The notes under the pieces are model-generated. The model saw only the letters and a program-made list of their open reading frames with translations, ran no database searches and was not told the origin of the DNA. The translations under genes and the position numbers were made by a program. A stretch of DNA of 64,000 bases. It comes from an uncultured delta proteobacterium. GTDB lineage: Bacteria; Myxococcota; UBA727; VGSZ01. The stretch is from positions 352,001 through 416,000 of the forward strand of contig CAVZJB010000004.1 of the NCBI GenBank assembly GCA_963775425.1. The letters are read 5' to 3'. Numbering within the stretch: the first letter of the stretch is position 1; every line of letters begins with the position of its first letter. This document shows, piece by piece, positions 1 to 64,000 of this stretch.

Positions 1-1102
1 TGACGCCGCTGCCGGTGGCGACGTTGCCGACGGCGTCCTCGGCGCTGGCGACGAACGCGTAGTCGGTGTTCACGGTGAGCCCCGTGACGGCGACGCTGTG
101 AAGCGCGCCCGCCGTCGTCGTCGACTGCCCGAGCACCGGACACGGCCCGCCCAGACAGTCGAGCGCGCCGCCCACGAGGCCGAAGCGGATCTCCGTGGTG
201 CTCGGCTTGGAAGTGGTGAAGCGCACCGTGGCGTCCACCTCTCCGTCGACGTGCTCGAGGTCGCTCATGCTGTTCGGCGTCGTGTCGCACGCCGAGCCCG
301 TGGTGAAGTCCTGCGAGAACGGCTGCAGCGTCTGTCCGGTGTCGCCGACGATGCCCTCGGTGGCCACGAGCGTGTACGTGGCGTTCACGTCGAGGCGCGC
401 GCAACCGGCGGCGGGCTCCGCGAGGATGAGGGTGGCGACGGTGCGGCTCTCGTCGATGAGGATGGCCGCGATGGGCGGCGGCGGCGAGCCCTGGATGGTG
501 AGCGTGTCCTGCCCCACCCGCTGCACGGGTTGGTTGAACGTGACGGTGATGCGCTTGCGGTTCGGCACCACCAGCGACGCGCCCGAGGGCAGGTCCGTGG
601 ACGAGACCGCGGGCGGCCCCGCGTCGGTGGTGAACTCGTAGATGAAGTTGTCCTTGGCGCCGACGGCGTCGACGAGCGGGTTGCCGGAGGTGTCGCGGAT
701 GTTGGCCGACAGCACCAGCGTGTACGCCGTGCCCGGCGCGAGCGGGCCGAGCGGCGTGACCGTGAGCGCGGTGTCGTCGGTGCCGAGCTCGACCTTGAGG
801 GGGACGACGTCGTCCTGGCGCGACGCGGACAAAGGCGGGTTCTTCACGTCGGAGAGAAACGCGTCGGTCACCTTGTCGCGCGTGGCCAGGACGACGCTCA
901 CGTTGTCGGAGACCGGGTCGCCGCTCACGGTCTTCGGGTTGACGGGCTCCGAAAACGTGAGCCGGAACGACGCCGTCACCGGCAGCACCGTCTCCGCCGG
1001 CTCGAGGGAGAGCACCCGAGGCGGGATCAGATCGGTGTCGTCGGGCGGAGGGCACCCGGCGGCCAGGACGAGCGGCGCGAGGACGACGGCGAAGGCGCGC
1101 AT
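1..1102 (-). CDS. Lipoprotein with Ig-like (Big_5-type) domains; runs off the left edge
   Basis: Read manually (absent from the ORF track because no stop lies in the window): ATG at 1102, MRAFAVVLAPLVLAAGC lipobox, then two Ig-like modules (PPRVLSLEP...FRLTFSEPV...LAPGTAYTLVLSANIRD...FTT; ITVTFNQPV...YTLV...FTTG). Frame open to base 1. Confidence 0.75.
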   Translation of the reverse strand, partial: MRAFAVVLAPLVLAAGCPPPDDTDLIPPRVLSLEPAETVLPVTASFRLTFSEPVNPKTVSGDPVSDNVSVVLATRDKVTDAFLSDVKNPPLSASRQDDVVPLKVELGTDDTALTVTPLGPLAPGTAYTLVLSANIRDTSGNPLVDAVGAKDNFIYEFTTDAGPPAVSSTDLPSGASLVVPNRKRITVTFNQPVQRVGQDTLTIQGSPPPPIAAILIDESRTVATLILAEPAAGCARLDVNATYTLVATEGIVGDTGQTLQPFSQDFTTGSACDTTPNSMSDLEHVDGEVDATVRFTTSKPSTTEIRFGLVGGALDCLGGPCPVLGQSTTTAGALHSVAVTGLTVNTDYAFVASAEDAVGNVATGSGV

Positions 1103-1120
1103 GGAGGTCATCCTACCTCG

Positions 1121-1969
1121 TCAGTACGGCGAGCGCCCGGCCTTCTCGAGCTTCTCCGAGAACCAGCCGCCGGTGAACGAGTCGATGTCCGCCGTGAGCT
1201 CCTGCAGGCGCAGCTCCTTGCGGACGCGGTCGGCGAGGTCCGTCGGCGGCGACAGGTCGAGATCCACCTGGAGGCGGCGGCGCTCGTAGTAGCGGCGCGT
1301 GACCTCCTCGATGATCCGATCGCGCAGGTTGGCCGTGCGGACGGCCTCGCGCGCGATGTTCATCTCCTGCGGCTCGAAGATCAGCCGGTCGAGGTCCCAG
1401 CGCGCGCCGAGGCCGATGCGCCCGGTGTTGCTGTCGGTGGTGGCGTTCACCGGGGCGGCGGTGGCGTCGAGGTTGGTCACCTTGCGCAGGTTGTTGTCGA
1501 CGGTGCCCTGCGCCTCGGCGGTGAACTGCGGGGCGATCGCCCGCCAGCGCGCGCGGCCCATCCAACTGTCGATGATGTCCGGGTGCACGCGCGCGTAGTC
1601 GACGGCGCGCCCCTGCACCTCGCGCACGGTGGGCTCGCCCGCGTAGCGCATGAGCACCTTGCGCACGACCTCCTTGGAGACCACCTTGCCCTCTTCCACC
1701 ACCACCTGCTCAGCGGCGCCGACGCGGAGATAGCTCCCCGCCTTGCGCACCGCCGACGACGACAGCGACGAGACGCGCGAGCGCAGATCATCGAGGCTGG
1801 AGAACGGGCCGTTCTCCTCGCGCTCCCGGATGACGTCGCTGGCCATCTTGGCGCCGATGCCCGGCAGCCCCTCGAGCTGCTCCCGCGTGGCGGTATTCAC
1901 GTCGACGGGCTCTTGCGCCCCGGCGGCAACGGCGAACGCCAGGGCGATCACCAACATCGTGTTCTTCAT
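1121..1969 (-). CDS. Secreted protein: ComEA-type helix-hairpin-helix domain plus C-terminal half-TolC-like domain
   Basis: MKNTMLVIALAFAVAAGA signal peptide; VDVNTATREQLEGLPGIGAKMA...REENGPFSSLDDL is a ComEA HhH signature. ATG overlaps the upstream TGA (ATGA); GGAG RBS. Confidence 0.8.
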   Translation of the reverse strand: MKNTMLVIALAFAVAAGAQEPVDVNTATREQLEGLPGIGAKMASDVIREREENGPFSSLDDLRSRVSSLSSSAVRKAGSYLRVGAAEQVVVEEGKVVSKEVVRKVLMRYAGEPTVREVQGRAVDYARVHPDIIDSWMGRARWRAIAPQFTAEAQGTVDNNLRKVTNLDATAAPVNATTDSNTGRIGLGARWDLDRLIFEPQEMNIAREAVRTANLRDRIIEEVTRRYYERRRLQVDLDLSPPTDLADRVRKELRLQELTADIDSFTGGWFSEKLEKAGRSPY

Positions 1970-3879
1970 CTGCTCTCCTCCACTCTGTGCTTGGCCGTGA
2001 ACGCGCCGCCGGTGGCGGCGTCGAGCTCGGCGGTCAATTCTTCGAGCTTCAATTGGCGGACGGTCTGCTTCTTCACGTCCTTCGCGCCGCTCGGCTCGCC
2101 GTCGAGCGCCATCTCCGTCATCAACCGCCGCCGCGCGCCGAACGCCTCGCGCACCCGGTCGAGGATGCGCTTCTCGGCGCCCCAATACTGCGGGACGCCG
2201 CGGCCGACGGCGATCTCGTCGGGGTTCAGGATCAGCTTGTCGAGGTCCCAGCGCAACGAGATGAACGCCACGTACTTGGACTGCGTCGACGGCTGGATGA
2301 GGAATGCGCCGACGTTGCCGAAGAGATCCGTGTTGTCGTTGGCCGGATCGACGATGGGCGGCAGATCGTCGCCCGCGCGCAGCAGGAATTGGTCGGTCTG
2401 CAGGCCGGTGACCGTGAGCTGATCGTAGGTGATGGTCACGCGCGGCAGGAACGCGGCGATGCCCGCGCGCGCCTCCATGGACTTGAGCGCGAGCGGATCG
2501 ATCCGGCTGTACGCGAGCGCGTCGCGCGCGGCGTCGTCGAGCGAGGGCTCGTCGCGCCACAGCTTGCGCAGCTTCCGCAGCGCGCTCGAGGAGATGGTGA
2601 CGCCGCTGCCGGGCACCGAACGAAACAGCCCGCGGTCGGTGGCCACGAGGATGTCGTCGGGCCGGGAGCCGCGCGACACCGCGAGCACCTCGGCCGCGGG
2701 CACCTGCTCCGTCCCCTCGTCGACGACGAGGCCCGCGTTCCACGAAAACAACACGCCGCGGTTGTTGGTGCCGGCGATGACGCCGCGCGGGCGGAGCGGA
2801 TCGGCGGACACCGCCTGCACGAGCGTGGCCGGGACGCCGTCGTAGCGCTCGAGCAGCGCCGCGCCGCGCTCGCCGACGAACAGGCCCGCGCTGGTGCCCG
2901 CGTAGTAGGTGCCGCTCACCGGGGACACGGCGACGGCGGCCACGCCGAAGAACGGCGGCAGCCCCTTGAGCAACACCTCGAGGAAGCTCTGGCCCCCGTC
3001 GAAGGACCGAAACAGCCCCTGCTCGGTGCCGATGAGCACCACGACGCCGTCCGGGCCGGCCGCCGCGCACAGCGCGGGCGTGGTGCCGGCGCGACCGAGC
3101 ACCGCGGCGAAGGACGCGCCGCCGTCGCGGCTCATGAGGACGCCCGCGGCCGTCGCGAGGTAGAGGCGCGAGGGCCGGCCGGGGTCGACGATGACGTCGC
3201 GGACGTCGTTTTCGGGGACGGCGCCGCCGACGGAGATGCGCTCGAAGCTGCCGCCGCCGGTGGTGGTGCGATAGAGGCCGCGCGGCGTCGCCACGTAGAA
3301 CACGCCGGGCGAGCCCGGGACGAACGCGAGCGCGCGCACGCCGGGGCCGGCCCGCGCGTAGACGGTGGCGTCGACGAGGTCGGCGCTGCCGTCGGGGAGA
3401 TCGTCGGCGCTGTCGAGCGAGCCGCTGGCGTCCCCTGCGTCGCCCGCGTCGCCTGCGTCCCCCGCGTCCCCCGCGCTCGTCCCGCCGGCGTCGACGGCAG
3501 TGGCGGCGTCGGCGGCGGCGGCGGGGTCGGCGAGGGGCTCGAGCGGGAGCGAGAGCGCGGCCGCGTCGCCCGCGTCGGCGGCGTCGGGATCGAGCGCGAC
3601 GCCGCGCGGGAAGGAGAGGATGGGACGCCAGCTCTCGCCGTCGTCGTCGCTCTTGAAGAGGAAGCCGTCGCTGCCCGCGTAGACCACGCGATCGTCGGCG
3701 GGATCCACGGCGGCGGCGGTGACGGCGTCGCCGGGCAGGTCTCCGGTGAGATCCTCGAAGTGGCGCACCGGGCGCGACGGGCGGCTCACGGGGATGTCGT
3801 CCACCGGGTCGGCCCACGCCGCGCCGGCGGCGAGGCTCATTCCCACCGCCAACAAACCCACGCGCAAGCCGAAGCCCAT
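1966..3879 (-). CDS. Secreted BNR/WD40-like beta-propeller protein with the same C-terminal domain as 1121..1969
   Basis: Signal peptide MGFGLRVGLL...AAWA; repeated Asp-box motifs (SDDDGESW, TTTGGGSF, SRDGGASF, SFDGGQSF); C-terminal LRWDLDKLI...LEELTAELDAATGG. Confidence 0.75.
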   Translation of the reverse strand: MGFGLRVGLLAVGMSLAAGAAWADPVDDIPVSRPSRPVRHFEDLTGDLPGDAVTAAAVDPADDRVVYAGSDGFLFKSDDDGESWRPILSFPRGVALDPDAADAGDAAALSLPLEPLADPAAAADAATAVDAGGTSAGDAGDAGDAGDAGDASGSLDSADDLPDGSADLVDATVYARAGPGVRALAFVPGSPGVFYVATPRGLYRTTTGGGSFERISVGGAVPENDVRDVIVDPGRPSRLYLATAAGVLMSRDGGASFAAVLGRAGTTPALCAAAGPDGVVVLIGTEQGLFRSFDGGQSFLEVLLKGLPPFFGVAAVAVSPVSGTYYAGTSAGLFVGERGAALLERYDGVPATLVQAVSADPLRPRGVIAGTNNRGVLFSWNAGLVVDEGTEQVPAAEVLAVSRGSRPDDILVATDRGLFRSVPGSGVTISSSALRKLRKLWRDEPSLDDAARDALAYSRIDPLALKSMEARAGIAAFLPRVTITYDQLTVTGLQTDQFLLRAGDDLPPIVDPANDNTDLFGNVGAFLIQPSTQSKYVAFISLRWDLDKLILNPDEIAVGRGVPQYWGAEKRILDRVREAFGARRRLMTEMALDGEPSGAKDVKKQTVRQLKLEELTAELDAATGGAFTAKHRVEESR

Positions 3880-3965
3880 CGGCCGGCCGTTTAGCAGGTC
3901 GCGACGCGGATCCGAAACGCGCAGGCGCCCGATCCGCGCACGGCGCCGCGCGTTATCCTCGGCGC

Positions 3966-5213
3966 GTGACGTCCCCCGCCCGCCTCCCGGTCCGCCGCGC
4001 CGCCGTCGCACGCGGCCTCGCCGTGGCCGTCGCGGGCGTCGCCGTCGCCGCGGCGTGCGCCCCGGGGCTGCGCCTCGACGCGGCCACGCCGAGCCCGGTG
4101 GCGCCCGGGGCCTCGCTCGCCGTCACCGGCGACGGCTTCGCCGACGGCATGCGGCTGTCGCTGGTGCAGGGCGGCGTCACGGTGGCCCTGCAGCGCGTCT
4201 CCGTCTCCCGGCCCGGCGCGGCTTCGGCGGTGGTGCCCGACGCCGCCCCGGCCGGCAGCTATTCGCTGCACGCCGACCTCGACGGCAACAGCGCCACCCT
4301 GGACGGCGTGCGCGTCGTCCCCGGCGGCATGCAGGTGCACTTCCTCGACGTGGGCCAGGGCGACGGGACGCTGGTGATCGCGCCCGGGGGCGAGACCCTG
4401 CTCATCGACGGCGGGCCGAGCGACGCCGCCGGCGCCGTGGCAGACGACGTCTTGAACCTCGCCGGCGGCCGCGTCGACGCCGTCATCCTCACCCACTACC
4501 ACGCCGATCACCTCGGCGGCCTCGTGCCGCTGCTCGCGGGCCCCGACCACACCCCGGGCACCAACGACGACGTCATCCCCGCCCAGCGCTGGGCCTACGT
4601 CGACGACGGCCAGTGCACCTCCGACCTGTGCGGGCGCGCGCGCCGGCTGCTCGCGTGGCCCTTCACGGTGCCGCACGTCGGTGACAGCTTCGCCCTCGGC
4701 GACGTCACCGTCGAAGCCGTGACCGTCGACGGCGACGCCGGCGCCGGCCGCGTCAGCGGCGTCGACGACCCCAACGAGCGCAGCATCGCGGTGCGCCTCT
4801 CGTTCGCCGGGCGCACGGTGCTCGTCGAGGGCGACCTGACCGCCGGCGGCGACGGCGAGGCCGACGTCGAGGATCCCCTGTCGCAGCGCATCGGCGCCGT
4901 CGACGTGCTGCGCACCGGTCATCACGGGAGCAACACCTCCAGCGCCGCCACGGCGCTCGCCCGTCTGGCGCCGCACGCGCTCGTCATCAGCGAGGGCACG
5001 GACAACGACTTCTGCCACCCGTCGCCGCCCGCGCTCTCGCGGCTCGCCGCCACCAACGCCCCCATCTACGCCACCGGCGACGGCATGCGCGGCCCGAGCG
5101 CCAACTGCGACGCGGCCACCGCGTGGCCGGCGTCGTCGCGGCACGGCCTCGGCACCATCCCGCTCGTCGTCGGCACCGACGGCTCGCTCACGCTGGCGGG
5201 CGACGCGCTCTGA
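3966..5213 (+). CDS. ComEC/Rec2-like metallo-beta-lactamase-fold hydrolase, lipoprotein with IPT/TIG-like domain
   Basis: FLDVGQGDG, THYHADHLGG, NERSI, GDL and GHHGS motifs of the ComEC MBL domain; AAAC lipobox; no multi-TM competence domain. Confidence 0.8.
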   Translation: MTSPARLPVRRAAVARGLAVAVAGVAVAAACAPGLRLDAATPSPVAPGASLAVTGDGFADGMRLSLVQGGVTVALQRVSVSRPGAASAVVPDAAPAGSYSLHADLDGNSATLDGVRVVPGGMQVHFLDVGQGDGTLVIAPGGETLLIDGGPSDAAGAVADDVLNLAGGRVDAVILTHYHADHLGGLVPLLAGPDHTPGTNDDVIPAQRWAYVDDGQCTSDLCGRARRLLAWPFTVPHVGDSFALGDVTVEAVTVDGDAGAGRVSGVDDPNERSIAVRLSFAGRTVLVEGDLTAGGDGEADVEDPLSQRIGAVDVLRTGHHGSNTSSAATALARLAPHALVISEGTDNDFCHPSPPALSRLAATNAPIYATGDGMRGPSANCDAATAWPASSRHGLGTIPLVVGTDGSLTLAGDAL

Positions 5214-5226
5214 TGGCCCAGCGTCG

Positions 5227-6060
5227 TCAGTCGTCGTCGCAGGCTTGGTCGCCTTCGTAGTCCGCGGCGTTGGTGACGTCGACGCTCGGGGCGTCGCCGC
5301 AGGCGGCGCAGTCCGCGCGCCGCGCGAACTTGAGGGCCCGCACCGACGACGTCAGGACGTCGACCGCGAGGAAGCGTCCGACGAGCACGCGGTCCGCTCC
5401 GCCGTCGTCGTCGCGCAGGCCGAGGAGCACCTTGATGGCCTCCGCCGCCATGAGGCTGCCGACGACGCCGGTGACCGCGCCGAGGACGCCGGCGGTGCGG
5501 CAGGTGGGCAGCGAGCCGGGGGGCGGGGGCCCTTCGAACAGGCAGCGCAGGCACGGCCCCGCCCGGCCGGGCACCACGAGCACCTGGCCCGCCCACGCCG
5601 TCGCCGCGCCGTGGACCAGCGGGCGATCCTCGAGCACGCACGCGTCGCTCAAGAGGAACTTGGTCGCCATGCCGTCGCTGCAGTCGACGACGACGTCGTG
5701 AGCGGCGAGCGCGCGGCGCGCGTGGGCCCCGACGAGCCGCTCGGCGCGCGCGCTCACGGCGATGCCCGCGTCGAGGGCGGCCACGCGCGCGGCCGCCACC
5801 TCCGCCTTCCGCTTGCCGAGGTCGGCCTCGCCGAAGAGGACCTGGCGGTTGAGGTTGGACGGCTCCACGACGTCGTCGTCGAACAGAGTCAAGTGACCCA
5901 CGCCGGCCGCCGCCAGGTAGTGAATGACCGGCGCGCCGAGACCGCCGCAGCCGACCACCAGCGCGCGCGCCGCCGACAGCCGCCCCTGGCGCTCCCCTAC
6001 CTCGGGCAGCACCCGTTGCCGCGCGAACCGGGCCCGGGGTGGGATACGGGATTCCGCCAT
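5227..6060 (-). CDS. HesA/MoeB/ThiF family adenylyltransferase
   Basis: RFARQ, VVGCGGLG, DDDVVEPSNLNRQ, DCSD, CLRC...PTC...CAAC; no rhodanese domain. Confidence 0.9.
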   Translation of the reverse strand: MAESRIPPRARFARQRVLPEVGERQGRLSAARALVVGCGGLGAPVIHYLAAAGVGHLTLFDDDVVEPSNLNRQVLFGEADLGKRKAEVAAARVAALDAGIAVSARAERLVGAHARRALAAHDVVVDCSDGMATKFLLSDACVLEDRPLVHGAATAWAGQVLVVPGRAGPCLRCLFEGPPPPGSLPTCRTAGVLGAVTGVVGSLMAAEAIKVLLGLRDDDGGADRVLVGRFLAVDVLTSSVRALKFARRADCAACGDAPSVDVTNAADYEGDQACDDD

Positions 6061-6107
6061 GGCAAACGTGCTATTCCCTTGGCGACGTCTCACAAGAGGG
6101 GCAGTGC

Positions 6108-7280
6108 GTGGCCGAGGTCGTTGTCGAGCTGTCGGGCAAGGAGATCCTGCGGATCCCGTTGAAGGGACCCTCCATGACCATCGGGCGCGATCCGCAATGC
6201 GATCTCCACCTCGACAACCGCGCCCTCTCGCGCCGCCACGCGCAGATCGAGAAGCGCGGCGCCGCCATCTGGGTGCGCGACCTCAACAGCCAGAACGGCA
6301 CGTACGTAAACGGCAGCCGCATCGCGGAGCCGCTCGCGTTGAACGGCGGCGACATCGTCGAGGTCGGCCGCTACCACGTGCGCATCGAGGGCGTGGAGAA
6401 CGCGCGCGAGGACACGCCGGTGCTCACGCTCACCGGCCCGGAGGGGCGGCACCGCTTCGCCATGGTCGGTGAGGAGATCATCATCGGGCGCGCGCCCTCG
6501 TGCGACATCGCCATCGGCCACAAGAGCATCTCGCGCCGCCACCTGCGCATCGCCATCGACGGCAACAACTTCATCGCCGAAGACCTCGGCAGCCAGAACG
6601 GCTCGCGCTTGAACAGCAAGCGCATCAACGGGCCCACGCCGTTCCGCATCGGCGACAAGCTGCAGATGAGCGAGTTCAGCCTGGAGGTCGGCTACCTCGA
6701 GCAGCCGGCCACCAACGGCGGCGACAAGGTCAGCAAGACCATGATGATCGATCGCTCCGAGCTCGCGAAGGCCGCGTACGTCGGCGGTGAGTTCGATCGC
6801 ATGCCGTCCAACGCCGCCAACATCTCCATCGGCCGCCAGCCCGACGACGTCGACGCCGAAGACGTCGACGAGAGCGGCACGCAGGGCGTCCCATCGGTGG
6901 CGGACGACCCGCCGGTGCCGCCGGCGCGCGCCAACAACCGGAGCGCGCGTCACGACACGCGCAAGCCCAACAAGGTCCAGCAGAGCCCGTGGGTCACCGT
7001 CTCCCATCCCGATCTCGGCAGCGAGCGGGACGTGCAGCTCGTGAGCGAGGTCACCGCCATCGGCGAGGACGGCACCGCGGAGGACGGCACCCGCGGCCGC
7101 AACTACGCCAACCAGGGCTACGTGTTGCTCCTCAAGACGCCCACGGGCGTGGTCGCGTGCGGCGCCGGCGATCGTCGCCTGGTCACCGTCGGCGGTAAGC
7201 CTTGCCTGTTCAAGCAGCTCAACACGGGTGACACCGTGGAGTTTGGGCTCTTGTCGATTGTGTTCCACGTGCCAGGCTGA
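6108..7280 (+). CDS. Tandem FHA domain protein
   Basis: Two FHA domains (IGRDPQCD..SRRHA..DLNSQNGT; IGRAPSCD..SRRHL..DLGSQNGS); GTG start after GAGGGG. Confidence 0.85.
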   Translation: MAEVVVELSGKEILRIPLKGPSMTIGRDPQCDLHLDNRALSRRHAQIEKRGAAIWVRDLNSQNGTYVNGSRIAEPLALNGGDIVEVGRYHVRIEGVENAREDTPVLTLTGPEGRHRFAMVGEEIIIGRAPSCDIAIGHKSISRRHLRIAIDGNNFIAEDLGSQNGSRLNSKRINGPTPFRIGDKLQMSEFSLEVGYLEQPATNGGDKVSKTMMIDRSELAKAAYVGGEFDRMPSNAANISIGRQPDDVDAEDVDESGTQGVPSVADDPPVPPARANNRSARHDTRKPNKVQQSPWVTVSHPDLGSERDVQLVSEVTAIGEDGTAEDGTRGRNYANQGYVLLLKTPTGVVACGAGDRRLVTVGGKPCLFKQLNTGDTVEFGLLSIVFHVPG

Positions 7281-7284
7281 CGTC

Positions 7285-8274
7285 GTGAACGCGCCCGATC
7301 AACCGAAGCCGCTCGCCGATCAAGTCCCGCCCGAGTACGACGTCCCGTACGTGTGGCTCGACGGCAAGCTCGTCGACGCAAAGACCGCGGTCGTTCCGCT
7401 GATGGCGTACACGCTGCACTACGGCCTCGGCGTTTTCGAGGGCATCCGCGCCTACGAGGGCGCGCAGGGGCCGGCGGTGTTTCGCCTGCGCGAGCACATG
7501 GAGCGCCTGCACCGCTCGGCGCACCTGGTGCGCATGGAGCTGCCGGCGTCGGTGGACGAGCTGGTGAAGGGCGCGTGCGAGACGCTCGCGGCCAACGGGC
7601 TCAAAGCCGGCTACGTGCGCCCCATCGGCTACGTCGACGACGGCAAGCGCGGCCTCGGCGCCATGAACAACCGTGTCCACGTCGGCATCGCCGTGTGGCC
7701 GTGGGGCACCTACCTCGGCGACGAGGGCGTCCGTCGCGGCATCCGCTGCCAGATCGCCAACGTCGCGCGCATGGGGCCGCAGTCCTTCTTCCCGAAGGGC
7801 AAGATCTGCGGCCAGTACATCAACTCCATCATCGCCAAGCGCTGCGCGCTCCTCGCCGGCTACGACGAGGCCATCCTGCTCGATCAGCAGGGCTACGTGG
7901 CCGAAGCCAGCGGCGAGAACATCTTCGCCGTGCTCTCGTCCGAGCGCTTCACGGGCGGCGCGCGCTTGTGCACGCCGGCGCCGTCGTCGCCCATCCTCGA
8001 GGGCATCACCCGCGACAGCATCATCCAGATCGCGCGCCACCTCGGCTACGAGGTGAAGGAGCAGCGCTTCGCGCGCGACGCGCTGCTCGTCGCCGACGAG
8101 GTGTTCCTCACGGGCACCGCCGCCGAGGTCACGCCCGTGCGCGACATCGACGGCCACGGCATCGGCATCGGCGGCCGCGGCCCCGTCACGGAGCGCATCC
8201 AGAGCGCCTACCGTGACGCCGTCACCGGCAAGCTCCCCGGCTTCGAGCACTGGCTCACGCCCTTCAGCCCTTGA
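7285..8274 (+). CDS. ilvE: Branched-chain amino acid aminotransferase (PLP class IV)
   Basis: LHYGLGVFEGIRAY, FRLREHMERL, catalytic Lys in KICGQYINS, EASGENIF, ILEGITRDS, DEVFLTGTAAEVTPV. Start codon uncertain. Confidence 0.92.
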   Translation: MNAPDQPKPLADQVPPEYDVPYVWLDGKLVDAKTAVVPLMAYTLHYGLGVFEGIRAYEGAQGPAVFRLREHMERLHRSAHLVRMELPASVDELVKGACETLAANGLKAGYVRPIGYVDDGKRGLGAMNNRVHVGIAVWPWGTYLGDEGVRRGIRCQIANVARMGPQSFFPKGKICGQYINSIIAKRCALLAGYDEAILLDQQGYVAEASGENIFAVLSSERFTGGARLCTPAPSSPILEGITRDSIIQIARHLGYEVKEQRFARDALLVADEVFLTGTAAEVTPVRDIDGHGIGIGGRGPVTERIQSAYRDAVTGKLPGFEHWLTPFSP

Positions 8275-8454
8275 GCGCGGTGCCATGAGCGCCGCTCCCT
8301 GGCGCGCGCCTGACGCGGCATCGGCGAGCGCGTGCTCGACGAGGACGAGCGCCTGGGGTCCCGAGGTCTGACGGCCACCGCGCGTCAGGATGTGTCACGC
8401 GCCGTCAGCCGAAGTCACTCGCGCCTTGTCGCGCGCCTTCGCGATGCTGTCTTC

Positions 8455-8742
8455 ATGTGGAAGCACACGCGCCGCCTCGTCGTCTTCGCTCTCGTCGCCT
8501 GCGCCGGCTGCGCCACCACCGGCGTCAACGCCCGCAGCGCCGCGGAGGCGAGCGGCAACGGGAGCGCGCGGACGGTGGCCATGATCGCCGGCGGGATCCT
8601 CGCCGCCGCCGGCCCCGCCGTCGTCGTCGCAGGCGTCGCCCTCGACAAGGACCCGGCCACGCCGCCCGTGGAGGCGTTCGTCGCCGGCGCCGGCCTCACC
8701 GTCGCCGGCGTCGCCACCGTCCTCGTCGCCGCCACGCTGTGA
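8455..8742 (+). CDS. Small membrane lipoprotein, hypothetical
   Basis: MWKHTRRLVVFALVACAGC lipobox followed by two hydrophobic segments; GC-rich third codon positions. Confidence 0.55.
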   Translation: MWKHTRRLVVFALVACAGCATTGVNARSAAEASGNGSARTVAMIAGGILAAAGPAVVVAGVALDKDPATPPVEAFVAGAGLTVAGVATVLVAATL

Positions 8743-8748
8743 GCGCCG

Positions 8749-10197
8749 TCAGGCCGGCTCCGTCACCACGCCCGGCGGGTCGGGGATGGGCCCCACCATC
8801 TTGCGGATGAACGGGACGTGCGGCTCCGTCTCCGCGCGGCCGTTGTCGACGGCGCGGTGAAACTCCGTCTGCGACGGCACCACGGCGAGGGGCGAGAGCA
8901 CCTTCTTGAACGTGAGCGTCATGTGCGCGACGGCGCGGCCCGCGCGCGTGTTCTCGGCGGCGATGCGCATGAGCGGCAGGAACAACAGGTGCTTGGTGGA
9001 GAGCTGCGGCGCGAACGCGTCCATGGCGAGGACGAAAGGATCGCGGTCGCCGCATGCGCCGCCCTGCACCGCGCGCCACGCCTCGCGCGCGGGGAGGTTG
9101 TCGGCGAGTCCGCCGTCGACGAGACGGAACACGCCCTCGCGCCTCATCAGCTCGCTCACGAGCTCCACCATGCGCGGGTCGTCGCGCAGGATGTCGTAGT
9201 GGATGACGCCGGGCACGGCCGACGAGAAGCCCACGGCGTCGAGCACGTCGAACTCGCTCGTGAGGGAGTCGCCGCCGACGTAGATCGGGCGCACCGGTTG
9301 GCGCCCCATCTCCGACAGCGCGCGCCCGATGCTCGCCGCGCGCGAGCGCAGCGCGCGCACGTCGGCGACGGCGTCGTCGAGGAGGTGGGCGTAGCGCTCG
9401 AGCTCGTCGGTGCTCTCCGCGGGGCCCTGCACGAGGCCGGCGATGGTGACCCGGAGCGGAATCTCGAGCTCGTTCAGCCTGAGGAAGTGGCCGTCGGCCT
9501 CGAACTCGTGGCCGATGACCTCGCGCAGGTAGAGCTTGAGCGTGGCGGGCAGCCCGAAGCGGCTCTCGGTCTCGAACAGGCGAAAGACCTTCTTCCACGA
9601 CAGCCGGGCGAGCAGCGACGAGATGTTCTTCAAAGAGAACTCCCGCTGCTTGCAGCGAAACGCGGCGATCACCGCGCCCATCGACGTCCCCGCGATGAGC
9701 GAAGGCACGAGGCCCGCTTCATCGAGCACCTGCATCGCGCCGACGTAGACGTAGCCCGTGCCGCCGCCGCCACCAAGCGCCAGGGCCAACGGGCGCCGGC
9801 GCGTGCAGCGGTCGAGGCTGCGAGCGGGCATGCGGTTGCCGAAGAGGGACAACAGCGAGGCGCGCTCATCGTGGACGAGCTGGCGCACCGCGCCAATCTG
9901 CGCGCGCACACCGTCGCGCGACAGCACCTTGTCCCCGTCGACGCAGAGCTCCAGCGTGCGGTGGAGCTGCTGGCGGTAGGCGTTGGTGGCGTGGTCCACC
10001 TCGACCACGTCCGGGGTCCCCTCGCTCGGCAGCACGTTCACCGCCGAGATGCGCGCGAGCGAGAGCGCCCAGCGCAGCGCGGCTTCGTCGTGCGGCGCGA
10101 GCCACGTGGGGTCGGCGGCGGCCGCGCGCATCAGCGCGACCTCCATCGCCTGAAGCTCGCGCAGGTGCGGGCGGCGCAGATCTGGATGCGTTTCCAA
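8749..10197 (-). CDS. Patatin-like phospholipase
   Basis: LALGGGGGTG, GTSMG nucleophile elbow, DGG motif. TTG start chosen tentatively. Confidence 0.85.
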   Translation of the reverse strand: METHPDLRRPHLRELQAMEVALMRAAAADPTWLAPHDEAALRWALSLARISAVNVLPSEGTPDVVEVDHATNAYRQQLHRTLELCVDGDKVLSRDGVRAQIGAVRQLVHDERASLLSLFGNRMPARSLDRCTRRRPLALALGGGGGTGYVYVGAMQVLDEAGLVPSLIAGTSMGAVIAAFRCKQREFSLKNISSLLARLSWKKVFRLFETESRFGLPATLKLYLREVIGHEFEADGHFLRLNELEIPLRVTIAGLVQGPAESTDELERYAHLLDDAVADVRALRSRAASIGRALSEMGRQPVRPIYVGGDSLTSEFDVLDAVGFSSAVPGVIHYDILRDDPRMVELVSELMRREGVFRLVDGGLADNLPAREAWRAVQGGACGDRDPFVLAMDAFAPQLSTKHLLFLPLMRIAAENTRAGRAVAHMTLTFKKVLSPLAVVPSQTEFHRAVDNGRAETEPHVPFIRKMVGPIPDPPGVVTEPA

Positions 10198-10267
10198 CGC
10201 GGTCAGCGCCTCAACCTCGCTCCCTCCCCCTCCACGTCGAGTGTACCAATGAGCGCCGCCGCTGGGC

Positions 10268-12325
10268 TCACGCGCGCTTCTGTCGCGTGGGGAGCCCGGC
10301 GAGGCGGAGCTCGGCGAGCGCCTCGGCGTTGTCGGGGTTGCAGACGAGGGCCTGCTCGAACGCCTTTTGCGCGTCGAGCGGGCGGCCCATGCGCGTGAGC
10401 ACACGGCCGAGGAAGATGTGCGCGCGATCGAGGCGCGGGCTGAGCTGGATGCCTTCCTGGAGACGCTTCATGGCGTCTGCCTGCACCACCGCGTCGTCGG
10501 GGCTCTCGAGGAAGAGCGCCCAGCCGAGGTGCGCGTGGAACTCGCCCTCGTCGGGATAAAGCTCCACCGCCTCCCGAAAGAGGGCCGCCGCCTTGCCGTA
10601 GCTCCCCGCGTGCAGCGCCCCCTCGCCTTTGCGGAAGCGCCCCTCGGCCGCGAGGATCTTGCCGAGCTCGTCGGAGACGCCGGTCTTTTGGCCTTGCTCG
10701 AGGCGCTTCACGTATTCGGCGCGCTTGTTGTCGTCGTGCAGCGTCTCGTGCGCGACCTCGAGCTGCGCGGCGATCTGCTCGGCGAGCGCGCGCGCGTCGG
10801 CGGGCACCGGGCCGCGCAGCTTGTCGGGGTGCACCTCTTTGACGAGCGCGTGATAGGCCCGGTTGATCTCGTCGGTGGCCGCGCTGCGCGAGACGCCGAG
10901 CATCTCGAAGAACGTCTGGCGGCGCATGGCGCGCGCGCGATCCATGAGCTTGCCGCGCACCTCTTCATAGGGGACCCCCTCGAGGCTGACGGGGCGTCGC
11001 GCGGCGTGGAAGACGCCCTCGCCGCGCTTCTTGAGCGGAGGCGGCCGGGCGCTGGCGGCGGCGAGCGCGTCACGGCGCTTGGCGGCCTTGGACTGCGGCT
11101 GGATGGTCTCGGTGGCGAGCAGCGCGTACACGAGCTGCTTGGCGTGAAGCCGGGACAGGCCGCTCTTTTCGATGACCTCGTGCATCGTGCGCCGGCCGTC
11201 GACGAGCGCGAGCAACTGGCGCTCGTCGGCCTCGAGCGAGAGGTCCTGGTAGCGATAGCCGGGGTCGGGGTGCGGGCCCACGTACGCCTCGAGGAACGGC
11301 TCCAGCAAATCGTCGAGCAGGCCCTCGCTGAAGCGGCGGCGCACGCCCTCGTACACGATGGTGGCGAGGGACATGTCGAGGTGAACGGTCTGCGGCGGGA
11401 TCTCGATCTTCGCGTTGAACTGATAGTCGCCGTCGGGCCACGCGAAGATGTCGAACAGCTTCTGCTCGAGCTGGAGCTGCAGCGCGAACACCAGGTTGTG
11501 CGGCGAGATGCACCCCATCTCGATGAGCACGGTGCCCTGCTGGCGCCCCGGTCTGTCCTTCATGAGCTGCAGCGAGCGCTCGCACTCCTCGTCGGAGATC
11601 ATCTTCTCCCGCACCAGCACCCGGCCGAGGCACTCGGAGAGCAGGTTGCTCTTCACGAAGATGGGGTAGCCCTCCTTCAGGTACACGATCTTCTTCGTGC
11701 GATCGCGGCGCAGGAGGAGCGCGCCCGTGGCCCGCCAGCGGTAGAGCTGCGCGATGACCTCGGGGAAGCGCTTGTGCTTCAGGTTGCCCTTGGCGACGCG
11801 GGGGCCGGTGAAGCTGTTCTCCGCGCGCTCCACCTCCTTTTGCTCGAGGCGGGTGTCGAAGTCGGCGAGGGGGTCGTCGCCGACGTCGCCGAGCGAGGGG
11901 AGCCCCTTGGCCTTGGGGCGCGCGGGCGTCGTGCGCAGCCGCGGGTACTCCGGCCCGAGGGCCTCCCGCAGGGCCTCGATGAGCGCGATGAGCTCGAAGG
12001 GCTTGTCGAAGTAGGCCTGCACCCCGAGCCGCTCGCGGGCGTCCCGCTTGTGCTTGCTGGCGCGGTAGATGCCGCTGACCGCGATGACGGGGACCTCCTT
12101 GCCGCCGGGCATCCGCCGCAGCTCCTCGATGAGCTCGAAGCCGCCCAGGGAGGGCAGCAGGATGTCCGTGATGAGCACGTCCGGCAGCCGGCGCTTGAGC
12201 GCCCGCAGGCCCCACTCGCCGTCCTTTTCGCACATGACCTGGAAGCCCTCCTGCTCGAGGGCGTCGCGCAGCAGGCTCTGGATCCCTTTGTCGTCCTCGA
12301 CGACGAGCGCGGTCTTGGCGGCCAT
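10268..12325 (-). CDS. Response regulator receiver + DUF4388-like + DnaJ J-domain + TPR protein
   Basis: REC (VVEDD, ITDILLP, KPF), GNLK...FPEVIAQL...TGALLL (DUF4388-like), J-domain with HPD (FFEMLGV...EVHPDK), C-terminal TPRs. Confidence 0.85.
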   Translation of the reverse strand: MAAKTALVVEDDKGIQSLLRDALEQEGFQVMCEKDGEWGLRALKRRLPDVLITDILLPSLGGFELIEELRRMPGGKEVPVIAVSGIYRASKHKRDARERLGVQAYFDKPFELIALIEALREALGPEYPRLRTTPARPKAKGLPSLGDVGDDPLADFDTRLEQKEVERAENSFTGPRVAKGNLKHKRFPEVIAQLYRWRATGALLLRRDRTKKIVYLKEGYPIFVKSNLLSECLGRVLVREKMISDEECERSLQLMKDRPGRQQGTVLIEMGCISPHNLVFALQLQLEQKLFDIFAWPDGDYQFNAKIEIPPQTVHLDMSLATIVYEGVRRRFSEGLLDDLLEPFLEAYVGPHPDPGYRYQDLSLEADERQLLALVDGRRTMHEVIEKSGLSRLHAKQLVYALLATETIQPQSKAAKRRDALAAASARPPPLKKRGEGVFHAARRPVSLEGVPYEEVRGKLMDRARAMRRQTFFEMLGVSRSAATDEINRAYHALVKEVHPDKLRGPVPADARALAEQIAAQLEVAHETLHDDNKRAEYVKRLEQGQKTGVSDELGKILAAEGRFRKGEGALHAGSYGKAAALFREAVELYPDEGEFHAHLGWALFLESPDDAVVQADAMKRLQEGIQLSPRLDRAHIFLGRVLTRMGRPLDAQKAFEQALVCNPDNAEALAELRLAGLPTRQKRA

Positions 12326-12401
12326 GCCCGGCCGAACATACATGAAGTCGCCACGCGCGGGATCCCATCGACGCCGCCACGCGCCGCTGTACACTCGCGC
12401 C

Positions 12402-12830
12402 ATGGCTCGCTTCGTCGACCTCGTCGCGGTCGAGGGACCCGACAAGGGGATGCGCTACACCGTCGAAGAGGGCACGTATCGGGTGCTCGCCCGCGCCGCC
12501 GACGAGCGCTCCTCCACCCTCCACATGACGCCCGAGGGAGACCGCGCGCTCGACGTCGAGCAGGAGCGGCTCCTCGACGACGTCTTCCGCTCCCGCTCCA
12601 CCGGCGTGCGGACGCAGATGAAGCGCCGCGGCCCCGACATCGTCCTGCGCGACGGCTCCGTCAGCCGCACCCACGCCCTGGTCTTCGTCGACAAGGCCTC
12701 GGCGAGCGTGGTGGACCTGATGTCGACCAACGGCACCAAGGTGAACGGCGCCCCCGTCCGCGACGTCGACGTCCGCGCGGGCGACGTCGTCCACATCGGC
12801 AAGACCAAGCTGAAGATCGAAGACGGCTAA
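12402..12830 (+). CDS. Single FHA domain protein
   Basis: VEGPDKG...VSRTHA..VDLMSTNGTKVNG...GDVVHIG. Confidence 0.8.
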   Translation: MARFVDLVAVEGPDKGMRYTVEEGTYRVLARAADERSSTLHMTPEGDRALDVEQERLLDDVFRSRSTGVRTQMKRRGPDIVLRDGSVSRTHALVFVDKASASVVDLMSTNGTKVNGAPVRDVDVRAGDVVHIGKTKLKIEDG

Positions 12831-12870
12831 GCCCCGGGATCCGCGGGGGGAATATTCGGCCCCCGGTCCG

Positions 12871-12896
12871 GTAACCGGCGGGCGATGGGCCCCGTA
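12871..12896 (+). promoter_or_regulatory. Putative ECF sigma promoter GTAACC-N16-CGTA
   Basis: GTAACC at 12871, 16-nt spacer, CGTA at 12893, about 60 nt upstream of the ECF gene; one mismatch to the GTAACC-N16-CGAA motif recalled for SigF/NrsF-type ECFs. Confidence 0.6.
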
Positions 12897-12955
12897 ATCC
12901 CCATGTGAACGTCGCGCTTGCGATCTCGAGCCTTCCCTGGGCAGCCTCGGGACCA

Positions 12956-13510
12956 ATGGACACAGCCCGGGAATCCAGCGTCAGCGATGAAGAGCTGATG
13001 GACCGGTACTGCGCCGGCGACGGCGGGGCCTTCGACGCCCTGTTCCGCCGCTACAGCGCGCGGCTGCTCCGGTTCACGCGGCCCATCGTGGGTGCGGCCC
13101 AGGCGCCGGACGTCGTACAGGTCACCTTCCTCAAGCTCCACGAGAGCCGGCACCGCTACCGCACGGGATCGCGCCTGTCGTCGTGGCTGTTCACCATCGC
13201 CCGCAACACCGCGCTCGACCACGTCCGCTCGGCCCCGGTGCGCAAGGAGGTCCACAAGGACGCCGACGCCCCCGCCGACGCGGTCAGCCGTGACCCGCTG
13301 GCGGTCGAGCGCGTGCGCAGGGCGGTCGGCGACCTGCCCGCGGACCAGCGCGACGTCGTGCTCCTGCACTGGTTCGCCGACCTCGGGTTCGACGAGATCG
13401 CACAGGTGTTGAAGGCGTCGTCGGTGGCGGTGCGCGCACGGGCGCACCGGGCCTACGAAAAGCTGCGCGTGACCCTCGGCGAGGTCGGGAACGCGGGGGG
13501 GGCCGCATGA
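12956..13510 (+). CDS. ECF RNA polymerase sigma-70 factor
   Basis: SDEELM...AFDALFRRY, DVVQVTFLKL, SWLFTIARN, region 4 LP..QRDVV..EIAQVL...RAHRA. Confidence 0.9.
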   Translation: MDTARESSVSDEELMDRYCAGDGGAFDALFRRYSARLLRFTRPIVGAAQAPDVVQVTFLKLHESRHRYRTGSRLSSWLFTIARNTALDHVRSAPVRKEVHKDADAPADAVSRDPLAVERVRRAVGDLPADQRDVVLLHWFADLGFDEIAQVLKASSVAVRARAHRAYEKLRVTLGEVGNAGGAA

Positions 13511-14187
13511 GCGACGCCGAGCTTCCCCACAGCCTGCCCGGCGGCGTCCGCGAGGACGACAGCGCCCTCGGCCTCGACGCCCTCGAGGGCCTGCGCGCCC
13601 GCATCGAGAAGCACGTCGACGAGACCCAGGGCGCCTGGGCGCGCAAGCCCGCGTGGCAGCGCGCCTGGCCCGTGGCGCTCGCGCTGCTGGCGGCGGCGGG
13701 GTGGGTCACGACCATCCTGCGCGGCGGCGGCGCCGTCGGCGTCGCGGCGGCGCTGGCCATCGCAGCTTCAGCGGCGGCGTTCATCGCGGTCGCGCGCGCG
13801 CCGCGCCACCCGCGCTGGTCGGATCGCGCCGCGATCATCGCGCTCGCCGGCGGCGCGGTCGCGCTGGCGGCGGAGATCGGCTTGTCGGCGACGGCGCCAC
13901 CGGTGGCCGGCAACGACGTCATGTGCATCCGCGCCATCATCACCGGCTCCGTCCTGCCGGTGGCGTGCCTCGCGCTCTATCTGCGCCTGGCCCGGGCCCC
14001 GGCGCGCATGTTCCACGTCGCCGCCATCGCCGGCGCCGCGTTCCTCGCGTCCGCCGCCGCCGTGTGGGCCCACTGTCCCGGCACCGCGCTCAGCCACGTG
14101 CTCGTGGCGCACACCGGGGTGCCGCTCGCCGTCGCCGTCGTCATCGCCCTCGCCATGCGCCCGCTGCTCCGCGGCACGCGGCTGTAG
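13507..14187 (+). CDS. NrsF-like multi-TM anti-sigma factor
   Basis: ATGA-coupled to the ECF gene; about 6 hydrophobic segments; conserved-looking C...HCP...HVLVAH. Confidence 0.7.
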   Translation: MSDAELPHSLPGGVREDDSALGLDALEGLRARIEKHVDETQGAWARKPAWQRAWPVALALLAAAGWVTTILRGGGAVGVAAALAIAASAAAFIAVARAPRHPRWSDRAAIIALAGGAVALAAEIGLSATAPPVAGNDVMCIRAIITGSVLPVACLALYLRLARAPARMFHVAAIAGAAFLASAAAVWAHCPGTALSHVLVAHTGVPLAVAVVIALAMRPLLRGTRL

Positions 14188-14197
14188 GGCGTCGTCG

Positions 14198-17014
14198 TCA
14201 GCCCAGGCGCAGCAGGATCCGGCCGCTGAGCTCGCGGATGGTCGCCGCCGCCTGCGCCAGCCGATCGTAGAGGGCGGCGCCGCCGGGGCCGGGGATGACG
14301 CCGGCGCGGGTGAGCAGGTCCAGGCGCGCGTCGCCCGCCGTCACCGCGGGCGCGCGGCGATCGTCGACGAGGGCGAGCGCCTCTCGCGCGGTCTGGAGCT
14401 CCATCCACGCGTCTTCGAGGGCGCGCGCGGTGGCGACGGCGAGGTGGCCGCGCCGCGCCAGGTGTCGGAGCGCGCGGCGTGTGGACGGACACCACACGCG
14501 GTGCGCGAGCTGAAGGCCTTGCACGGCGAACTCCACGTCGGCGAGGCCCCCCTCGCCCATCTTGAGGTCGAGGCCGTGGGGGGAGGCGCGCTCGGCCACC
14601 ATGCGCGCGCGCATGTCGAGCAGGCGCGCGCCGAGGCCGGCGGGCGGCGGCGCGTCGAGCGCTGCCCGGCGCGCGGCGGCGACGGCGGCGCGGCCGAGGT
14701 CGGGGTCGCCGGCGACGAAGCGCGCGCGCAGCAGCGCCTGCTTCTCCCACGGCGCCGAGGCGCGCCGGTGGTAGTCGACGAACGTCGCGAGGCTCGTCGT
14801 CAGGGCGCCCTGCGAGCCGCTCGGGCGCAGGCGCGGATCGACCTCGTAGCAGGCGCCCTCCGCGAGCGGCGCCGACAGCGCCCAGATCACCTGCTGCGCC
14901 GTGCGCGCGGCCATCTCGCCGGCGCCGACGGGGCGAGGACCGTCGGACTCGTCGTCGGCGGCGGCGCCGTCGTAGACGAAGAAGAGGTCGAGGTCGCGAA
15001 AGAAGCCGACCTCGCGTCCGCCGAGGGAGCCGAGCGCGAGGACGGCGAAGCGCATGCCGGCGATGCGCCCGTGGCGCGCGTCGATGCGCTCCGCCGCGAG
15101 CGCCACCGCCTCGTCGAGGAGGCCGTCGGCGAGCGCCGACAGCGAGAGCTGGGCCGTCGATACGTCGGCGGCGCCCGCGAAGAACGACAACGCCACCGAC
15201 AGTGTGCGTCGCCCGTGGACGCGCCGCAGGGCGACCAGCGCCTGCTCGACGTCGTCGACGGCGCCGGCGGGAGCGCGCGTGCGCTGCGGGGCGCGCTCCG
15301 CCGCGAGGTCGGCGCGCACCTGGCCGCGGCGCAGGCGCGACGGCGGCGGCGGGCGCGTGAGGATCTCATCGAGCCCGTGGTGCCGCGCGAGCAAGCGTGA
15401 CAGCGGGGCGCTCGTGGCGAGGAGCCGGGTGGCGAGGGCAAGCGTGCGACGATCGTGGGTGAGCCGGGAGAGCGACGCGCGCGGGACCCGCTCGAGGAAG
15501 AGGTCCGGGAGGCGCGCGAGCGCGGACATCGGATCGGGGCTCTTGGCGACGTGATCGAGCAGGTGCGCCGCCGCCTGCGCCGTCTCCGCGGGCGTCACCG
15601 TCACCGCGCGCGCCTGCTCGGGCGCGAACGGCGAGCCCCGCCGCCGCTCGAGGACGCGCACGAGCGTGAACGCACGCGCCGCGTCCTCGAAGCCGAGCGC
15701 CGCCAGGGCCGCCGTGCGCGCGGCGTCGGGCTCCGTCCGGTCGAGCGCGCGTCGCGCCTCCGCCGACGGGGCGTCTCGATCCTCGCCGAGGAGGCGCGAG
15801 AACGTGGCGTGGACGCGGGCGCGGGTGCGCGTGAGCACGTCGTCGAACGGCCGACGGAGCGCAGCCGCGCGCGCGACGGCGGCGGCGACGCGATCGTGCT
15901 CGGCGCCGGCCTCGGGGAGGATCTGCGTCTGGCGATCCTCCCCGTATTGCAGCGCGTGCTCGACGCGCCGGAGCAGCACGTACCCGGCGCGCAGGTCGGC
16001 GACGGTCTTGTGCGCCAGGAACCCGCGCGCTTCGAGGCGCTCGAGCAGCTCGACGGTGCTCCCTTCACGCAGGTCGGGGACCTTGCCGCCGTGCAGGAGC
16101 TGGTGCGCCTGCACCACGAACTCCACCTCGCGGATGCCGCCGCGGCCGCGCTTGACGTCGAAGCCGTCGGCGGTGGCGCTCGCGGTCACGCGGTGCTTCA
16201 TGGCGAAGAGCTCGTCGACGGCGCGCTCGTCGACGCTCCGGGGGAACACGAACGGCCTGAGCCGCTTGTCGACCTGGGCGGCGACGCCCTCCGCCCCGCG
16301 AGGCGCTCCCTCGTCGACGACGGCGCGCAGCCGCAGGAGGGCGGCGCGCTCCCAGGTTTGACCGAAGCGCTCGTAGTAGCTCTCGAGCGCGTCGACGGAG
16401 TTGGTGAGCGGGCCGGCGCTGCCCTCGGGGCGCAGATCGAGGTCCACGCGAAAGGCGAAGCCGTCGTCGTCGACGTCGTGCAGCAGCGAGCGCACGCCGC
16501 GCGCGAAGTGGACATGCCACTCGTGCGCCGACGCCCCGGAGGCGAGCGCCCCGTCGCGCGCGTAGGCGAACAGCAGGTCCACGTCGGAGGAGGGGTTCAG
16601 CTCGCGTGAGCCGAGCTTGCCGAGCGCGAAGATGGCGCGGCCGACGGGCTCGCCGTCGACGACGGCCGCGCCGAGCTTGGCCTCGGTGTCGGCCGCGGCG
16701 AGGCGCGCGCACAACGAGATGGCGGCGTCGGCGGCGTCGGACCACAGGCGCGCGGTGTCGAGCGGCGACGCCCCGTGCATCTCGGCCGCGGCGGTGTGGA
16801 CGAAGACGCGCGCGCGCAGGAGCCGCACGGCGCGGCGCACGCGGGCCTCGTCGAGGGGGACGCGCGCGAGGACGTCGGCGGGGTGACCGTCGAACGGGAC
16901 GCGCCCCTCGGCGAAGCGCGCGAGTCGCGGCCGGACCTCGACGATGCGAGCGGCCGCCGGCGAGAAGCTGCGCAGCGCCTCGACGAGCTTCACGCCGTCG
17001 GTGGGAGGGGACAC
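14198..17014 (-). CDS. glnE: Glutamine synthetase adenylyltransferase/adenylyl-removing enzyme
   Basis: Two nucleotidyltransferase halves: LGKLGSRELNPSSDVDLLF...RVDLDLRPEG...WERAALLR...DVKRGRGGIREVEF and LGSLGGRE..DLDL..VDPRLRPSGSQG..WEKQALLRAR..DLKMGEGGLADVEF. Start (GTG 17014) inferred. Confidence 0.92.
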   Translation of the reverse strand: MSPPTDGVKLVEALRSFSPAAARIVEVRPRLARFAEGRVPFDGHPADVLARVPLDEARVRRAVRLLRARVFVHTAAAEMHGASPLDTARLWSDAADAAISLCARLAAADTEAKLGAAVVDGEPVGRAIFALGKLGSRELNPSSDVDLLFAYARDGALASGASAHEWHVHFARGVRSLLHDVDDDGFAFRVDLDLRPEGSAGPLTNSVDALESYYERFGQTWERAALLRLRAVVDEGAPRGAEGVAAQVDKRLRPFVFPRSVDERAVDELFAMKHRVTASATADGFDVKRGRGGIREVEFVVQAHQLLHGGKVPDLREGSTVELLERLEARGFLAHKTVADLRAGYVLLRRVEHALQYGEDRQTQILPEAGAEHDRVAAAVARAAALRRPFDDVLTRTRARVHATFSRLLGEDRDAPSAEARRALDRTEPDAARTAALAALGFEDAARAFTLVRVLERRRGSPFAPEQARAVTVTPAETAQAAAHLLDHVAKSPDPMSALARLPDLFLERVPRASLSRLTHDRRTLALATRLLATSAPLSRLLARHHGLDEILTRPPPPSRLRRGQVRADLAAERAPQRTRAPAGAVDDVEQALVALRRVHGRRTLSVALSFFAGAADVSTAQLSLSALADGLLDEAVALAAERIDARHGRIAGMRFAVLALGSLGGREVGFFRDLDLFFVYDGAAADDESDGPRPVGAGEMAARTAQQVIWALSAPLAEGACYEVDPRLRPSGSQGALTTSLATFVDYHRRASAPWEKQALLRARFVAGDPDLGRAAVAAARRAALDAPPPAGLGARLLDMRARMVAERASPHGLDLKMGEGGLADVEFAVQGLQLAHRVWCPSTRRALRHLARRGHLAVATARALEDAWMELQTAREALALVDDRRAPAVTAGDARLDLLTRAGVIPGPGGAALYDRLAQAAATIRELSGRILLRLG

Positions 17015-17227
17015 CGCGGGATTGTCCTGCGCGGCCGGACGCGAAGCAACGCCGGAGCGCGCGCAGCGTGACGTCGTCGTTGACGCCGCGCCCGCCCGAT
17101 CCCGATGCCGCGACGAACGGGCGAAGCCGCGGCGGCGTTCCACACGAGCGCCGCGTTGTCGAGGAGCAGGTGCGCCGTCGACGCACATCGAGCGGACCGC
17201 GGCCCGGCAGTCAGGTAGTCTTGGCCG

Positions 17228-18697
17228 GTGCGTCGCGTCCTCGGCCCGGTGTTGTGGATCGCCTGCTCGAGCCCGCTCGGGTGCGGCTTCTCGCTCGCCT
17301 GCGGTGAGGACGGGGACTGCCCGAGCGGAGAGACGTGCGGCGCGGGGGGCGTCTGCGGCGCCGGCTTCGGCGGTGACGCGGGCGCCTCCGCGGACGCAGG
17401 CATCGTCGGCGACGCCGACGCTGGCGCCACCGAAGACGCCGGCTCCGGAGACGCGGGCTCCGGAGACGCGGGCTCCGGAGACGCGGGCTCCGGAGACGCC
17501 GGCTCCGGCGACGCGGGCTCCGGAGACGCCGGCGCCGTCGACGCCGGCTCCCCTGTCGACGCCGGCTCCGTTGACGCCGGCTCCCCTGTCGACGCCGGCG
17601 CCGTCGACGCCGGGGGAGCGGGAGCCGTGTGCGGCGACGGGAGCGTCGAGCCCGGGGAGGCGTGCGACGACGGAAACCTCGTCGACCGCGACGGCTGCTC
17701 GAGCGCATGCCGCGTGTGGTGGGACGAGGCCTTCTCCGTGCGCGTGCGCGTGGACCTCGCGTCGCCGGCGGCGCAGGACCTCGCGTCGGTCCCCGTGGCG
17801 CTCTCGGTGCCGGCCGCGCTCCTGCCCGCGGACGTGGGCGCGGCCTGCGTCGTCGCACCGGACCAGAAAACGGTGCTCCCGGTCGAGATAGAGCGCCCGG
17901 CGGCCGGCGCCGCACCTTTGCTGTTGTGGACGCGGACCGCGCTCCCCTCGGGCACCAGCTCCGTGTTCGTCTACCCCGGCAGCGACCCCGCCTGCTCCGG
18001 CACCGCCGCGGCCGTGTGGTCCGGCTACGCCGGCGTCTGGCACATGGAGGACCGCGCCGACAGCGTCGCCGGTGTCGCCTTGCAGAACGAGAGCAACGGC
18101 CCCGCCCCCACCGCCGCCGGCGCCCGCGGCGCCGCTTTCGACGTGTCCGCGAGCGGCTGGCCCAAGGTGGAGCCGCCCGGGGACCTGTGGATCGACGGCA
18201 GCGTCACCGTCGAGGCCTGGGGACGCCTCTCGGCGTTCGGCAGCGCCGCCGATTGGGAGAACACGCTCTTTCAGGCCGCCGGTGGCAACCGCGACCAGGC
18301 CTACTTCCTCAACGTCGAAAACGACGGCCGACTGCGCGCCTATTGGGAGACCAGCGCCGGCGCGTACGACCAGAAGAGCACGTCGTCGTTCTCGCTCGCC
18401 CCCGGGGACTGGCACCACTACGCCATGGTCCGCGACGGCGCCGCGCGCACGGTGCGCTTCTTCGTCGACGGCGCCCAGCTCGGAAGCGCCGTGTCGTTCT
18501 CCCGCGCGCCGGCGGACTCGCCCGCGTCGACGTCGTTCCTCTACCTGGGCGGCAATTTCACCGCGACCAGCCGGCGCTTCACGGGCACCCTCGACGAGGT
18601 CCACATCGCGGCCTCGGCGCTGTCCGCGGCCGAGATCGCGGTGTCCCACGCGGCCACCGCCGGCACGCTCGTCGTCGGCACCGTCCGCGAGCCCTGA
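17228..18697 (+). CDS. Secreted/lipoprotein with myxobacterial Cys-rich repeat, DUF2341-like and LamG-like domains
   Basis: CGDGSVEPGEACDDGNLVDRDGCSSAC; VWSGYAGVWHM; VTVEAW...WHHYAMVRD...FFVDG...FTGTLDEV. Confidence 0.75.
   Translation: MRRVLGPVLWIACSSPLGCGFSLACGEDGDCPSGETCGAGGVCGAGFGGDAGASADAGIVGDADAGATEDAGSGDAGSGDAGSGDAGSGDAGSGDAGSGDAGAVDAGSPVDAGSVDAGSPVDAGAVDAGGAGAVCGDGSVEPGEACDDGNLVDRDGCSSACRVWWDEAFSVRVRVDLASPAAQDLASVPVALSVPAALLPADVGAACVVAPDQKTVLPVEIERPAAGAAPLLLWTRTALPSGTSSVFVYPGSDPACSGTAAAVWSGYAGVWHMEDRADSVAGVALQNESNGPAPTAAGARGAAFDVSASGWPKVEPPGDLWIDGSVTVEAWGRLSAFGSAADWENTLFQAAGGNRDQAYFLNVENDGRLRAYWETSAGAYDQKSTSSFSLAPGDWHHYAMVRDGAARTVRFFVDGAQLGSAVSFSRAPADSPASTSFLYLGGNFTATSRRFTGTLDEVHIAASALSAAEIAVSHAATAGTLVVGTVREP
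17435..17613 (+). repeat. 15-bp coding tandem repeat (DAGSG)x6 decaying into VDAG units
   Basis: gacgc(c/g)ggctccgga repeated in frame. Confidence 0.85.
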
Positions 18698-18758
18698 TCA
18701 GCGACCGGAGGGAGCGGCCGCGCTTGAGCAAGGCCGCGGCTCCCTCCGGTCGCTGATC
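18696..18758. repeat. Perfect 20-bp inverted repeat (hairpin)
   Basis: GATCAGCGACCGGAGGGAGC (18696-18715) and GCTCCCTCCGGTCGCTGATC (18739-18758). Confidence 0.85.
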
Positions 18759-18832
18759 CGGCGCCGCAAATTTTCGCGCGCCCCCGCGGATGTCCCTACA
18801 GGCGCCCTCTTCCGCGCCACCGGAGGGACGCC

Positions 18833-19627
18833 ATGTGCCACAGCCCCGTCGACGCGCCCCTGCCGTTCCCCAGCCGCGCGCGCCGGCGCATCGCGGTCGA
18901 CGTCCACGCCGGTGACGACGCCGCCGCGCGCCTCGAGGACGCGCTGCTCGCGCTCGCGCGGGCCGTCGATCCCCGGGCCCGCATCGGCCACGCCGACGTC
19001 CCCTGGACCGAGCTGTCGTTCGTCGCCGTCGACGTCGAGACCACCGGCTTTCAGCCCGACAAGGACCGCGTCATCGAGCTCGCCTGGGTGCGCTTCGAGG
19101 GCGGGCGCGAGGTCGAGCGCTTCGCGTCCCTCGTGCACGCCCCCGTCACCGTGCCGTATCCGGTGCGCCGGCTCACCGGCATCGACAACGCCATGCTCGC
19201 CGACAAGCCCGCGTTCGAGGGTGTCGCCGCCGGCCTCGTCGAAGCGCTCGCCGGCGCCGACTTCGCCGTCGCCTACAACGCGCGCTTCGACCGCGGCTTT
19301 CTCGGCAGCGAGCTCGCCCGCGCCGGGCTCGCCGTCCCCGACGTGCCGTGGGTGGATCCCCTGGTGTTCCTCAAGGAGATCGACGGCGCGGGCGGGCACA
19401 AGCTCACGGAGGTCGCCCGCCGCTTCGACGTCGCCTGCCCCGACGCGCACCGCGCGGAGAGCGACGCGCGCACCACGGGGCGGCTCCTGCTCAAGATGGC
19501 GCCGCGCCTCGGCGCCCACAGCCTCGCGGCGCTCCTCGACAAGCAGGCGCGCTGGTCCCGCCTGCCCCCCACGACGACGCCGGAGCCGCGCACGCTGGGC
19601 GCGCGCCTGCTCTCGCTGTTTCGCTGA
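18833..19627 (+). CDS. DnaQ-like DEDDh 3'-5' exonuclease
   Basis: VDVETTG, LTGI, AYNARFD, AHRAESDA. Confidence 0.88.
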   Translation: MCHSPVDAPLPFPSRARRRIAVDVHAGDDAAARLEDALLALARAVDPRARIGHADVPWTELSFVAVDVETTGFQPDKDRVIELAWVRFEGGREVERFASLVHAPVTVPYPVRRLTGIDNAMLADKPAFEGVAAGLVEALAGADFAVAYNARFDRGFLGSELARAGLAVPDVPWVDPLVFLKEIDGAGGHKLTEVARRFDVACPDAHRAESDARTTGRLLLKMAPRLGAHSLAALLDKQARWSRLPPTTTPEPRTLGARLLSLFR

Positions 19628-19648
19628 TCCTCCGCTAAGGAGCTGCCC

Positions 19649-20062
19649 ATGCCGAATGGATCCTGCGTCTGCGGCGCCGTGGCCTTCGAGGTCACGCCGC
19701 CATATCGGTTCTTCCAGTACTGCCACTGCTCCCGCTGCAGAAAGCGCTCCGGCTCCATCCACGCGGCCAACCTCGCCGTGCTCGTCGATCAGTTCCGATG
19801 GGTTCGCGGCGAAGAGCACGTGAAGCGCTTCAAGCTCGAAAACACCAAGAGCTGGTCGAATTGGTTCTGCGACACCTGCGGCGGCGGCCTGCCGTGGCTC
19901 AGCGGCAACGGCAAGGCGTACATCGTCCCGGCCGGCGCGCTCGACGACGACCCCGGCGAGCGCCCCACGCGCAACATCTGGGTGGGCTCCAGGGCGGCGT
20001 GGGAAGTGCCCGCCTCCTCGCTCGAAGCCTTCGACGAGGAGCCGCCGCGCCCGGCGCGCTGA
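19649..20062 (+). CDS. GFA family (CENP-V-like) Zn-binding protein
   Basis: GSCVCGAV, CHCSRCRK, FCDTCG. Confidence 0.9.
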   Translation: MPNGSCVCGAVAFEVTPPYRFFQYCHCSRCRKRSGSIHAANLAVLVDQFRWVRGEEHVKRFKLENTKSWSNWFCDTCGGGLPWLSGNGKAYIVPAGALDDDPGERPTRNIWVGSRAAWEVPASSLEAFDEEPPRPAR

Positions 20063-20079
20063 AGGGAGCGCGCTCGACT

Positions 20080-20509
20080 GGCTGACGCGTAACGTGATCC
20101 ATCGGGATCCGCGTCATCGAGAGCGCCGCGAGTGGCGACGGATCCGAGCCACCCGGAAGGGGACGGCCACACGGCGGAGCGGAAAGGAACTCCGGCGGTG
20201 GCGACGTTGTCTACTAGCGAAGGTGACGACGGTCGCCCTGATGGCCTTCAACCTGCTGCAGAACCTCGCGAAGCTCACCGCCTGAAGTCCGCGCCGACGT
20301 CGCATCGAGGCACGTCGGCGCGCACACGACCCGCACGAACCCGCCACGTGCGCTGATAGCGGGATCACAACACCGCTCGGACCCGCCGTTTCCTCACAAC
20401 CCGCAGCGGTTCTTGCGCGCCGACGTGCCTCGCCACGTACTCCGCGCGGCGAGCCACCTTGTGGGCGGCTTCGCCGAGTGCTGCTACGAGCCTTTTTCTT
20501 TGTCAGCCT
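20080..20509 (+). mobile_element. Degenerate IS-derived element / MITE, copy 1
   Basis: 246-nt core (20242-20487) nearly identical to 49263-49508, plus shared upstream blocks; GGCTGAC...GTCAGCC terminal inverted repeat; remnant peptide KVTTVALMAFNLLQNLAKLTA* resembles a DDE transposase C-terminus. Confidence 0.65.
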
Positions 20510-20510
20510 T

Positions 20511-23162
20511 TCAGCCGGGTTGGTGGCAGCCGGCGCACTTCTCGCTCTTGTGCTCGTAGCCGGGCACGCGCGAGTGGCGGGCGTTCTCGATGACGGCGGC
20601 GTGGTCGTGGCACTCGGCGCACAGCACCGGGACGCCGTCGCACTTGCCGTCGGCGACGGCCCCGCTGAGCGCCTTGTGGCACTGGGTGCAGTGGATGGGC
20701 GCGTGGACGCCGCGCGAGATGGGGAAACACTTCTCGTGTTGGTCGAAGCGCGCGCCGGTGAACGTGGCGGGGACGTGGCACGTCCCGCAGGAGACGCCCG
20801 CGAACGGAGGCGCCGAGTGGTTCACGGTCACCGCCGTCGCCGCGCGGGCGTCGTTGGCGTGACAGGCGGTGCAGTCGAGCGCGGCGCGCGTGAAGCCGCG
20901 CTCGCGCTTCTCGATGTGGCACTCGTCGCACGGCAGGGCCGCGTGGCGTCCGGTGAGCGGGAAGTTGGTGCGGCGGTGCGCGTCGACGGGGAAGTCGGGC
21001 CCACGGAACACCGTGGTGTCATGGCAGGACTGGCACATGAGGCCGAACTCCTGCGCGTGCGGATCGATGTGGCAGGCGGCGCACGTGGCGGGGACGCGGC
21101 GCCGGTAGTCCTGTCCGTGGCAGCTCGTGCAGCGGGTCTTTGCGTGCTCCCCCGTCAGCGGGAAGCCGGTGCGCTCGTGGGCGAACCCGGCGGGCACCCA
21201 TGCGTTCGGCGTGTGGCAACCGTCGCACTTGCTGTCCGTCGCCGACTTGGTGACCCGCGCGAACTGCGCCATGGGCGGCGGCGGCAGCTTCGGGTTGAAG
21301 TCGTCGAAGGCGTGCTTGTGCTCGTCCTCGTGGCAGCCGGCGCAGTCGGCGGGCAGCGGTTTGTACCGCGCGATCTCCTTCTTCCCCGCCTTCACCACCG
21401 CGTGGCACGACACGCACTTGGCCTTCTTGTGCTGGCCGACGAGCGGGAACGTGCTCTGCTTGTCGTGATCGAACTTGGCGGGCTTGAAGCCCGTGGTGGC
21501 GTGACAGATGGCGCAGTCGGTGACGCCGTTTTTGGCGAGCTGCCCGACGTGAACGTCGGCGTGGCACGAGGCGCACGACGCGTCCAGCGGCCGGTACGGC
21601 ACCACGCGGTCCTCCCCGCGGCGCGCCGGCGGCGGCGTGTGGCACGCACCGCAGTCGACGTCCTTGTGCTTGCCCGTGAGCGGGAAGCGGCTGTCATCGT
21701 GGTTGAAGCTGAGGTCCGCGAAGGTGGTCATCTTGTGGCAGTCGGAGCACAGCTTCTTGTCGACGTGCGGCTCGCCCTCCTTGCCCGCCGGCTTCTTGAA
21801 CTGACCCTTGTGGACGTCTTCGTGGCAGCCCTCGCAGTCGGCCGGCGCGCGGTTCTTGCCGCTGCGGCGCGCGTCGAGCGGATCGGCGACGATGCCGGGC
21901 ATCAGCAGCCGCGCCGTGCTCACCAGCAACGGGCGGCCCTGATTGGCGAGCTCGATGCGCACCGAGCGAGGCACGCGCTCCTTCAAACGCGGCTCGTCCT
22001 TGTGGCACTGGCCGCACGCCACCGTGCGGTGCGAGCCCTCGAGGGGGAAGCGCGTCTTGTCGTGCATGTCGACGTTGAACAGCACGGGGAGGAAGCCCGC
22101 GACGGTGTGGCAGTCCTCGCAGCGGGGCGCGCCGTGATCGTTCTTCAACTGGCCGACGTGCGCGTCGATGTGGCAGTCGGAGCAGCGCGCGAACTTCAGG
22201 CCACGGAACTTGGCGGGACGGTTCCTGAACGGGCCATGGCACGACTTGCACGCGACGGAGCGGTGCTCGCCGCGTAGCTTGAAGCGGTGCTTGTCGTGAA
22301 AGCCGGTGTCCTGCGCGCCTTCGCGAATCACCTTCCAGTCGATGGGCGTGTGGCAGCGGTCGCAGCCTTTGCCGAAGGTGCCGCGGTGAACGTCGTCGTG
22401 GCACGCGGTGCATTGCCCGTGCGGGACGTCCTTCATCTGCATGTAGCTGGCGTCGAGAGGCTTGGGGAACGAGCTCGCGGGCGTCTTGGTGTCGACGCGC
22501 TGCTCGTGGCACTCCTTGCACTGCACCCTGCGATGCTTGCCGATGAGCCGGTAGTCGGTGAGCTTGCGGTTGTTGTGGTTGAAGAGCGGGGCGCTCTTGA
22601 ACTTCTGCTCGGGCGTGTGGCACCGCTCGCAGCTCTTGCCCTCCTGGCCGCGGTGCTCGTCGAAGTGACAGATGGAGCACTTGGGCGCGAGCCCCAGCAT
22701 CGAGTTTCGCCGCCCCTTGGCGATGAGCTTCAGGATGGAGCCGTCGTCGATGCGGCGGGGCTCGTGGCAGTCGTTGCACGACGGCTTCTTGTGGTTGCCG
22801 AGCAGCGGCCACCCCGTGAGGCTGTGGTTGAACGACTCCTTCGACGGCGTCCACTCGATCAGGTTCGCCTTCAGACCGCGGTGCTCCCGGTGGCACGTGG
22901 CGCACTGACGGGCGCGGACGCTGTTGTGGTAGCCGCTGTGGGCGTCGATGCGCCGCGCGATCTCCTTGTGGCACGCGAGGCACTTGTTGTTGTCGTGCCG
23001 GCCGCCCTCGATGTGGCACTGCGTGCAGCCGGTGAGGCCCTCGAGCGCCTCGTGCGCCTTGGACAGCGGCCCGGGGGAGAAGAGCTGCGCGCGCGCCGCG
23101 GGAGCCGCGCACAGCGCCACCGCGAGGACGGCGGCGGCGTACGCGTTGCGCGCGCCGCTCAC
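20511..23162 (-). CDS. Periplasmic multiheme cytochrome c (30 CxxCH)
   Basis: Signal peptide ending ARA-Q; SPGPLSKAH; 30 CxxCH counted; repeating F.H....FPL.G.H....CxxCH module; GTG start overlaps the upstream TGA. Confidence 0.92.
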   Translation of the reverse strand: MSGARNAYAAAVLAVALCAAPAARAQLFSPGPLSKAHEALEGLTGCTQCHIEGGRHDNNKCLACHKEIARRIDAHSGYHNSVRARQCATCHREHRGLKANLIEWTPSKESFNHSLTGWPLLGNHKKPSCNDCHEPRRIDDGSILKLIAKGRRNSMLGLAPKCSICHFDEHRGQEGKSCERCHTPEQKFKSAPLFNHNNRKLTDYRLIGKHRRVQCKECHEQRVDTKTPASSFPKPLDASYMQMKDVPHGQCTACHDDVHRGTFGKGCDRCHTPIDWKVIREGAQDTGFHDKHRFKLRGEHRSVACKSCHGPFRNRPAKFRGLKFARCSDCHIDAHVGQLKNDHGAPRCEDCHTVAGFLPVLFNVDMHDKTRFPLEGSHRTVACGQCHKDEPRLKERVPRSVRIELANQGRPLLVSTARLLMPGIVADPLDARRSGKNRAPADCEGCHEDVHKGQFKKPAGKEGEPHVDKKLCSDCHKMTTFADLSFNHDDSRFPLTGKHKDVDCGACHTPPPARRGEDRVVPYRPLDASCASCHADVHVGQLAKNGVTDCAICHATTGFKPAKFDHDKQSTFPLVGQHKKAKCVSCHAVVKAGKKEIARYKPLPADCAGCHEDEHKHAFDDFNPKLPPPPMAQFARVTKSATDSKCDGCHTPNAWVPAGFAHERTGFPLTGEHAKTRCTSCHGQDYRRRVPATCAACHIDPHAQEFGLMCQSCHDTTVFRGPDFPVDAHRRTNFPLTGRHAALPCDECHIEKRERGFTRAALDCTACHANDARAATAVTVNHSAPPFAGVSCGTCHVPATFTGARFDQHEKCFPISRGVHAPIHCTQCHKALSGAVADGKCDGVPVLCAECHDHAAVIENARHSRVPGYEHKSEKCAGCHQPG

Positions 23163-26032
23163 GGCGGTCCCTCGGAGAAGATCCAACGGAAGCCGAGGTA
23201 CGTCGTGACGGTGACGTGCGCGCCGATGAGCACCACCATGAAGATGGACACCACCACATGGATGACGAGCCAGCCGCGGAACACGCGCTTGAGCTTGCCG
23301 TAGAACGCGATCTGCATCTTGGCGCGCGCGACCTTCTCGACGGTGTCCTTGTAGAACTTGAAGGCGCCGTCGTCCTTGAAGAGGCCGCGAGCCTGGTCGA
23401 CGCTCTTGTTGACCTCCTTCTTCATCTTGCCGTCGCGCACGACCACACCGACGAGCGTGCGCTCACGCGGCGCCTCGGTGGCGCGATCGAAGATGCCCGT
23501 GACGCGGCCGTAGTCGGCGGACTCCGCCATGTGCGTGTGGATCACGCGCGTCATTTCGCCGACCTGCTCCCGCAGCTCGTTGACCTGCAACACCTTCCCA
23601 GCTTGCGCCGGTACGAAGCTGAAGAGGAATCGGCCGAAGATCCCTGTGCCCACGACGACGCTCAACGCCACCCACGTCCAAACAGCCAACAGGTTGTTCA
23701 CCAGGAACGCCGCGTGGAAGGCGATGACGAGGGGGCTCATGATCCCCACGAACATGTGGAGCGTGAGCCAGGTGCGGATGGAGGCCGTCCCCTTGAGGCG
23801 CTTCCAGCGCTTGCGGAGCGCATAGAGGAAATTCGCCATCATGAAGGTGGTGGCGCCCACGCCGACGCCGTGGCCCCACAGCCCCGACGGCTTGAGCAGC
23901 GAGTGCAGCGGCGACAGCGGCCGCAGCTCCACCGGAAGCCAGTAGTACTCCTGCCCGATCATCAGGAGGGCGACGATCATCGACAGCCCGAGCAGGAACA
24001 GCGTGAGCGCGAGCCGGCGCCGGGAGCGGGCCTCGATCTGTGCCTTGGAGGGCCCGCGGTTGCCGGGGCGCTCGCCGAAGCCGCTCTTCTCCTCGCCCAT
24101 GTACTTGCGGGTGCCGACGCCGACGCCGTTCAAGAACTCCGTGGGCAACTGACCGCCGATGCTGACGATGACCGCGTCGTTCTTGAGCTTGGTCTCGTCG
24201 CGCTTCAGACGCCCGCCGGTCTTCCCCGTGCGCGTCGACGAGGCCGGCTGCCCCATCATGGTCCGCGTGCGCTCCGCGGGCTGTTGCTGCATCTCCTTCA
24301 CGTCGGCCTGCGCCACGGACCGCACCGCGCTGGTCATCCGCGGGCGCTCCTGTCCCTTCTTGGCCCCGCCCTCGAGCGGCACCGCGCGGAAGGAGCCGGT
24401 GACGCTGCTCTTGTTGTAGGCCGCCTTCTTCTTGGTCTTGGTGACGTCGCGGTCGGCGCCCGCCGGCGGCACCGACGGCTGCCTCGCCTCGGGATCCTCC
24501 GCGACGGTCTTGGCCACCGCCGCGAGGCCCTCACCGGAGGACGGGAGCGCGCGCGCCCGGAACGACGCCGTGACGCTGCCCTTGTCGTAGGGCTTCTTCT
24601 TGGGCTCCTCCTGCTGCGCGGCCGCCGCCGCCGCGCGGCCGGGGCTGCCGAGCGGGTCGGTCACCTCGGCGTCGGGCTGTTCGCCCTCGCCGAGGTTCTC
24701 GCGGCGCGCCTCCTCCGCCAAGCGCAGCATCTTCTCGGCGGCGCGCAGCTTCTGCTCCTCGGCCTTGAGCCGCTCGAGCCGCTCGGTCTCCGCGCGCTCC
24801 TCGGCGTCCCTCTTCTTCTGCTCCTCGTCGCTGAGGACGGGGCCGAGGCGCACGATGGCGTCCTCGACGGAGAGCACGCGCGTCTTGAAGAGCGGCTTCA
24901 CGCGACCGTCGTCGATGAGGCGCTTGATCTTCTCTTTGTTTCGCTGCTTGCAGCGCGCGAACGCGCCGCGGCGGTAGGAGATGTGGACCTTGGCGGTGCT
25001 CTCCTCGGCGAGCTGGATCGCGGCCTCGACGGCGGAGTCGCCGCCGCCGACGACGAGCACGCGCTTGCCGTTGTACTGGTCGGGGTCGACGAGGCGGTAC
25101 ACCACCTTGGGCATGTCCTCGCCGGGGACGTCCAGCTTGCGCGGCGTGCCGCGCAGCCCGATGGCGAGCACCACCGCGCGGCACTGCACGATGGCCTCGC
25201 TCTGCGTGGTGACCGTGAACAGCGGGGCCTTCCCCTCGATACCGACGACCTTCTGCCCCTCCTCGATGGTCACGCCGTTGGTGTCCACGAGGCGGCGCAT
25301 CTCCGCGAGCAGCTCCTCTTTGCTCAACAGCGGCGCGCCGAAGCGGCCGTAGCCGGGCATCTCGATCTGCTCGGTCATCACCACCTTGCCGCGCGGGTAG
25401 TGGGCGATGCAGCCGCCGAGGCTGTCCTGCTCGAGGATGCGCACGTCGAGGCCGCCCTGGCGGCAGGCGATGGCGCAGGCGACGCCGGCGGGGCCGCCGC
25501 CGACGACGACGACGTCGGTGAGCGTCTCGGTGGCCTCGCTGCGCTTCAAGCGATCCTTCAGGACCTTGCCGACGACGAGGCCCTGGCGCAGGGCGTTCTT
25601 GATGAGGCCCATGCCGCCGAGCTCGCCGATGATGTAGACGCCGGCGCGGCTGGACTCGAAGGAGTCGTCGGCCTTGGGCAGATCGATGCCCATCTCGGCG
25701 GTGCCGAACACGAGCTTGATGGCCCCGACGGGGCACTCCACCGCGCAGCGGCCGTGGCCGATGCAGTGCGCCGCCTCCACGAGCGCCGCGACGCCGTCGA
25801 CGACGCCGATGATCTCACCCTCGGGGCACGCCTGCGTGCACGAGAAGCTGCCCACGCACAGCACGGGATCGATCACCGGGTGCAGCGAGAGGGGCACCGT
25901 CTGCCCCTCGGCGATGGCGAGCTTGAGCTTCTCCGCGCCGCGCGCCTCGGCGCGCTTGCGCCGAAGCAACATCACCGCCATCGCCGTCACGAGGACGACG
26001 CCGACGACGAGGGAGAGCATGGCGGTGGCCAT
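23159..26032 (-). CDS. Membrane-anchored FeS + FAD/NAD(P)H thioredoxin-reductase-like oxidoreductase fused to a His-containing multi-TM domain
   Basis: N-terminal TM; CVGSFSCTQACP and CIGHGRCAVECP; VVGGGPAG; VVGGGDSAVEAA; C-terminal TMs with GHG, WLTLHM, AFHA, WLVIHV, GAHV. Confidence 0.85.
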   Translation of the reverse strand: MATAMLSLVVGVVLVTAMAVMLLRRKRAEARGAEKLKLAIAEGQTVPLSLHPVIDPVLCVGSFSCTQACPEGEIIGVVDGVAALVEAAHCIGHGRCAVECPVGAIKLVFGTAEMGIDLPKADDSFESSRAGVYIIGELGGMGLIKNALRQGLVVGKVLKDRLKRSEATETLTDVVVVGGGPAGVACAIACRQGGLDVRILEQDSLGGCIAHYPRGKVVMTEQIEMPGYGRFGAPLLSKEELLAEMRRLVDTNGVTIEEGQKVVGIEGKAPLFTVTTQSEAIVQCRAVVLAIGLRGTPRKLDVPGEDMPKVVYRLVDPDQYNGKRVLVVGGGDSAVEAAIQLAEESTAKVHISYRRGAFARCKQRNKEKIKRLIDDGRVKPLFKTRVLSVEDAIVRLGPVLSDEEQKKRDAEERAETERLERLKAEEQKLRAAEKMLRLAEEARRENLGEGEQPDAEVTDPLGSPGRAAAAAAQQEEPKKKPYDKGSVTASFRARALPSSGEGLAAVAKTVAEDPEARQPSVPPAGADRDVTKTKKKAAYNKSSVTGSFRAVPLEGGAKKGQERPRMTSAVRSVAQADVKEMQQQPAERTRTMMGQPASSTRTGKTGGRLKRDETKLKNDAVIVSIGGQLPTEFLNGVGVGTRKYMGEEKSGFGERPGNRGPSKAQIEARSRRRLALTLFLLGLSMIVALLMIGQEYYWLPVELRPLSPLHSLLKPSGLWGHGVGVGATTFMMANFLYALRKRWKRLKGTASIRTWLTLHMFVGIMSPLVIAFHAAFLVNNLLAVWTWVALSVVVGTGIFGRFLFSFVPAQAGKVLQVNELREQVGEMTRVIHTHMAESADYGRVTGIFDRATEAPRERTLVGVVVRDGKMKKEVNKSVDQARGLFKDDGAFKFYKDTVEKVARAKMQIAFYGKLKRVFRGWLVIHVVVSIFMVVLIGAHVTVTTYLGFRWIFSEGPP

Positions 26033-26047
26033 CGAATGCGCAGGATG

Positions 26048-27682
26048 TCAGAGCGTGCCGGTCACGCCCAGATCGGCCGTCAGGAGGCTTGGCGCCGAGC
26101 GCACCGTTCCGTCGGCCGCCGGCAGCGCCTGTTGAAGGTATGCGCGCCCGCGCAGGGAGAGCCAGGGGAGCACGGGAGCGTCGAGGATGGTCATCAGGGC
26201 AGCTTCGCGGTAGTCGTCGCCGAGGGCGGCGTTCTCGAAATAGGACGTGCGCACCAAAACGTCGAGCATGGGGAAGGGGACGAGCTTGGCGGACACCCAG
26301 GCCGAGCGCCCCGCGGGGAAGCCCAGCTCCTCGAGGTAACCGAGGGAGAGGCCCCCGAAGTCGCCGAGCGCCTTGGGCAGCTCCACCTGCGGCCCGAGGT
26401 AGACGCGCAGGGCGTCGGCGGCCACGTCGTAGCCGGCGCCGGAGACGACGCCGAGGGAGACGGCGGGGCCGAGATCGTACGACGCGTCGAGGTTGAAGTG
26501 GTGGGCCGTGTTCTCCGGGTTGAGGGCCACCTTCAGCGTGTCGAAGTCGATGGCGGGCGCGGCCAGGTAGCGGTAGCCGGCGCTGACGTGGACGGGATCG
26601 AACGCCGTGAGCTCCGCCTCGAAGCGGACGCCGTCGAGGCTCGCGGCGAGCTTGTCCGCCGCCGTCACCACCCGGGCCTCGGCGCCGAGGCTGCCGACGT
26701 TCGCCCAGAACATCTCGGCCTGCGCCTCGAGCTCGCCGCGGGCGGCGGCGAAGTCGGGCGTGGCCACCACGGCCGCGCGGGCGCGCGGGATCACGACGAC
26801 GCCGTCGAGCGGCGCGAGGTTCATGCCGAAGTAGAGGCCGGCGGTGATGCGATCGAGGCTCGGCGCGATGGTGATCAAGTCGGGGATGGTGCCGGCGTAG
26901 ACGCCGGCCTCCCCGGTGTCGAGGAAGCGCGCCCCCACCTGCGCGCCGTCGAGGAGCGTGACGCCCGGCGCCATCACCGGCCGAAAGCGGCCGACCTCGC
27001 CGACGATGCCGCCGTCGTCGACGCCGACGGCGGCGTCCCACACGTACAGCTCGACCAGCTCCCCCGGCCGGCCGCGCTGCGCCGTGGGCGCGACGAGATC
27101 GGACACCACGCGAAACGCGCTCGACGCGAACAGGGGGAAGCCGCCGGCGGTGAAGTGCGTGCGCACGCCGCCGTCGATGGAGGTGCGGCCGAAGACGTCC
27201 GGGGTGGTGCTGAGCGCCCAGACCTGCTCCTTGAGCGTGGCTCGCGCGCGGGTGGACATGAGGACGTCGGTGACGACGCCCTCCTTCTTCTTCACGTGCG
27301 GCAGCGGCGCGGCTTCGACGGCTTTTCTGAGCGAGCGCATCTGCCCGGGCGTCAGCGGCGTGTCCCGCTGCTGCTTCTTGTCCGGCTTGTGCTCCTCCGC
27401 GGGCGCCTCCGCCCGCACGAAGACGACGTGATCCCCGGGGACGACCTTGTCGCTGTCGCAGCGGCCGCGGGTGGCGCTCACCTCGACGACCTCGCAGGTA
27501 GCCACCTGCCGCCGGCGGCGGAACACCTTCACCTTGGCGCCGACGGCGAGGCCGTCGTCGCTGCCGACGTCGAGGTACCCCTGCTTCGCGGTGGTGTAGG
27601 TGACGGACCCGCCACCGCTCACGCCCGCGGCGATCGAGAGGGCGAAGGCGACGGCAGAGAGGGAAGAGACGGCGACGATCAC
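26048..27682 (-). CDS. Putative outer-membrane beta-barrel (porin) of the cytochrome operon
   Basis: Signal peptide, small N-terminal beta domain (YLDVGSDDGLAVG), then amphipathic beta-strands to a terminal LTADLGVTGTL; GTGA-coupled. Confidence 0.65.
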   Translation of the reverse strand: MIVAVSSLSAVAFALSIAAGVSGGGSVTYTTAKQGYLDVGSDDGLAVGAKVKVFRRRRQVATCEVVEVSATRGRCDSDKVVPGDHVVFVRAEAPAEEHKPDKKQQRDTPLTPGQMRSLRKAVEAAPLPHVKKKEGVVTDVLMSTRARATLKEQVWALSTTPDVFGRTSIDGGVRTHFTAGGFPLFASSAFRVVSDLVAPTAQRGRPGELVELYVWDAAVGVDDGGIVGEVGRFRPVMAPGVTLLDGAQVGARFLDTGEAGVYAGTIPDLITIAPSLDRITAGLYFGMNLAPLDGVVVIPRARAAVVATPDFAAARGELEAQAEMFWANVGSLGAEARVVTAADKLAASLDGVRFEAELTAFDPVHVSAGYRYLAAPAIDFDTLKVALNPENTAHHFNLDASYDLGPAVSLGVVSGAGYDVAADALRVYLGPQVELPKALGDFGGLSLGYLEELGFPAGRSAWVSAKLVPFPMLDVLVRTSYFENAALGDDYREAALMTILDAPVLPWLSLRGRAYLQQALPAADGTVRSAPSLLTADLGVTGTL

Positions 27683-28572
27683 GGCGGGGGCGTGAGACAG
27701 GGGCCTTGGTTGCCGACGGTGCAGTCGGGACCGTGGGTGTGGCAGCCGGTGCAATGCGCCACGCCCCACTCGATGGCCCAGTCCTGCGGCTCGTCACGGT
27801 AGGTGTCGTGGCACTGGAAGCAGGTGGCGGAGCACTGCGGGCAGTCGCCGACGTGATGATCGGGATCGAAGCGCGTGAGGTGGTTGCTGAGCGGGTGCAT
27901 CACCGAGTCGATGGGGGTGTCCGCGTGGCACTCCTTGCAGCTCGGCGAGTCCTCGAGCGCCGGCGCGCCCGTGGGCAGGAAGGTGCGTTGGATGGCGGGC
28001 GAGCCCGAGTGCGCGGTCTCGATGTCGACGGGATCGCGCGCGTGGCACTCGGCGCACAGGTTCTGGGTGCGGTCGTCGACGTCCGCGTGGCAGGCGGTGC
28101 AGGAGTCCACGCCGCGGTCGACGCGGGCGGCGTACACGGTGCCGCCATGCACGTCGGTGGGGTTGATGGGGAAGAACTGCTGGCTGTGGAGATCGACGCC
28201 GATCTGATCGCCCTTCACGCCGGTGGGGTGGCAGGAAAAGCAGCTCGTGTCCTGTTGGATGAAGCCGGCGACGACGGCGTGCACCGTGCTCAAGGGCCGA
28301 TCATCGTCGGCGTGGCAGATGATGCACTGGGGGGTGGCGAAGGTGCCCGCCCCCTTGTGGCAGGAGTCGCACGAGATCGCGGCGCCGTCCTGCGCGGGGG
28401 AGCCGATCTGGTGCGTGGCGGCGTCGCCGCTGATGGGGAAGTACGCGGCGGTGTGCTCCTCGGGGGTGACGCCGAGCTGGAGCTTGGGATCGCCGTCGCA
28501 GCCGGCGGCGGCGGCGGCGGCGGCGCACATGATCACGGGGAGCAGGACGGAGGCGCGCACGACACGCAGCAT
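27679..28572 (-). CDS. Octaheme cytochrome c lipoprotein
   Basis: MLRVVR...AAAGC lipobox; CDSCH, CIICH, CFSCH, CTACH, CAECH, CKECH, CFQCH, CTGCH. Confidence 0.85.
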   Translation of the reverse strand: MLRVVRASVLLPVIMCAAAAAAAGCDGDPKLQLGVTPEEHTAAYFPISGDAATHQIGSPAQDGAAISCDSCHKGAGTFATPQCIICHADDDRPLSTVHAVVAGFIQQDTSCFSCHPTGVKGDQIGVDLHSQQFFPINPTDVHGGTVYAARVDRGVDSCTACHADVDDRTQNLCAECHARDPVDIETAHSGSPAIQRTFLPTGAPALEDSPSCKECHADTPIDSVMHPLSNHLTRFDPDHHVGDCPQCSATCFQCHDTYRDEPQDWAIEWGVAHCTGCHTHGPDCTVGNQGPCLTPPP

Positions 28573-28695
28573 ACGACGCCCGTTGCTCGGCTGCTGCCGG
28601 GCGAGGGGCGCACTCCGCACTTCGACCGAGGTGTCCCCGCCGGTGGACCGCGGACGCATTCGTCCCGCGCCCCGCGATCTGCTAAAGAGAGCGGC

Positions 28696-30216
28696 ATGCG
28701 CATCCTCCCGTTCTTCTTCGTGCTCGCGTTCTCGACGACAGCGGCTGCGAACAACATCGGCATCTTCGGCAAGTCCGGCCGCGACACGGACAGCGGCACC
28801 TGCACCCAGTGCCACAACGTCGACGGGATCGACGCCACCGTCCTCAACACACCCGCCCCCACCATCACCGTGGACGGGCTCGATGGGCCGTTCTTCGCCG
28901 GTGGCACGGCCGACATCACCATTACGGTGAAGACCAACGATCCGAGCGGCGGCATCGCCGAGGCCAACTGCCCCGTGCGCTGCGCGGGCTTCGGCGCCGC
29001 CGTGGACAAGGGGGCCGGGTTCTTCATCGTGCCTGACGGCTCCCCCGTGCAGGTGAACGGCACCCGCGACGAGGTCGCGCACATCGCCAAGCAGCAGTTC
29101 GTCGACGGCGCCGTCAGCTACCATGTCCTCCTCGGCGGCCTCGCCGTCGGGGACCACACGCTCTTCGTGGCCGGCAACGACGTCGACGGGCAGATCCAGC
29201 TCGGCGATCGGGTCGCGTCCGCCACGTTCCCCTTCACCGTGGACGAGTCGTCGCCGCCGCCGCCGCAGGACGGTGGCTGCGCGCAGACCGGCGGCGACGT
29301 GCCGGCGCTCGGGGCGCTCTTCCTGCTGGCGCTCCTCGCGCTGCGCCGCCGCTCCGCCGGCGCCACGAGCGCCGCGCTCGTCGCCGGCGCGTGTCTCGTG
29401 CTCTCGGGCAACGCGCAGGCGGCCAACCCGCGCAACAGCCAGGACAACTGTCCATCGGCGGTGCCCGGCGCCACCACGGCGGTGAAGGACGTCGACGGCG
29501 GCGTCGAGCTCACGGTCACGGGCAGCGGCCACGCCACCAACAAGATCCGCAAGCGCGCCAGGTCCATCGCCGCGGCGAGCAAGCGCCAGCCCAAGGCCAC
29601 CAAGCACAACGGCCGGGGCGACGGCGGCGGCCGCACCGGGCGCTGTCCGGTGGTGATGGTCAAGTCTTCCGTCGTCGCCAAGAACGTCGACGGCGGCGCG
29701 CTGCTCACGGTCAAGGCCGACAACGCCGCCGACGTCGACTGGCTGCGCAAGGAGACGCGCGCGCGCCTCGAGGAGCAGACCGCGGCGTCCGCCGGCCACG
29801 GCAAGATGCTGCACTGCCCGAGCGCGCTCGACGGCGCGGCCACGCAGGTCACGGACACCAAGGACGGCGTCGTCGTGACGGTCACCGGTCCCGAGAAGGA
29901 CATTCGCGCGCGCACCAAGGACCTCATCGAGGCAGCGTCCAAGGCGGACGAGAGCGCCATGGGCCACGGCGGCAACGGCCAGGGCGGCGGCAGCTTCGGG
30001 CGCTGCCCCGTCGTCGTCACCGACACCAAGCTGTCCGCCGCGGACGTGCCCGGCGGCTCGAAGATCACCGTCGCGGCCAAGGCGCCGGCGGGGGTCGCCG
30101 CGCTCCAGAAAGAGGCCCACGCGCGCGCGGAGCGCTTCCCTGCTCCCGCCGCCGCAGCACCGGAGAAGCCCGCGCCCGAAAACGCGCCGGCCACGCCCGC
30201 GCCGCATGCGAAGTAG
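28696..30216 (+). CDS. Two-part secreted protein: Reeler-like CxxCH domain, internal MYXO-CTERM, second signal peptide, duplicated CP/Gly-loop domain
   Basis: MRILPFFFVLAFSTTAAA signal; GKSG...CTQCH; GGCAQTGG...LFLLALLALRRR; then SAALVAGACLVLSGNAQA; two ~105-aa repeats. Confidence 0.8.
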   Translation: MRILPFFFVLAFSTTAAANNIGIFGKSGRDTDSGTCTQCHNVDGIDATVLNTPAPTITVDGLDGPFFAGGTADITITVKTNDPSGGIAEANCPVRCAGFGAAVDKGAGFFIVPDGSPVQVNGTRDEVAHIAKQQFVDGAVSYHVLLGGLAVGDHTLFVAGNDVDGQIQLGDRVASATFPFTVDESSPPPPQDGGCAQTGGDVPALGALFLLALLALRRRSAGATSAALVAGACLVLSGNAQAANPRNSQDNCPSAVPGATTAVKDVDGGVELTVTGSGHATNKIRKRARSIAAASKRQPKATKHNGRGDGGGRTGRCPVVMVKSSVVAKNVDGGALLTVKADNAADVDWLRKETRARLEEQTAASAGHGKMLHCPSALDGAATQVTDTKDGVVVTVTGPEKDIRARTKDLIEAASKADESAMGHGGNGQGGGSFGRCPVVVTDTKLSAADVPGGSKITVAAKAPAGVAALQKEAHARAERFPAPAAAAPEKPAPENAPATPAPHAK

Positions 30217-31222
30217 CCCGTTCTTCGCCGCAGGGGCCCTCGCCGCCGCGGTCCTCGTCGCAGGCTGTCACGAGGCGAGCGCGCCCGCCGCGCCCGCCAC
30301 GCCCGCCAACGTGTCCGCCGACGCCGGGCCGGCGCGCGGCCACGCCGTCATCGCGCCGCGCGCGGGCGGCGGCGGCCGCGGCAAGCGCGGCGGCGGCGGC
30401 GGCGGGAACGGCGCCGGCGGCGGCGTGGGCGGCCCCAAGCGGCGCTTCCGCACGCCGTTCGTGTACGCCGACGGCGTCCCCCTGGGGGCCATGCGCTTCG
30501 GCGAGCTGCCGGCGCGGCTCGAGACCACCTGGCTCCCCGTCGACGGCCTCGACAAGGGCGTGCGGCGCTTCGTGCTGATCGACTACTTCGCCGCCCTCGG
30601 CATCGACGTGAAGAAGATCAAGACGGTGCACCTGTACAGCGGCCGCAGCCGCGTGTCCGTCGTCGACGGAGACGCGCTGCGCCGGGAGAAGGGCGCGGAG
30701 CGCACGCTCTTCCAGTTCACCCAGAGCAACCGCGGCAAGGTGCAGATGCGCTGGCCCGATCACACGACCACCACGGATCGCATCGACAAGGTCAACGACG
30801 TCGCCGTCTATCTCGACAAGAAGCCGCCGGAGATCACCCACGAGGGGCCGGTCCTCGACGGCAAAGAGCTCGACGAGATCCCCTACGTCACCACGGACGT
30901 GCAGGGCGGCACCCACGTCACCGTCGACGGGACGCTGCGCGCCTTCGTGCGCCCGCGTGATCTCGACGCCTCGAAGGGGCCCGTCTCCCTGCTCGAAGTG
31001 ATCTCTGAAAAAGGCATTTCCACCGCTGAATTGAAGGCCGCAGATCTGATCGACGGCGACGAGCTCGTCCGTCGGTTGACGGTGGGGCAGTTGCCGTCGC
31101 TGAGGGTGACTGCCCCAGGCGGCGGCAACGGCGGCGTCCTGCAAACCTCTCCAGATGCTCGAAATATCACAGCAATTCTCCTCTACCTCCACGCCACGCC
31201 GCCCGATTGGGCAAGCCGCTGA
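30206..31222 (+). CDS. Lipoprotein, hypothetical, with Gly-rich segment
   Basis: MRSSPFFAAGALAAAVLVAGC lipobox; overlaps the upstream stop; normal codon bias. Confidence 0.75.
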   Translation: MRSSPFFAAGALAAAVLVAGCHEASAPAAPATPANVSADAGPARGHAVIAPRAGGGGRGKRGGGGGGNGAGGGVGGPKRRFRTPFVYADGVPLGAMRFGELPARLETTWLPVDGLDKGVRRFVLIDYFAALGIDVKKIKTVHLYSGRSRVSVVDGDALRREKGAERTLFQFTQSNRGKVQMRWPDHTTTTDRIDKVNDVAVYLDKKPPEITHEGPVLDGKELDEIPYVTTDVQGGTHVTVDGTLRAFVRPRDLDASKGPVSLLEVISEKGISTAELKAADLIDGDELVRRLTVGQLPSLRVTAPGGGNGGVLQTSPDARNITAILLYLHATPPDWASR

Positions 31223-31333
31223 CCGCCATGTGGCAGCTCGATGGCATGTGCGTGGACGTCCCATCCGTGCAGTGCCCGAGGCGCGCTGTGCGGGACTCCA
31301 CGGATACTGCCTCTCGGTCCCCCGGAGAAACAC

Positions 31334-34300
31334 ATGAACCACAATCGCAAACTCTCAGTGCTCTTCGGGGTCGCAGCGGCCCTGCTCCTCGCCACCACCG
31401 CGACGGCTCAGGTGCAACGCGCACCTGTCTCCGTCCGGCTCACGAACGGTCTCGATGCGGGCCCTTCGGGTGACAACACCGGACCGGGCGCCGAACAAGC
31501 GACCCTCGTGCAGTCCGTCGTCGACGGCCACCACTACATCACCACGGTCTGGATGTCGTCGCAGGTCGGCAACGGTGACCGTCCCTACCAGTGCAAGTGC
31601 GCCACCACCGAGCTCGACCCGCTGCAGGGTCCCCGCACCGTCGCGGGCCCCACGCAGATCACCGCCCTCAACGGCGATCGTCCGTGCAACCACCCGCACA
31701 TGGACATCAACCCGCTCACCAACCAGATCCTGTTGAGCTACGGCAGCACCAACGGCAGCAACAACGTGCAGCCGTATGTCCAGGGTCTCGACGTCATGTG
31801 CAACGTGACGACGAACAAGATCCGCATCGGCAACAACAACGGCAACGACGGCGCGCCGTGGGTCCAGGTGGTGAACCCCGCCACGGGCCTGTTCCAGGTC
31901 GGCTACCTGGAGAACAACCAGCGTTCGCGCGCGGTCGGCGTCAGCCTCCCCGCGGGCGCCACCGCGCTCACCCGCGGCAACGACGGCAACCACAGCGTCG
32001 GCGGCAACGTCCTGTACAACAAGACCATCGTCGGCACGGCCAACATCGGCCGTCCCTCGATCGCCCGTGTCAGCGACACCAGCACCATCTTCTGCTCCAG
32101 CAACGGTGACAACCGCCCGCCGGAGTTCGGCGTCGCCTGCGCCGCCGTCGACGCCCTCACCGGCGACAAGACCTGGGACAACAACACCTGCACGCCCGCC
32201 CGCGGCAACAACACCCAGGGCTCCTGCCTCATCGCGCAGTCGCACCCGAACGCGAACCCGCCGACGTACATGAACCAGCCGATCGTCGCCCTCGGCGAAA
32301 ACGGCCGCTTCTACGTGCAGGTCGAGCAGAGCAACGGCCCGCCGAACAACAACAACAACAACGCCCGCGGCGCCACCACCACCATGCTGTACACGCTGCT
32401 CCCGAACGCGACCGGCCCGAGCATCCAGGGCCACGTCGAGAGCATCGGCCTCAACCAGGTGCACGCCACCACCTGCACCGGCAAGTACGGCCAGGACGCC
32501 AAGGTCCACGTCGCGGTCGTCGACTCCTCCATCACCGGCTCCGGCATCGGCGCCGTGCAGCTCGAGAAGTTCGACATCACCGGCCAGACCCTGACCCAGG
32601 TCGGCAACCCGCTCGCCCTCTCCGGCTACCCGGCGGACAGCGGCTACCTCGCCAACCAGGACGGCCAGAACCCGAACGACCAGGGCCGTGACTTCATGCG
32701 CTGCATCGGCGACATCGCCAACCCCGGCTTCGGCGTGGCCAACGGCTTCATGCCCACCGTGCAGAGCTTCTTCGCCATCCCCTTCGCCGGCTGCGCCGAC
32801 GACCAGGGCGCGGCGTGCGACCCCGACGTCAACCCGAACAACCCCGAGAAGAACTCGCTGTTCCTGAGCCTCCTGCCCGCCGAGGAGCCCGCGCCCGCGC
32901 CCATCGTGACCCACGACCTCTCCGTCGTCGTCGATGGCCAGGGCACCGGCAAGGTCTTCTCGAGCCCGCTCGGTGTCGACGGCTGCGACAGCGGCGCCAC
33001 CTGCACCGCCACCTTCGACGAAGGCACCAACATCACGCTGACCGCTCTCGCCGGTGAAGGCTCCATCTTCAGCGGATGGCAGGGCGCCTGCACGGGCACC
33101 GGCGGCTGCGTCGTCGCCATGAGCCAGGCGCAGCAGGTCACCGCGACCTTCGACGTCGGCGGCGTCATCGTGAACGACCCCGTCGGCCTCATCGTGAGCG
33201 TCCTCGGTCAGGGTGACGGCAGCGTGACCTCCGACCCCGCGGGCATCACCTGCACCGGCGGCACCTGCGCCAGCAACTTCGACCGCAACAGCAGCGTGAC
33301 GCTCACCGCCACTCCCGGCGCGGGCTCGAAGTTCACGGGCTGGAACGGCGACTGCAGCGGCACCGAGCCCTGCGTGCTCACGCTCAGCGCCGCGCGCAAC
33401 GTGACCGCGGTGTTCGACCTCGACCCGAACGCGCCCGACGGCGGCGACAACGGCAACGGCAACGGCGGCGACGTGACCAAGGCTCCGGGCGCGAGCTCGA
33501 CGGGCTTCAACTGCGCCTCGAGCGGTTCCAGCCCGAGCGCCTACGCCATGCTCGCGCTCGTGGCGGGCGGCCTGTTGTTCCTCCGTCGCCGGAGGTCGGT
33601 TCTGACGGGCGCCGCGAGCGCTGCCGTCGCCGTCGGCCTCGTCGCCTCGCTGACCGCCTGCCCGGCGGCGGCGCCGACCCCGGTCATCGACGCCTTCGTC
33701 GCCGACCAGCCCACGGTCGCGGCGGGGACGCCGGTGCAGCTCTCCTACCAGGTGCATGACGCCGAGGCGGTGACCATCTCCGTGCTCGCCGGTGTCGACG
33801 TGCTTCCCTTCAGCGACCAGCTGAGCGGAACCATCTTCACCCCACCGGTGACGGTCCCCACCACGTTCGTCATCACGGCGTTCGGCCCCGCGCTTGCGGG
33901 GCGCGCCCCCATCCAAAGCACCAAGACGGTGAGCGTGACGGTGGGTGACCCCGCCAACCCGACGCCGAGCGAGGGCGAGGGCGAGGGCGAGAACAACGTC
34001 GCGGTCCACGCGCAGATCCTGTCGTTCGGGCCGTCGGCGACCAACGTCACCACCGGCGACTCCGTGACCCTGACCTGGCAGACGAGCAACGCCGCCTCCG
34101 GCGTCATCCTCGCCAACGACGCGGTGCTGACCACCATCACGGCGTCCGACCTCACCACCGGCACGTTCGGCACCACCCCCGACGCGTCCGCGGTGTACAC
34201 GCTGTCGCTGTCCGGCTCCGACGGTCAGCTCGTGACGTCGACGACGGCCGTGAACGTGTCCCCGCCGGGCGTGGGGCCGCTCACCGCCGAGGCGATGTTC

Positions 34301-35029
34301 TCGAGCAACGTCGAGCCCATCCTGCAGTCGAAGTGCGGTGTCTGCCACGAGTCGGGCAACGCCTCGGGCTACCCGGACCTCTTCGGCACCAGCAGCCCCG
34401 ACACCTACTACCAGCGCGTCACCGCCGACTCGCGGTTCATCCCCGCGGTCCCCGAGGACAGCCTGCTGCTGTTGAAGGGTGAGCACACCGGCCCGGCGTT
34501 CCTCCCGGCGGAGGCGCAGCAGGTGACCGCGTGGCTCGTGCAGGAAGCGGGGGAGCGCGGCACCGGCTCCACCGGCCCCACCGACCCGGGTCCGACGGGC
34601 AACTTCCAGCCGACCACGCTCGCCGAGGCCCTCACCCGCTTCGGCGCCTGCATGGACCGCCAGGTGTGGGACAACACCGTGGGCCAGGGCAACAACACGC
34701 GCATCGCCCAGCAGAACACCACGCAGGGCAAGTGCATGGGCTGCCACTCCTCCGGCACGGCGGGCGCGTTCCTGAGCGCCAGCTCCGGTGACACGTTCGA
34801 CATGAACCGCACCCGCCCCTACGTCCTGAAGCTCGTGCTCAGCACGGCCAACGTCGATGGCTCCTTCAAGGACCTCGTCGCGGCCCGCCGCTTCGAGAAG
34901 AAGGGCAGCGAGGGCGGCGACCACCCGAGCTACCAGCTCACCCAGGCCCGCCTCGACGCCATCAACAGCTTCGTGGACCAGACCCTCACGTCGTACCACG
35001 ACTACACGCAGGCCTGTAACAACCCGTAG
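31334..35029 (+). CDS. Large two-part surface protein: N-domain + 2 InlB-B-like repeats, internal MYXO-CTERM, second lipoprotein signal, Ig-like domains, 2 CxxCH
   Basis: GGAG RBS; MNHNRKLSV...ATA signal; G.G.V.S.P.GI.C...F.GW.G.C.G..C repeats; GFNCASS...LLFLRRRR; then ...VASLTAC; CGVCH and CMGCH. Confidence 0.85.
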   Translation: MNHNRKLSVLFGVAAALLLATTATAQVQRAPVSVRLTNGLDAGPSGDNTGPGAEQATLVQSVVDGHHYITTVWMSSQVGNGDRPYQCKCATTELDPLQGPRTVAGPTQITALNGDRPCNHPHMDINPLTNQILLSYGSTNGSNNVQPYVQGLDVMCNVTTNKIRIGNNNGNDGAPWVQVVNPATGLFQVGYLENNQRSRAVGVSLPAGATALTRGNDGNHSVGGNVLYNKTIVGTANIGRPSIARVSDTSTIFCSSNGDNRPPEFGVACAAVDALTGDKTWDNNTCTPARGNNTQGSCLIAQSHPNANPPTYMNQPIVALGENGRFYVQVEQSNGPPNNNNNNARGATTTMLYTLLPNATGPSIQGHVESIGLNQVHATTCTGKYGQDAKVHVAVVDSSITGSGIGAVQLEKFDITGQTLTQVGNPLALSGYPADSGYLANQDGQNPNDQGRDFMRCIGDIANPGFGVANGFMPTVQSFFAIPFAGCADDQGAACDPDVNPNNPEKNSLFLSLLPAEEPAPAPIVTHDLSVVVDGQGTGKVFSSPLGVDGCDSGATCTATFDEGTNITLTALAGEGSIFSGWQGACTGTGGCVVAMSQAQQVTATFDVGGVIVNDPVGLIVSVLGQGDGSVTSDPAGITCTGGTCASNFDRNSSVTLTATPGAGSKFTGWNGDCSGTEPCVLTLSAARNVTAVFDLDPNAPDGGDNGNGNGGDVTKAPGASSTGFNCASSGSSPSAYAMLALVAGGLLFLRRRRSVLTGAASAAVAVGLVASLTACPAAAPTPVIDAFVADQPTVAAGTPVQLSYQVHDAEAVTISVLAGVDVLPFSDQLSGTIFTPPVTVPTTFVITAFGPALAGRAPIQSTKTVSVTVGDPANPTPSEGEGEGENNVAVHAQILSFGPSATNVTTGDSVTLTWQTSNAASGVILANDAVLTTITASDLTTGTFGTTPDASAVYTLSLSGSDGQLVTSTTAVNVSPPGVGPLTAEAMFSSNVEPILQSKCGVCHESGNASGYPDLFGTSSPDTYYQRVTADSRFIPAVPEDSLLLLKGEHTGPAFLPAEAQQVTAWLVQEAGERGTGSTGPTDPGPTGNFQPTTLAEALTRFGACMDRQVWDNTVGQGNNTRIAQQNTTQGKCMGCHSSGTAGAFLSASSGDTFDMNRTRPYVLKLVLSTANVDGSFKDLVAARRFEKKGSEGGDHPSYQLTQARLDAINSFVDQTLTSYHDYTQACNNP

Positions 35030-35066
35030 TAGCGCATTGCGCACACGAGTGCGCTAGGCTCGCTCC

Positions 35067-35777
35067 ATGGAGCCGGCAACGATCCTGGTCGTCGATGACG
35101 AGCCGGATCTTTGCCGGCTCCTCCAATTCAACCTCGGCGAAGCCGGGTTCGTCCCGCAGGTCGCCGAGAGCGGCACCGAGGGCCTCGCCGCCGCCGAGAA
35201 GCACCGCCCGAGCGTCGTCGTCCTCGATCTCATGCTGCCCGACCTGCCGGGCACCGAGGTCTGCCGGCGCCTGCGCGCGCACCCCGACCTCCATGACGTC
35301 GGCATCCTGATGCTCACGGCGCGCAGCGACGACTACGACCGCATCGTCGGCTTCGAGCTCGGTTGCGACGACTACGTGGTGAAGCCGTTCAACGTGCGCG
35401 AGGTGATGTTGCGCGTGCGCGCCCTGGCCCGCCGCGTGAGCGATCGGCGCGCGGCGGCGGCGGCCAACGCGGGGATCTCGAGCGGCCGCGTGGTGTCGTG
35501 GCGCGGCCTGAAGGTCGACATCGATCGCCACGACGTCACGGCGGACGGCGAGGAGCTCCATCTGCGCCCCGTCGAGTTCCGGCTGCTGACGGCGCTCCTC
35601 GAGAACCCGGGCACCGTGTTGTCGCGCGAGCGGCTCCTCGAAGAGGTGTGGGGCGCCGACGAGGTGAGCACGCGCACCGTCGACACCCACGTGAAGCGCC
35701 TGCGCCAACGGCTCGGCGCATACGGGGAGTGCATCGAGACCGTGGTCGGCTTCGGCTACCGCGTTCGCGAGCCGTGA
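35067..35777 (+). CDS. OmpR/PhoB-family response regulator (PhoB-like)
   Basis: VVDDE, LDLMLP, MLTAR, DDYVVKPF, wHTH TRTVDTHVKRLRQRLG...IETVVGFGY. Confidence 0.9.
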   Translation: MEPATILVVDDEPDLCRLLQFNLGEAGFVPQVAESGTEGLAAAEKHRPSVVVLDLMLPDLPGTEVCRRLRAHPDLHDVGILMLTARSDDYDRIVGFELGCDDYVVKPFNVREVMLRVRALARRVSDRRAAAAANAGISSGRVVSWRGLKVDIDRHDVTADGEELHLRPVEFRLLTALLENPGTVLSRERLLEEVWGADEVSTRTVDTHVKRLRQRLGAYGECIETVVGFGYRVREP

Positions 35778-37486
35778 AGCTCACCTTCCGGGTGAAGCTG
35801 ATGCTCGGCTACGTCGCCCTCGTGGCGGTCGCCGAGATCCTCACCGTCGTCGCCCTCGACCGCTCCCTGTCCGCCGAGCTCACCACACAGCTCGCGCGGC
35901 GCCTCGAGGACCAGGCCAAGGGCTCCGCCGAGTGGGTGGCCGCGGGGAGGCACCCCTCGGTGGTCGCCGGGCGCCTGTCGCACATCGCGAGCGCGCGCGT
36001 CACGCTCATCGACAAGGACGGCGCCGTGCTCGGCGACTCCGGCCCCGACGCCCCCGACGACGCCAGCGCGACGCCGGAGGTGGCTGCTGTGCGCGCCGGC
36101 AGGATCGGGCGCGACGTTCGCAAGAACCCGCACCTCGACGAGGAGGTGCTCTACGTCGCCGTCCCCGCGCCCGAGGGCATCGTGGTGCGGCTGGCGGCGC
36201 CGCTGTCCGACGTGAACAGCACGTTGTCGTTGTTGCGCCAACGACTGCTGCTGGTGTCGGCGGTGGTGTTCGTGCTGGCGGTGCTGTTGGCGCTGGTGGC
36301 GGCGCGCCTGCTCGCGTTGCCGTTGGTGGCCATGCGCGATGCAGCGCGCGGCATCGCCCAGGGCGACTACGACGTGCACCTGCCGCCGGGGCCGCAGGAC
36401 GAGTTCGGCGATCTCTCGCGCTCGCTGCGCTCGCTGGCCGATCAGCTCGACGCGCGCATCGGCGAGATCGTGTCGCAGAGGAACCGTTTGCAGACCGTGC
36501 TGGCGTCGATGATCGAGGGCGTCGTCGTGCTCGACGCCGAGCGCAAGGTGGAGCTCGCCAACCCGTCCGCCGAGCGCCTGCTCGGCCGCGGCGCGCTTGC
36601 CGGCCGCTCGCTCGACGACATCGTCGTGGTGCCGGCGCTGCGCGCGCTGTTCGATTCGGCGGGGGCCGAGGGCGCCGCCGCCGAGGTCGAAGACGGCGAG
36701 CGCGTGCTGGCGGCGACGGTGCAGCCCCTGTCCGACGGCGGCGCGGTCTGCGTGCTCCACGACGTCACGGCGCCCCGCCGCATGGAGGCGATGCGCCGCC
36801 AGTTCATCGGCGACATCTCCCACGAGATCGGCACACCGGTGTCGGCCATCCAGGGCTACGCGGAGACGCTGATGTCGAAGAAGCAGCTCGACCCGGCGAT
36901 CACCACCGAGTTCCTCGAGATCATCCATCGCCACGCGCGCCGCATCGGCAACCTCGTCGCCGACCTCCGCTTCCTGTCGGCGCTCGAGGGCCGCGTGCCG
37001 GACGCGCACGAGGCCCGCGAGCCCGTCAGCCTCCGCGAGCTGGCGCACCACGTGAGCGAGACCGTTCGCCCCCGCGCCGAGGAGCGGAAGACCTCCGTGA
37101 GCATCGACATCGACGACGACGTCGTCGCGCTGGGCGACACCGACCACGTGGAGCGCGTGCTGCTGAACCTCGTGGACAACGCCGTGAAGTACGGGCGCGC
37201 CGGCGGCACCATCACCGTACGGGGTCGGAAGAAGGGCGGACGTGTCGTCGTCGAGGTCACCGACGACGGGCCGGGTATCCCCGCCGACCACATCGACCGC
37301 GTCTTCGACCGCTTCTACCGCGTCGACCGCGGTCGCTCCCGCGCCGTCGGCGGAACGGGCCTCGGCCTCGCCATCGTGAAGCAGCTCGCCGAGGCGATGG
37401 GCGGCAGCGCCGCGGTGACGAGCGAGCTCGGCAAGGGTGCCCGCTTCGTCGTCGAGCTCCCCGCCGTCGACATGGCAAACGCATGA
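35774..37486 (+). CDS. PhoR-like sensor histidine kinase (TM-sensor-TM-HAMP-PAS-HisKA-HATPase)
   Basis: GTGA-coupled; SHEIGTP, NLVDNAVKY, DDGPGI, FDRFYRVDRGRSR, GGTGLGLAIVK. Confidence 0.9.
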   Translation: MKLTFRVKLMLGYVALVAVAEILTVVALDRSLSAELTTQLARRLEDQAKGSAEWVAAGRHPSVVAGRLSHIASARVTLIDKDGAVLGDSGPDAPDDASATPEVAAVRAGRIGRDVRKNPHLDEEVLYVAVPAPEGIVVRLAAPLSDVNSTLSLLRQRLLLVSAVVFVLAVLLALVAARLLALPLVAMRDAARGIAQGDYDVHLPPGPQDEFGDLSRSLRSLADQLDARIGEIVSQRNRLQTVLASMIEGVVVLDAERKVELANPSAERLLGRGALAGRSLDDIVVVPALRALFDSAGAEGAAAEVEDGERVLAATVQPLSDGGAVCVLHDVTAPRRMEAMRRQFIGDISHEIGTPVSAIQGYAETLMSKKQLDPAITTEFLEIIHRHARRIGNLVADLRFLSALEGRVPDAHEAREPVSLRELAHHVSETVRPRAEERKTSVSIDIDDDVVALGDTDHVERVLLNLVDNAVKYGRAGGTITVRGRKKGGRVVVEVTDDGPGIPADHIDRVFDRFYRVDRGRSRAVGGTGLGLAIVKQLAEAMGGSAAVTSELGKGARFVVELPAVDMANA

Positions 37487-37561
37487 CACGCGCTTGGCCG
37501 CGCGACGACACGGGACCGACCGATTGACCTCGTCACGAGCGCGGCTTTAGCGTGGCTCATC

Positions 37562-38185
37562 ATGAAAAAACTCAATGGCCTTCTCGTCCTCTCGTCGTTC
37601 CTGATGCTGCCCCTGCTGTCCACCGCCTGCCCGCCCGCCGTGGGCGAAGGCGAAGGCGAAGGCGAAGGCGAAGGTGAAGGTGAAGGTGAAGGTGAAGGTG
37701 AAGGCGAAGGCGAAGGCGAAGGCGAAGGAGAGGGCGAAGGCGAAGGAGATGCTTGTCTCTCCGGTGGCACCGCTTTGACGACGACGGGCGCGGGCCGCTG
37801 CGACGACCCGAAGGTGGTCACCATCGCGAGCACGGGCACGTTCGTCGTGCAGACGGGCGCGGACCAGACCAACGGCAACAACGCCAACCTCGACACGTGC
37901 GCCAACGGCCAGACCGCGCGTGACGTCGCCTTCCAGCTCGATCTTCCCGCGGGCGTGACGACGTTGCAGGCGAGCGTGGACGCTGGCGGCGGGTCCCCCC
38001 TCGTCAACATCTTCTCCGGCGCGGCGTGCGGCCAGACCGTGAACCAGTGCGCGGCGACGAGCGGCGCGTGCGCCACTGCGACGGCGACGTCGGGGACGGA
38101 CTTCACGGGGACGTCGATCTTCGTCTCCGTCTCCGAGGAGACCGCCACCGCCAACGACTACGCCCTGCGACTCGACGTCCAATGA
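37562..38185 (+). CDS. Lipoprotein with (GE)17 linker and Cys-containing beta domain
   Basis: MKKLNG...LSTAC lipobox; GE tract 37643-37744. Confidence 0.8.
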
Positions 38186-38595
38186 GAGCCCGAGCGCTCA
38201 CCTCGCTCGCCGGCGTCGCCGCCGCGGGACTGCTCGCCGGCGTCTGGCCGAGCTGTCTCCCCGACGGCCCGCCGGAGATCTGCGACAACGGGATCGACGA
38301 CGACGGCGACGGCAACGTCGACTGCGACGACGCCGACTGCGAAGCCGAGTGCGCCGTCACCGCTGGCGAGGGCGAAGGGGAAGGCGAAGGCGAGGGCGAG
38401 GGCGAAGGGGAAGGCGAAGGGGAGGGCGAAGGGGAGGGCGAAGGGGAGGGCGAAGGTGAGGGTGAGGGTGAGGGCGAAGGTGAGGGTGAAGGCGAGGGCG
38501 AAGGTGAGGGTGAGGGTGAAGGCGAGGGCGAAGGTGAGGGCGAAGGCGAAGGCGAGGGAGAGGGCGAGGGTGAAGGTGAAGGCGAGGGCGAATGA
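38182..38595 (+). CDS. Small lipoprotein-like protein: [13 protein letters not shown] motif + terminal (GE)38
   Basis: ATGA-coupled at both ends; hydrophobic signal ending in WPSC; [22 protein letters not shown]. Confidence 0.7.
38365..38592 (+). repeat. Hexanucleotide coding repeat (GGN GAR)x38
   Basis: 228 nt of Gly-Glu codons with mixed synonymous positions. Confidence 0.95.
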
Positions 38596-40814
38596 TGAGG
38601 ATGTCGACGGCAGCGCTCGCGTGCGCGCTCGTCGCTGCGGTGCCCGCGCGAGCGGGGGTGGAGACCTCGTGGGACTGCTTCTTCGCCGCCGAAGGCGTTG
38701 ATTGCTCCCAGCTCGAAGAAGCGTTCTTCCACGCGACCCCGTTGTTGATCCGTGTCGACGCGCCGGACAAGCCGGCGCCCTACGACGGTGGAGCCGTGCA
38801 CCCGTCGAGCGACGAGCGCGCCGGGGCCTCGCCGGCGTCGGGCGAGCCGGGCGCGACGTGGGGCGCCGGGGCGTCGCCGGCGTCGGGCACGCCGGGCGCG
38901 ACGTGGGGCGCCGGGGCGTCGCCGGCGTCGGGCACGCCGGGCGCGACGTGGGGCGCCGGGGCGTCGCCGGCGGCGGGCACGCCGGGCGCGACGTCGGGCG
39001 CAGGGGCGTCGCCGGCGGCGGGCACGCCGGGCGCGACGTGGGGCGCAGGGGCGTCGCCGGCGTCGGGCACGCCGGGCGCGACGTCGGGCGCAGGGACGTC
39101 GCCGGCGTCGGGCACGCCGGGCGCGACCTCGGGCGCAGGGACGTCGCCGGCGGCGGGCACGCCGGGCGCGACCTCGGGCGCAGGGACGTCACCGGCGGCG
39201 GGCACGCCGGGCGCGACCTCGGGCGCAGGGACGTCGCCGGCGGCGGGCACGCCGGGCGCGACCTCGGGCGCAGGGACGTCGCCGACGGCGGGCGCGCCGG
39301 GCGCGACCTCGGGCGCAGGGACGTCGCCGGCGGCGGGCACGCCGGGCGCGACCTCGGGCGCCGGGACCTCGCCGGCGGCGGGCGAGCCGGCCGCCACGTG
39401 GGACGCCGGGACGTCGCCGGCGTCGGGCACGCCTGCGGCCGCGTCGGGCGCAGCGACGTCACCGTCGTCGGGCGCCGCGACGGCGCCGGAGCCGCCGGGT
39501 GCAGGCGCTCCGGCGCACGCCGCACCACCGGCAGCGCCGGACGACTCCTCGCACGCGGCGCCGGACGCTCCCCCTCAGGCATCGACGCACGCGGATGCGT
39601 CGACGAGGCGGGTCGCGGTGGTGCTGCGCAGCACGCCGTTCACCGGGGGCGTCGAGTACAGCATCGACATCACCGGCGCCGACGGGCGCGAGCACGTGGG
39701 CATCGTGGACCGCGTGCCGTCGACCTTCTCCGACGCCACCGTCGGCAATGGCAGCGGCGGCGGCGGCGGGCTCGGCGGCGGCGCCGACACCGGCGGCGGC
39801 GGCGGACAGGGGACGGGCGGCGGCAGCGGCCGCGGCCGCGTCTCGCGCAGCGCCGTCGTCGTCCTCCGCCTCGTCGCCGATCTCCAGCGGGCGATCGTGC
39901 CGTTCCTCTCCGCCGACCACCCCGCCGTCGTCGACGACGACGGCATGACGCTCTCCCTCAAGGACCCCGCCTTCACGCCGGGCCAGGCGCGCGTCGAGGA
40001 CCGCGCCGCCCGCTGGTTCGCGAGCCCTACGTTCTCCGGCGACGTCTCCCAGACCGCCCTCCTGCGCATCCAGGGCCGCGCGCAGCTCGACGCCAACTGG
40101 TCCAATCCGCTCTTTCGCGTCTTCGGCACGTCGTGGGCCGGCTTCACGTTCCTCTCCGCGCCGGGGCCGCGGGAGAAGGACCCGGCCCAGACCTTCGGCT
40201 ACGCCATCGACGGCCTCGACGTCACCGGCGCCAGCGTCCTCGGCGGCGGCTGGAGCGTCGGTGTCGAGGGCCGCGTCACCCAGGCGCCCGACCAGAACTG
40301 GTTGCTGCGGGCCTCCGGCTACACCGGCGTCGAGTGGGTCCTCGTGCCCTTCCTCGCCACCAACGGCGGCAACGTCGGCGTCCGCTACGTCATCGGCACC
40401 GAGCACCAGGAGTACGTCCACGAAAACGTCGAGAAGTCGTTCGAAGGAAACTTTCTCCGCCACCGGCTCGTCGCCTTCGGCGTCTGGCACTTCGAGCGCG
40501 TCGACCTCTCCGCGTCTCTCGCCGGCAGCTCCATCGTCAAGGACTTCACCTACTCGGACGTGTCCGCCGCGGCCAGCGTGGCGTGGCGCGTGGTCAACGA
40601 CCTCTCCGTCTCCCTGTCGACGACGGCGTCGTACCGAAACGCGCTCGTCAACGCCCCCGACAACCTCAACGAGCTCGATCCGCTCGAGCGGTTCGTCGGC
40701 GGGGGAAACTTCGGCGCCGTGAACTACACGGCGTCGCTGTCGTTGGTCTACGTCCTCGGCAACTCGCTGCTCGAGCGCCAGGACCAGAGGTGGAGCAATG
40801 GCACCGAGCAGTGA
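38592..40814 (+). CDS. Putative outer-membrane beta-barrel protein with 15-aa repeat insertion
   Basis: Signal peptide; [10 protein letters not shown]-domain; C-terminal amphipathic strands ending [13 protein letters not shown]...W. Confidence 0.7.
38820..39450 (+). repeat. 45-bp coding tandem repeat (GAG[AT]SPA[SA]GTPGAT[WS]), about 14 copies
   Basis: Direct tandem copies with no unique spacers. Confidence 0.9.
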
Positions 40815-40815
40815 G

Positions 40816-41397
40816 TCACTGCGGCGTCAGGCGCAACCCGACGTCGGGGCCGTTTGCGCCGCCGCCGCCTCCGCCGCCTCCGCCGCCGCCGCCTCCGCCG
40901 CCTCCGCCGCCGCCGCCACCACCGCCGCCGGTGGCGCGGAACTGCAGCTCGCCGGCGTCGTCGGCGTTGACGGTGGTCGAGCCACAGGCGCCGTCGGGGT
41001 TGGTGACGTTGACCGTCTCGAAGAAGCGGAAGCCCACCGTGCTCGGGCAGCCCGACGTCGAGCACGGCTTGTTCACGGCTTGCACGAGCACCGCTTGACC
41101 CGGTTGGTAGCCGCCGACGACGAAGTAGCCCTTGAGGCTGTTGAAGGCGGCGCCGTCGACGGTGTCGCCGAAGAGCACGACGTCGTCGCCGCCGGCGTCG
41201 ATGGCGAGGGCGGTGGCGGTGCTGTCGTTGCTCAGATCGTGCTGAACGTAGAGCGCCGCCCCGTCGCAGGGCGACGAGATGTCGAGCGTGTCACCCTCCC
41301 CTTCTCCCTCGCCGCCGAGGCGATCGGAGTAGCGCTGGCACGCGCAAGCGGTCACCAGCGTCAGGAGGAGGACGACGCGTGATGAGAATCGGTTCAC
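40816..41397 (-). CDS. Lipoprotein, hypothetical, with GEGEGEG and C-terminal poly-Gly
   Basis: GTG after GGAGGAG; VLLLTLVTACAC lipobox; poly-Gly of about 22 residues. Confidence 0.65.
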   Translation of the reverse strand: MNRFSSRVVLLLTLVTACACQRYSDRLGGEGEGEGDTLDISSPCDGAALYVQHDLSNDSTATALAIDAGGDDVVLFGDTVDGAAFNSLKGYFVVGGYQPGQAVLVQAVNKPCSTSGCPSTVGFRFFETVNVTNPDGACGSTTVNADDAGELQFRATGGGGGGGGGGGGGGGGGGGGGGGGANGPDVGLRLTPQ

Positions 41398-41467
41398 CCT
41401 GCTCCTCCGATAACCTCGAGGATACGGAGTTGGTTTCGACGACGTCAACGCGACGAGGGAGTGAGTC

Positions 41468-41956
41468 ATGACGGCGGGACATCGGATGATCCTCGGACTT
41501 GCGCTGCTCGCGTCGCTGCCCGCCCTCGGTCAAACGACGGCGGCGCCCGCGGAACCGCCGCCCAACCCCGGGCGGCCCGTGCACGTCGTCGAGGAGCGCG
41601 CCCTCGAGGTGAGGGTCGGCGCCGACGTCGTCGCCAGGGTGACGTCGGCGGATCTCGCCAAGGTCACCCCGCTGCCGACGGCGCGAAAGACCGGGGGCAA
41701 GACACACCTGTGGCCGCTCAAGGACGCCCTCGCCGCCGTCGCAGGGCCGAAGGCCCGCCTCGTCGCCGTGACGCTGCCGGGGGGTCAGCGGCTGGCCGTC
41801 GACGAGAAGGCCTGGGCGGACCCGGAGCGGATCCCGGTGGTGTGGCAGAACCGGCGCGGGCTCTTCAAGCTCGGCTGGGTCGATAAGCTCGGACAGCGCA
41901 TCCCAGACAGCCAGGAGCTGAGGGACGTGCGCGCTCTGGAGATCGTGAGGCCCTGA
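41468..41956 (+). CDS. Secreted hypothetical protein, first gene of the ecfT/S-mosAB-like operon
   Basis: GAGGGAG RBS; signal peptide; 3 nt from the next gene. Confidence 0.7.
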   Translation: MTAGHRMILGLALLASLPALGQTTAAPAEPPPNPGRPVHVVEERALEVRVGADVVARVTSADLAKVTPLPTARKTGGKTHLWPLKDALAAVAGPKARLVAVTLPGGQRLAVDEKAWADPERIPVVWQNRRGLFKLGWVDKLGQRIPDSQELRDVRALEIVRP

Positions 41957-41959
41957 AGC

Positions 41960-43369
41960 ATGCCCGCCGTCGACGACGTTCATGCGCCGGTGCGCGGGGG
42001 CCTCGATCCTCGCCTGCGCGTGCTCTTCCTCCTCGCCGTCGCCGTCGGGGTCTTCTTCCTGCACGTCGTGTGGCAGGCCGCGGCGGCGTGCGGCGCGCTC
42101 GCGGTGCTGTGGCTCGTCGTCAAGCTGCCCCCGAGGCGCTTGCTGCGGCAGGTGCTCAAGCTCTGGGGCTTCGCGCTCTTCGTCCTCGTGTCGTACGCGT
42201 TCTTCGCGAACAACCCGGCCACGGATCGATGGGAACAGCTCCCGATCGTCCCTGTGCGCATCAACGTCTCCGCGCTCGTGCTCGGCTGCTTGATGATCCT
42301 GCGCGTCATCGCCGTCATCCTCGCCTCGCAGGTCGCGCGCGCCGGCGACGTCCGCGCCGTCGCCGCCGGCCTCGGCAAGCTCGGCGTGCCGCGCATCGTC
42401 GCCGTCTCCATCGACACGGTGCTCTCGCTCCTCGGCGACGAGCCGCGTGGCCGCATGGGGCGCGGCAGCGGCGGCGGCACGGGGCGCGGCGGGGGCGGGG
42501 GCGGGGGCGGCCGAGGCGACGGCGGCGGCGGGGGACGCGGGCGTGGCGACGGCGAGCGCGCTCACGACGGCGACGGCGGCGGCGGCGGTTTCTGGCAGGC
42601 GGTGCGCCGAATCGCGCGCGGCGACGTCGAGCCCATCGTCCAGCGGCTCTCGCGCCAGATCGATCGCGCGCACGAGCACGCCGAGGCGCAGAGCGACGCC
42701 CTCACGGAGAAGGAGCGCACGCGCGTGGCAGACATCGGGGTCATCGCCGGTGTCTCGCTCACCATGCTCGGCATCAAGGCCCTCAAGATCCTGCCGAGCA
42801 TCCCCTTCGCGCCGGGCCACAAGCTCGTGTTGCTCACGCCGCTGTACATCGTCGCCGGGATGCTGACCCGCGGGCGGGGCGGCGCCACGCTCACGGGGCT
42901 CACCATGGGGACGGTGGCGTTCCTCATGGGTGACGGCAAGTACGGCGTGTTCGAGATCGTGAAGCACGTGGTGCCCGGCATCATCACGGACCTCTGCCTG
43001 CCCCTCGTCGCCGGCGGCGGGCGCAGACCGGGCGGCGTGGTGTGGACGCTGTTCGGTGGCGTCATCGCCGCGGGCCGCTTCGCCACCATCTTCGTCATCA
43101 CGCTGCTCGTTCAGGCCCCGGCTGTGGCGTACGCCATCCTCGTGCCCGGGCTGACGGTGCACATCACGTTCGGCCTCGCGTCGGGCTACGTCACCTTCCA
43201 CATCGTGCGCGCGCTCGATCGCTTGCCGGCGGCAGCGGCGGGGCGCTTCCCCCCGCGCGTGGATGCCCGCGGCGGCGCGCCCCCCGCCGCCGACGCGCCG
43301 GCTGACGACGCCGGCGGCGCCCCCCTCGAAGCCGGCGCAACGCCGGCGGAGCTCAAGGAGACAGGATGA
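41960..43369 (+). CDS. Fused ECF transporter T-component-like + S-component-like membrane protein
   Basis: LDPRLRVLFLL start, LRVIAVILAS...GLGKLGVP (CbiQ/EcfT-like); Gly/Arg linker; ARG motif; C-terminal ~6 TM with PFAPGHK...GGATLTG...PGIITDL (S-like). Confidence 0.7.
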   Translation: MPAVDDVHAPVRGGLDPRLRVLFLLAVAVGVFFLHVVWQAAAACGALAVLWLVVKLPPRRLLRQVLKLWGFALFVLVSYAFFANNPATDRWEQLPIVPVRINVSALVLGCLMILRVIAVILASQVARAGDVRAVAAGLGKLGVPRIVAVSIDTVLSLLGDEPRGRMGRGSGGGTGRGGGGGGGGRGDGGGGGRGRGDGERAHDGDGGGGGFWQAVRRIARGDVEPIVQRLSRQIDRAHEHAEAQSDALTEKERTRVADIGVIAGVSLTMLGIKALKILPSIPFAPGHKLVLLTPLYIVAGMLTRGRGGATLTGLTMGTVAFLMGDGKYGVFEIVKHVVPGIITDLCLPLVAGGGRRPGGVVWTLFGGVIAAGRFATIFVITLLVQAPAVAYAILVPGLTVHITFGLASGYVTFHIVRALDRLPAAAAGRFPPRVDARGGAPPAADAPADDAGGAPLEAGATPAELKETG

Positions 43370-44202
43370 ACAAGTTGGTCAAAGGCGACGGCCGCACGCA
43401 CATCGAGAGCTCTCTCATGCGCGAATCGCTCGTCGACAAGCGCGTCATCGCGCGTACGCAATCGGAGCACGAGCTCGCCATCGTTCCCGACGTCAAGCTC
43501 GTCGGCATCGGCGGGCAGTCGATCTTCGACCGCGGCAAGGAGGGCGTGCTGCCGCTCGTCGAGGAGATCAAGGACGCGCGGGCCAAGAAGAAGCGCATGG
43601 TGCTCGGCGTCGGCGGCGGGACCCGCGTGCGCCACACCGTCTCCATCGCCTACGACCTCGGCATCCCGGTGGGCGGCATCGCGCAGCTCGTCGGCGCCAT
43701 GGAAGAGGCGAACGCGGTGTTCTTGAACGCGCTGCTCGCCAAGAACGGGTCCATCGTGATGCAGCGGGAGCACTTCTGGGAGCTGCCGCTGTACCTCGAG
43801 AGCGGGATGTTGCCGATCATCATCAGCATCCCGCCGTATCACTTCTGGGAGCCGCCGGTCGACGACAGTCCCCTGCCCTCCCACGGCAGCGACTTCGGCC
43901 TGTTCATCTACGCCGAGGTGCTCGGCATGGAGCACGTCATCTTCGTCAAGGACGAGGACGGCATGTACGACAAGGACCCCAAGGCGCACGACGACGCCAA
44001 GCTCATCAAGAGCACCACGCTGGGGGCGCTGCTCGCGGACATGCCCGAGGAGCTCATCCTCGACCGCATGCTCTTCGAGGCGTGGCGCTCCGCGCGGCAC
44101 GTGAAGCGCGTCCAGATCGTCAACGGGCTCAAGCAGGGCGAGCTCACGCGCGCGTTGAACGGCGAGGACGCCGGCACCATCATCACGAAGGAGACGGCAT
44201 GA
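43366..44202 (+). CDS. mosA: Molybdenum storage protein alpha-like subunit (amino-acid-kinase/UMP-kinase fold)
   Basis: HIESSLMRESLVD N-terminus, IGGQSIFDRG..LPLVEE, GGGTRVRH, DLGIPVG, PPYHFWE, VKDEDG, RHVKRVQIVNGL..LTRALNGEDAGTII. Confidence 0.75.
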   Translation: MNKLVKGDGRTHIESSLMRESLVDKRVIARTQSEHELAIVPDVKLVGIGGQSIFDRGKEGVLPLVEEIKDARAKKKRMVLGVGGGTRVRHTVSIAYDLGIPVGGIAQLVGAMEEANAVFLNALLAKNGSIVMQREHFWELPLYLESGMLPIIISIPPYHFWEPPVDDSPLPSHGSDFGLFIYAEVLGMEHVIFVKDEDGMYDKDPKAHDDAKLIKSTTLGALLADMPEELILDRMLFEAWRSARHVKRVQIVNGLKQGELTRALNGEDAGTIITKETA

Positions 44203-45002
44203 GCGAGCGAAGAGTGATCGAGAGCGCGCTGGCGCAGTCGTCGATGACGAACCCGGCCACGGCGGGGTTCAGCTACGACGCCCAGGCGATGATGCCGGAC
44301 GTCAAGGTCATCAAGATCGGCGGGCAGTCGATCATGGACCGCGGGCGCGCAGCGGTGTTCCCCGTGCTCGACGAGCTCGTCGCCGCCAAGGCGCAGCACA
44401 AGCTGCTGCTTGGCTGCGGCGGCGGCACGCGCGCGCGGCACGTGTACGCGGTGGCGTCCGACCTCGAGATGCCCACGGGCGTGCTGGCCGCGCTCGGCGG
44501 CTACGTCCCCATGCAGAACGCGCGCATGGTGCAGATGCTGCTCGCCAAGCACGGCGGCATCTACATCATGCACGACGACTTCGAGAAGCTGCCGCTCTAC
44601 TTCCAGCTCGGCTGCATCCCCATCATGACGGGCATGCCGCCGTTTTCGTATTGGGAGAAGCCCGGCGAGCATGGCCGCATCCCGCAGAACCGCACGGACG
44701 CCGGCGTGTTCCTCTCGGCGGAGGTGCTCGGTGCCAAGCGCGCGCTGTACATCAAAGACGAGGACGGCCTGTTCGAGGACGACCCGAAGAAGAACAAGAC
44801 CGCCAAGCACATCCCGCGCATCACCGCCGCCGAGCTCATCGAGCGCAACCTCGATGACCTCATCGTCGAGCGCGTGGTTATCGAGTACCTGCGGCACGCG
44901 CGCTTCTGTCACGAGCTTCAGATCGTGAACGGCCTGAAGCCCGGCAACATCACGCGCGCCCTCGCCGGCGAGGACGTGGGGACCATCATCACGAAGGAGT
45001 GA
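44199..45002 (+). CDS. mosB: Molybdenum storage protein beta-like subunit
   Basis: VIKIGGQSIMDRGRAAVFPVLDELVAA, GGGTRARH, GMPPFSYW, IPQNRTDAG, KDEDGL, NGLKPGNITRALAGEDVGTIIT; ATGA-coupled paralog of the preceding gene. Confidence 0.82.
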   Translation: MSERRVIESALAQSSMTNPATAGFSYDAQAMMPDVKVIKIGGQSIMDRGRAAVFPVLDELVAAKAQHKLLLGCGGGTRARHVYAVASDLEMPTGVLAALGGYVPMQNARMVQMLLAKHGGIYIMHDDFEKLPLYFQLGCIPIMTGMPPFSYWEKPGEHGRIPQNRTDAGVFLSAEVLGAKRALYIKDEDGLFEDDPKKNKTAKHIPRITAAELIERNLDDLIVERVVIEYLRHARFCHELQIVNGLKPGNITRALAGEDVGTIITKE

Positions 45003-45036
45003 GCTCGCTCCCGCGCCTCGCGACGCGGGTGAGCTC
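45001..45036. terminator. Possible hairpin between convergent genes
   Basis: GAGCTC..CCCGCG / CGCGGG.GAGCTC inverted repeat; no U-tract. Confidence 0.4.
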
Positions 45037-46087
45037 AGCCGCGCTCGTCTTCGTCGCGGGCGCCGCGCATGCCGCGCTCGAGGCGGTCGCGCACCTTCAT
45101 GTGCTGGCGGGCGCGGTAGCGGTCGTGGCGGTTCTCGCCACGCTCGTTCTCCTCGTCGGTCTCACGATCGACGAGCTGCATCTCGGCGAGGCCGAAGATG
45201 ACGCGGCCGAGGCCAGCGCGGTCCGCGGCGGAGGGCAGGAGCGCGTCGGGGAGGCGGATGGGGACGTCGACGATGAAGCTCACTACGCGATAGGTAGGGC
45301 CCGAGAACTCGTTCACGTGCCCCGCCGACTGCTCCTCGTGGCCGAGCTCGAGCTGGAGGTCCTGGGCGTACTCGCGATACCTCTCGTGGCTCTCGATGAG
45401 CGCCGTGAAATTGATGAGCAGGTTCACGCTCTGGCCCGGCGCCACGTAGTTGTACGGGAACAGGCGCGACGTCATCTGCGGCATCAAGGTGAGCACGTCG
45501 AGCGGCCGCTCCACGACGAAACGGAAGCGGACGCGGTCGTGGATGGCGGCGGCGTGGTGCTCCTTTTTCACGAGGAGCTTGGTGATCAGGCTGGTGCGCG
45601 ACTTCTCGCCGCCGACGTAGCTCACCAAGGGGAAGCCCTCCGCGCGCAGGGCGGCGGCGAACACATCCACCTTCTCGACGAGGAGCTCGGCGAGGCGCGA
45701 CTGCGACAGCGGCAAGCGAAACCGCAGCTCACGGGCCTCGATGTGCTGCACGATGTGCATCACCTTCAGGAGCAGACAGGCGAAGAACCGGTCGCGGCGC
45801 CGGCCGCGCTTCTCGGAGGCGTAGAGGAACAGCTCGAGCGGCGGGCACGACAGGAGCTCCGGCGGCGGCTTGTAACCGTGCTCCTCCTGCAGGTAGTGCG
45901 CGGCCAGGTCGCGCAGGTGCACGAGGCGCACGAGATCCTCGGGGTCGTCGGCGTCGCCCCCGAGGAGGTGGATGAACGACTTGACGTCGTCGATGGTCTC
46001 GTGCTGAAGCCGGTACCAGTCGACGACCGAGCCGCCACGAAGGATGAGGCGGACCTGCTCGAGCTCCGCGAGGGTGAGTGCGCGCAC
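45035..46087 (-). CDS. TIGR04552-like conserved myxobacterial protein
   Basis: LEQVRLILRGGSVVDW, KVMH, KSRTSLITKLLVK, IHDRVRFR, NEFSGPTYR, EMQ, NERGENRH..Y. Confidence 0.75.
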   Translation of the reverse strand: MRALTLAELEQVRLILRGGSVVDWYRLQHETIDDVKSFIHLLGGDADDPEDLVRLVHLRDLAAHYLQEEHGYKPPPELLSCPPLELFLYASEKRGRRRDRFFACLLLKVMHIVQHIEARELRFRLPLSQSRLAELLVEKVDVFAAALRAEGFPLVSYVGGEKSRTSLITKLLVKKEHHAAAIHDRVRFRFVVERPLDVLTLMPQMTSRLFPYNYVAPGQSVNLLINFTALIESHERYREYAQDLQLELGHEEQSAGHVNEFSGPTYRVVSFIVDVPIRLPDALLPSAADRAGLGRVIFGLAEMQLVDRETDEENERGENRHDRYRARQHMKVRDRLERGMRGARDEDERG

Positions 46088-46094
46088 TGGCTCG

Positions 46095-48776
46095 TCAGGG
46101 TCCGATCTTCATCGGCATGGTGACGGGCACCGGCGACGACGCGCGCGTGGCCGGGAACCGCCAGCGCTTGATCTCGCTGACGACGCAATTGCCCGCCGGC
46201 GTTCCCGCGAACTTGGAGTCGAGCACGGAGACGTTGGTGGTGTTGCCGCGCGCCTGGATCTTCCAAGCCATCTTGATCACGCCGCTCGCGCTGTGCCGCC
46301 GGCCGCACTTCTCGACGTTGCCGAGGTGCGACTTGACGACGACGAGGACGTCCGCCTTGGACAGCGAGTCCTTGACCGAGCCCGCCCTGTCGGCCGCGCG
46401 GCTGCTCTCGGACCTCCCGCTCGCCTTGCAGTCGAAGTCGAGCACCGGATCGCAGCCCTTGGGCGTCGCGTGCGACGCCGTGACCGCCGGCGGCGGGCTC
46501 GTGTGGTGCGTGCTCGTGTCCGCGCGGGGGTGCCGCGCGTGCGTGTCGTGGTGGACGGGCGCGTGGCTGGGGGCCGCGTGCTCGGGCTCGTCGGCGGAGG
46601 CGACCTTCCCGCCCTCGTCCTTGTCCTTCGCCGCGTCGGCCGCGTGCTCGTCGGGCTTGGCGTCCGGCTTGGCGTCGTCCGGCTTGGCGGCGTCCGGCTT
46701 GGCGGCGTCCGGTTTGGCGTCGTCCTTCGCGGTGGCGTCCTTCTTGTCGGCGTCGGCTTTCTTGTCGTCGGCCTTCTTGTCGTCGGCCTTTTCGTCGTCG
46801 GCCTTCTTACCGCCGCCGGCGAGCGGCATGAGCTTCCCGTCGGCGCCCATCACGAAGGTCTTGCCGTCGACCTGCACGAGCTTGGGGCCGTCGTCCTTCT
46901 TGAGGGCCACCACCGTGAGCACCACGATGAGCAACAGCACGACGACGCCGACGCCGATGCCGGCCGCGAGCATCATCGGCGACATGCGCGACGGCTGCGG
47001 CGGGGTGGTCATGAAGCCGCCCGGCGGCGGATACGACGGGGTCACCGCGGGCGCGTTGAACGAGGGCAGCGCGCCGCCCGCCGGCGCGAGGGGCGCACCG
47101 ACCTCGGGTCCGGCCTCGAGATCCTTGCCGGCGCCGAGCGAGCCGAACAGCGGGGCGTTGATCGACGCGTCGTCGGCGGGCGCGAGGTCGTCGTCGGCGG
47201 CGGGCATCGGGCCGTTGTCGATGCGCTTGATCTCGTCCTGCACCAGCGACGCCAGCGCGGACGCCGCCGCCGGCCGCCACTCCGGCTCCGCCGACGCCGA
47301 CGACGGCGGCGACGACGACGCGGTGGGCGCCTTGGAGGGGCCGCCGACCGCGCCGAGCGATCCGAGCGACCCCATGCCCGCCATCTCGGCGAGGTTGGCG
47401 GCCTGGTACACGTCGGTGAGGCCGTGAGGGCGCCACGAAGCGTCGTCGCTCGGCTCGTCGAAGGGGCTCGGTCCGGCGGCGGTGGCGCCGGGCGGGAGGC
47501 CGTCGCCGATGCCGTCGATGCCGAAGGCCGCGGCGCCGCCGGCCTGCGCGGCCCGGCCGCGGTCGTCCTCGACGCGCGGGATGTGCGGCATGGGCACCTT
47601 GTCGAAGAGGGCGCGCACGGCGGGCACCTCGCCGGCGGGGAGCCAGTCCTCCATGCCGATCTTCCACACGAGGCTCTCGCGATCGACGCGACCGGCCTCG
47701 ATGTGGCGGCCGACCTCACCGAGCGCGAGCGGGCCGACGTCCTGGTCGTCGATGGCGACGTGCCACACCTGCTCCGCCGGCCCGTCGTCGGCGCCGTCGG
47801 GGCTGCCTGGATCGGGGCCGCGCACGAGGCCCGGCTCGAGCTCGCGCGGATCGGGGCCGGCGTCGAAGCCCAGCGGGGAGTCCGCGGTCTGCTTGCGCAG
47901 CGCGTCCATGGCGCCGACGTCGAGGACGCGGGTGGGCCCGCGGTGATCGTCCCCCTCGGCGGAGGGGGTCGCGGAGCCGTCGAACATGGCGTTGAACGCG
48001 CCGGCGAGCTGGTCGTCGAGCCCGCCGTCCTCGTCGGAGGAAGCGCTTTGCGGCGGCGGCGGCGGCACCGGCAGGTCGTCGTCCTCGTCGTCGGCCGCCC
48101 GTTGGTCCGTCACCACGGTGGTGTCGACGCCGCCGCGCGCGGCCCGAGCGGGCTCGTGCTCGTCGCTGCGATCATCGCTGCGATCATCGCTGTGGTCGCC
48201 GTCGTCGCGCTCGTCCTCGGGGGGCGGCGACGGCGGCGCCTGCGCGCCCGTCACCTGCGGCGCGTGCGCCGAGAGCTCGGTTCGGTCGTCGTGCCCTCGC
48301 TCCTCGGGCTCCGACGGGAGACCGAGGTCGAGGGGGTTCTTGGTGAGCTGGGTCGCGTCGCCGAACAGCGAGACGGGGGCGGGCGCCGACGGCCCCGTGG
48401 TCTCGGGCGACGGCTCGTCGTCGTCCCGGGCGCGCTCCTGCTGTGCGCGCATGTCGGGGACGCCCGGATCGGTGGGGCCGCCCTGCGCGAAGATGTCGCC
48501 GCCGCTGTCGTCGTCGGGCGGGGACGCGCCGAGGTCGAGCCCGGGCGGCGGGGGCTGCATCTCGGTCACGACGGGCTTCTCGACGGCGGGCGCGGGCTTG
48601 GGCGCCTTCGCGGGCTTGTCCTCGGCCTTCTTGGCCTCAGCGGGCGCGGCGTTCTTGTCGGGCCGCACGATGATGACGTGCTGGCACTTCTTGCACTTGA
48701 CCTTGACGCCGCGCTTTCCGACCTTCTCGTCGGCGATCATGTATTGGGCGTGGCAACTGTCGCACTCGAACTTCAT
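46095..48776 (-). CDS. gltJ: Gliding motility protein GltJ/AgmX (zinc ribbon, GYF_2, TM, AgmX/PglI C-terminal domain)
   Basis: MKFECDSCHAQYMIADEKVGKRGVKVKCKKCQH; WHVAIDDQDVGP...LVWKIGMEDW; WRPAAASALASLV; TM; C-terminal GNCVVSEIKRWRFP. Confidence 0.88.
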   Translation of the reverse strand: MKFECDSCHAQYMIADEKVGKRGVKVKCKKCQHVIIVRPDKNAAPAEAKKAEDKPAKAPKPAPAVEKPVVTEMQPPPPGLDLGASPPDDDSGGDIFAQGGPTDPGVPDMRAQQERARDDDEPSPETTGPSAPAPVSLFGDATQLTKNPLDLGLPSEPEERGHDDRTELSAHAPQVTGAQAPPSPPPEDERDDGDHSDDRSDDRSDEHEPARAARGGVDTTVVTDQRAADDEDDDLPVPPPPPQSASSDEDGGLDDQLAGAFNAMFDGSATPSAEGDDHRGPTRVLDVGAMDALRKQTADSPLGFDAGPDPRELEPGLVRGPDPGSPDGADDGPAEQVWHVAIDDQDVGPLALGEVGRHIEAGRVDRESLVWKIGMEDWLPAGEVPAVRALFDKVPMPHIPRVEDDRGRAAQAGGAAAFGIDGIGDGLPPGATAAGPSPFDEPSDDASWRPHGLTDVYQAANLAEMAGMGSLGSLGAVGGPSKAPTASSSPPSSASAEPEWRPAAASALASLVQDEIKRIDNGPMPAADDDLAPADDASINAPLFGSLGAGKDLEAGPEVGAPLAPAGGALPSFNAPAVTPSYPPPGGFMTTPPQPSRMSPMMLAAGIGVGVVVLLLIVVLTVVALKKDDGPKLVQVDGKTFVMGADGKLMPLAGGGKKADDEKADDKKADDKKADADKKDATAKDDAKPDAAKPDAAKPDDAKPDAKPDEHAADAAKDKDEGGKVASADEPEHAAPSHAPVHHDTHARHPRADTSTHHTSPPPAVTASHATPKGCDPVLDFDCKASGRSESSRAADRAGSVKDSLSKADVLVVVKSHLGNVEKCGRRHSASGVIKMAWKIQARGNTTNVSVLDSKFAGTPAGNCVVSEIKRWRFPATRASSPVPVTMPMKIGP

Positions 48777-48958
48777 AAAAACGCCCTCGCCTGCGCTTCC
48801 GGCTGGGAACGCGCGCGATCATCCGATGGTCTTTCGCCGACGATACTGATCCCCGTCGTGGAGGGTCAAATCGCCGCACCGCGTCAACAGGAAAAAACGC
48901 CGCTTTGGCGCCGGAGTGCGCACGCGCGCACGGCTTGCACGTCGTAACGCCCGGTTCA

Positions 48959-49530
48959 AAGGTGACGAGTCGTGCCGTGTCGACGACGGCGCCGGCCGTC
49001 GCCCCGATCGGCGGATCCGCGTCATCGAGAGCGCCGTTGATCCGAGCCACCCGGAAGGGGACGGTGCTACGGCCACACGCCGGAGCGGAAAGGAGCTCCG
49101 AGCTCGGCGACGAAGACGCGCGCCGAGTTGAGCGCCGGGGCGCCGAGCTTTCCGCTCCGGCGGTGGCGACGTTGTCTAGCCTTCGCTGATTCCGAGCGCC
49201 CAAGCTGCACGCGCCCTGGTCTCGCCGAGCACGCCAACGCCGTGTCGCCCTGATGGCAGCCGTGGCCTTCAACCTGCTGCAGAACCTCGCGAAGCTCACC
49301 GCCTGAAGTCCGCGCCGACGTCGCATCGAGGCACGTCGGCGCGCACACGACCCGCACGAACCCGCCACGTGCGCCGATAGCGGGATCACAACACCGCTCG
49401 GACCCGCCGTTTCCTCACAACCTGCGGCGGTTGTTGCGCGCCGACGTGCCTCGCCACGTACTCCGCGCGGCGAGCCACCTTGTGGGCGGCTTCGCCGAGT
49501 GCTGCTACCAGCCCCGTTTTTCGTCAGCCT
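48959..49530 (+). mobile_element. Degenerate IS-derived element / MITE, copy 2
   Basis: Shares the core with 20080-20509; right end TCGTCAGCCT, left AAGGTGACGA; TTCA on both flanks (48955-58, 49531-34). Confidence 0.65.
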
Positions 49531-49531
49531 T

Positions 49532-52500
49532 TCAGCTCCCGATGCCCGTGCCGAGGCGCTGGCGCAGCTCGAAGTTCTCGTCGCTCACCGCGAACAGCAG
49601 CAGCTCTCGCACCTTGGCGCCGTGCGCCAGCGGGATGGCGCCGGGATCGGGTTGCTTGAGGAGCGCCATGCACAGCTCGAGATCACCGGTGAGCAGGTAC
49701 CCCGCACGAATGGCGGTGTGCTCCATGCCCTCGAGGAACGGCTTCGTCGACGCGGCCTTCTTGGTCTTCAACACCTCGGCGGCCGCGGGCTTGAGGGCGT
49801 TGGCGAGCGGAGCGCCGATGCGCGCGAGCGCCTTTTCGAAACGATCGACGTCGGCGGGCTCGCCGCGCACGGGATAGCGGCGGTCGACGAAGTGAAGCGC
49901 GACGTCGACGAGCGTGTTGAAGCGCTGCGCGCCCATGGTGCGCGGGAGCATGTAGGCCGGCCGGAGCGCCGTGAGCTGGCGGCCGATGGTGAACCACAGC
50001 CTCCGCCCCTGCGTCTCGGACAGGAGCGGGCTCGCCTTGCCGAGCGCGAGCGTGGGCTGCTCGAGGCAGAGCGGGTAGAGCGGGTCGGCGCTGTTGTGCT
50101 TCTGGTAGAGCTCGAAGCCGCCGGTGGCGAGCACGCCGCGCACGTGCTTGAGCTGGTTGATGAAGTATGGCTGCACGGGGGCGTCGAGGTCGACGCGCTC
50201 CATGTCGCCGCGGCGCACGCCGATGTTGTACACGCGCGGCTCGAGCGCGAGCACGCTTCCCGCGGAGCGCCACAGAGTGGCGCTGATGGTGGCGATGGCG
50301 CCGCGCGCGGCGGGGTGCACGAGGAACGCCTCCCACAGCTTGTCGGTCATCGCGCGGCGCGCTTGCGGCGGCACCTGCTTGACGTACAGCGAGAGGATGT
50401 CGGCTTCGCTCGGCTGGAGATCGCCGAGCACGCGCAGCGCCTGCGCGAACACGTAGGCGCGATCGATGGCCTTGCGCGCGAGCGCGATGCGCACCAGCTC
50501 GTGCAGGGCGCGCGTGATCTTGTCGGGGTTGAGCTGGATGAGCTTGCTGTACGCGGCCGCCGCCTCGTCGATGCCCGCCGGGTTCCGGGCGAGGAGATCG
50601 GCGAGCACCTCCACCGCCTCCGCGCTGTTCGGCTGCATCCTCACGATCACGCGGTACGCCTGGGTGGCGCCGTCGAGGTTGCGCAGGCGGAAACGGTAGA
50701 GGTCGCCGAGGTTCTTCCACAGCACCTCTTTGATGCCCGCGCGCGTGTCGGGGATGCGCTTGAGCATCGCGATGTAGTTCTCTTCGAGCGCCGGCCAGTT
50801 CCCCGTCGACGACAACAGGCTCTCGATGCTCTCGAACGCCTTGACGAAGTTGGGATCGAGATCGAGCGCCGCGTTGAAGTACTGCACCGCGCGCTGATCG
50901 TTCTTGATCTCGTCGCGGTAGACCTCGCCGAGGGTCTGGTTGAGGCGAACGCGCGAGTCCTGATCCTGCTCGACGCGTACGAGCTCCTCGAGCACCTCCA
51001 CCGCACGCGGCCCCTGCCGCGTCTGCCGATAGAGCTGCAACATGCTCTCGAGGATCTCCTTGTCGCCCGGCCGCTGGCGGTTGGCGTCTTCGTAGGCGTC
51101 GATGGCGCGATAGGGATCGTCGAGCTCGCCGGTGGCGAGTCGGCCGATCTCGATGAGCAGGTTGGTGCGCTCGTCGCCGAACACGAGGGGCACGAGGCGG
51201 ATGAGCACCTCGTACGCGTCCTCGAACTGTCCGTCGCCGACGAGGACGTTGGCCATCAAGCGCAGGGAAGGCGCGTGGTTGGGATCGAGCTCGAGCGCCT
51301 TCTCGAGCGACTTGATGGCGCGGTCGCCCTGCCCGAGCTTGTGGTTGAGGTCGGCGACCTGCTGGTAGTAGTCGACGACCTCGGCGTCGGTGAGGCCGTC
51401 GCGGTGGTGGATGAGGATGGCCTGGTAGATCTTGGCCGCGTCCTCCCACCGCCCGGACTTCGACAACGCCGCCCCGAGCCCCTCGAGCGCGGGGAGATAG
51501 GTCGCGTCGATCTCGTACGCGCGCTGGTAGTTTTTGAGCGCCTTGGCGTCCTTGCCGAGCTTCTCGCAGACGTAGCCGAGGCGGTAGTGCTGGCGGCAGA
51601 GGTCGGCGGCGTCGTCCTGCGGGTCGAGGCGCTCGACGATGATGTCGAGCAACTGCTCCGCCCGCTGCCAGTTCTCGTCGCGGAAGGCGATGTCCGCCAG
51701 CGGCTTGGCCGCCGCGAGGTGGTCGAACGTGAGGGCGAGCGCCTTCTCGAGCTCTTCGGAGGCGCCCTCGAGGTCCGCGAGCGTGTCCTGGAGGAACAGG
51801 CCGGTGGTGGTGTGGATCTCGGTGCGTTGCACCTCGTCCTCGGTGTACTTGGCCTCCTCGCGCAGCCACTGCAGGTACTCGGCGTTTTCACCCTTCTGCA
51901 GGGCGATGTTCTTGAGCGCCTGGATGGACGGCAGGTGGCTCGGCTCCACGTCGAGCGCGGCCTTGTACGCCAGCACGGCGTTGCCGACGTCGAGCAGCAT
52001 CTGCTCGTTGATGTTGCCGATGCGGTGGTAGATCTCCACCGCCTCCTTGGAGGCGCCGAGGAGCTGTGCCTCCGCCTGCAGCTTCTCGAGGGCGTTGAAC
52101 CAGTTGCCGCTCTTTTCGTAGAGCGCGCCCAGGGAGTGGATGGCGCCCTGTGACCCCGGGTCGAAGTCGAGAGCGGCCGTGTACATCTGCTCGGCCTTGT
52201 CCTGGCGTCCGAGCTCCTGCGCGTAGACCTGGCCGATGGCGAGGTAGAGCTGCACGATCTCCTGCGGATCGCGCGTCAGCGAGATGTGGGCCTCGTAGGT
52301 CTTGACGAGGTCCTCCCACTGGCCCTGCGCGCGGTAGAGGCGCTCGAGGTTCTCGACGGCGCGCACGTTGTCGGCGTCGACCTGGAGCACCCGCTGGTTG
52401 GCCTCGATGGCCATGCCGGCGTCCTCGAGGCTCTCCTCCCAGGTGGCGCCGACCTTGGACAGCAGGCGTACGGCTTCGTCGGTGGAAGGCGCGAGCTCGA

Positions 52501-55500
52501 CCATCTTCTCGAAGATCTTCACCAGCTCCTGCGGCCGATTGAGCGTGGTGAACAGACGCTCGAGCGCCTTGAGCGAAAGGACGTGTGCGGGATCCTCGTC
52601 GAGGATGGAGCGATAGACCGCGATGGCCTGTTCGGGGTTGTCGAGCTCCTGCTCCCACAGCCCGCCGACGCGGTAGCGGATGGCGAGCTTGTCTTCGAGG
52701 CCCTGCGCGACCTCCTCGTGCCGCTTGAGGATGTTGACGAGCTGTTGCCAGCGCTTCTCGCGCTCGAGCAGATCCGCGAGATCGCGCAGCGCGCCGGCGT
52801 CTGCGTGGTCGAGCTCGAGAATGCGCTTGTAGGCGTTGATGGCGGCGTCGACGTCGTTGGCCTTCTCGTCGAGGGTGCGCGCCACCCGGCGCAGCATCTC
52901 GATGCGCGCGCCGACGTCGTTGGACTGCTCGACGCGACGCTCGAAGACGTTGACGACCTCGCGCCACTTCCCCTGGCTCTCGTACAGCGCGACCATGCCG
53001 TCGAGCGCGCCCTTGTTGGTGGCCTCGTACTCGAGCGCTCGCTTGTAGTGCAGCTCGGCGTCCGCCGGAGAGCTCATGTGCTTCCACGCGAGCTCCGCCA
53101 TGCGCAGGTGGATATCGATGATGCGACGCTCGTCGGCGAGGTTGCTGCCGAGGGCGTCGTCGTAGATGGTGACCAGCTCGTCGGCGCTGTCGGTGGCGAT
53201 GGCCAGGCGGTCCATCCACTGCGCCAGCGACGCGTCGTCGTAGTCCTCTTTGAACGCGCGGCACGCGGCGAGAAACGCCAGCGCCGGCTGCGAGAGCTTC
53301 TCTTCGTAGATCTCGCCGATCTCCTTCAAGAGCTCGATGCGCGCGGCGGGCTCGGTGGTGGCGCGCGTGCGCTCCTCCTTCAGGAGCACCAGCTTCTGCC
53401 AGTCGTTGTTCTCGGCGTAGATGGAGCCGAGGCGCCCGTACGCGCGCTCGTTGGTGGCGTCGATCTTGAGGATGCGCTCGTACGGCCCGGCGGCCAGCTC
53501 GTGGCGCTTGAGGTTCTCCTCGAACACCGTGGCGAGCTCGAGGAGCTTTTCGGCACGCGCCGGCCCCTCCGCGACCGCCGAGGCGCGCTCGAGGGTATCG
53601 GCCAGCTCGTCCCACGCCTCGTTGGTGCGGAAGATGGCGCTCAGCCGCTCGAGCTGCTGCGCGGAGTGCGGCTCGATGTCGAGGATGCGGCGGCCGGTCT
53701 CCACCGACTCCGCGCGCTTTTGGAGCTTCAGCCCGAGCACCTCGGCGAGCTGGAAGCGCAGGTCCTTGAGCTGCTCGGCGTGCGCCGTGGTCCGCATCAT
53801 GCGGCGGATGAGCCCCACCAGCTCCTCGTATTTCCCGAGGTCCCAGTAGAGCTTGCGCAGGGCGTTCAAGCTCGCCTGGTTCTGGGGATCGAGCTCGAGG
53901 ATCTTGAGGTGGCGGGCGACCGCCTCCTCCTTGCCGCCGAGGTGCAGCGAGAGGACGTCGCCAAGCTTGACGGTCAGCGATGACAGGAACGCCGGGTCGC
54001 GCTCGACCTGGAGCGCGTCTTCGTACAGTTGCCTGAGGTCGGCGAAGCGCTCGGCGGCGGCGTACAGCCGCTCGAGGGTGGAGAAGCTGGGGTCGTTGGC
54101 GACGGTGCCCGTGCCCTCGCGCTGCGACGCCTCCAACGAGCGCAGCTCCTCCCACAGCGGGATGGCGTCGTCGACGGCGTTCAACTGATCGGCGAGGAGG
54201 ATGGCGAGGCGCCGCCGGTAGCGGGAGAAGCCGTCGACGTCGCCGCCGAGCTTGCACGCCTCGATCTCCTCCTCGAGGAGCGGGCGCAGCTCTTCGAAGG
54301 CGCCGGCGGCGTCGGTGAGATCGATGAGCAGGCGGCGCGCGGGCACCGAGCCCCGATCGAGGCGACGCGCCTCCTCGAGGAGCGGCATGGCGTCGTCGGC
54401 GCGGTCGAGGTGATCGGCTAGCACCTTGCTGAGCTCGACGAGGAGCGGCACGCGCTCCACCGCCTCGTCCTTGAACATCAGGCGACGGCGCAGCGCCTTT
54501 TCGAGATCGTCGAACCGACCCACCTGCGCGTAGAGCGTGGAGAGCGCCTCGAGCGGGACCAGCCGCCCGGGTTGCTTCTCGAGCACGCCCTCGTACGCCG
54601 CGATGGCGCGCTCGACGTCGTTCATGGCCGTCGCGTAGATGTCCGCCGCCGCTTCGCGCAGCTCGGCAGCGAGGGCGCTCCGGCCGCCGACGTCGGCGGC
54701 GAGGGCTTCGTCCTCGTACATCTCGGCGAGCTCCTCGATGACATCGGCTTGCGCGGCCAGACGCTTCAAGCGCTCGCGGAGGTTGAGGTCGTTGGCGTCG
54801 TTCTTGAGCGCGCGGCACAGCGTTCCGAAGGCGAGGCCGGGAGCGTCGAGCTTCTGCTCCTGGATGTCCGCGATGCGCATGAGCTGCGTGCGGATCTCCT
54901 TCTTGTCGCCGCGCCGCTCGAGGTCGGGGATCTGCGCCTGCAGCACCTCCACGGCGCCGCTCCAGTTTCCGCTCCTCTCGTAGCTCTGCGTGAGGATGAC
55001 GGCGCCGTCGAACTTGCCGGTGTGGCGCTGCTCGAGCCGGCTCTCGAGATACTCCTGCGTCTCCTTGTGGCCGGGCGCGTCGTTGAGCACCGCCTGGAAC
55101 TGCACGAGGGCGTCGTCGGGAAGGCCGAGGTGCTGATCGAGCACCACGCCGAGCTTGAAGCGCGCCTGGAGCGAGCGCTCCGGGTCGCCGGTGCCGAGCG
55201 CGACGAGCTCGCAATCGAGCGCCTCGGCGACCTTGTCCCAACGTTGCTGTCGCTCGCACACGTCGGCGAGCGCGCGCAAGGCGGCGGTGTCGTCGGGCAA
55301 GGACTCCAGCAGGCGTTGCAGGGTGGTGATGGCCGCGCCGTAGTCCTGCAGCCCGTGGGTCTCGATGGTCGCGGCCTCGAACAGGAACTGTCGCGCGGCG
55401 GCGGCGTCCGGCGCGAGGTCCGCCTTGCGCTTGAGCGTGGCGGCGAGCTTCTGCGGCTCACCGACGGCGCGGTAGAGGCGCTCGATGCGCTCGAGGATCG

Positions 55501-58500
55501 GGAGGCGCTCCTCCGCCGACATCCCCTGCGCCGTGGCCGCCTGGAACGCCAGGTCGTAGAACTCGGAGGCCCGCAGCGGCTGCCCCACGCCGCCCTCGTA
55601 CAGCTCGCCGCAGCGAAGCGCGTAGTTGAAGCGCTGCGGATCGTTGATGGCGAGCCCCTCGATGAGGTCCTCGTAGAGGCCGAGCAGAGACTCGAGGTCG
55701 TGCAGCCGGACGCTCAGGCGCTCCGCGCGCTCCCGGAGCACGTTGTCGGCGGGGTCTTCGCCGAGGGCGCGCGCGAGCGTGACCATGGCCTGCTCGGGGC
55801 GATCGAGCATGCGCTCTTCGACGTCGACGATACGCACCCACAAACGCTTGCGCTCGCTCGGATCCTGCTCGACGTCGAGGCGCAGCCGGAGGACGGGCGC
55901 GAGCTCGCCCCAGGCGTCGGCACTCTCGAAGCGCGGCTCGAGGACCGTCGCGAGCTGCGCCCGCCAGATCCGCGCCTCGTCGCGCGTCTCGCCCGACAGC
56001 AGCAGGAGCGCACGCGTGCCGAGGGCGGTCACCGCCTCGGCGGCGGGGTTGGTCTCCGCGAGGCTGACGAGCGCGGCGACGGCGTTTCCGAAGTCGCGCA
56101 GCCGCTCGAGCTGCACGTAGATGAGGCGCGCGAGCACGTTGCCGCGCTCCTCGAGGGTGGGCGCCTCCTGCGCCTCCCATGCGAGGTGATGGGCCAGCTC
56201 CGGCCAGCGCTCCGCGCGCGCGAGCAGCCGCTCCATGGTGGCCCGCGCGCCCATGTCGCCGGGGTCGAGGACGAGGAGCTCGCGCGCCGCGCCGATGGCG
56301 CCGTCGAGGTCGTTGAGGTTCTCGTCGACGTCGCACAGCTCGGCCCAGGCGTCCTTGGCCGTGTCGCGCAGACCTTCGGCGGCGGCGGCGGCGGCGAGCT
56401 GCAGGAGCACGTTGGCCAGCTCGCGCATGCCCTCGGGCGAGCCGGCGTGCATCCGCGTGAGCCGCGCGAGAATCCTTGAGGGTGGCGGCGTCGCCCGCGC
56501 CGGCCTGCACGGCGGCGGCCAGCCGCTCCATGGCGGTCTCGGGATCGCCGCCGGCGCCCTCGGCGATCTCGGCCATGCGCTTGTACAGCGCGAGGCGCGT
56601 GTCGTTGTCGCGCACGGCGTCGAGGACGTCTTCGTAGACGGCGCCGAGGCCTTCGAGGTTCTCGGTGTCCCTCGCGAGCCGCTCGGCCTCACCGCGCACC
56701 GAGGCGTCGTCGGGGACCTCCTTGAGCGCGCGGCACACCGTCATGAACGCCAGCGACGGCTGTCCGAGCTTCTCCTGGATGGTGGCCACCTCGAGGAGGA
56801 GCGCGGCGCGCGCGGTGTGATCAGGCTCCGCCGACAACCGCAGCTCGATCACCTGCGGCACCGCCGCCAGATCGTTTTGCGCGCGCAGCGTCTGCTCGAG
56901 GAGCGCGGCGGCGTCGGCGATCGGCGGCGCGCCCTTGGTGCGCGCAGCGTCGACGAGCACCTCCAACGCCTGCCGCACCTCCACGACGTGCGGCGCCTCG
57001 CCGACGGCGGCGGCGAGCTCGTCGAGGGCGCCGGCGGGATCGCCGCGGCGCTTGAGCTTCAGCGTCGCCAGGCGCGCGCGCAGGAGCACCCGCGATTCGG
57101 CGAGCGCCTCGAGCGCGATGCGGGCCTCGAGCACGTCCACCAGGGCGGAGGAGTTGCCCGTGCGCTCGTAGATGTCGTCGAGGAGCTTGAGCGCCTCGGG
57201 ATCGCGCGGGTTGTCGGCGAGCGCGGCGCGAAGGGCCTCCTCGGCGCCGGCGTCGTCGTGCACCACCAGCAGGCGGGCCATCTCGAAGAGGGCCTCCCGT
57301 CGCACGGCGATGTCCGCGGTGGACTGCACGCGCCGGCGCAGCACCTCGACGAGCGCCTGCTGATCGGCTTCGCCGCGATGGATCTGCTCGAGGGCGCTCA
57401 GGGCGGTGGTGTCTGAGGGCTCGAGGCGCAGGATGGCCTCGGCGACGCGCACCTGCCCGTCCTTGTCGTCGATCTTCTGCGCCACCGAAGCGGCCTCTCG
57501 CAGGAAGCGCAGCGCCGTGTCCTTGCCCCCCTCCTGCGACGCATGGGCCTCGGCGACGTCCTCGAGCACCTCGAGGAGGTCGCTGAAGCTGCCGGTCTCC
57601 TCGGCGAGGGCGTGCACGCGGGTGAGGCGCTCCTCGCTCGGCGCGTCGCGCAGGGCCCGGCATGTGGCCATGAACGCGAGCTGCGGTACGCGCAGCGCGT
57701 TTTCGTGCATCTGCGAGATCTCGTCGAGCAAGCGCGCGCGCTCCTCGCCGGGCTCGCGCTTGGTGGCCGCGATCTCGAGGCTCTCCACCAGCGGCTGCCA
57801 CGCCTCCTGCGCCCGGTGGTGCTCGATGATGGCGTCGAGCGCGTCGCGCCCGGCCTGGTCGTCGCGCATGGCGAGCTTCTGCAGGGCCTCGGTGCAGCGG
57901 GCCGTGCTGTTGCCGTCGCGCTCGACACGCAGGCACTCGAGGAGCGAGCGCACCGCGCCCTGGAGGTCGCCGGCGCGTCCGACGAGCAGGCCGTGCTCGA
58001 GGAGCAGCGCGGCCTTGAGGGCCGGCGAGGTCTGGAGCGCGGCGCGCTTGTCGACGACGGCGGCGAGCTCGGGCGTGTCGGCGTGCTGCAGCCGCAGCCG
58101 CGCCTCGAGGCGGGCGAGGATGGGGTCCTCGCGCGGCGCCATCTCATGGCAGGTGCGCAGGGTGTCGAGGCCCTTCACGTCGTCTTCGAGGATGTCGAAG
58201 TAGTAGTCGGACAGATCGAGCAAGCGCTGGAGGCGCTCGGGCCCCTCGACGAGCGACGCGAGCTTCTCGAGACAGGTGGCGACGCCCGCGGCGTCGTTGC
58301 GCCGCTCGTAGAGCGCGGCCATCCGCTCCCACGGCTCCTTGGCTGCGGGCTGGAGGTTCGCGAGGAACATCAGCGCCTCGAGGCCGCCGTCGATATCGCC
58401 GCGCTGCACGGTGAGCTCGGCCAGGCGCTCGGAGTACAGGAGCGCCGTTTCCTCGTGGGGGCTCACGCGCAGCGCCTGGTAGCGCGCGAAGAGCTCCTCG

Positions 58501-61500
58501 TAGCGCTGCAGCCCCGCCGCCAGCGCCTCCGCCTGCCGCCGCGCCGGATCGTCCTCGGGATCGTTTTCGAGGTGTTGCAACAGCGCGTCGAGGGCCTCGT
58601 CGGGCAGGTCGACCTGCTCGACGAGCACCGTGGTGAGCTGCCCGATCAGCGCGCGGCGCGCCTGGATGTTCGGCTCGAGGCCGAGGAGCACCTGCAGCAC
58701 GTGTGCGCGCCCGGCGTGGTTCTCGACCGCCTCATAGCGCTGCAGGAGGGCGCGGCCGCACGCCTGGCGCTCGTGCACCGGCGCCTTGGCGTCGTCGAGG
58801 ATGGCGCGGATGCCGGCGAGCGCGCGCTCCTGGGTCTCGTCGTTGGCGAGCGAGGCCTCGTAGGCCTGAAGCGCCTCCTTGTGGCGCTCGAGCCCGTGCA
58901 GCACGTCGCCGAGCGCCGCGCGCATCGCGGAGCGCTCCTTGCCTGCGAGCTGGCCGGCGAGCTCCTTGAGCGCCCACGCGAGCTTCTCGGCGGTCTCGAC
59001 GTCGGCGACCACCTCCACCGGCTCCGCACCGTCGTCGCCGTCGGCGGCCGGCGGCGCGCCCTCCATGGCCTTGTCGTACGCAGCGACCAGGTGGCGCAGC
59101 GCGCGCTGCCGCAGCTCTCCGGTGACGGGGGCCTCGCCCGCGAACGCCTGCTCGAGCGGCGCGCGCGCCGCCTCGGGGTCTTTGAGCTCTTCGACGAGGA
59201 GGATGCCGAGACGCGCGCACACCGGCGCTGCGTCGGCGGGCGTGGCGGCGATGCGCTGCTCGAGCACGCCCCGGAGCTCCGTCCAACTGTCGCGCTTGGC
59301 GTAGATGTCGGCGAGCGCGTCGAGCGAGGAGACGGCGCCCGGGTCCTTCTCCAGGATGCCCTTGTGCGCCTCGATGGCGCTCACCTGATCGCCGAGCACG
59401 CCCTGCAGCAAGTCGGCGCGGCGCTGCAACAGCCCCTGCTTCTGCTGGCCGTCGGGCAGCCGGTCCGACGCCTTCTGCAGCACGTCGGCGAAGCGCGCGT
59501 GGGCGTTGGCCTCCTGAGCGAGGCGCTCGACCTCCGCGAAGGTCTCCTGGTTGGACGGCTCGTCGACCCAAGCGTCGGCCCACGCGTCGAACGCCTCCCG
59601 CGGGCTCTTCAGCTTCTCCTCGAGCATCCCGCCCATGGCCTTGGCGAGCATCGCGCGCTTCTTGTCGTCGCGCTCGGCGCCGTGGCGCAGCGCCATCATC
59701 TCGACGGTCTTGCGCCACTGCTCGTTCTGCGCGTACCAGGGCTGCAGCGCTTCGGCGATGGGCACCACGAGGCTGCCGCGCGCTTGCAGGCGCTCGAGGG
59801 CCTTCAGGAGCTCCGCGTCCACGTCGTGATCGCCGGCGGCAGGGGGCTCCCGCGCTTGATCGGCGTCCCCGGCTCCGTCGTCGGCGCCGCCCTCGGAGGC
59901 CCGGCGGGCGTCCCACTGGCGCAGGTAGAGCTCGGCGGCGTCGTCGGGGCGGTTGAGCTTCTCCTCGTACACGCGCGCGAGGCGGCCGCCGGCGGCGACG
60001 GCGTCGCGCTCGTTGCCGAGATCGTTCTCCACACGCATCCGCCGCTCGAGGGCCGCCGCGAGGTCCTCGAATTGCTCTTGCGAGCGGAGCACGGCCTCGA
60101 GCTTGTCGTGCGCGGCGCGCAGGCCGGCGTCGATCTCGAGCACCTCGCGCAGCCGCGCGGCGGCGTCGTCGGGCCGGTGCAGCTTGACGAGGACGTCCGC
60201 GAGCGTGAGCAAGGTCTGCGCGCGCTCGCGCGGATCGTTCTGCGTGCGGATGCGGCTCTCGAGGACGGCCGCGTGCTCCTCGGGCGAGGAGTCCTTGGCG
60301 AGGAGCCCGTCGAGCAGGGCGAGCGCGTCTTTGTCGCCGGGATCCTGCTCGAGCATGGTGTCGATGACCAGGCGCGCCTTCTTGCGATCGCCCGCCTGCA
60401 ACGCGAGCTGCGCAGCCCGGAGCTTCAAGCGGCGCGCTTCGCCGGGCGCGGAGGCGCGGTGGGCGGCGTCGAGGAAGGTCTGCGCGAGGTCGCCCGTGCG
60501 CGCGAGCGCGTCGGCGAGGCGCGACAGCTCCGCCTCGAGGCTCTCGCGCGGCTGCAGGACGAACAGCCGCCGGCCGGCGTTGAACGCCTTGTCGGGCGCG
60601 GCGAGCGCGCCCTGGTAGGCGGTCATCAACCGCTCGAGGAGCTTGGCCTCCTGCGCGGGGTCGATGGGCCTGAGCGCGCTGCGGCGGCTGGGCTTGAGCT
60701 GCGCCTCGATGACGTCGGCGAGCTTGGCCTCGTCGCCCTTGCGCTCATAGAGATCCGCGAGCTGCGCGAGCACGCCGTCGTCCTCGACGTCGAGGCCGCG
60801 CAACTGCTCGAGGCGCTCGGCCGCCTTGGTGAGATCCTTGATCTCCACCTCGTACAGCCGCGCGAGCTGCCGGAGCGTGTTCTTGCGCGCCGGCATGTCG
60901 CTCGACTCCTGGAGGAACGCCTCCATGACGACGGCGGCCTCGGGGTAGCGCCCGTTTTCGAGGTGAAGCTCGGTGAGCGCGTGGATGGCCGCGACGTTTC
61001 TTGGGTCCACCCGCCGGACCTTCTCGTACGCGGCCGCGATCTCCTCGGGGGCCGCGCCGCGCTCCGCCAACAACATGGCCACGAACAGCCACATGTCCAC
61101 GGCCACGTCGACGGCGCGCACGGCCTCGGCCTGCTTCTTCAGCCGATCGATGAACTCCCCGAGCTTGCCCTCCTCGCGGTAGAGCGCCTCGAGGAACTTG
61201 AGCGCCGGACGGTAGCCGGGCGACAGGAGCAGACACTTCTCGACGTTCTGCTCGATCTGCGCGTCCTTGGGCGCATACGACGCGTACACCTGCGCGATGG
61301 CCAGGTAGCGCCGCGCGGCGTCGCGCTTGTCGCGCGCGTCGAGGGCGGCGTCGCGCAGGCGGCGCACGTGGTCCTTCCACGTCTGCGGAAACGCCTCGAG
61401 CTCGCCCTTCAGCGTGCGCGCCCGCGCGAGGTCGGGCGCCAGCTTCGCGGCGCGCTCCACGGCGTCCTTGGCGACGTCGTGGGCCGCCGGCCGCACCAGG

Positions 61501-62201
61501 AGCGCCTCCGCGATCTTGATGTAGAGCTCCGCGAGCTCGCGCTTGACGGCGGGGTCTGCGTCCGCGCCCTCCTCCTCGACCTGCTCCACCTCGAGATCGA
61601 CGAGCTGCTTGGCCTGCTCTTCCCGCGACTGCTCCAGATAGATCTGCGTCGCCTTGCGCACCGCCGAGCGGTTCTTGCGGTCTGCCTTGAACGCGGCCTG
61701 GTACTGGATGAGCGCCTGCTGCGGCTGCCCCAGGTGCAGGCGCGCGAGGTCGCCCATGCGCTCCCACACCACGGCCTTGGCGTCGTCGTCGGGGAGGAGG
61801 CCGGCGAGCCGCTGGAGCACCGCGAACGCGGCCTCGTGGTGGCCCGCCGACTCGTGCAGCGACGCGCGCGCCTCGACGATCTCGCGCTTGGCGCCGAAGC
61901 GCTCCTCGGCGCGCGCGAGCAGCGACACGGCGGTCTCGACCTCGCCGGGCGACTGGCGGTGCACGTCGAGGATGCGGGTGACGATCAGCGACCGCAGGGA
62001 GCTGCCGCGCTCAGCGGGGTCCGCGTCGTCGGGCGCGTGCTGCGCGTCGCCGGACGCTTGCAGCGCCTCGCCGAGGGCGAGGAGCGCCGCCTTGCCGTCG
62101 CCGCCGCCCATGGCCTGGTCCGCGCGTGACAAGAGCGCGCCGACGTCGACGCCGTTGCCCCCCGAAGTCGACCCGTCTCCCGGCTGCGTCGTCGTCGTCA
62201 T
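49532..62201 (-). CDS. gltI: Giant TPR protein GltI/AgmK-like (~4222 aa if one extra base at ~56474 is removed); frameshifted as assembled
   Basis: TPR-like sequence is in the frame of ORF 55458..62201 until ...DAATLK and continues in the frame of ORF 49532..56692 as ILARLTR...; lies between cglE and gltJ as in the known cluster. Confidence 0.8.
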
Positions 62202-62207
62202 CTCTGC

Positions 62208-62897
62208 TCAGAACGTGTACTTGAGCGTCGGGTAGACCTCGACGCCGAACGCAAAGGGCGCGATGAGCGCCTGAAAGTCTCCCTCGAGGCCGATGGAGAG
62301 GTGACGGAGCTTCGTGTAGTACTCGACGCCCAGGGACGCGTCGGTGTGGACCGAGCCCGTGGCGCCGCCCGCGAGCTGCTTCGGGAACCAGAGCGCGTAG
62401 CCGGCGCCGACGCGCGCGAACGCGAAGAAACGATCCGTGGTGATGTAGTCGAAGCGGACGGCGACGCCGGGGGCGAAGTGCGAGAGATCGCCGGAGAGCG
62501 CGCCCGCCTTGATCGCGCTTTGGTCGAGGAGCCCCTCGTTGAAGTTGGCGAGGACGAAGGCGTCGAGCTCGATGTTGTTGAGGATGTCGTAGCCGACGCG
62601 GATGCCCATGCGCGTGCCCGGCAGCGTGCCGTCGGGATTGATGTTCACGAAGCCCGGCTGGTTGAGCGGGATGAAGTAGTTGGGGCCGTAGTCGACGGAG
62701 ACGAAGAAGCCGCGCTCGATCTCGTTGATGTCGATGACGTGGGCGGAGCCCTTGGTCACCTCCCCCGCGCGCGGCTCGTCGGCGTTCGAAGCGATGCCCT
62801 GCGCGAGCGCGGGCCCCGCGGCGCAGGTCGCGCACAGGACGAGGGCGCGTGCGACCGAAGGGAGCGGTCGCGGCAGGGTTGTCCTCGAAAAAACCAT
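62208..62897 (-). CDS. cglE: Outer-membrane beta-barrel CglE/GltH-like gliding protein
   Basis: NEIERGFF...GYD...GVEYYTKLRHLSIGLE...YPTLKYTF; terminal Phe; synteny with gltI/gltJ. Confidence 0.8.
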   Translation of the reverse strand: MVFSRTTLPRPLPSVARALVLCATCAAGPALAQGIASNADEPRAGEVTKGSAHVIDINEIERGFFVSVDYGPNYFIPLNQPGFVNINPDGTLPGTRMGIRVGYDILNNIELDAFVLANFNEGLLDQSAIKAGALSGDLSHFAPGVAVRFDYITTDRFFAFARVGAGYALWFPKQLAGGATGSVHTDASLGVEYYTKLRHLSIGLEGDFQALIAPFAFGVEVYPTLKYTF

Positions 62898-62992
62898 GGT
62901 CCGACCTCTCGGGTTCCATGGCCGCTATACCGCGTTTGGCGTGATCGAAGCCACTTTGCCCCCCCATGTAGGAGGCGGTGGGCGGTTCTTGC

Positions 62993-64000
62993 TCAACCTG
63001 CCGGCCTCACGACGAAGGGGTACGTGACCACCACGTCGCCGCCGCCCTTGGGCGCGGGGAACACCCAGGTGCGCACGTGGCGCGCGACGCAGCCGTCGAG
63101 GCTGGCGTCGCCGCTGCCGGCGCTGACGCGAGCGGAGCGCACGCGCCCCGAAGGGCCGATGACCCACGCGAGGGACACCTTGCCCTCGAGCCCCGGGGTG
63201 CGCAGCAGCGCGCGCTCGTAGCACGCCCGCACCTGGTCGACGTGAGCGCGCACGACGCGCCGGATGATCTCGCGATCGAGGGCCCCGACCACGACGGCGG
63301 GATCGCGCTGCACGACGACCTCGTAGTCGCGCTTGGCGCCGATGTCGCCGCCGACGGCGCCGAAGTTGCCGCGGGCGCGGCCGCGCCCGGTGTCGACGGC
63401 GCCGATGCCGATGATGCCGACGCCCGCCGCGCCGCCGTCGCCGCTTCGCGCCCTGCCCTGCAGACCGAGGCCCGGCGGCGCCGTCGTCGCCGTGGCGCCG
63501 TCGATGGAGCCGACGAGGCCGGCCACCTGCTCGAACCGGTCATCGCCGACCACCGAGGAGAGCCCGCCCGGGCCGCCGAACAGCGCCGCGAGCCTGCCCT
63601 CGACGACGTCTTCATCGCTGCGCCTGGGCTGCGCCGCCGCCTGCGCCGCCGCCCGCGGCGCCCGCGGCGACGACGGGGACGACGGCGACGGCGTCGACGG
63701 GGCCGACGGCGACGACGGCGACGACGTCGGCGACGCGGACGGCGCGCGCGCCGGCGGTGTCACGCGCGCGATGACCGTACCGAAGCGCGCGGCGGTGACG
63801 GCGAGCGCGGCGGCGTCGTCGTCGACGGCGCGAGGGACGAGCGTGAACATCGCCACGAACGCCGCCATGGCGAACAGCGTGACGGTCGCGGTGTTGGCCC
63901 ACAGCGCATCGAAGATGGGCGCGAGCGCGGCGACGCGGGATCGATCCGCGCGACGGACCTCGAGGGTGAACGCGCCGATACCGACGGTGGCGCTGACGTC
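62993..64000 (-). CDS. GltG/PglI-like protein with TonB-C-like domain, 5'-truncated by the window edge
   Basis: Frame open from 64000; GALDREIIRRVVRAH..QVRACYE..L...PGLEGKV...W.I...G.V...WVFPAPKGGG.VVVTYPF. Confidence 0.75.
   Translation of the reverse strand, partial: DVSATVGIGAFTLEVRRADRSRVAALAPIFDALWANTATVTLFAMAAFVAMFTLVPRAVDDDAAALAVTAARFGTVIARVTPPARAPSASPTSSPSSPSAPSTPSPSSPSSPRAPRAAAQAAAQPRRSDEDVVEGRLAALFGGPGGLSSVVGDDRFEQVAGLVGSIDGATATTAPPGLGLQGRARSGDGGAAGVGIIGIGAVDTGRGRARGNFGAVGGDIGAKRDYEVVVQRDPAVVVGALDREIIRRVVRAHVDQVRACYERALLRTPGLEGKVSLAWVIGPSGRVRSARVSAGSGDASLDGCVARHVRTWVFPAPKGGGDVVVTYPFVVRPAG

Follow-up and report, generated by a model that had tools for sequence, protein, structure and literature searches.

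The window analysed here is the whole stretch of 64,000 nucleotides, taken from the draft genome (18 contigs) of an uncultured delta proteobacterium that is called the source genome below. Its forward strand holds one long open frame with two parts. The first (N half) carries a predicted beta-propeller and runs into a MYXO-CTERM sorting tag; the second (C half) starts with a lipoprotein signal peptide and carries two haem motifs. The features of this frame, and a companion frame nearby, are the following.

31334..35029, + strand: the whole fused ORF, a predicted precursor of two exported proteins; 1231 aa plus stop in a single open frame.
31334..31411 (end approximate), + strand: putative Sec signal peptide of the first protein, MNHNRKLSVLFGVAAALLLATTATA followed by Q; read by eye, with homologues that start at the same position.
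31412..32900, + strand: predicted beta-propeller domain with conserved QCKC and RPCNHP motifs and no Pfam family; AlphaFold2 model and alignments.
33257..33421, + strand: second of two InlB B-repeat (Flg_new_2) domains; Pfam PF18998, best stretch aa 642-696.
33509..33595, + strand: internal MYXO-CTERM sorting tag with Cys727, transmembrane helix and Arg cluster; TIGR03901.
33591..33595, + strand: GGAGG within the codons CGG AGG, probably a relic Shine-Dalgarno sequence (SD) of a formerly separate lipoprotein gene; comparison with five unfused relatives.
33596..33661, + strand: internal lipoprotein signal peptide from its hydrophobic core to the lipobox LTAC, whose Cys776 occupies 33659-33661; sequence, with fused and stand-alone homologues.
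33662..34249, + strand: two repeated domains of ~95 aa each, possibly Ig-like; multi-stretch matches to repeat proteins.
34250..35026, + strand: predicted c-type cytochrome domain with two haems, family uncharacterised; CxxCH motifs and an alignment of 108 sequences.
28696..30216, + strand: companion fused ORF ("polyprotein 1"), made of a monohaem-motif MYXO-CTERM protein, a signal peptidase I-type signal and a 290-aa protein.

The initial annotation had placed an internal MYXO-CTERM tag and a lipoprotein signal one after the other in a single frame, and the translation of ORF 31334-35029 agrees with this in sequence and coordinates: the junction reads GFNCASSGSSPSAYAMLALVAGGLLFLRRRR, then SVLTGAASAAVAVGLVASLTAC, then PAAA, with no stop codon. 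The ORF listing opens the frame at ATG 31241; 31334 is the likely start because the homologues begin at that position. In bins of 150 nt, the GC content of third codon positions (GC3) stays at 0.90-1.00 all the way from 31484 to 34933, always in one and the same frame, and the two bins that span the junction have values of 0.96 and 0.94. Only the first bin (31334-31483) is lower, with 0.74.

The tag matches the NCBIfam model TIGR03901 over aa 726-754 with 20.1 bits, a narrow margin over the cut-off of 20; in the genome-wide search with the same model it scored 24.0 bits. It has the layout NCASSGSS...YAMLALVAGGLLFL-RRRR, in which the Cys signature (Cys727, at 33512-33514) is followed by a transmembrane helix with a mean hydropathy of 2.2 and then by the Arg-rich cluster (33584-33595). 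What sets it apart from an ordinary tag is its position, since 477 residues follow the Arg cluster. A chance tag-like motif was ruled out by the homology of this stretch to the terminal tags that unfused orthologues carry.

The lipoprotein signal is displaced in the opposite sense: it begins at residue 751 of 1231 and not at the N-terminus. Its sequence, AVGLVASLTAC, agrees (with the first Arg taken as residue 1, the Cys is residue 26 and four of the first seven residues are K/R) with the PROSITE-type lipobox pattern, i.e. [LVI][ASTVI][GAS]C after an uncharged hydrophobic stretch, Cys at 15-35 and K/R near the start. The positive charges in front of the hydrophobic core belong to the Arg cluster of the upstream tag, and the loop between the tag helix and the signal helix is only ~4-6 residues long. 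In four of five fused lineages RRR is immediately followed by the hydrophobic core, and the signal peptide contributes no positive region itself; it thus depends on the Arg cluster upstream.

Homologue searches with each half returned fused frames in relatives as well as unfused forms of each half with their own tag or signal. An orthologue in a related genome of a different genus (G003) has the same fused frame, 1310 aa long, with a C half that is 57% identical and a linker that is 14 aa longer and still in frame. Among the 53 matches to the N part there were eight other fused clusters with tag and lipobox (P0005, P0155-P0158, P0160, P0162 and P0166). Two distant fused relatives, P0015 and P0018, are 38% identical overall and have other middle domains, but the same junction. 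The eight clusters and the two distant relatives all retain the Cys of the tag, the Arg cluster and the Cys of the lipobox. An alignment of five fused proteins (38-64% identical) showed that Cys727, R752-754 and Cys776 are invariant.

Eight loci were inspected on genome contigs; three of them are fused (L007, L012, L014) and five unfused (L008-L011, L013). At the unfused loci the tag is followed by TGA, by a spacer of 1-3 nt and then by the ATG of the lipoprotein gene, and in L013 both genes already share one frame. The stand-alone C halves are 472-489 aa long and carry their own N-terminal lipoprotein signal peptides: P0006, P0007, P0008, P0011, P0016 and the downstream genes of the five unfused loci all begin with M, followed by a hydrophobic stretch and [AGS]C.

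A tree of the N domain was computed from 50 rows, 11 fused and 39 split, where "split" is defined by length and a terminal tag, with the C-termini of P0168, P0171 and P0182 excepted, and the downstream cytochrome gene was checked in five loci. In this tree the nine fused proteins with B-repeats form one clade (SH-aLRT 100), which is nested among split clades; P0015 and P0018 are placed elsewhere. At least three changes between the fused and the split state are implied, two of which are forced by well-supported branches. The B-repeat fused clade has diverged to ~50% identity and is still fused.

These comparisons bear on the suspicion that the fusion arose in assembly or sequencing, or that it is a recent functionless accident of the pseudogene type. 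The genome is a draft of 18 contigs. In a check of the junction against reads and contigs, only three soil-metagenome contig sets shared a small part of the words (0.08-0.15), no RNA data set was listed, and no piece spans 33510-33660. However, the fused frame also occurs in the independent assemblies L007, L012 and L014 and in eight protein clusters from several sources, the codon-position GC is uniform through the junction, and a recent accident does not fit a clade of such divergence. We consider an artefact or accident extremely improbable, which is in line with the view of the initial annotation that the junction is not a sequencing error. A frameshift or sequencing error at the junction itself was ruled out by codon-position GC and conservation.

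The unfused relatives also throw light on the GGAGG in the Arg run. In all five of them the SD of the lipoprotein gene lies in the codons of the tail, 6-7 nt before the ATG as judged by eye, and has the form GGAGA, AAGGGAG or GAAGGAG. In the fused ORF, CTG 33602-33604, 6 nt after GGAGG, occupies the position of this ATG. The G003 orthologue has AGGAGG at the matching place, made from different codons. Because the SD of the unfused relatives sits inside the Arg/Lys tail codons, GGAGG is best read as a relic ribosome-binding site. The initial annotation had suggested that the motif could be either a relic or an active SD and that it uses a rare codon. The codon is indeed rare (AGG makes up 4.1% of the Arg codons in the source genome). 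As to the alternatives, the comparison with the five relatives favours the relic, and an active site lacks support, with only a CTG at suitable spacing here and no usable in-frame start in G003. The motif may still act, given that it is kept in both genomes and that AGG is enriched at internal tags, where it is the last Arg codon in 4 of 6 cases compared with 3 of 69 terminal tags (Fisher p = 4e-4). Internal initiation or pausing are roles that it could have retained.

Internal initiation would lead to another explanation, in which the lipoprotein is made from an internal start served by GGAGG, for example CTG 33602-33604, and the read-through fusion is an unimportant or degraded by-product. 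The conservation of the motif by different codons, the codon bias and the placement of the CTG all speak for this, as does a junction on contig C7 of the source genome, where an in-frame GTG stands 5 nt behind AGGA and precedes RRRVRRR, a region that belongs to the unit itself. Against it, the ORF of the source genome offers no ATG, GTG or TTG at 5-9 nt behind the SD, the G003 orthologue lacks a canonical in-frame start anywhere from the SD to the hydrophobic core, and an SD-like motif is absent from L014. Initiation at CTG 33602 would, moreover, yield a signal peptide devoid of positive charge. The fused chain is made regardless, since ribosomes that start at 31334 must read through anyway; two initiations also give no reason why the stop codon has stayed lost in nine clusters. 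We regard this explanation as unlikely.

Neither the N domain, nor the region 33659-34300, nor either half of the companion ORF gave a match in searches of Pfam and NCBIfam. The N-terminus of the fused protein, MNHNRKLSVLFGVAAALLLATTATAQV, resembles a Sec signal peptide as judged by eye. The AlphaFold2 model of the N domain is all-beta (pLDDT 88.2, pTM 0.91), and according to this model the N half is a beta-propeller. Foldseek returned generic propellers only, with TM about 0.5 and 10-12% identity; PQQ dehydrogenase propellers appear among these fold matches. In the ESM Atlas the N domain found only unnamed clusters, at <=0.90. PF18998 matches with 66.5 bits in two stretches, the first repeat lying upstream of 33257..33421.

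In the C half, the Ig-like domains of the initial annotation could be substantiated only weakly: the Pfam search of 33659-34300 was negative, and the matching repeat of one relative barely passes the I-set model (24.2 bits, cut-off 23.7). The two CxxCH motifs that it had listed are present, at 34334-34348 (aa 1001-1005) and 34733-34747 (aa 1134-1138), and are invariant or nearly so in 108 aligned homologues. In alignment numbering C32, H33, C162, C165 and H166 are invariant, C29 nearly so, and C134 invariant or nearly so; the invariant H79 and H225 are candidate distal haem ligands. The Pfam model Cytochrome_CBB3 gives 26.5 bits on this domain, under its cut-off of 27. A structure model of the domain has a pLDDT of 91.6. 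Foldseek found no match for it in the PDB at E <= 1e-3, and the best fold match by VIA-align is weak (haem domain of YhjA, a cytochrome c peroxidase; Z 4.5, rmsd 3.3, 81 residues). Judged by its motifs and their conservation, the C half is probably an uncharacterised dihaem c-type cytochrome.

The junction is not the only one of its kind. Among the 78 TIGR03901 matches in the source genome six are internal, all of them among the 49 over the cut-off, and each of the six lies directly before a signal peptide with either AxA (4) or a lipobox (2). A custom HMM run over all 63,302 six-frame ORFs of the genome found the same six junctions and no others; in a custom scan, 44 of 52 retained tags end <=20 aa from a stop. 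One junction is in the companion ORF (29272-29427). The initial annotation had seen the same architecture here, 4 kb away. The junction is real, but the signal peptide ends in AQA before A, which is a signal peptidase I site and not a lipobox. The 290-aa part of this ORF belongs to no known family, and the G003 orthologue of its N half has a normal terminal tag and a stop. A fusion of an adhesin with an outer-membrane barrel/OmpA protein is located in the source genome at C16:417316-426069. Fused junctions were also read in seven other genomes (G003, where it is a second one, G005, G013, G040, G041, G054 and G090), in a survey that scored at most 79-150 candidates per genome, so that its counts are lower bounds.

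A further junction of the source genome links two LPMO_10-like paralogues that are 55% identical. The two units align from a His that comes immediately after ALA in the first unit and after ASA in the second. The copper site of an LPMO needs an N-terminal His; unit 2 therefore works only if the internal signal peptide is cleaved.

This junction is relevant for the question of whether ORF 31334-35029 could give a single uncut protein, in which tag and signal have decayed to a two-helix anchor and propeller and cytochrome form one bifunctional redox protein on the periplasmic face of the inner membrane. Such a permanent tether would keep an enzyme-like propeller beside an electron carrier. Quinohaemoprotein dehydrogenases do fuse a propeller to a cytochrome c domain, PQQ dehydrogenases are among the fold matches, and the tag is only barely over its cut-off. 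The cleavages themselves are predicted. A plain hairpin, however, would need neither Cys, and yet both are invariant in the five aligned fused proteins in spite of 38-64% identity and complete turnover of the linker; the lipobox Cys is kept in 11 of the 11 fused proteins listed. In addition, the unfused relatives make two separate lipid-anchored proteins, and the LPMO-like junction requires cleavage to expose the His. An uncut protein is for these reasons improbable.

The enzymes for processing are encoded in the source genome. The myxosortase core model NF040914 (Mrt_core) matches at G000:C16:1167191-1167502 with 102.1 bits (cut-off 100). LspA is matched twice (PF01252, 114.9 and 91.2 bits), Lgt is matched by PF01790 at 170.9 and 147.8 bits, and PF01578, for cytochrome c maturation, matches with 84 and 54.6 bits (C3:495005-496114).

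Together, these results suggest that ORF 31334-35029 is a genuine, evolutionarily retained in-frame fusion of two translationally coupled neighbours, the product of which is probably cut into two. The initial annotation had proposed that one ORF yields a myxosortase-processed surface protein and a signal peptidase II lipoprotein with two haem motifs; the comparative evidence argues for these two products, and we infer the cleavages that would separate them. The product of the ancestral first gene would have been a secreted beta-propeller protein that ended in a MYXO-CTERM tag, and that of the second a lipoprotein with the dihaem c-type cytochrome domain. Loss of the stop codon, the tiny spacer and the ATG between them would then have made the Arg cluster of the tag double as the positive start of the lipoprotein signal peptide.

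According to this scheme the N-terminal signal peptide would start Sec export of the propeller, the tag helix would stop the transfer with RRRR remaining cytoplasmic, and the second hydrophobic stretch would re-start export of the C half, so that the junction would form a two-helix hairpin in the membrane. Both ancestral processing routes would act on the periplasmic face. After lipidation of Cys727, a myxosortase cut behind it would release the propeller, which would then be transported to the cell surface; at Cys776, Lgt and LspA would attach lipid and cut in front of the residue, and so release the cytochrome lipoprotein. A hairpin peptide of ~48 aa would be left in the inner membrane and presumably degraded. 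Lgt and LspA are not known to process a signal peptide that has another membrane helix in front of it. Loss of the stop codon would cost little because both mature products are unchanged by the fusion, and it would fix a 1:1 output of two proteins that already were a conserved gene pair. The low cost and the fixed output may thus be why the fusion arose more than once in the family and at six places in the genome.

More tentatively, and with rather less confidence than in the fusion itself, one might see the hairpin as a selected device. Myxobacteria would then produce true secretory polyproteins, on which two different lipid-dependent proteases, myxosortase and LspA (or else signal peptidase I), act at the outer side of the inner membrane; this would guarantee 1:1 delivery of partner proteins at the same site. 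Propeller and dihaem cytochrome lipoprotein could in this case be parts of a single redox module that spans the envelope, within a multihaem cytochrome gene cluster, and GGAGG could be a translational pause that lets the first helix insert. As a counterpoint to the rationale of pairing, the propeller would go to the cell surface and the cytochrome would stay periplasmic.

Parts of this arrangement are familiar. FbcH of Bradyrhizobium, the cytochrome b/c1 precursor, is a polyprotein of the membrane whose cleavage at an internal signal peptide releases a c-type cytochrome; it differs in that it has no sorting tag, no lipid anchors and one signal peptidase I cleavage. In viral envelope polyproteins, host signal peptidase cuts at internal signal sequences, and alternating stop-transfer and signal helices set topology and cleavage sites; these are, in contrast, viral genes in eukaryotic ER systems without lipid-dependent proteases. 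Bacterial lipoprotein precursors are processed by Lgt and LspA. The internal signal shares with them the lipobox (LTAC), the hydrophobic core and the preceding positive charges, and its orthologues are ordinary N-terminal precursors; here, however, the signal lies 750 residues into the chain and its positive region is borrowed from the upstream tag. Among the papers listed in a literature search for bacterial polyproteins with internal signal peptides, all were viral or unrelated.

One internal MYXO-CTERM fusion is already in print. MXAN_5598 of Myxococcus xanthus has the motif in the middle of the ORF, and the authors of the study interpret it as two fused genes (Guo, Haft & Wall, mBio 2025, PMC11980579). 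In the passages that deal with it, they suggest that processing and surface anchoring of the N part persist, and call such internal cases rare (PMC11980579). Common to MXAN_5598 and the present ORF is a complete MYXO-CTERM motif inside the ORF with an exported protein encoded after it. Compared by domains, they differ: MXAN_5598 joins an adhesin to an outer-membrane barrel/OmpA protein, and our ORF a propeller to a cytochrome. The same passages of PMC11980579 are silent on any signal peptide behind the tag, on a hairpin in the membrane and on how the C half is exported. Set against that account, the present case has a lipobox-bearing lipoprotein as C half, unfused relatives that show its origin, and six junctions in one genome.

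As far as described in the relevant parts of PMC11980579 and bioRxiv 10.1101/2023.06.07.544157, the canonical MYXO-CTERM substrates of MrtX, of the TraA type, share with our ORF the tripartite tag and have an N-terminal signal peptide, of which our ORF has a putative counterpart, and the myxosortase core protein is encoded in the source genome, too; their tag is C-terminal, whereas here 477 residues follow. The TraA and TraB ORFs of M. xanthus overlap, according to the part of PMC11980579 that treats them. This is similar to the unfused loci L008-L011 and L013 in that the gene of a MYXO-CTERM surface protein is tightly coupled to that of an exported partner, but TraA and TraB are two separate ORFs and belong to other protein families.

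Sorting tags are treated as signals for the end of a protein and signal peptides as signals for its start, and gene callers and annotators therefore expect neither in the middle of one. If the product is processed as inferred, bacteria can encode several exported proteins in one reading frame in a simple manner, and proteome annotation would be affected, as a single gene would stand for at least two mature proteins. Substrates that are embedded in a helical hairpin would then have to be accepted by myxosortase and Lgt/LspA. The fusions would also indicate functional partners, and so link an uncharacterised propeller family to an uncharacterised dihaem cytochrome family. The family would provide a natural series of fused and unfused forms, and it shows the mutational route, in which a ribosome-binding site lies in the Arg tail, the spacer is 1-3 nt, and a stop and a start codon are lost.

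The ORF listing of the window opens the fused ORF at 31241; the start ATG of its homologues corresponds to position 31334 (MNHNRKLSV...), which was therefore taken as the start.

Features of the fused ORF
31241 (called opening) to 35029 (end), + strand: fused ORF
aa 726-754, + strand: internal MYXO-CTERM tag (TIGR03901), NCASSGSSPSAYAMLALVAGGLLFLRRRR
33591-33595, + strand: GGAGG, within the codons CGG AGG
aa 1001-1005 and aa 1134-1138, + strand: two CxxCH motifs of the C half, read from the translation

The tag scores 20.1 bits with TIGR03901 in the NCBIfam search (cut-off 20) and 24.0 bits in the whole-genome search. After the tag the chain runs on as SVLTGAASAAVAVGLVASLTAC|PAAA without a stop codon. 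The segment from the first Arg satisfies the PROSITE lipobox rule: the six residues before LTAC are uncharged, the Cys is at position 26 and four of the seven residues at the start are K or R. Third-position GC is 0.90-1.00 in a single frame in all 150-nt bins from 31484 to 34933, with 0.96 and 0.94 across the junction; the sole lower bin is the first one (31334-31483, 0.74). These data bear out the initial annotation, which had described a tag followed by a lipobox in one open frame. Its two CxxCH motifs after the junction are present, as is the GGAGG in the Arg run, which uses the rare codon AGG (4.1% of the Arg codons in this genome). The feature is real and conserved.

A search with the C half in 41 related genomes (E ≤ 1e-3) matched five, including the genome of the window (G000). 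The only full orthologue (57% identity, E 8.6e-155) is in G003, which belongs to a different genus of the same family. This orthologue is a 1310-aa open frame without a stop; its junction reads GCSSTGSAGDGALFALAMVGLLSFRRRR-QEARGPSTFRAGTLRTGTSG-IVVAASAVVAAAGLTSC, with a linker that is longer by 14 residues and keeps the frame. When the N part was used to search a collection of 5.8 billion proteins (8000 candidates scored, E ≤ 1e-5), at least 53 proteins were found. Eight other clusters among these 53 are fused (P0005, P0155-P0158, P0160, P0162 and P0166; 1162-1244 aa), and all eight have the tag, the Arg cluster, the hydrophobic stretch and the lipobox Cys. Another 39 have the length of separate proteins (541-770 aa); 34 of these have a terminal tag by pattern and two more by eye; P0168, P0171 and P0182 were classed by length. 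P0164 is a fragment, and the match of P0200 and P0203-P0205 is confined to the B-repeats. With the C half as query, the representative search added P0015 (880 aa) and P0018 (1029 aa), both fused and distantly related; they are devoid of B-repeats and Ig-like repeats and share the propeller, tag, lipobox and cytochrome. The G003 orthologue, the eight fused clusters and these two proteins confirm the earlier view that the fusion is not a sequencing error; an artefact is hardly credible.

The C half also has stand-alone homologues (P0006-P0009, P0011 and P0016; 472-489 aa), which start with ordinary lipoprotein signal peptides, e.g. MRNSNAWLIAVVGAFLLGC. The homologue search for each half that had been proposed initially finds fused and stand-alone relatives of both. 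A scan of loci with one genome per species gave 28 pattern matches and eight confirmed loci, of which three are fused (L007, on a contig of G003, L012 and L014) and five split (L008, labelled Bradymonadia; L009, L010, L011 and L013, labelled Polyangiaceae). In L012 (JAHFDS010000530.1) a TGA and a frame change occur at ~4390-4400, in the linker upstream of the tag, on a contig with ~4x coverage; they reflect a mistake in the assembly or else a genuine disruption.

The propeller gene of each of the five split loci ends with ...RRR(K/R)(G)x-TGA, and the ATG of the lipoprotein gene follows 1-3 nt after this stop. The Shine-Dalgarno sequence of the lipoprotein gene (GGAGA, AAGGGAG, AAGGGAGG or GAAGGAG) is located within the Arg/Lys/Gly tail codons, 6-7 nt from the ATG as counted from the DNA by eye. 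In L013 both genes already share a frame, with TGA-GCC-ATG between them. At the equivalent place the window has CGG AGG TCG GTT CTG, i.e. GGAGG, 6 nt and CTG; G003 has CAG GAG G (AGGAGG), with no canonical in-frame start between AGGAGG and the hydrophobic core. Given this common layout, the best interpretation of the GGAGG is a relic ribosome-binding site that belonged to a formerly separate, translationally coupled gene. The initial annotation had considered a relic or an active internal Shine-Dalgarno; the five split loci argue for the former, whereas the absence of any start codon that could be used argues against the latter. Positions 33602-33605 of the window, 6 nt past GGAGG, read CTGA, which is like the ATGA start/stop overlap of coupled genes with A replaced by C. 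The TGA in it is now out of frame, and the CTGA is possibly a scar at the site where the ancestral genes met.

Of the internal tags of G000, 4/6 have AGG as their last Arg codon, versus 3/69 terminal tags (Fisher p = 4e-4; three of 78 rows, C8:406664, C7:87275 and C4:500446, were dropped because they are without the Cys signature). This usage agrees with a relic ribosome-binding site, and AGG may mark tags whose tail provides, or once provided, the ribosome-binding site for the next gene when the two are coupled. The AGG enrichment and the retention of GGAGG/AGGAGG in the window and G003 would also fit a lipoprotein that is initiated separately from the relic Shine-Dalgarno. However, this explanation, which we consider unlikely, has to do without a usable start codon and with a signal peptide that has no charged region of its own. 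In four of five fused lineages RRR abuts the hydrophobic core directly; the exception is the clade of G003. With its own charged region lost, the downstream protein would now depend on the upstream Arg cluster, and this dependence favours export from the fused chain over export from a separate start.

A maximum-likelihood tree was constructed from the first 540 residues of 50 rows (11 fused, 39 split); P0200, P0164 and P0160 were left out, the junction of P0160 being identical to that of P0002. The nine fused proteins with B-repeats form a single clade (SH-aLRT 100), which is nested in split clades and whose sister group contains the split form of the Bradymonadia type. Elsewhere in the tree are P0015 and P0018, although the placement of P0018 is unsure because of its long branch. 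Since the tree needs at least three changes of state, two of them forced by well-supported branches, the fusion arose at least twice in the propeller/cytochrome family. One fused clade stayed fused despite divergence to ~50% identity.

Sec topology, the positive-inside rule and the standard Lgt/LspA pathway are well established. In the processing that we propose, the propeller would be exported by its N-terminal signal peptide, the tag helix would halt transfer, the Arg cluster would be kept in the cytoplasm and the next hydrophobic stretch, oriented with its N-terminus inside, would restart export. The junction would thus form a two-helix hairpin, with both ends and both processing sites on the periplasmic side, and the Lgt/LspA pathway could process its lipobox end. 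G000 encodes two LspA proteins, Lgt and a myxosortase core protein (NF040914, 102.1 bits versus 100). A single uncut bifunctional protein, anchored by the hairpin, is improbable, given that both Cys727 of the tag and Cys776 of the lipobox are invariant. The underlying alignment comprises five fused proteins with 38-64% identity to that of the window, and R752-754 are invariant columns in it as well. The mature products of the cleaved chain are predicted to be the same as those of unfused genes, so the fusion should be nearly neutral; the fused chain would fix a 1:1 output of both proteins.

No family was found for the N half (aa 27-522) in Pfam and NCBIfam. Its model, from an alignment of 49 sequences, is all-beta (pLDDT 88.2, pTM 0.91), and the PDB matches in a structure search are generic beta-propellers (ulvan lyases, integrin alpha, PQQ dehydrogenases and sialidases; TM ~0.5, 10-12% identity). 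Alignments show conserved QCKC and RPCNHP motifs as hallmarks of the family. Two InlB B-repeat domains (PF18998, 66.5 bits) lie upstream of the tag. The C half opens with ~200 residues of repeated domains, which had initially been called Ig-like. The region itself has no Pfam match, but one multi-repeat relative narrowly reaches Pfam I-set (24.2 bits versus 23.7); the term Ig-like is therefore plausible, with weak support. The final 259 residues are a separate protein family. The representative search with the C half (481 residues) retrieved 662 proteins (E ≤ 1e-3); the matches listed cover, for the most part, the last domain only. In 108 aligned members of this domain C32, H33, H79, C134, C162, C165, H166 and H225 are invariant; C29 is almost invariant. 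Pfam cytochrome c models are narrowly below threshold (Cytochrome_CBB3, 26.5 bits versus 27). With the model of the domain (pLDDT 91.6) Foldseek gave no match at E ≤ 1e-3, and the best VIA-align matches were the YhjA cytochrome c peroxidase haem domain (Z 4.5), FoxE (Z 4.0) and PccH (Z 3.7); neither search found a clearly related solved structure. We read the domain as an uncharacterised dihaem c-type cytochrome; G000 encodes a cytochrome c biogenesis protein.

The fused ORF sits among many redox genes in the window annotation.

Neighbours of the fused ORF
20514-23186, minus strand: 891-aa multihaem cytochrome (Cytochrome_C7, 107 bits; MtrC/MtrF-like domain, 71 bits)
within 20514-31222: 957-aa flavoprotein/4Fe-4S membrane protein
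26051-27769, minus strand: 573-aa protein, no family
27682-28800, minus strand: multihaem lipoprotein
28696-30216, + strand: companion fused ORF, CxxCH motif in its N half
30206-31222: lipoprotein gene, upstream neighbour of the fused ORF in G000 and G003
downstream of the fused ORF: two-component regulatory system

The redox gene cluster at 20514-31222 occupies both strands and may constitute a module for extracellular electron transfer. Propeller and cytochrome may work together, as their conserved pairing, whether in one ORF or in adjacent genes, suggests. Elsewhere in the window, a 740-aa ORF (38592-40814, + strand) has a first third of many tandem ~16-aa units, GAGASPA[SA]GTPGATxGA; the other frames and the opposite strand are likewise open.

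A TIGR03901 search of G000 (best 150 of 322 candidates scored) gave at least 78 matches at E ≤ 1, at least 49 of them over the cut-off. Six tags among the matches listed are internal, each directly before a signal-peptide-like segment with a canonical end.

Internal tags of G000 (contig:position), signal-peptide ends and fused ORFs
C16:424249, ...SHARA|AD: architecture of MXAN_5598; L015, C16:417316-426069, 2917-aa open frame with Calx-beta/thrombospondin-repeat adhesin, tag, signal peptide and outer-membrane barrel/OmpA
C7:256847, ...GGAHA|AP: L016, C7:254942-260848, minus strand, 1969 aa, two repeat-rich units, the second ending with its own MYXO-CTERM tag
C16:23573, ...TASA|HI: LPMO_10-like, C16:22985-24439 (L017:286-1740), 484 aa, two units joined without a stop
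C11:71607, ...LAGC: L018, C11:71055-72104, minus strand, 349-aa open frame
C4:385509, ...LTAC: fused ORF 31334-35029 of the window
C4:381272, ...AQA|AN: companion ORF, window 29272-29427

An HMM built from the tags of G000 was run on 63,302 ORFs, the complete six-frame set with a minimum length of 60 aa. Filters for Cys, Arg run and codon-position GC left 52 tags, 44 of them within 20 aa of a stop and six internal, the same six as before; the remaining two have tails of 31 and 87 aa that are unlike signal peptides. The initial annotation had reported the same architecture ~4 kb away. The companion ORF indeed has a tag-to-signal-peptide junction at 29272-29427, but this signal peptide ends in AQA|AN and not in a lipobox. 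The G003 orthologue of the companion's N half (53% identical) is unfused, with a normal terminal tag and stop, and the companion junction is younger. L018 is a further cytochrome-cytochrome junction, in which a CxxCH protein with a tag is followed by a second protein that has a lipoprotein signal peptide (LAGC) in front and contains two CxxCH motifs.

The most informative junction of the six is C16:23573. Each of its two units has a signal peptide and a MYXO-CTERM tag; the units are 55% identical and match Pfam LPMO_10 in two stretches (54.3 bits). They align from residue 1, a His, right after ALA| in unit 1 and ASA| in unit 2. The copper site of LPMOs is formed by the N-terminal His, so unit 2 would be active only after a cut at precisely this point had freed it from the internal signal peptide. 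The ORF at C16:22985-24439 is a natural test case for internal signal-peptide cleavage.

A junction HMM from alignment A5 was used on other genomes; the resulting counts are lower bounds because at most 79-150 candidates were scored per genome. Fused junctions occur in at least two (G005 and G013) of five genomes searched and, among 80 other genomes of the phylum (≥ 90% complete), in G003 (a second locus), G013, G040, G041, G054 and G090, from families coded f1, f4, f9, f10 and f16. Eight loci from the latter search were read; five are fused and three have terminal tags.

The tag-to-signal-peptide architecture is little known and was noted once in print. MXAN_5598, whose adhesin, tag and outer-membrane barrel/OmpA recur at C16:424249, was discussed as a probable two-gene fusion with a processed N part; the portion of that paper available to us makes no mention of the following signal peptide or of a hairpin (PMC11980579). 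The words 'internal', 'fusion' and 'polyprotein' are absent from the accessible part of Haft's in-silico paper (bioRxiv 10.1101/2023.06.07.544157), and our literature search found no description of such junctions. The case of the window adds a new protein pair, a propeller and a dihaem cytochrome lipoprotein, as well as a junction of the lipobox type. It also adds an LPMO-based argument that would speak for cleavage, and a clear series of relatives, fused and unfused, from which the way the fusion came about can be read, including the putative relic Shine-Dalgarno sequence.

Follow-up and report, generated by a model that had tools for sequence, protein, structure and literature searches.

A MoSto-like gene pair encoded with an ECF-like membrane protein suggests undescribed molybdenum or tungsten handling at the membrane

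In a 64,000-nucleotide stretch of DNA from an uncultured delta proteobacterium (C4:352001-416000, hereafter the window), we find two adjacent genes of the MoSto family encoded directly behind a membrane protein with an EcfT-like and an S-component-like half, and the three genes together form a conserved module. The association of a MoSto-like pair with an ECF-like membrane protein suggests a so far undescribed form of molybdenum or tungsten handling at the membrane. Our preferred reading, to which we assign a probability of about 0.5, is that the operon specifies a membrane-attached relative of the molybdenum/tungsten storage machine of Azotobacter, operating by the mechanism proposed below.

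A conserved triad with natural fusions

The operon consists of four translationally coupled genes, g1 to g4, that span positions 41468-45002 of the forward strand. An earlier note, made from the DNA alone, had called these genes tightly coupled, and the layout agrees: a 3-nt gap separates g1 (41468-41956, 162 aa) from g2 (41960-43369, 469 aa), and 4-nt ATGA overlaps, each preceded by GGAGAC, join g2 to g3 (43366-44202, 278 aa) and g3 to g4 (44199-45002, 267 aa). The g1 product is secreted-looking, with a hydrophobic N-terminal segment that resembles a Sec signal peptide when its translation is judged by eye, and it has no family match in Pfam or NCBIfam. The same note counted g1 as a member of the module. 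It is indeed coupled to g2 here, but it is poorly conserved, with just 3 of 80 related loci having homologues ahead of g2 (the C-terminal part of an ORF in L017, and stretches in L020 and L025), and we regard it as accessory.

The g2 family numbers 314 representatives (E≤1e-3) in a set of 1.84 billion, and Myxococcota-type labels are attached to 63 of 80 related loci. Hosts include the cultured Pendulispora albinea, and a Haliangium sp. record is also present. In all 78 related loci with at least 300 bp of DNA left, g3 follows g2, and in 70 of 71 it is in turn followed by g4. The 4-nt g2/g3 overlap recurs in 32 of 49 complete triads, a count that depends on the start codons chosen. The g2-g3-g4 triad is thus a conserved module.

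In some relatives g2 and a g3-type domain are fused in frame. We count at least nine distinct proteins of this kind from about three lineages: those of L034 (669 aa) and L037 (661 aa, in a chromosome-level record), P0278-P0281, P0282 (730 aa), P0172 (732 aa) and P0286 (767 aa), with P0279 recovered from six sources and lying on a 167-kb contig. The fused kinase-fold domains place in or beside the g3 clade in our tree. The junction runs through the cytoplasmic C-terminus of g2, such that the N-terminal arm of the g3-type subunit comes directly after the last membrane helix. These natural fusions make a physical association between g2 and g3 very likely. The link between the membrane protein and the MoSto-like pair, which the earlier note had drawn from this one operon, is therefore stronger than the single sequence could reveal.

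The membrane protein g2

That g2 joins an EcfT-like and an S-like part had been proposed together with profile searches and structure prediction as a check, and both approaches return matches to each of the two component types or to their folds. Residues 14-149 match Pfam CbiQ with 28.8 bits (cut-off 25), covering profile positions 7-140 only, and NCBIfam ECF_T_CbiQ scores g2 at 39 bits, which is under the family cut-off. An AF2 model of g2 (pLDDT 81.5, pTM 0.80) was compared with known folds by VIA. Residues 14-146 match EcfT (5d3m_D) at Z 9.1 with 128 aa aligned, and CbiQ at Z 7.5. On this evidence residues 14-159 (41999..42436, forward strand) are predicted to form an EcfT/CbiQ-like scaffold of four membrane helices. 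Its ARAGD motif is invariant, with Arg127 present in 35 of 35 orthologs.

The region behind this scaffold departs from canonical T-components. Residues 160-210 (42437..42589, forward strand) make up a conserved Gly/Arg-rich cytoplasmic loop that is predicted to be disordered, with pLDDT < 50 across residues 163-207. This loop occupies the place of the first Arg-rich T signature, which reads RARxAR[ST] in the eight canonical CbiQ proteins that we compared. It is followed by a coupling-helix-like segment with FW..RRIARGD at residues 211-243 (42590..42688, forward strand; assigned by alignment, the AF2 model and comparison with CbiQ). The RRIARGD motif (about residues 215-222) corresponds to the second, ARG-like signature, and Arg220, Gly221 and Asp222 are found in 29, 34 and 33 of 35 orthologs, respectively. 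The ARG motif pointed out in the earlier note is thus present, but the first canonical T motif is replaced. Given this loop and the incomplete conservation of the Arg, a coupling of the EcfA/EcfT kind cannot simply be assumed for g2.

Residues 250-430 (42707..43249, forward strand) are predicted to form a six-helix S-component-like domain. No Pfam S-component family matches g2. In the VIA search with this predicted fold, the top 14 matches are all ECF S-components at Z 9.3-13.9, led by 4huq_S (Z 13.9, rmsd 2.9, 163 of 164 residues aligned). The S-components matched include FolT, ThiT, PanT, RibU, BioY and CbiM; weaker matches include BtuM (Z 8.5) and MreD (Z 7.9). Nine charged or histidine residues of the domain are invariant (K276, K288, R306, D325, E332, K335, H336, D344 and R373), and five of them, namely K288, D325, E332, K335 and H336, each conserved in 35 of 35 orthologs, fall in predicted periplasmic loops and outer helix ends. 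Taken together, the profile match and the modelled fold show g2 as a single polypeptide with a predicted EcfT-like scaffold, a predicted S-component-fold domain and, between them, a remodelled coupling region in the cytoplasm.

The MoSto-like pair and the molybdenum context in relatives

Both g3 and g4 are assigned to Pfam AA_kinase, and as adjacent paralogs they share 44% identity. The MoSto homology claimed for them on first sight of the motifs is upheld by searches against the PDB, in which MosB is matched with E 5.3e-58 (199.8 bits) by g3 and E 3.6e-76 (259.3 bits) by g4, far above UMP kinases, which give E no better than 1e-6; kinases reach at most 27 bits with g3 and 32 bits with g4. MosA is matched at about 1e-42 by each protein, placing both nearer to MosB. 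By these homology scores g3 and g4 are shown to be MoSto-family paralogs. In a tree that took in MoSto-like pairs of the same phylum and left out the Azotobacter sequences, g3 and g4 separate from the pairs that lack g2 at 98/96 support; the latter give a higher score with MosB (300 bits). Mean column identity is 69% for g3 and 76% for g4, compared with 50% for g2.

The two paralogs differ at the positions of catalytic residues of the beta subunit MosB. Met149 of MosB is reportedly named in Brunle et al. 2019. Lys42 of MosB is the residue altered in PDB 6RIS, as judged from a comparison of search results. Lys39 and Met146 of g4 align with these two residues and occur in 35 of 35 orthologs, making g4 the beta-like subunit with residues of the catalytic type. 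In g3 the equivalents are found in 0 of 35: Lys is never seen at position 47, which holds Gly, Ser or Ala, and Met is never seen at position 155, which holds Ile, Thr or Val. In the ortholog alignment, the N-terminal arm of g3 is invariant. Based on these residues g3 likely has a non-catalytic, alpha-like role.

A role in molybdenum or tungsten metabolism, which had been suggested as part of an undescribed uptake-and-storage module, receives support from the neighborhoods of relatives. In many of these g4 is followed by bona fide modA, modB and a short modC (modA called by TIGR01256 with 190 bits, cut-off 62.5); modABC is co-oriented and lies directly after the triad, with modA no more than 1.5 kb away in 35 of 65 loci. 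A molybdopterin oxidoreductase is encoded directly upstream in L034. In the window no Mo gene adjoins the operon, and the genome to which it belongs has no modA, its only system of this type being WtpA-like and located elsewhere, which speaks against our preferred reading.

Partners, proposed mechanism and known systems

ECF transporters are driven by EcfA/A' ATPases. As the earlier note had stated, the window contains no ABC ATPase: among roughly 50 matches in the 8.26-Mb genome none falls within C4:352001-416000, the closest being at C4:297482 and C4:507248. In this genome, which is 94.5% complete, the best scores are 161.8 bits for TIGR04520 (cut-off 315) and 150.4 for TIGR01166 (cut-off 211.8), with the reservation that these cut-offs are strict and are passed by only 3 and 2 of 14 control genomes, respectively. 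No CbiQ match besides g2 was detected in it. Four other g2-bearing genomes likewise have no second PF02361 match and no ABC ATPase above the TIGR04520 cut-off. We looked in particular for g2 accompanied by EcfA and lacking the MoSto-like pair; instead, g3 and g4 are carried by all five g2-bearing genomes examined, with no ABC ATPase reaching the EcfA cut-off, an outcome that favors the reading of the earlier note. Among the related loci, 21 of 65 have neither modA nor any ABC ATPase match in the DNA retrieved around them (at most 8 kb on each side). The operon of this window has no ATPase gene of the ABC type, but a short ModC is part of the operon in most relatives.

From these data we infer the substrate, transport direction and energy coupling of g2-g4 as follows. 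A MoSto-like (g3 g4)n assembly would sit at the inner face of the membrane, with g3 as a non-catalytic, alpha-like adaptor docking under g2, its conserved N-terminal arm beside the last helix of the S-like domain, and g4 as the ATP-hydrolysing "molybdate kinase/pump" subunit. The S-like domain may bind an anion, with molybdate or tungstate the most likely substrate, for which the conserved periplasmic loops PFAPGHK and GDG[KR]YG together with E332, K335 and H336 are a candidate site. Entry of the oxyanion could be by way of g2 or of a neighboring ModBC/Wtp importer, and ATP-dependent capture would deliver it directly to the docked storage complex. In structural terms, the kinase-fold pair would stand where ordinary ECF transporters have EcfA/A'. 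A bolder and decidedly tentative extension, which we hold to be doubtful, is that the ECF-type T/S module is powered by a MoSto-family kinase-fold ATPase in place of an ABC ATPase. Such a system would represent a new class of primary transporter that pumps periplasmic molybdate or tungstate into a membrane-docked cage, with the g3 arm as the mechanical link between ATP site and membrane domain.

Other explanations account for parts of these observations. It could be that g2 transports nothing and that its S and T folds are kept as a scaffold, tethering the MoSto-like complex near ModBC/Wtp for immediate storage of incoming molybdate. The fusions demonstrate tethering and nothing beyond it, the T-like coupling region is degenerate, and the modABC genes behind the triad in 35 of 65 loci make a second importer unnecessary, a redundancy that also counts against our own explanation. 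A passive anchor, however, has no need for the invariant charged periplasmic residues, and mod genes are lacking beside the triad in 21 of 65 loci and in the genome studied here; we consider this explanation rather improbable. The S-like domain might instead sense a periplasmic ligand and regulate ATP-dependent loading or release by g3/g4, as a receptor or "transceptor" comparable to the S-fold 5TMR-LYT sensor kinases. This fold is documented in receptors, MreD and transporters (PMC11109136), MreD is among the matches of g2, and the invariant g3 arm lies right behind the last membrane helix in the fusions. Such a role seems unlikely to us, as the best fold matches are transport S-components and not sensor kinases, and as S-fold receptors have no counterpart of the EcfT-like half.

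In another explanation, g2 is an ordinary ECF-type importer, driven by a distant ABC ATPase or a neighboring ModC, with g3/g4 as merely co-regulated soluble storage. A metagenomic protein of 855 aa, P0196, has a ModC-type ATPase and a TOBE domain fused to g2, which points to an ABC ATPase as a possible partner of g2 and speaks against our explanation; a ModC-like ATPase is also found in the operon of many relatives, and g2 retains one ARG-like motif. P0196 is a singleton on a 2.6-kb contig, however, set against at least nine fusions with a g3-type subunit, and ModC is already partnered by ModB. We give this explanation little credence: the fetched DNA of 21 of 65 loci yields no ABC ATPase match, and the window's own genome has no ATPase of the EcfA or CbiO class above cut-off. 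Equally hard to favor is a system unrelated to metals, in which the S-like domain imports another small molecule that is trapped through phosphorylation by the kinase-fold pair, the likeness to MoSto reflecting shared ancestry. Many small acceptors are phosphorylated by the amino-acid-kinase fold, the g3/g4 clade stands apart from same-phylum MoSto-like pairs, and the operon of the window has no adjoining Mo gene. Against this stand the 259 bits of g4 to MosB compared with at most 32 to UMP kinase, the retained Lys42 and Met149 equivalents, modABC after the triad in 35 of 65 loci and the molybdopterin oxidoreductase gene directly upstream in L034.

MoSto has been studied as an Azotobacter curiosity. 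In the Discussion of a 2019 paper it is termed unique, with no known homologs (PMC6448029), and our literature search found no paper that links MoSto to ECF proteins. The present data reveal a distinct MoSto-like clade whose members are obligatorily linked with an ECF-derived membrane protein; their hosts are many bacteria of soil and freshwater, for the most part uncultured Myxococcota of the Polyangia type. Should g2 and g3/g4 cooperate, storage of a trace metal would be coupled to the membrane and ECF-type membrane modules would be able to recruit a motor other than an ABC ATPase, bearing on how ECF systems evolved and are energised. The natural single-chain g2-g3 fusions are ready-made constructs for structural work.

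Compared with known systems, g3/g4 resemble Azotobacter vinelandii MoSto (MosA/MosB; PDB 2OGX, 4F6T, 6GU5, 6RIS) in being two adjacent amino-acid-kinase-fold paralogs, in the MosB-type Lys and Met of g4 and in their frequent linkage to molybdate uptake genes. MoSto is described in PMC6448029 as a soluble (alpha-beta)3 cage, whereas g3/g4 invariably come with a membrane protein, in some cases as a fusion, and form a clade distinct from the g2-less pairs of the phylum sampled. ModABC/WtpABC importers share the genomic context, with modABC co-oriented after g4 in many relatives, but these type I ABC importers use a periplasmic binding protein, have a fold unrelated to g2 and are absent from the window. 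Among solitary S-components, BioY is able to act alone. BtuM (PDB 8OVV) and BioY, like the S-fold receptors 5TMR-LYT and MreD (described in PMC11109136), have the S fold without an ECF ATPase module; unlike g2, they have neither an EcfT-like half nor a MoSto-like partner. In its predicted S-fold domain, its EcfT/CbiQ-like scaffold and one ARG-type motif, g2 resembles ECF transporters (e.g. CbiMNQO, BioMNY and the group II folate, thiamine and pantothenate systems; PDB 4HUQ, 5D3M, 5X3X). In g2, unlike in these transporters, T and S form a single polypeptide, the first T signature is a Gly/Arg loop, no C-terminal T helix follows the coupling region, and in place of the absent EcfA/A' the conserved cytoplasmic partner is the kinase-fold pair.

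Operon structure and the fold of g2

The operon comprises four genes on the plus strand, namely g1 (41468-41956, 162 aa), which encodes a secreted-looking protein, g2 (41960-43369, 469 aa), g3 (43366-44202, 278 aa) and g4 (44199-45002, 267 aa). A gap of 3 nt separates g1 from g2, and ATGA overlaps, each with GGAGAC ahead, join g2 to g3 and g3 to g4. Because the flanking minus-strand ORFs are divergent on one side (40816-41469) and convergent on the other (45035-46087), g1-g4 form a self-contained unit; neither flanking ORF belongs to a Pfam family. No riboswitch was found, with 0 Rfam matches across the whole window, and a promoter and terminator scan of the plus strand yielded no signal exceeding that of shuffles. 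The window also contains a very GC-rich region (37562-41469, GC up to 0.86) in which no ORF has a Pfam family. It includes lipoprotein-like ORFs that contain extended (Gly-Glu)n runs; a poly-Gly tail is also present, and a 740-aa secreted protein carries many copies of a ~15-residue repeat (sequence not shown).

Residues 14-149 of g2 match the Pfam family CbiQ at 28.8 bits (cut-off 25) over profile positions 7-140 of 216. A Pfam search with the S-like domain alone gave no match, and comparison of g2 with PDB sequences returned Gly-rich noise only. The fold was read from an AF2 model of g2 built with 31 homologs (pLDDT 81.5, pTM 0.80), in which residues 163-207 and the C-terminal tail are of low confidence, and from a VIA-wide fold search of ~48,000 PDB representatives that is independent of Foldseek. 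With residues 250-430 the first 14 rows were all ECF S-components, the matches comprising 4huq_S (Z 13.9, rmsd 2.9, 163/164 aa), FolT, ThiT, PanT, RibU, BioY and CbiM/NikM, with the caveat that a chance Z of 13-14 is possible for helical models in a search of this type. Residues 14-146 matched EcfT (5d3m_D, Z 9.1 over 128 aa) and CbiQ (Z 7.5). Foldseek of the g2 model against the PDB returned nothing at E≤0.001, the S-component 5edl reaching just E 0.64 (prob 0.98). We accept the assignment of g2 as a fusion of a T-like and an S-like part since the matches are family-consistent and span the whole chain. The topology of S-components is known for the family and was used to orient g2. Together with a count of 4+6 helices, it would place the coupling region and the C-terminus of g2 in the cytoplasm and the invariant PFAPGHK and GDG[KR]YG loops, with E332, K335 and H336, in the periplasm.

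Absence of an ECF ATPase was observed at the level of the genome. In the genome that carries the window, PF02361 detected nothing at E≤0.001, g2 itself being too weak at genome scale, and all ABC ATPases fell under the family cut-offs (best EcfA score 161.8 versus 315, best CbiO score 150.4 versus 211.8). A survey of 401 genomes of the phylum found g2 in five, a count that is a floor given the stricter first look in the g2 search. In the four other carriers the CbiQ matches are g2 only, and no ATPase scores above the EcfA cut-off.

Conservation of the triad and its natural fusions

A word-indexed search returned 281 relatives of g2 (369-493 aa), and a search among 1.84 billion entries gave 314 representatives at E≤1e-3, of which 118 also pass E≤1e-30. 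In a set of 185,579 species genomes, a g2 relative is encoded by 136 stretches. The best 80 of these 136 were examined, all of them from MAGs; 63 are labeled as Myxococcota-type, 9 as vaguely (delta)proteobacterial and 8 otherwise (Usitatibacter, 2; Eremiobacterota-type, 3; and one each of Terriglobia, 'Rickettsiales' and Gemmatimonadales). The synteny is invariant: g2 is followed by a g3 ortholog (67-78% identical) in all 78 loci where 300 bp or more remain after it, whereas the sequence of the other two loci ends within 174 bp. In turn g3 is followed by g4 in 70 of 71 loci, with the exception of L050, which has a truncated g3. The 4-nt overlap of g2 and g3 is present in 32 of 49 complete triads, as judged with a heuristic choice of start codons. 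Two loci from long-read MAGs (L035 and L043) have a frameshifted g3/g4.

The g1 gene is not kept in this way. Among 40 ORFs upstream of g2, a g1 relative was found only in locus L017, and of the 80 loci just three (L017, L020 and L025) have g1-like sequence ahead of g2. Given this poor retention, g1, which the earlier note had counted with the coupled genes, was dropped as a core member of the module. For 52 relatives the DNA upstream of the triad extends 4 kb or more. Three co-oriented Pfam-less genes (~380, 630 and 320 aa) recur there, and two or more of them are present in 37 of the 52 (e.g., L008:3262-7967, L016, L038 and L058), often followed by a ~180-aa cytochrome c. Weak homologs in the window are plus-strand ORFs at 29879-31222 and 31223-35029, the latter encoding 1268 aa with Flg_new_2 and cytochrome-c-like matches and looking like a fused form. 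These conserved upstream genes may be part of the same system as the triad. Searches of the ESM Atlas with two of them (upA and upB) gave weak leads only, to unnamed Myxococcota clusters (0.92), a molybdopterin-oxidoreductase cluster (0.79) and beta-propeller-like structures (≤0.86).

In two loci, L034 (669 aa) and L037 (661 aa, a chromosome-level record), g2 is in frame with a g3-type domain, with ~20 residues between the last membrane helix and the conserved DGRTH arm. A search for proteins of >367 aa containing a g3-type domain yielded P0278-P0281 (658-665 aa), P0282 (730 aa) and P0286 (767 aa); P0279 was recovered from six sources, on a 167-kb contig. The representative search added P0172 (732 aa), which matches both Pfam CbiQ and AA_kinase. 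We count nine or more distinct fused proteins, which fall into about three lineages by identity, and in the tree their fused domains lie within or beside the g3 clade. As Rosetta-stone evidence from sequence, the fusions suggest that g2 works in a single complex with a g3-type subunit, in which g3 sits at the C-terminal, cytoplasmic end of the S-like domain. A fold of the natural fusion P0126 made with nine sequences (pLDDT 67.4, pTM 0.49, linker 367-415 disordered) was too weak for domain placement. Two metagenome proteins, P0277 (467 aa) and P0283 (533 aa), look like g3-g4 tandem fusions or truncated forms and may be real or frameshift artefacts.

g3 and g4 as a distinct MoSto-like subfamily

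Both kinase-fold proteins score best against the molybdenum storage protein MoSto of Azotobacter, the MosB and MosA scores being 199.8 and 150 bits for g3 and 259.3 and 147 bits for g4. UMP kinases and isopentenyl-phosphate kinases reach at most 32 bits with either. Assignment of g3 as the MosA ortholog and g4 as the MosB ortholog was rejected, as both proteins, like the pairs found without g2, are closer to MosB and the tree joins g3 with g4. Lys39 and Met146 of g4 are the alignment equivalents of MosB Lys42 and Met149, the latter a residue to which a role has reportedly been assigned. Comparison of MosB sequences shows that the alteration in PDB 6RIS is at Lys42. Both residues are present in g4 in 35 of 35 orthologs, while g3 has Gly/Ser/Ala and Ile/Thr/Val at the equivalent sites and Lys/Met in 0 of 35. 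The N-terminal arm of g3 is almost invariant (D8, G9, R10, H12, S15, L17, M18, E20, S21 and L22). Mean column identity is 69% for g3 and 76% for g4; g2, at 50%, is far less conserved.

MoSto-like genes occur in nine of the 401 phylum genomes, and these nine include all five with g2. The remaining four loci (L102-L105, in G292, G334, G261 and G282) consist of one lone gene, in G282, and of pairs in the other three genomes, and have no membrane partner nearby; two adjoin modA-like genes and one precedes an ABC-2 exporter. The g2-less pairs form a clade separate from g3 and g4 (98/96 support) and score 300 bits to MosB, above g3 and g4, and therefore the g2-linked pair is a distinct subfamily. 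The two subunits of the g2-less pairs group together and not with g3 or g4, which suggests, as far as the tree goes, that the two subfamilies duplicated separately or underwent concerted evolution.

Molybdenum context, alternative readings and known systems

Molybdate import genes are a frequent neighbor of the triad. After g4, the ORFs of 21 sampled loci are mostly SBP_bac_11, BPD_transp_1 and ABC_tran, and NCBIfam identifies modA (190 bits, cut-off 62.5) and modB (215, cut-off 183) among them, as well as a short, TOBE-less modC that stays under its cut-off (219 versus 285). A modA gene lies on the same strand within 1.5 kb in 35 of the 65 loci whose sequence continues for 1.5 kb or more past g4; 21 of the 65 have neither a modA match nor any ABC ATPase match in the DNA examined around the triad. 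In L034 a molybdopterin oxidoreductase is immediately upstream. None of these genes is present in the window. The triad is single-copy in the genome of the window (8.26 Mb, 94.5% complete), which lacks modA. The sole SBP_bac_11 match of this genome is a WtpA-like binding protein on another contig (locus L087, C11:43751-46098, 163 bits, cut-off 355), beside ModB-like permease and ModC-like ATPase genes. MoeA and three or more molybdopterin oxidoreductases are also encoded in the genome. Genomes assigned to the same order are only 0.5-2.5 Mb as compared with 8.3 Mb here, an odd spread for one order.

We propose that a MoSto-like assembly would capture molybdate or tungstate at the membrane. The S-like domain of g2 would bind the anion via its conserved, positively charged periplasmic loops, with g3 as a putative non-catalytic adaptor docked beneath g2 and g4 as the probable ATP-using subunit. 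We weighed this against g2 serving only as an anchor, against the g2 system being a receptor, and against a kinase-trapping system for a substrate other than metal. A further alternative, that g2 is an ABC-driven importer, draws on a contrary hint from P0196, a metagenome protein of 855 aa in which a ModC-type ABC ATPase with TOBE stands N-terminal to a g2-like T-S protein; P0196 was seen only once, on a 2.6-kb contig, and could be an assembly or frameshift artefact.

In the literature searched, no paper contains both 'molybdenum storage' and 'energy-coupling factor', and none joins 'molybdenum storage protein' and 'myxococc', with the proviso that subscription papers and supplements may hold more; molybdenum is likewise absent from the accessible portion of a survey of the S-component fold (PMC11109136). 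MoSto is described as an ATP-hydrolysing hexamer with a store of >100 Mo atoms and without known homologs (PMC6448029).

The boldest reading is that g3 and g4 might drive transport through g2. We are cautious about it because of redundancy with ModABC, the ModC fusion in P0196 and the degenerate coupling region of g2. A family-specific ARAGD motif closes the fourth helix of g2 (Arg127 in 35/35 orthologs). It is followed by a Gly/Arg-rich low-complexity loop (residues 160-210, 42437-42589) that varies in length and is present in all aligned orthologs; this loop might contact an anionic cluster or a cytoplasmic partner. A similar Gly/Arg tail ends some g2 orthologs (e.g., P0111, P0124 and P0196). 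For comparison, eight canonical CbiQ proteins of this phylum have RARxAR[ST] and, ~40 residues on, A[ML]xxRG[FY]DGE. In contrast, g2 has the conserved, disordered Gly/Arg-rich loop in place of the first signature and keeps the ARG-D motif alone (RRIARGD; Arg220 in 29/35, Gly221 in 34/35 and Asp222 in 33/35 orthologs), with the S-like domain directly after it.
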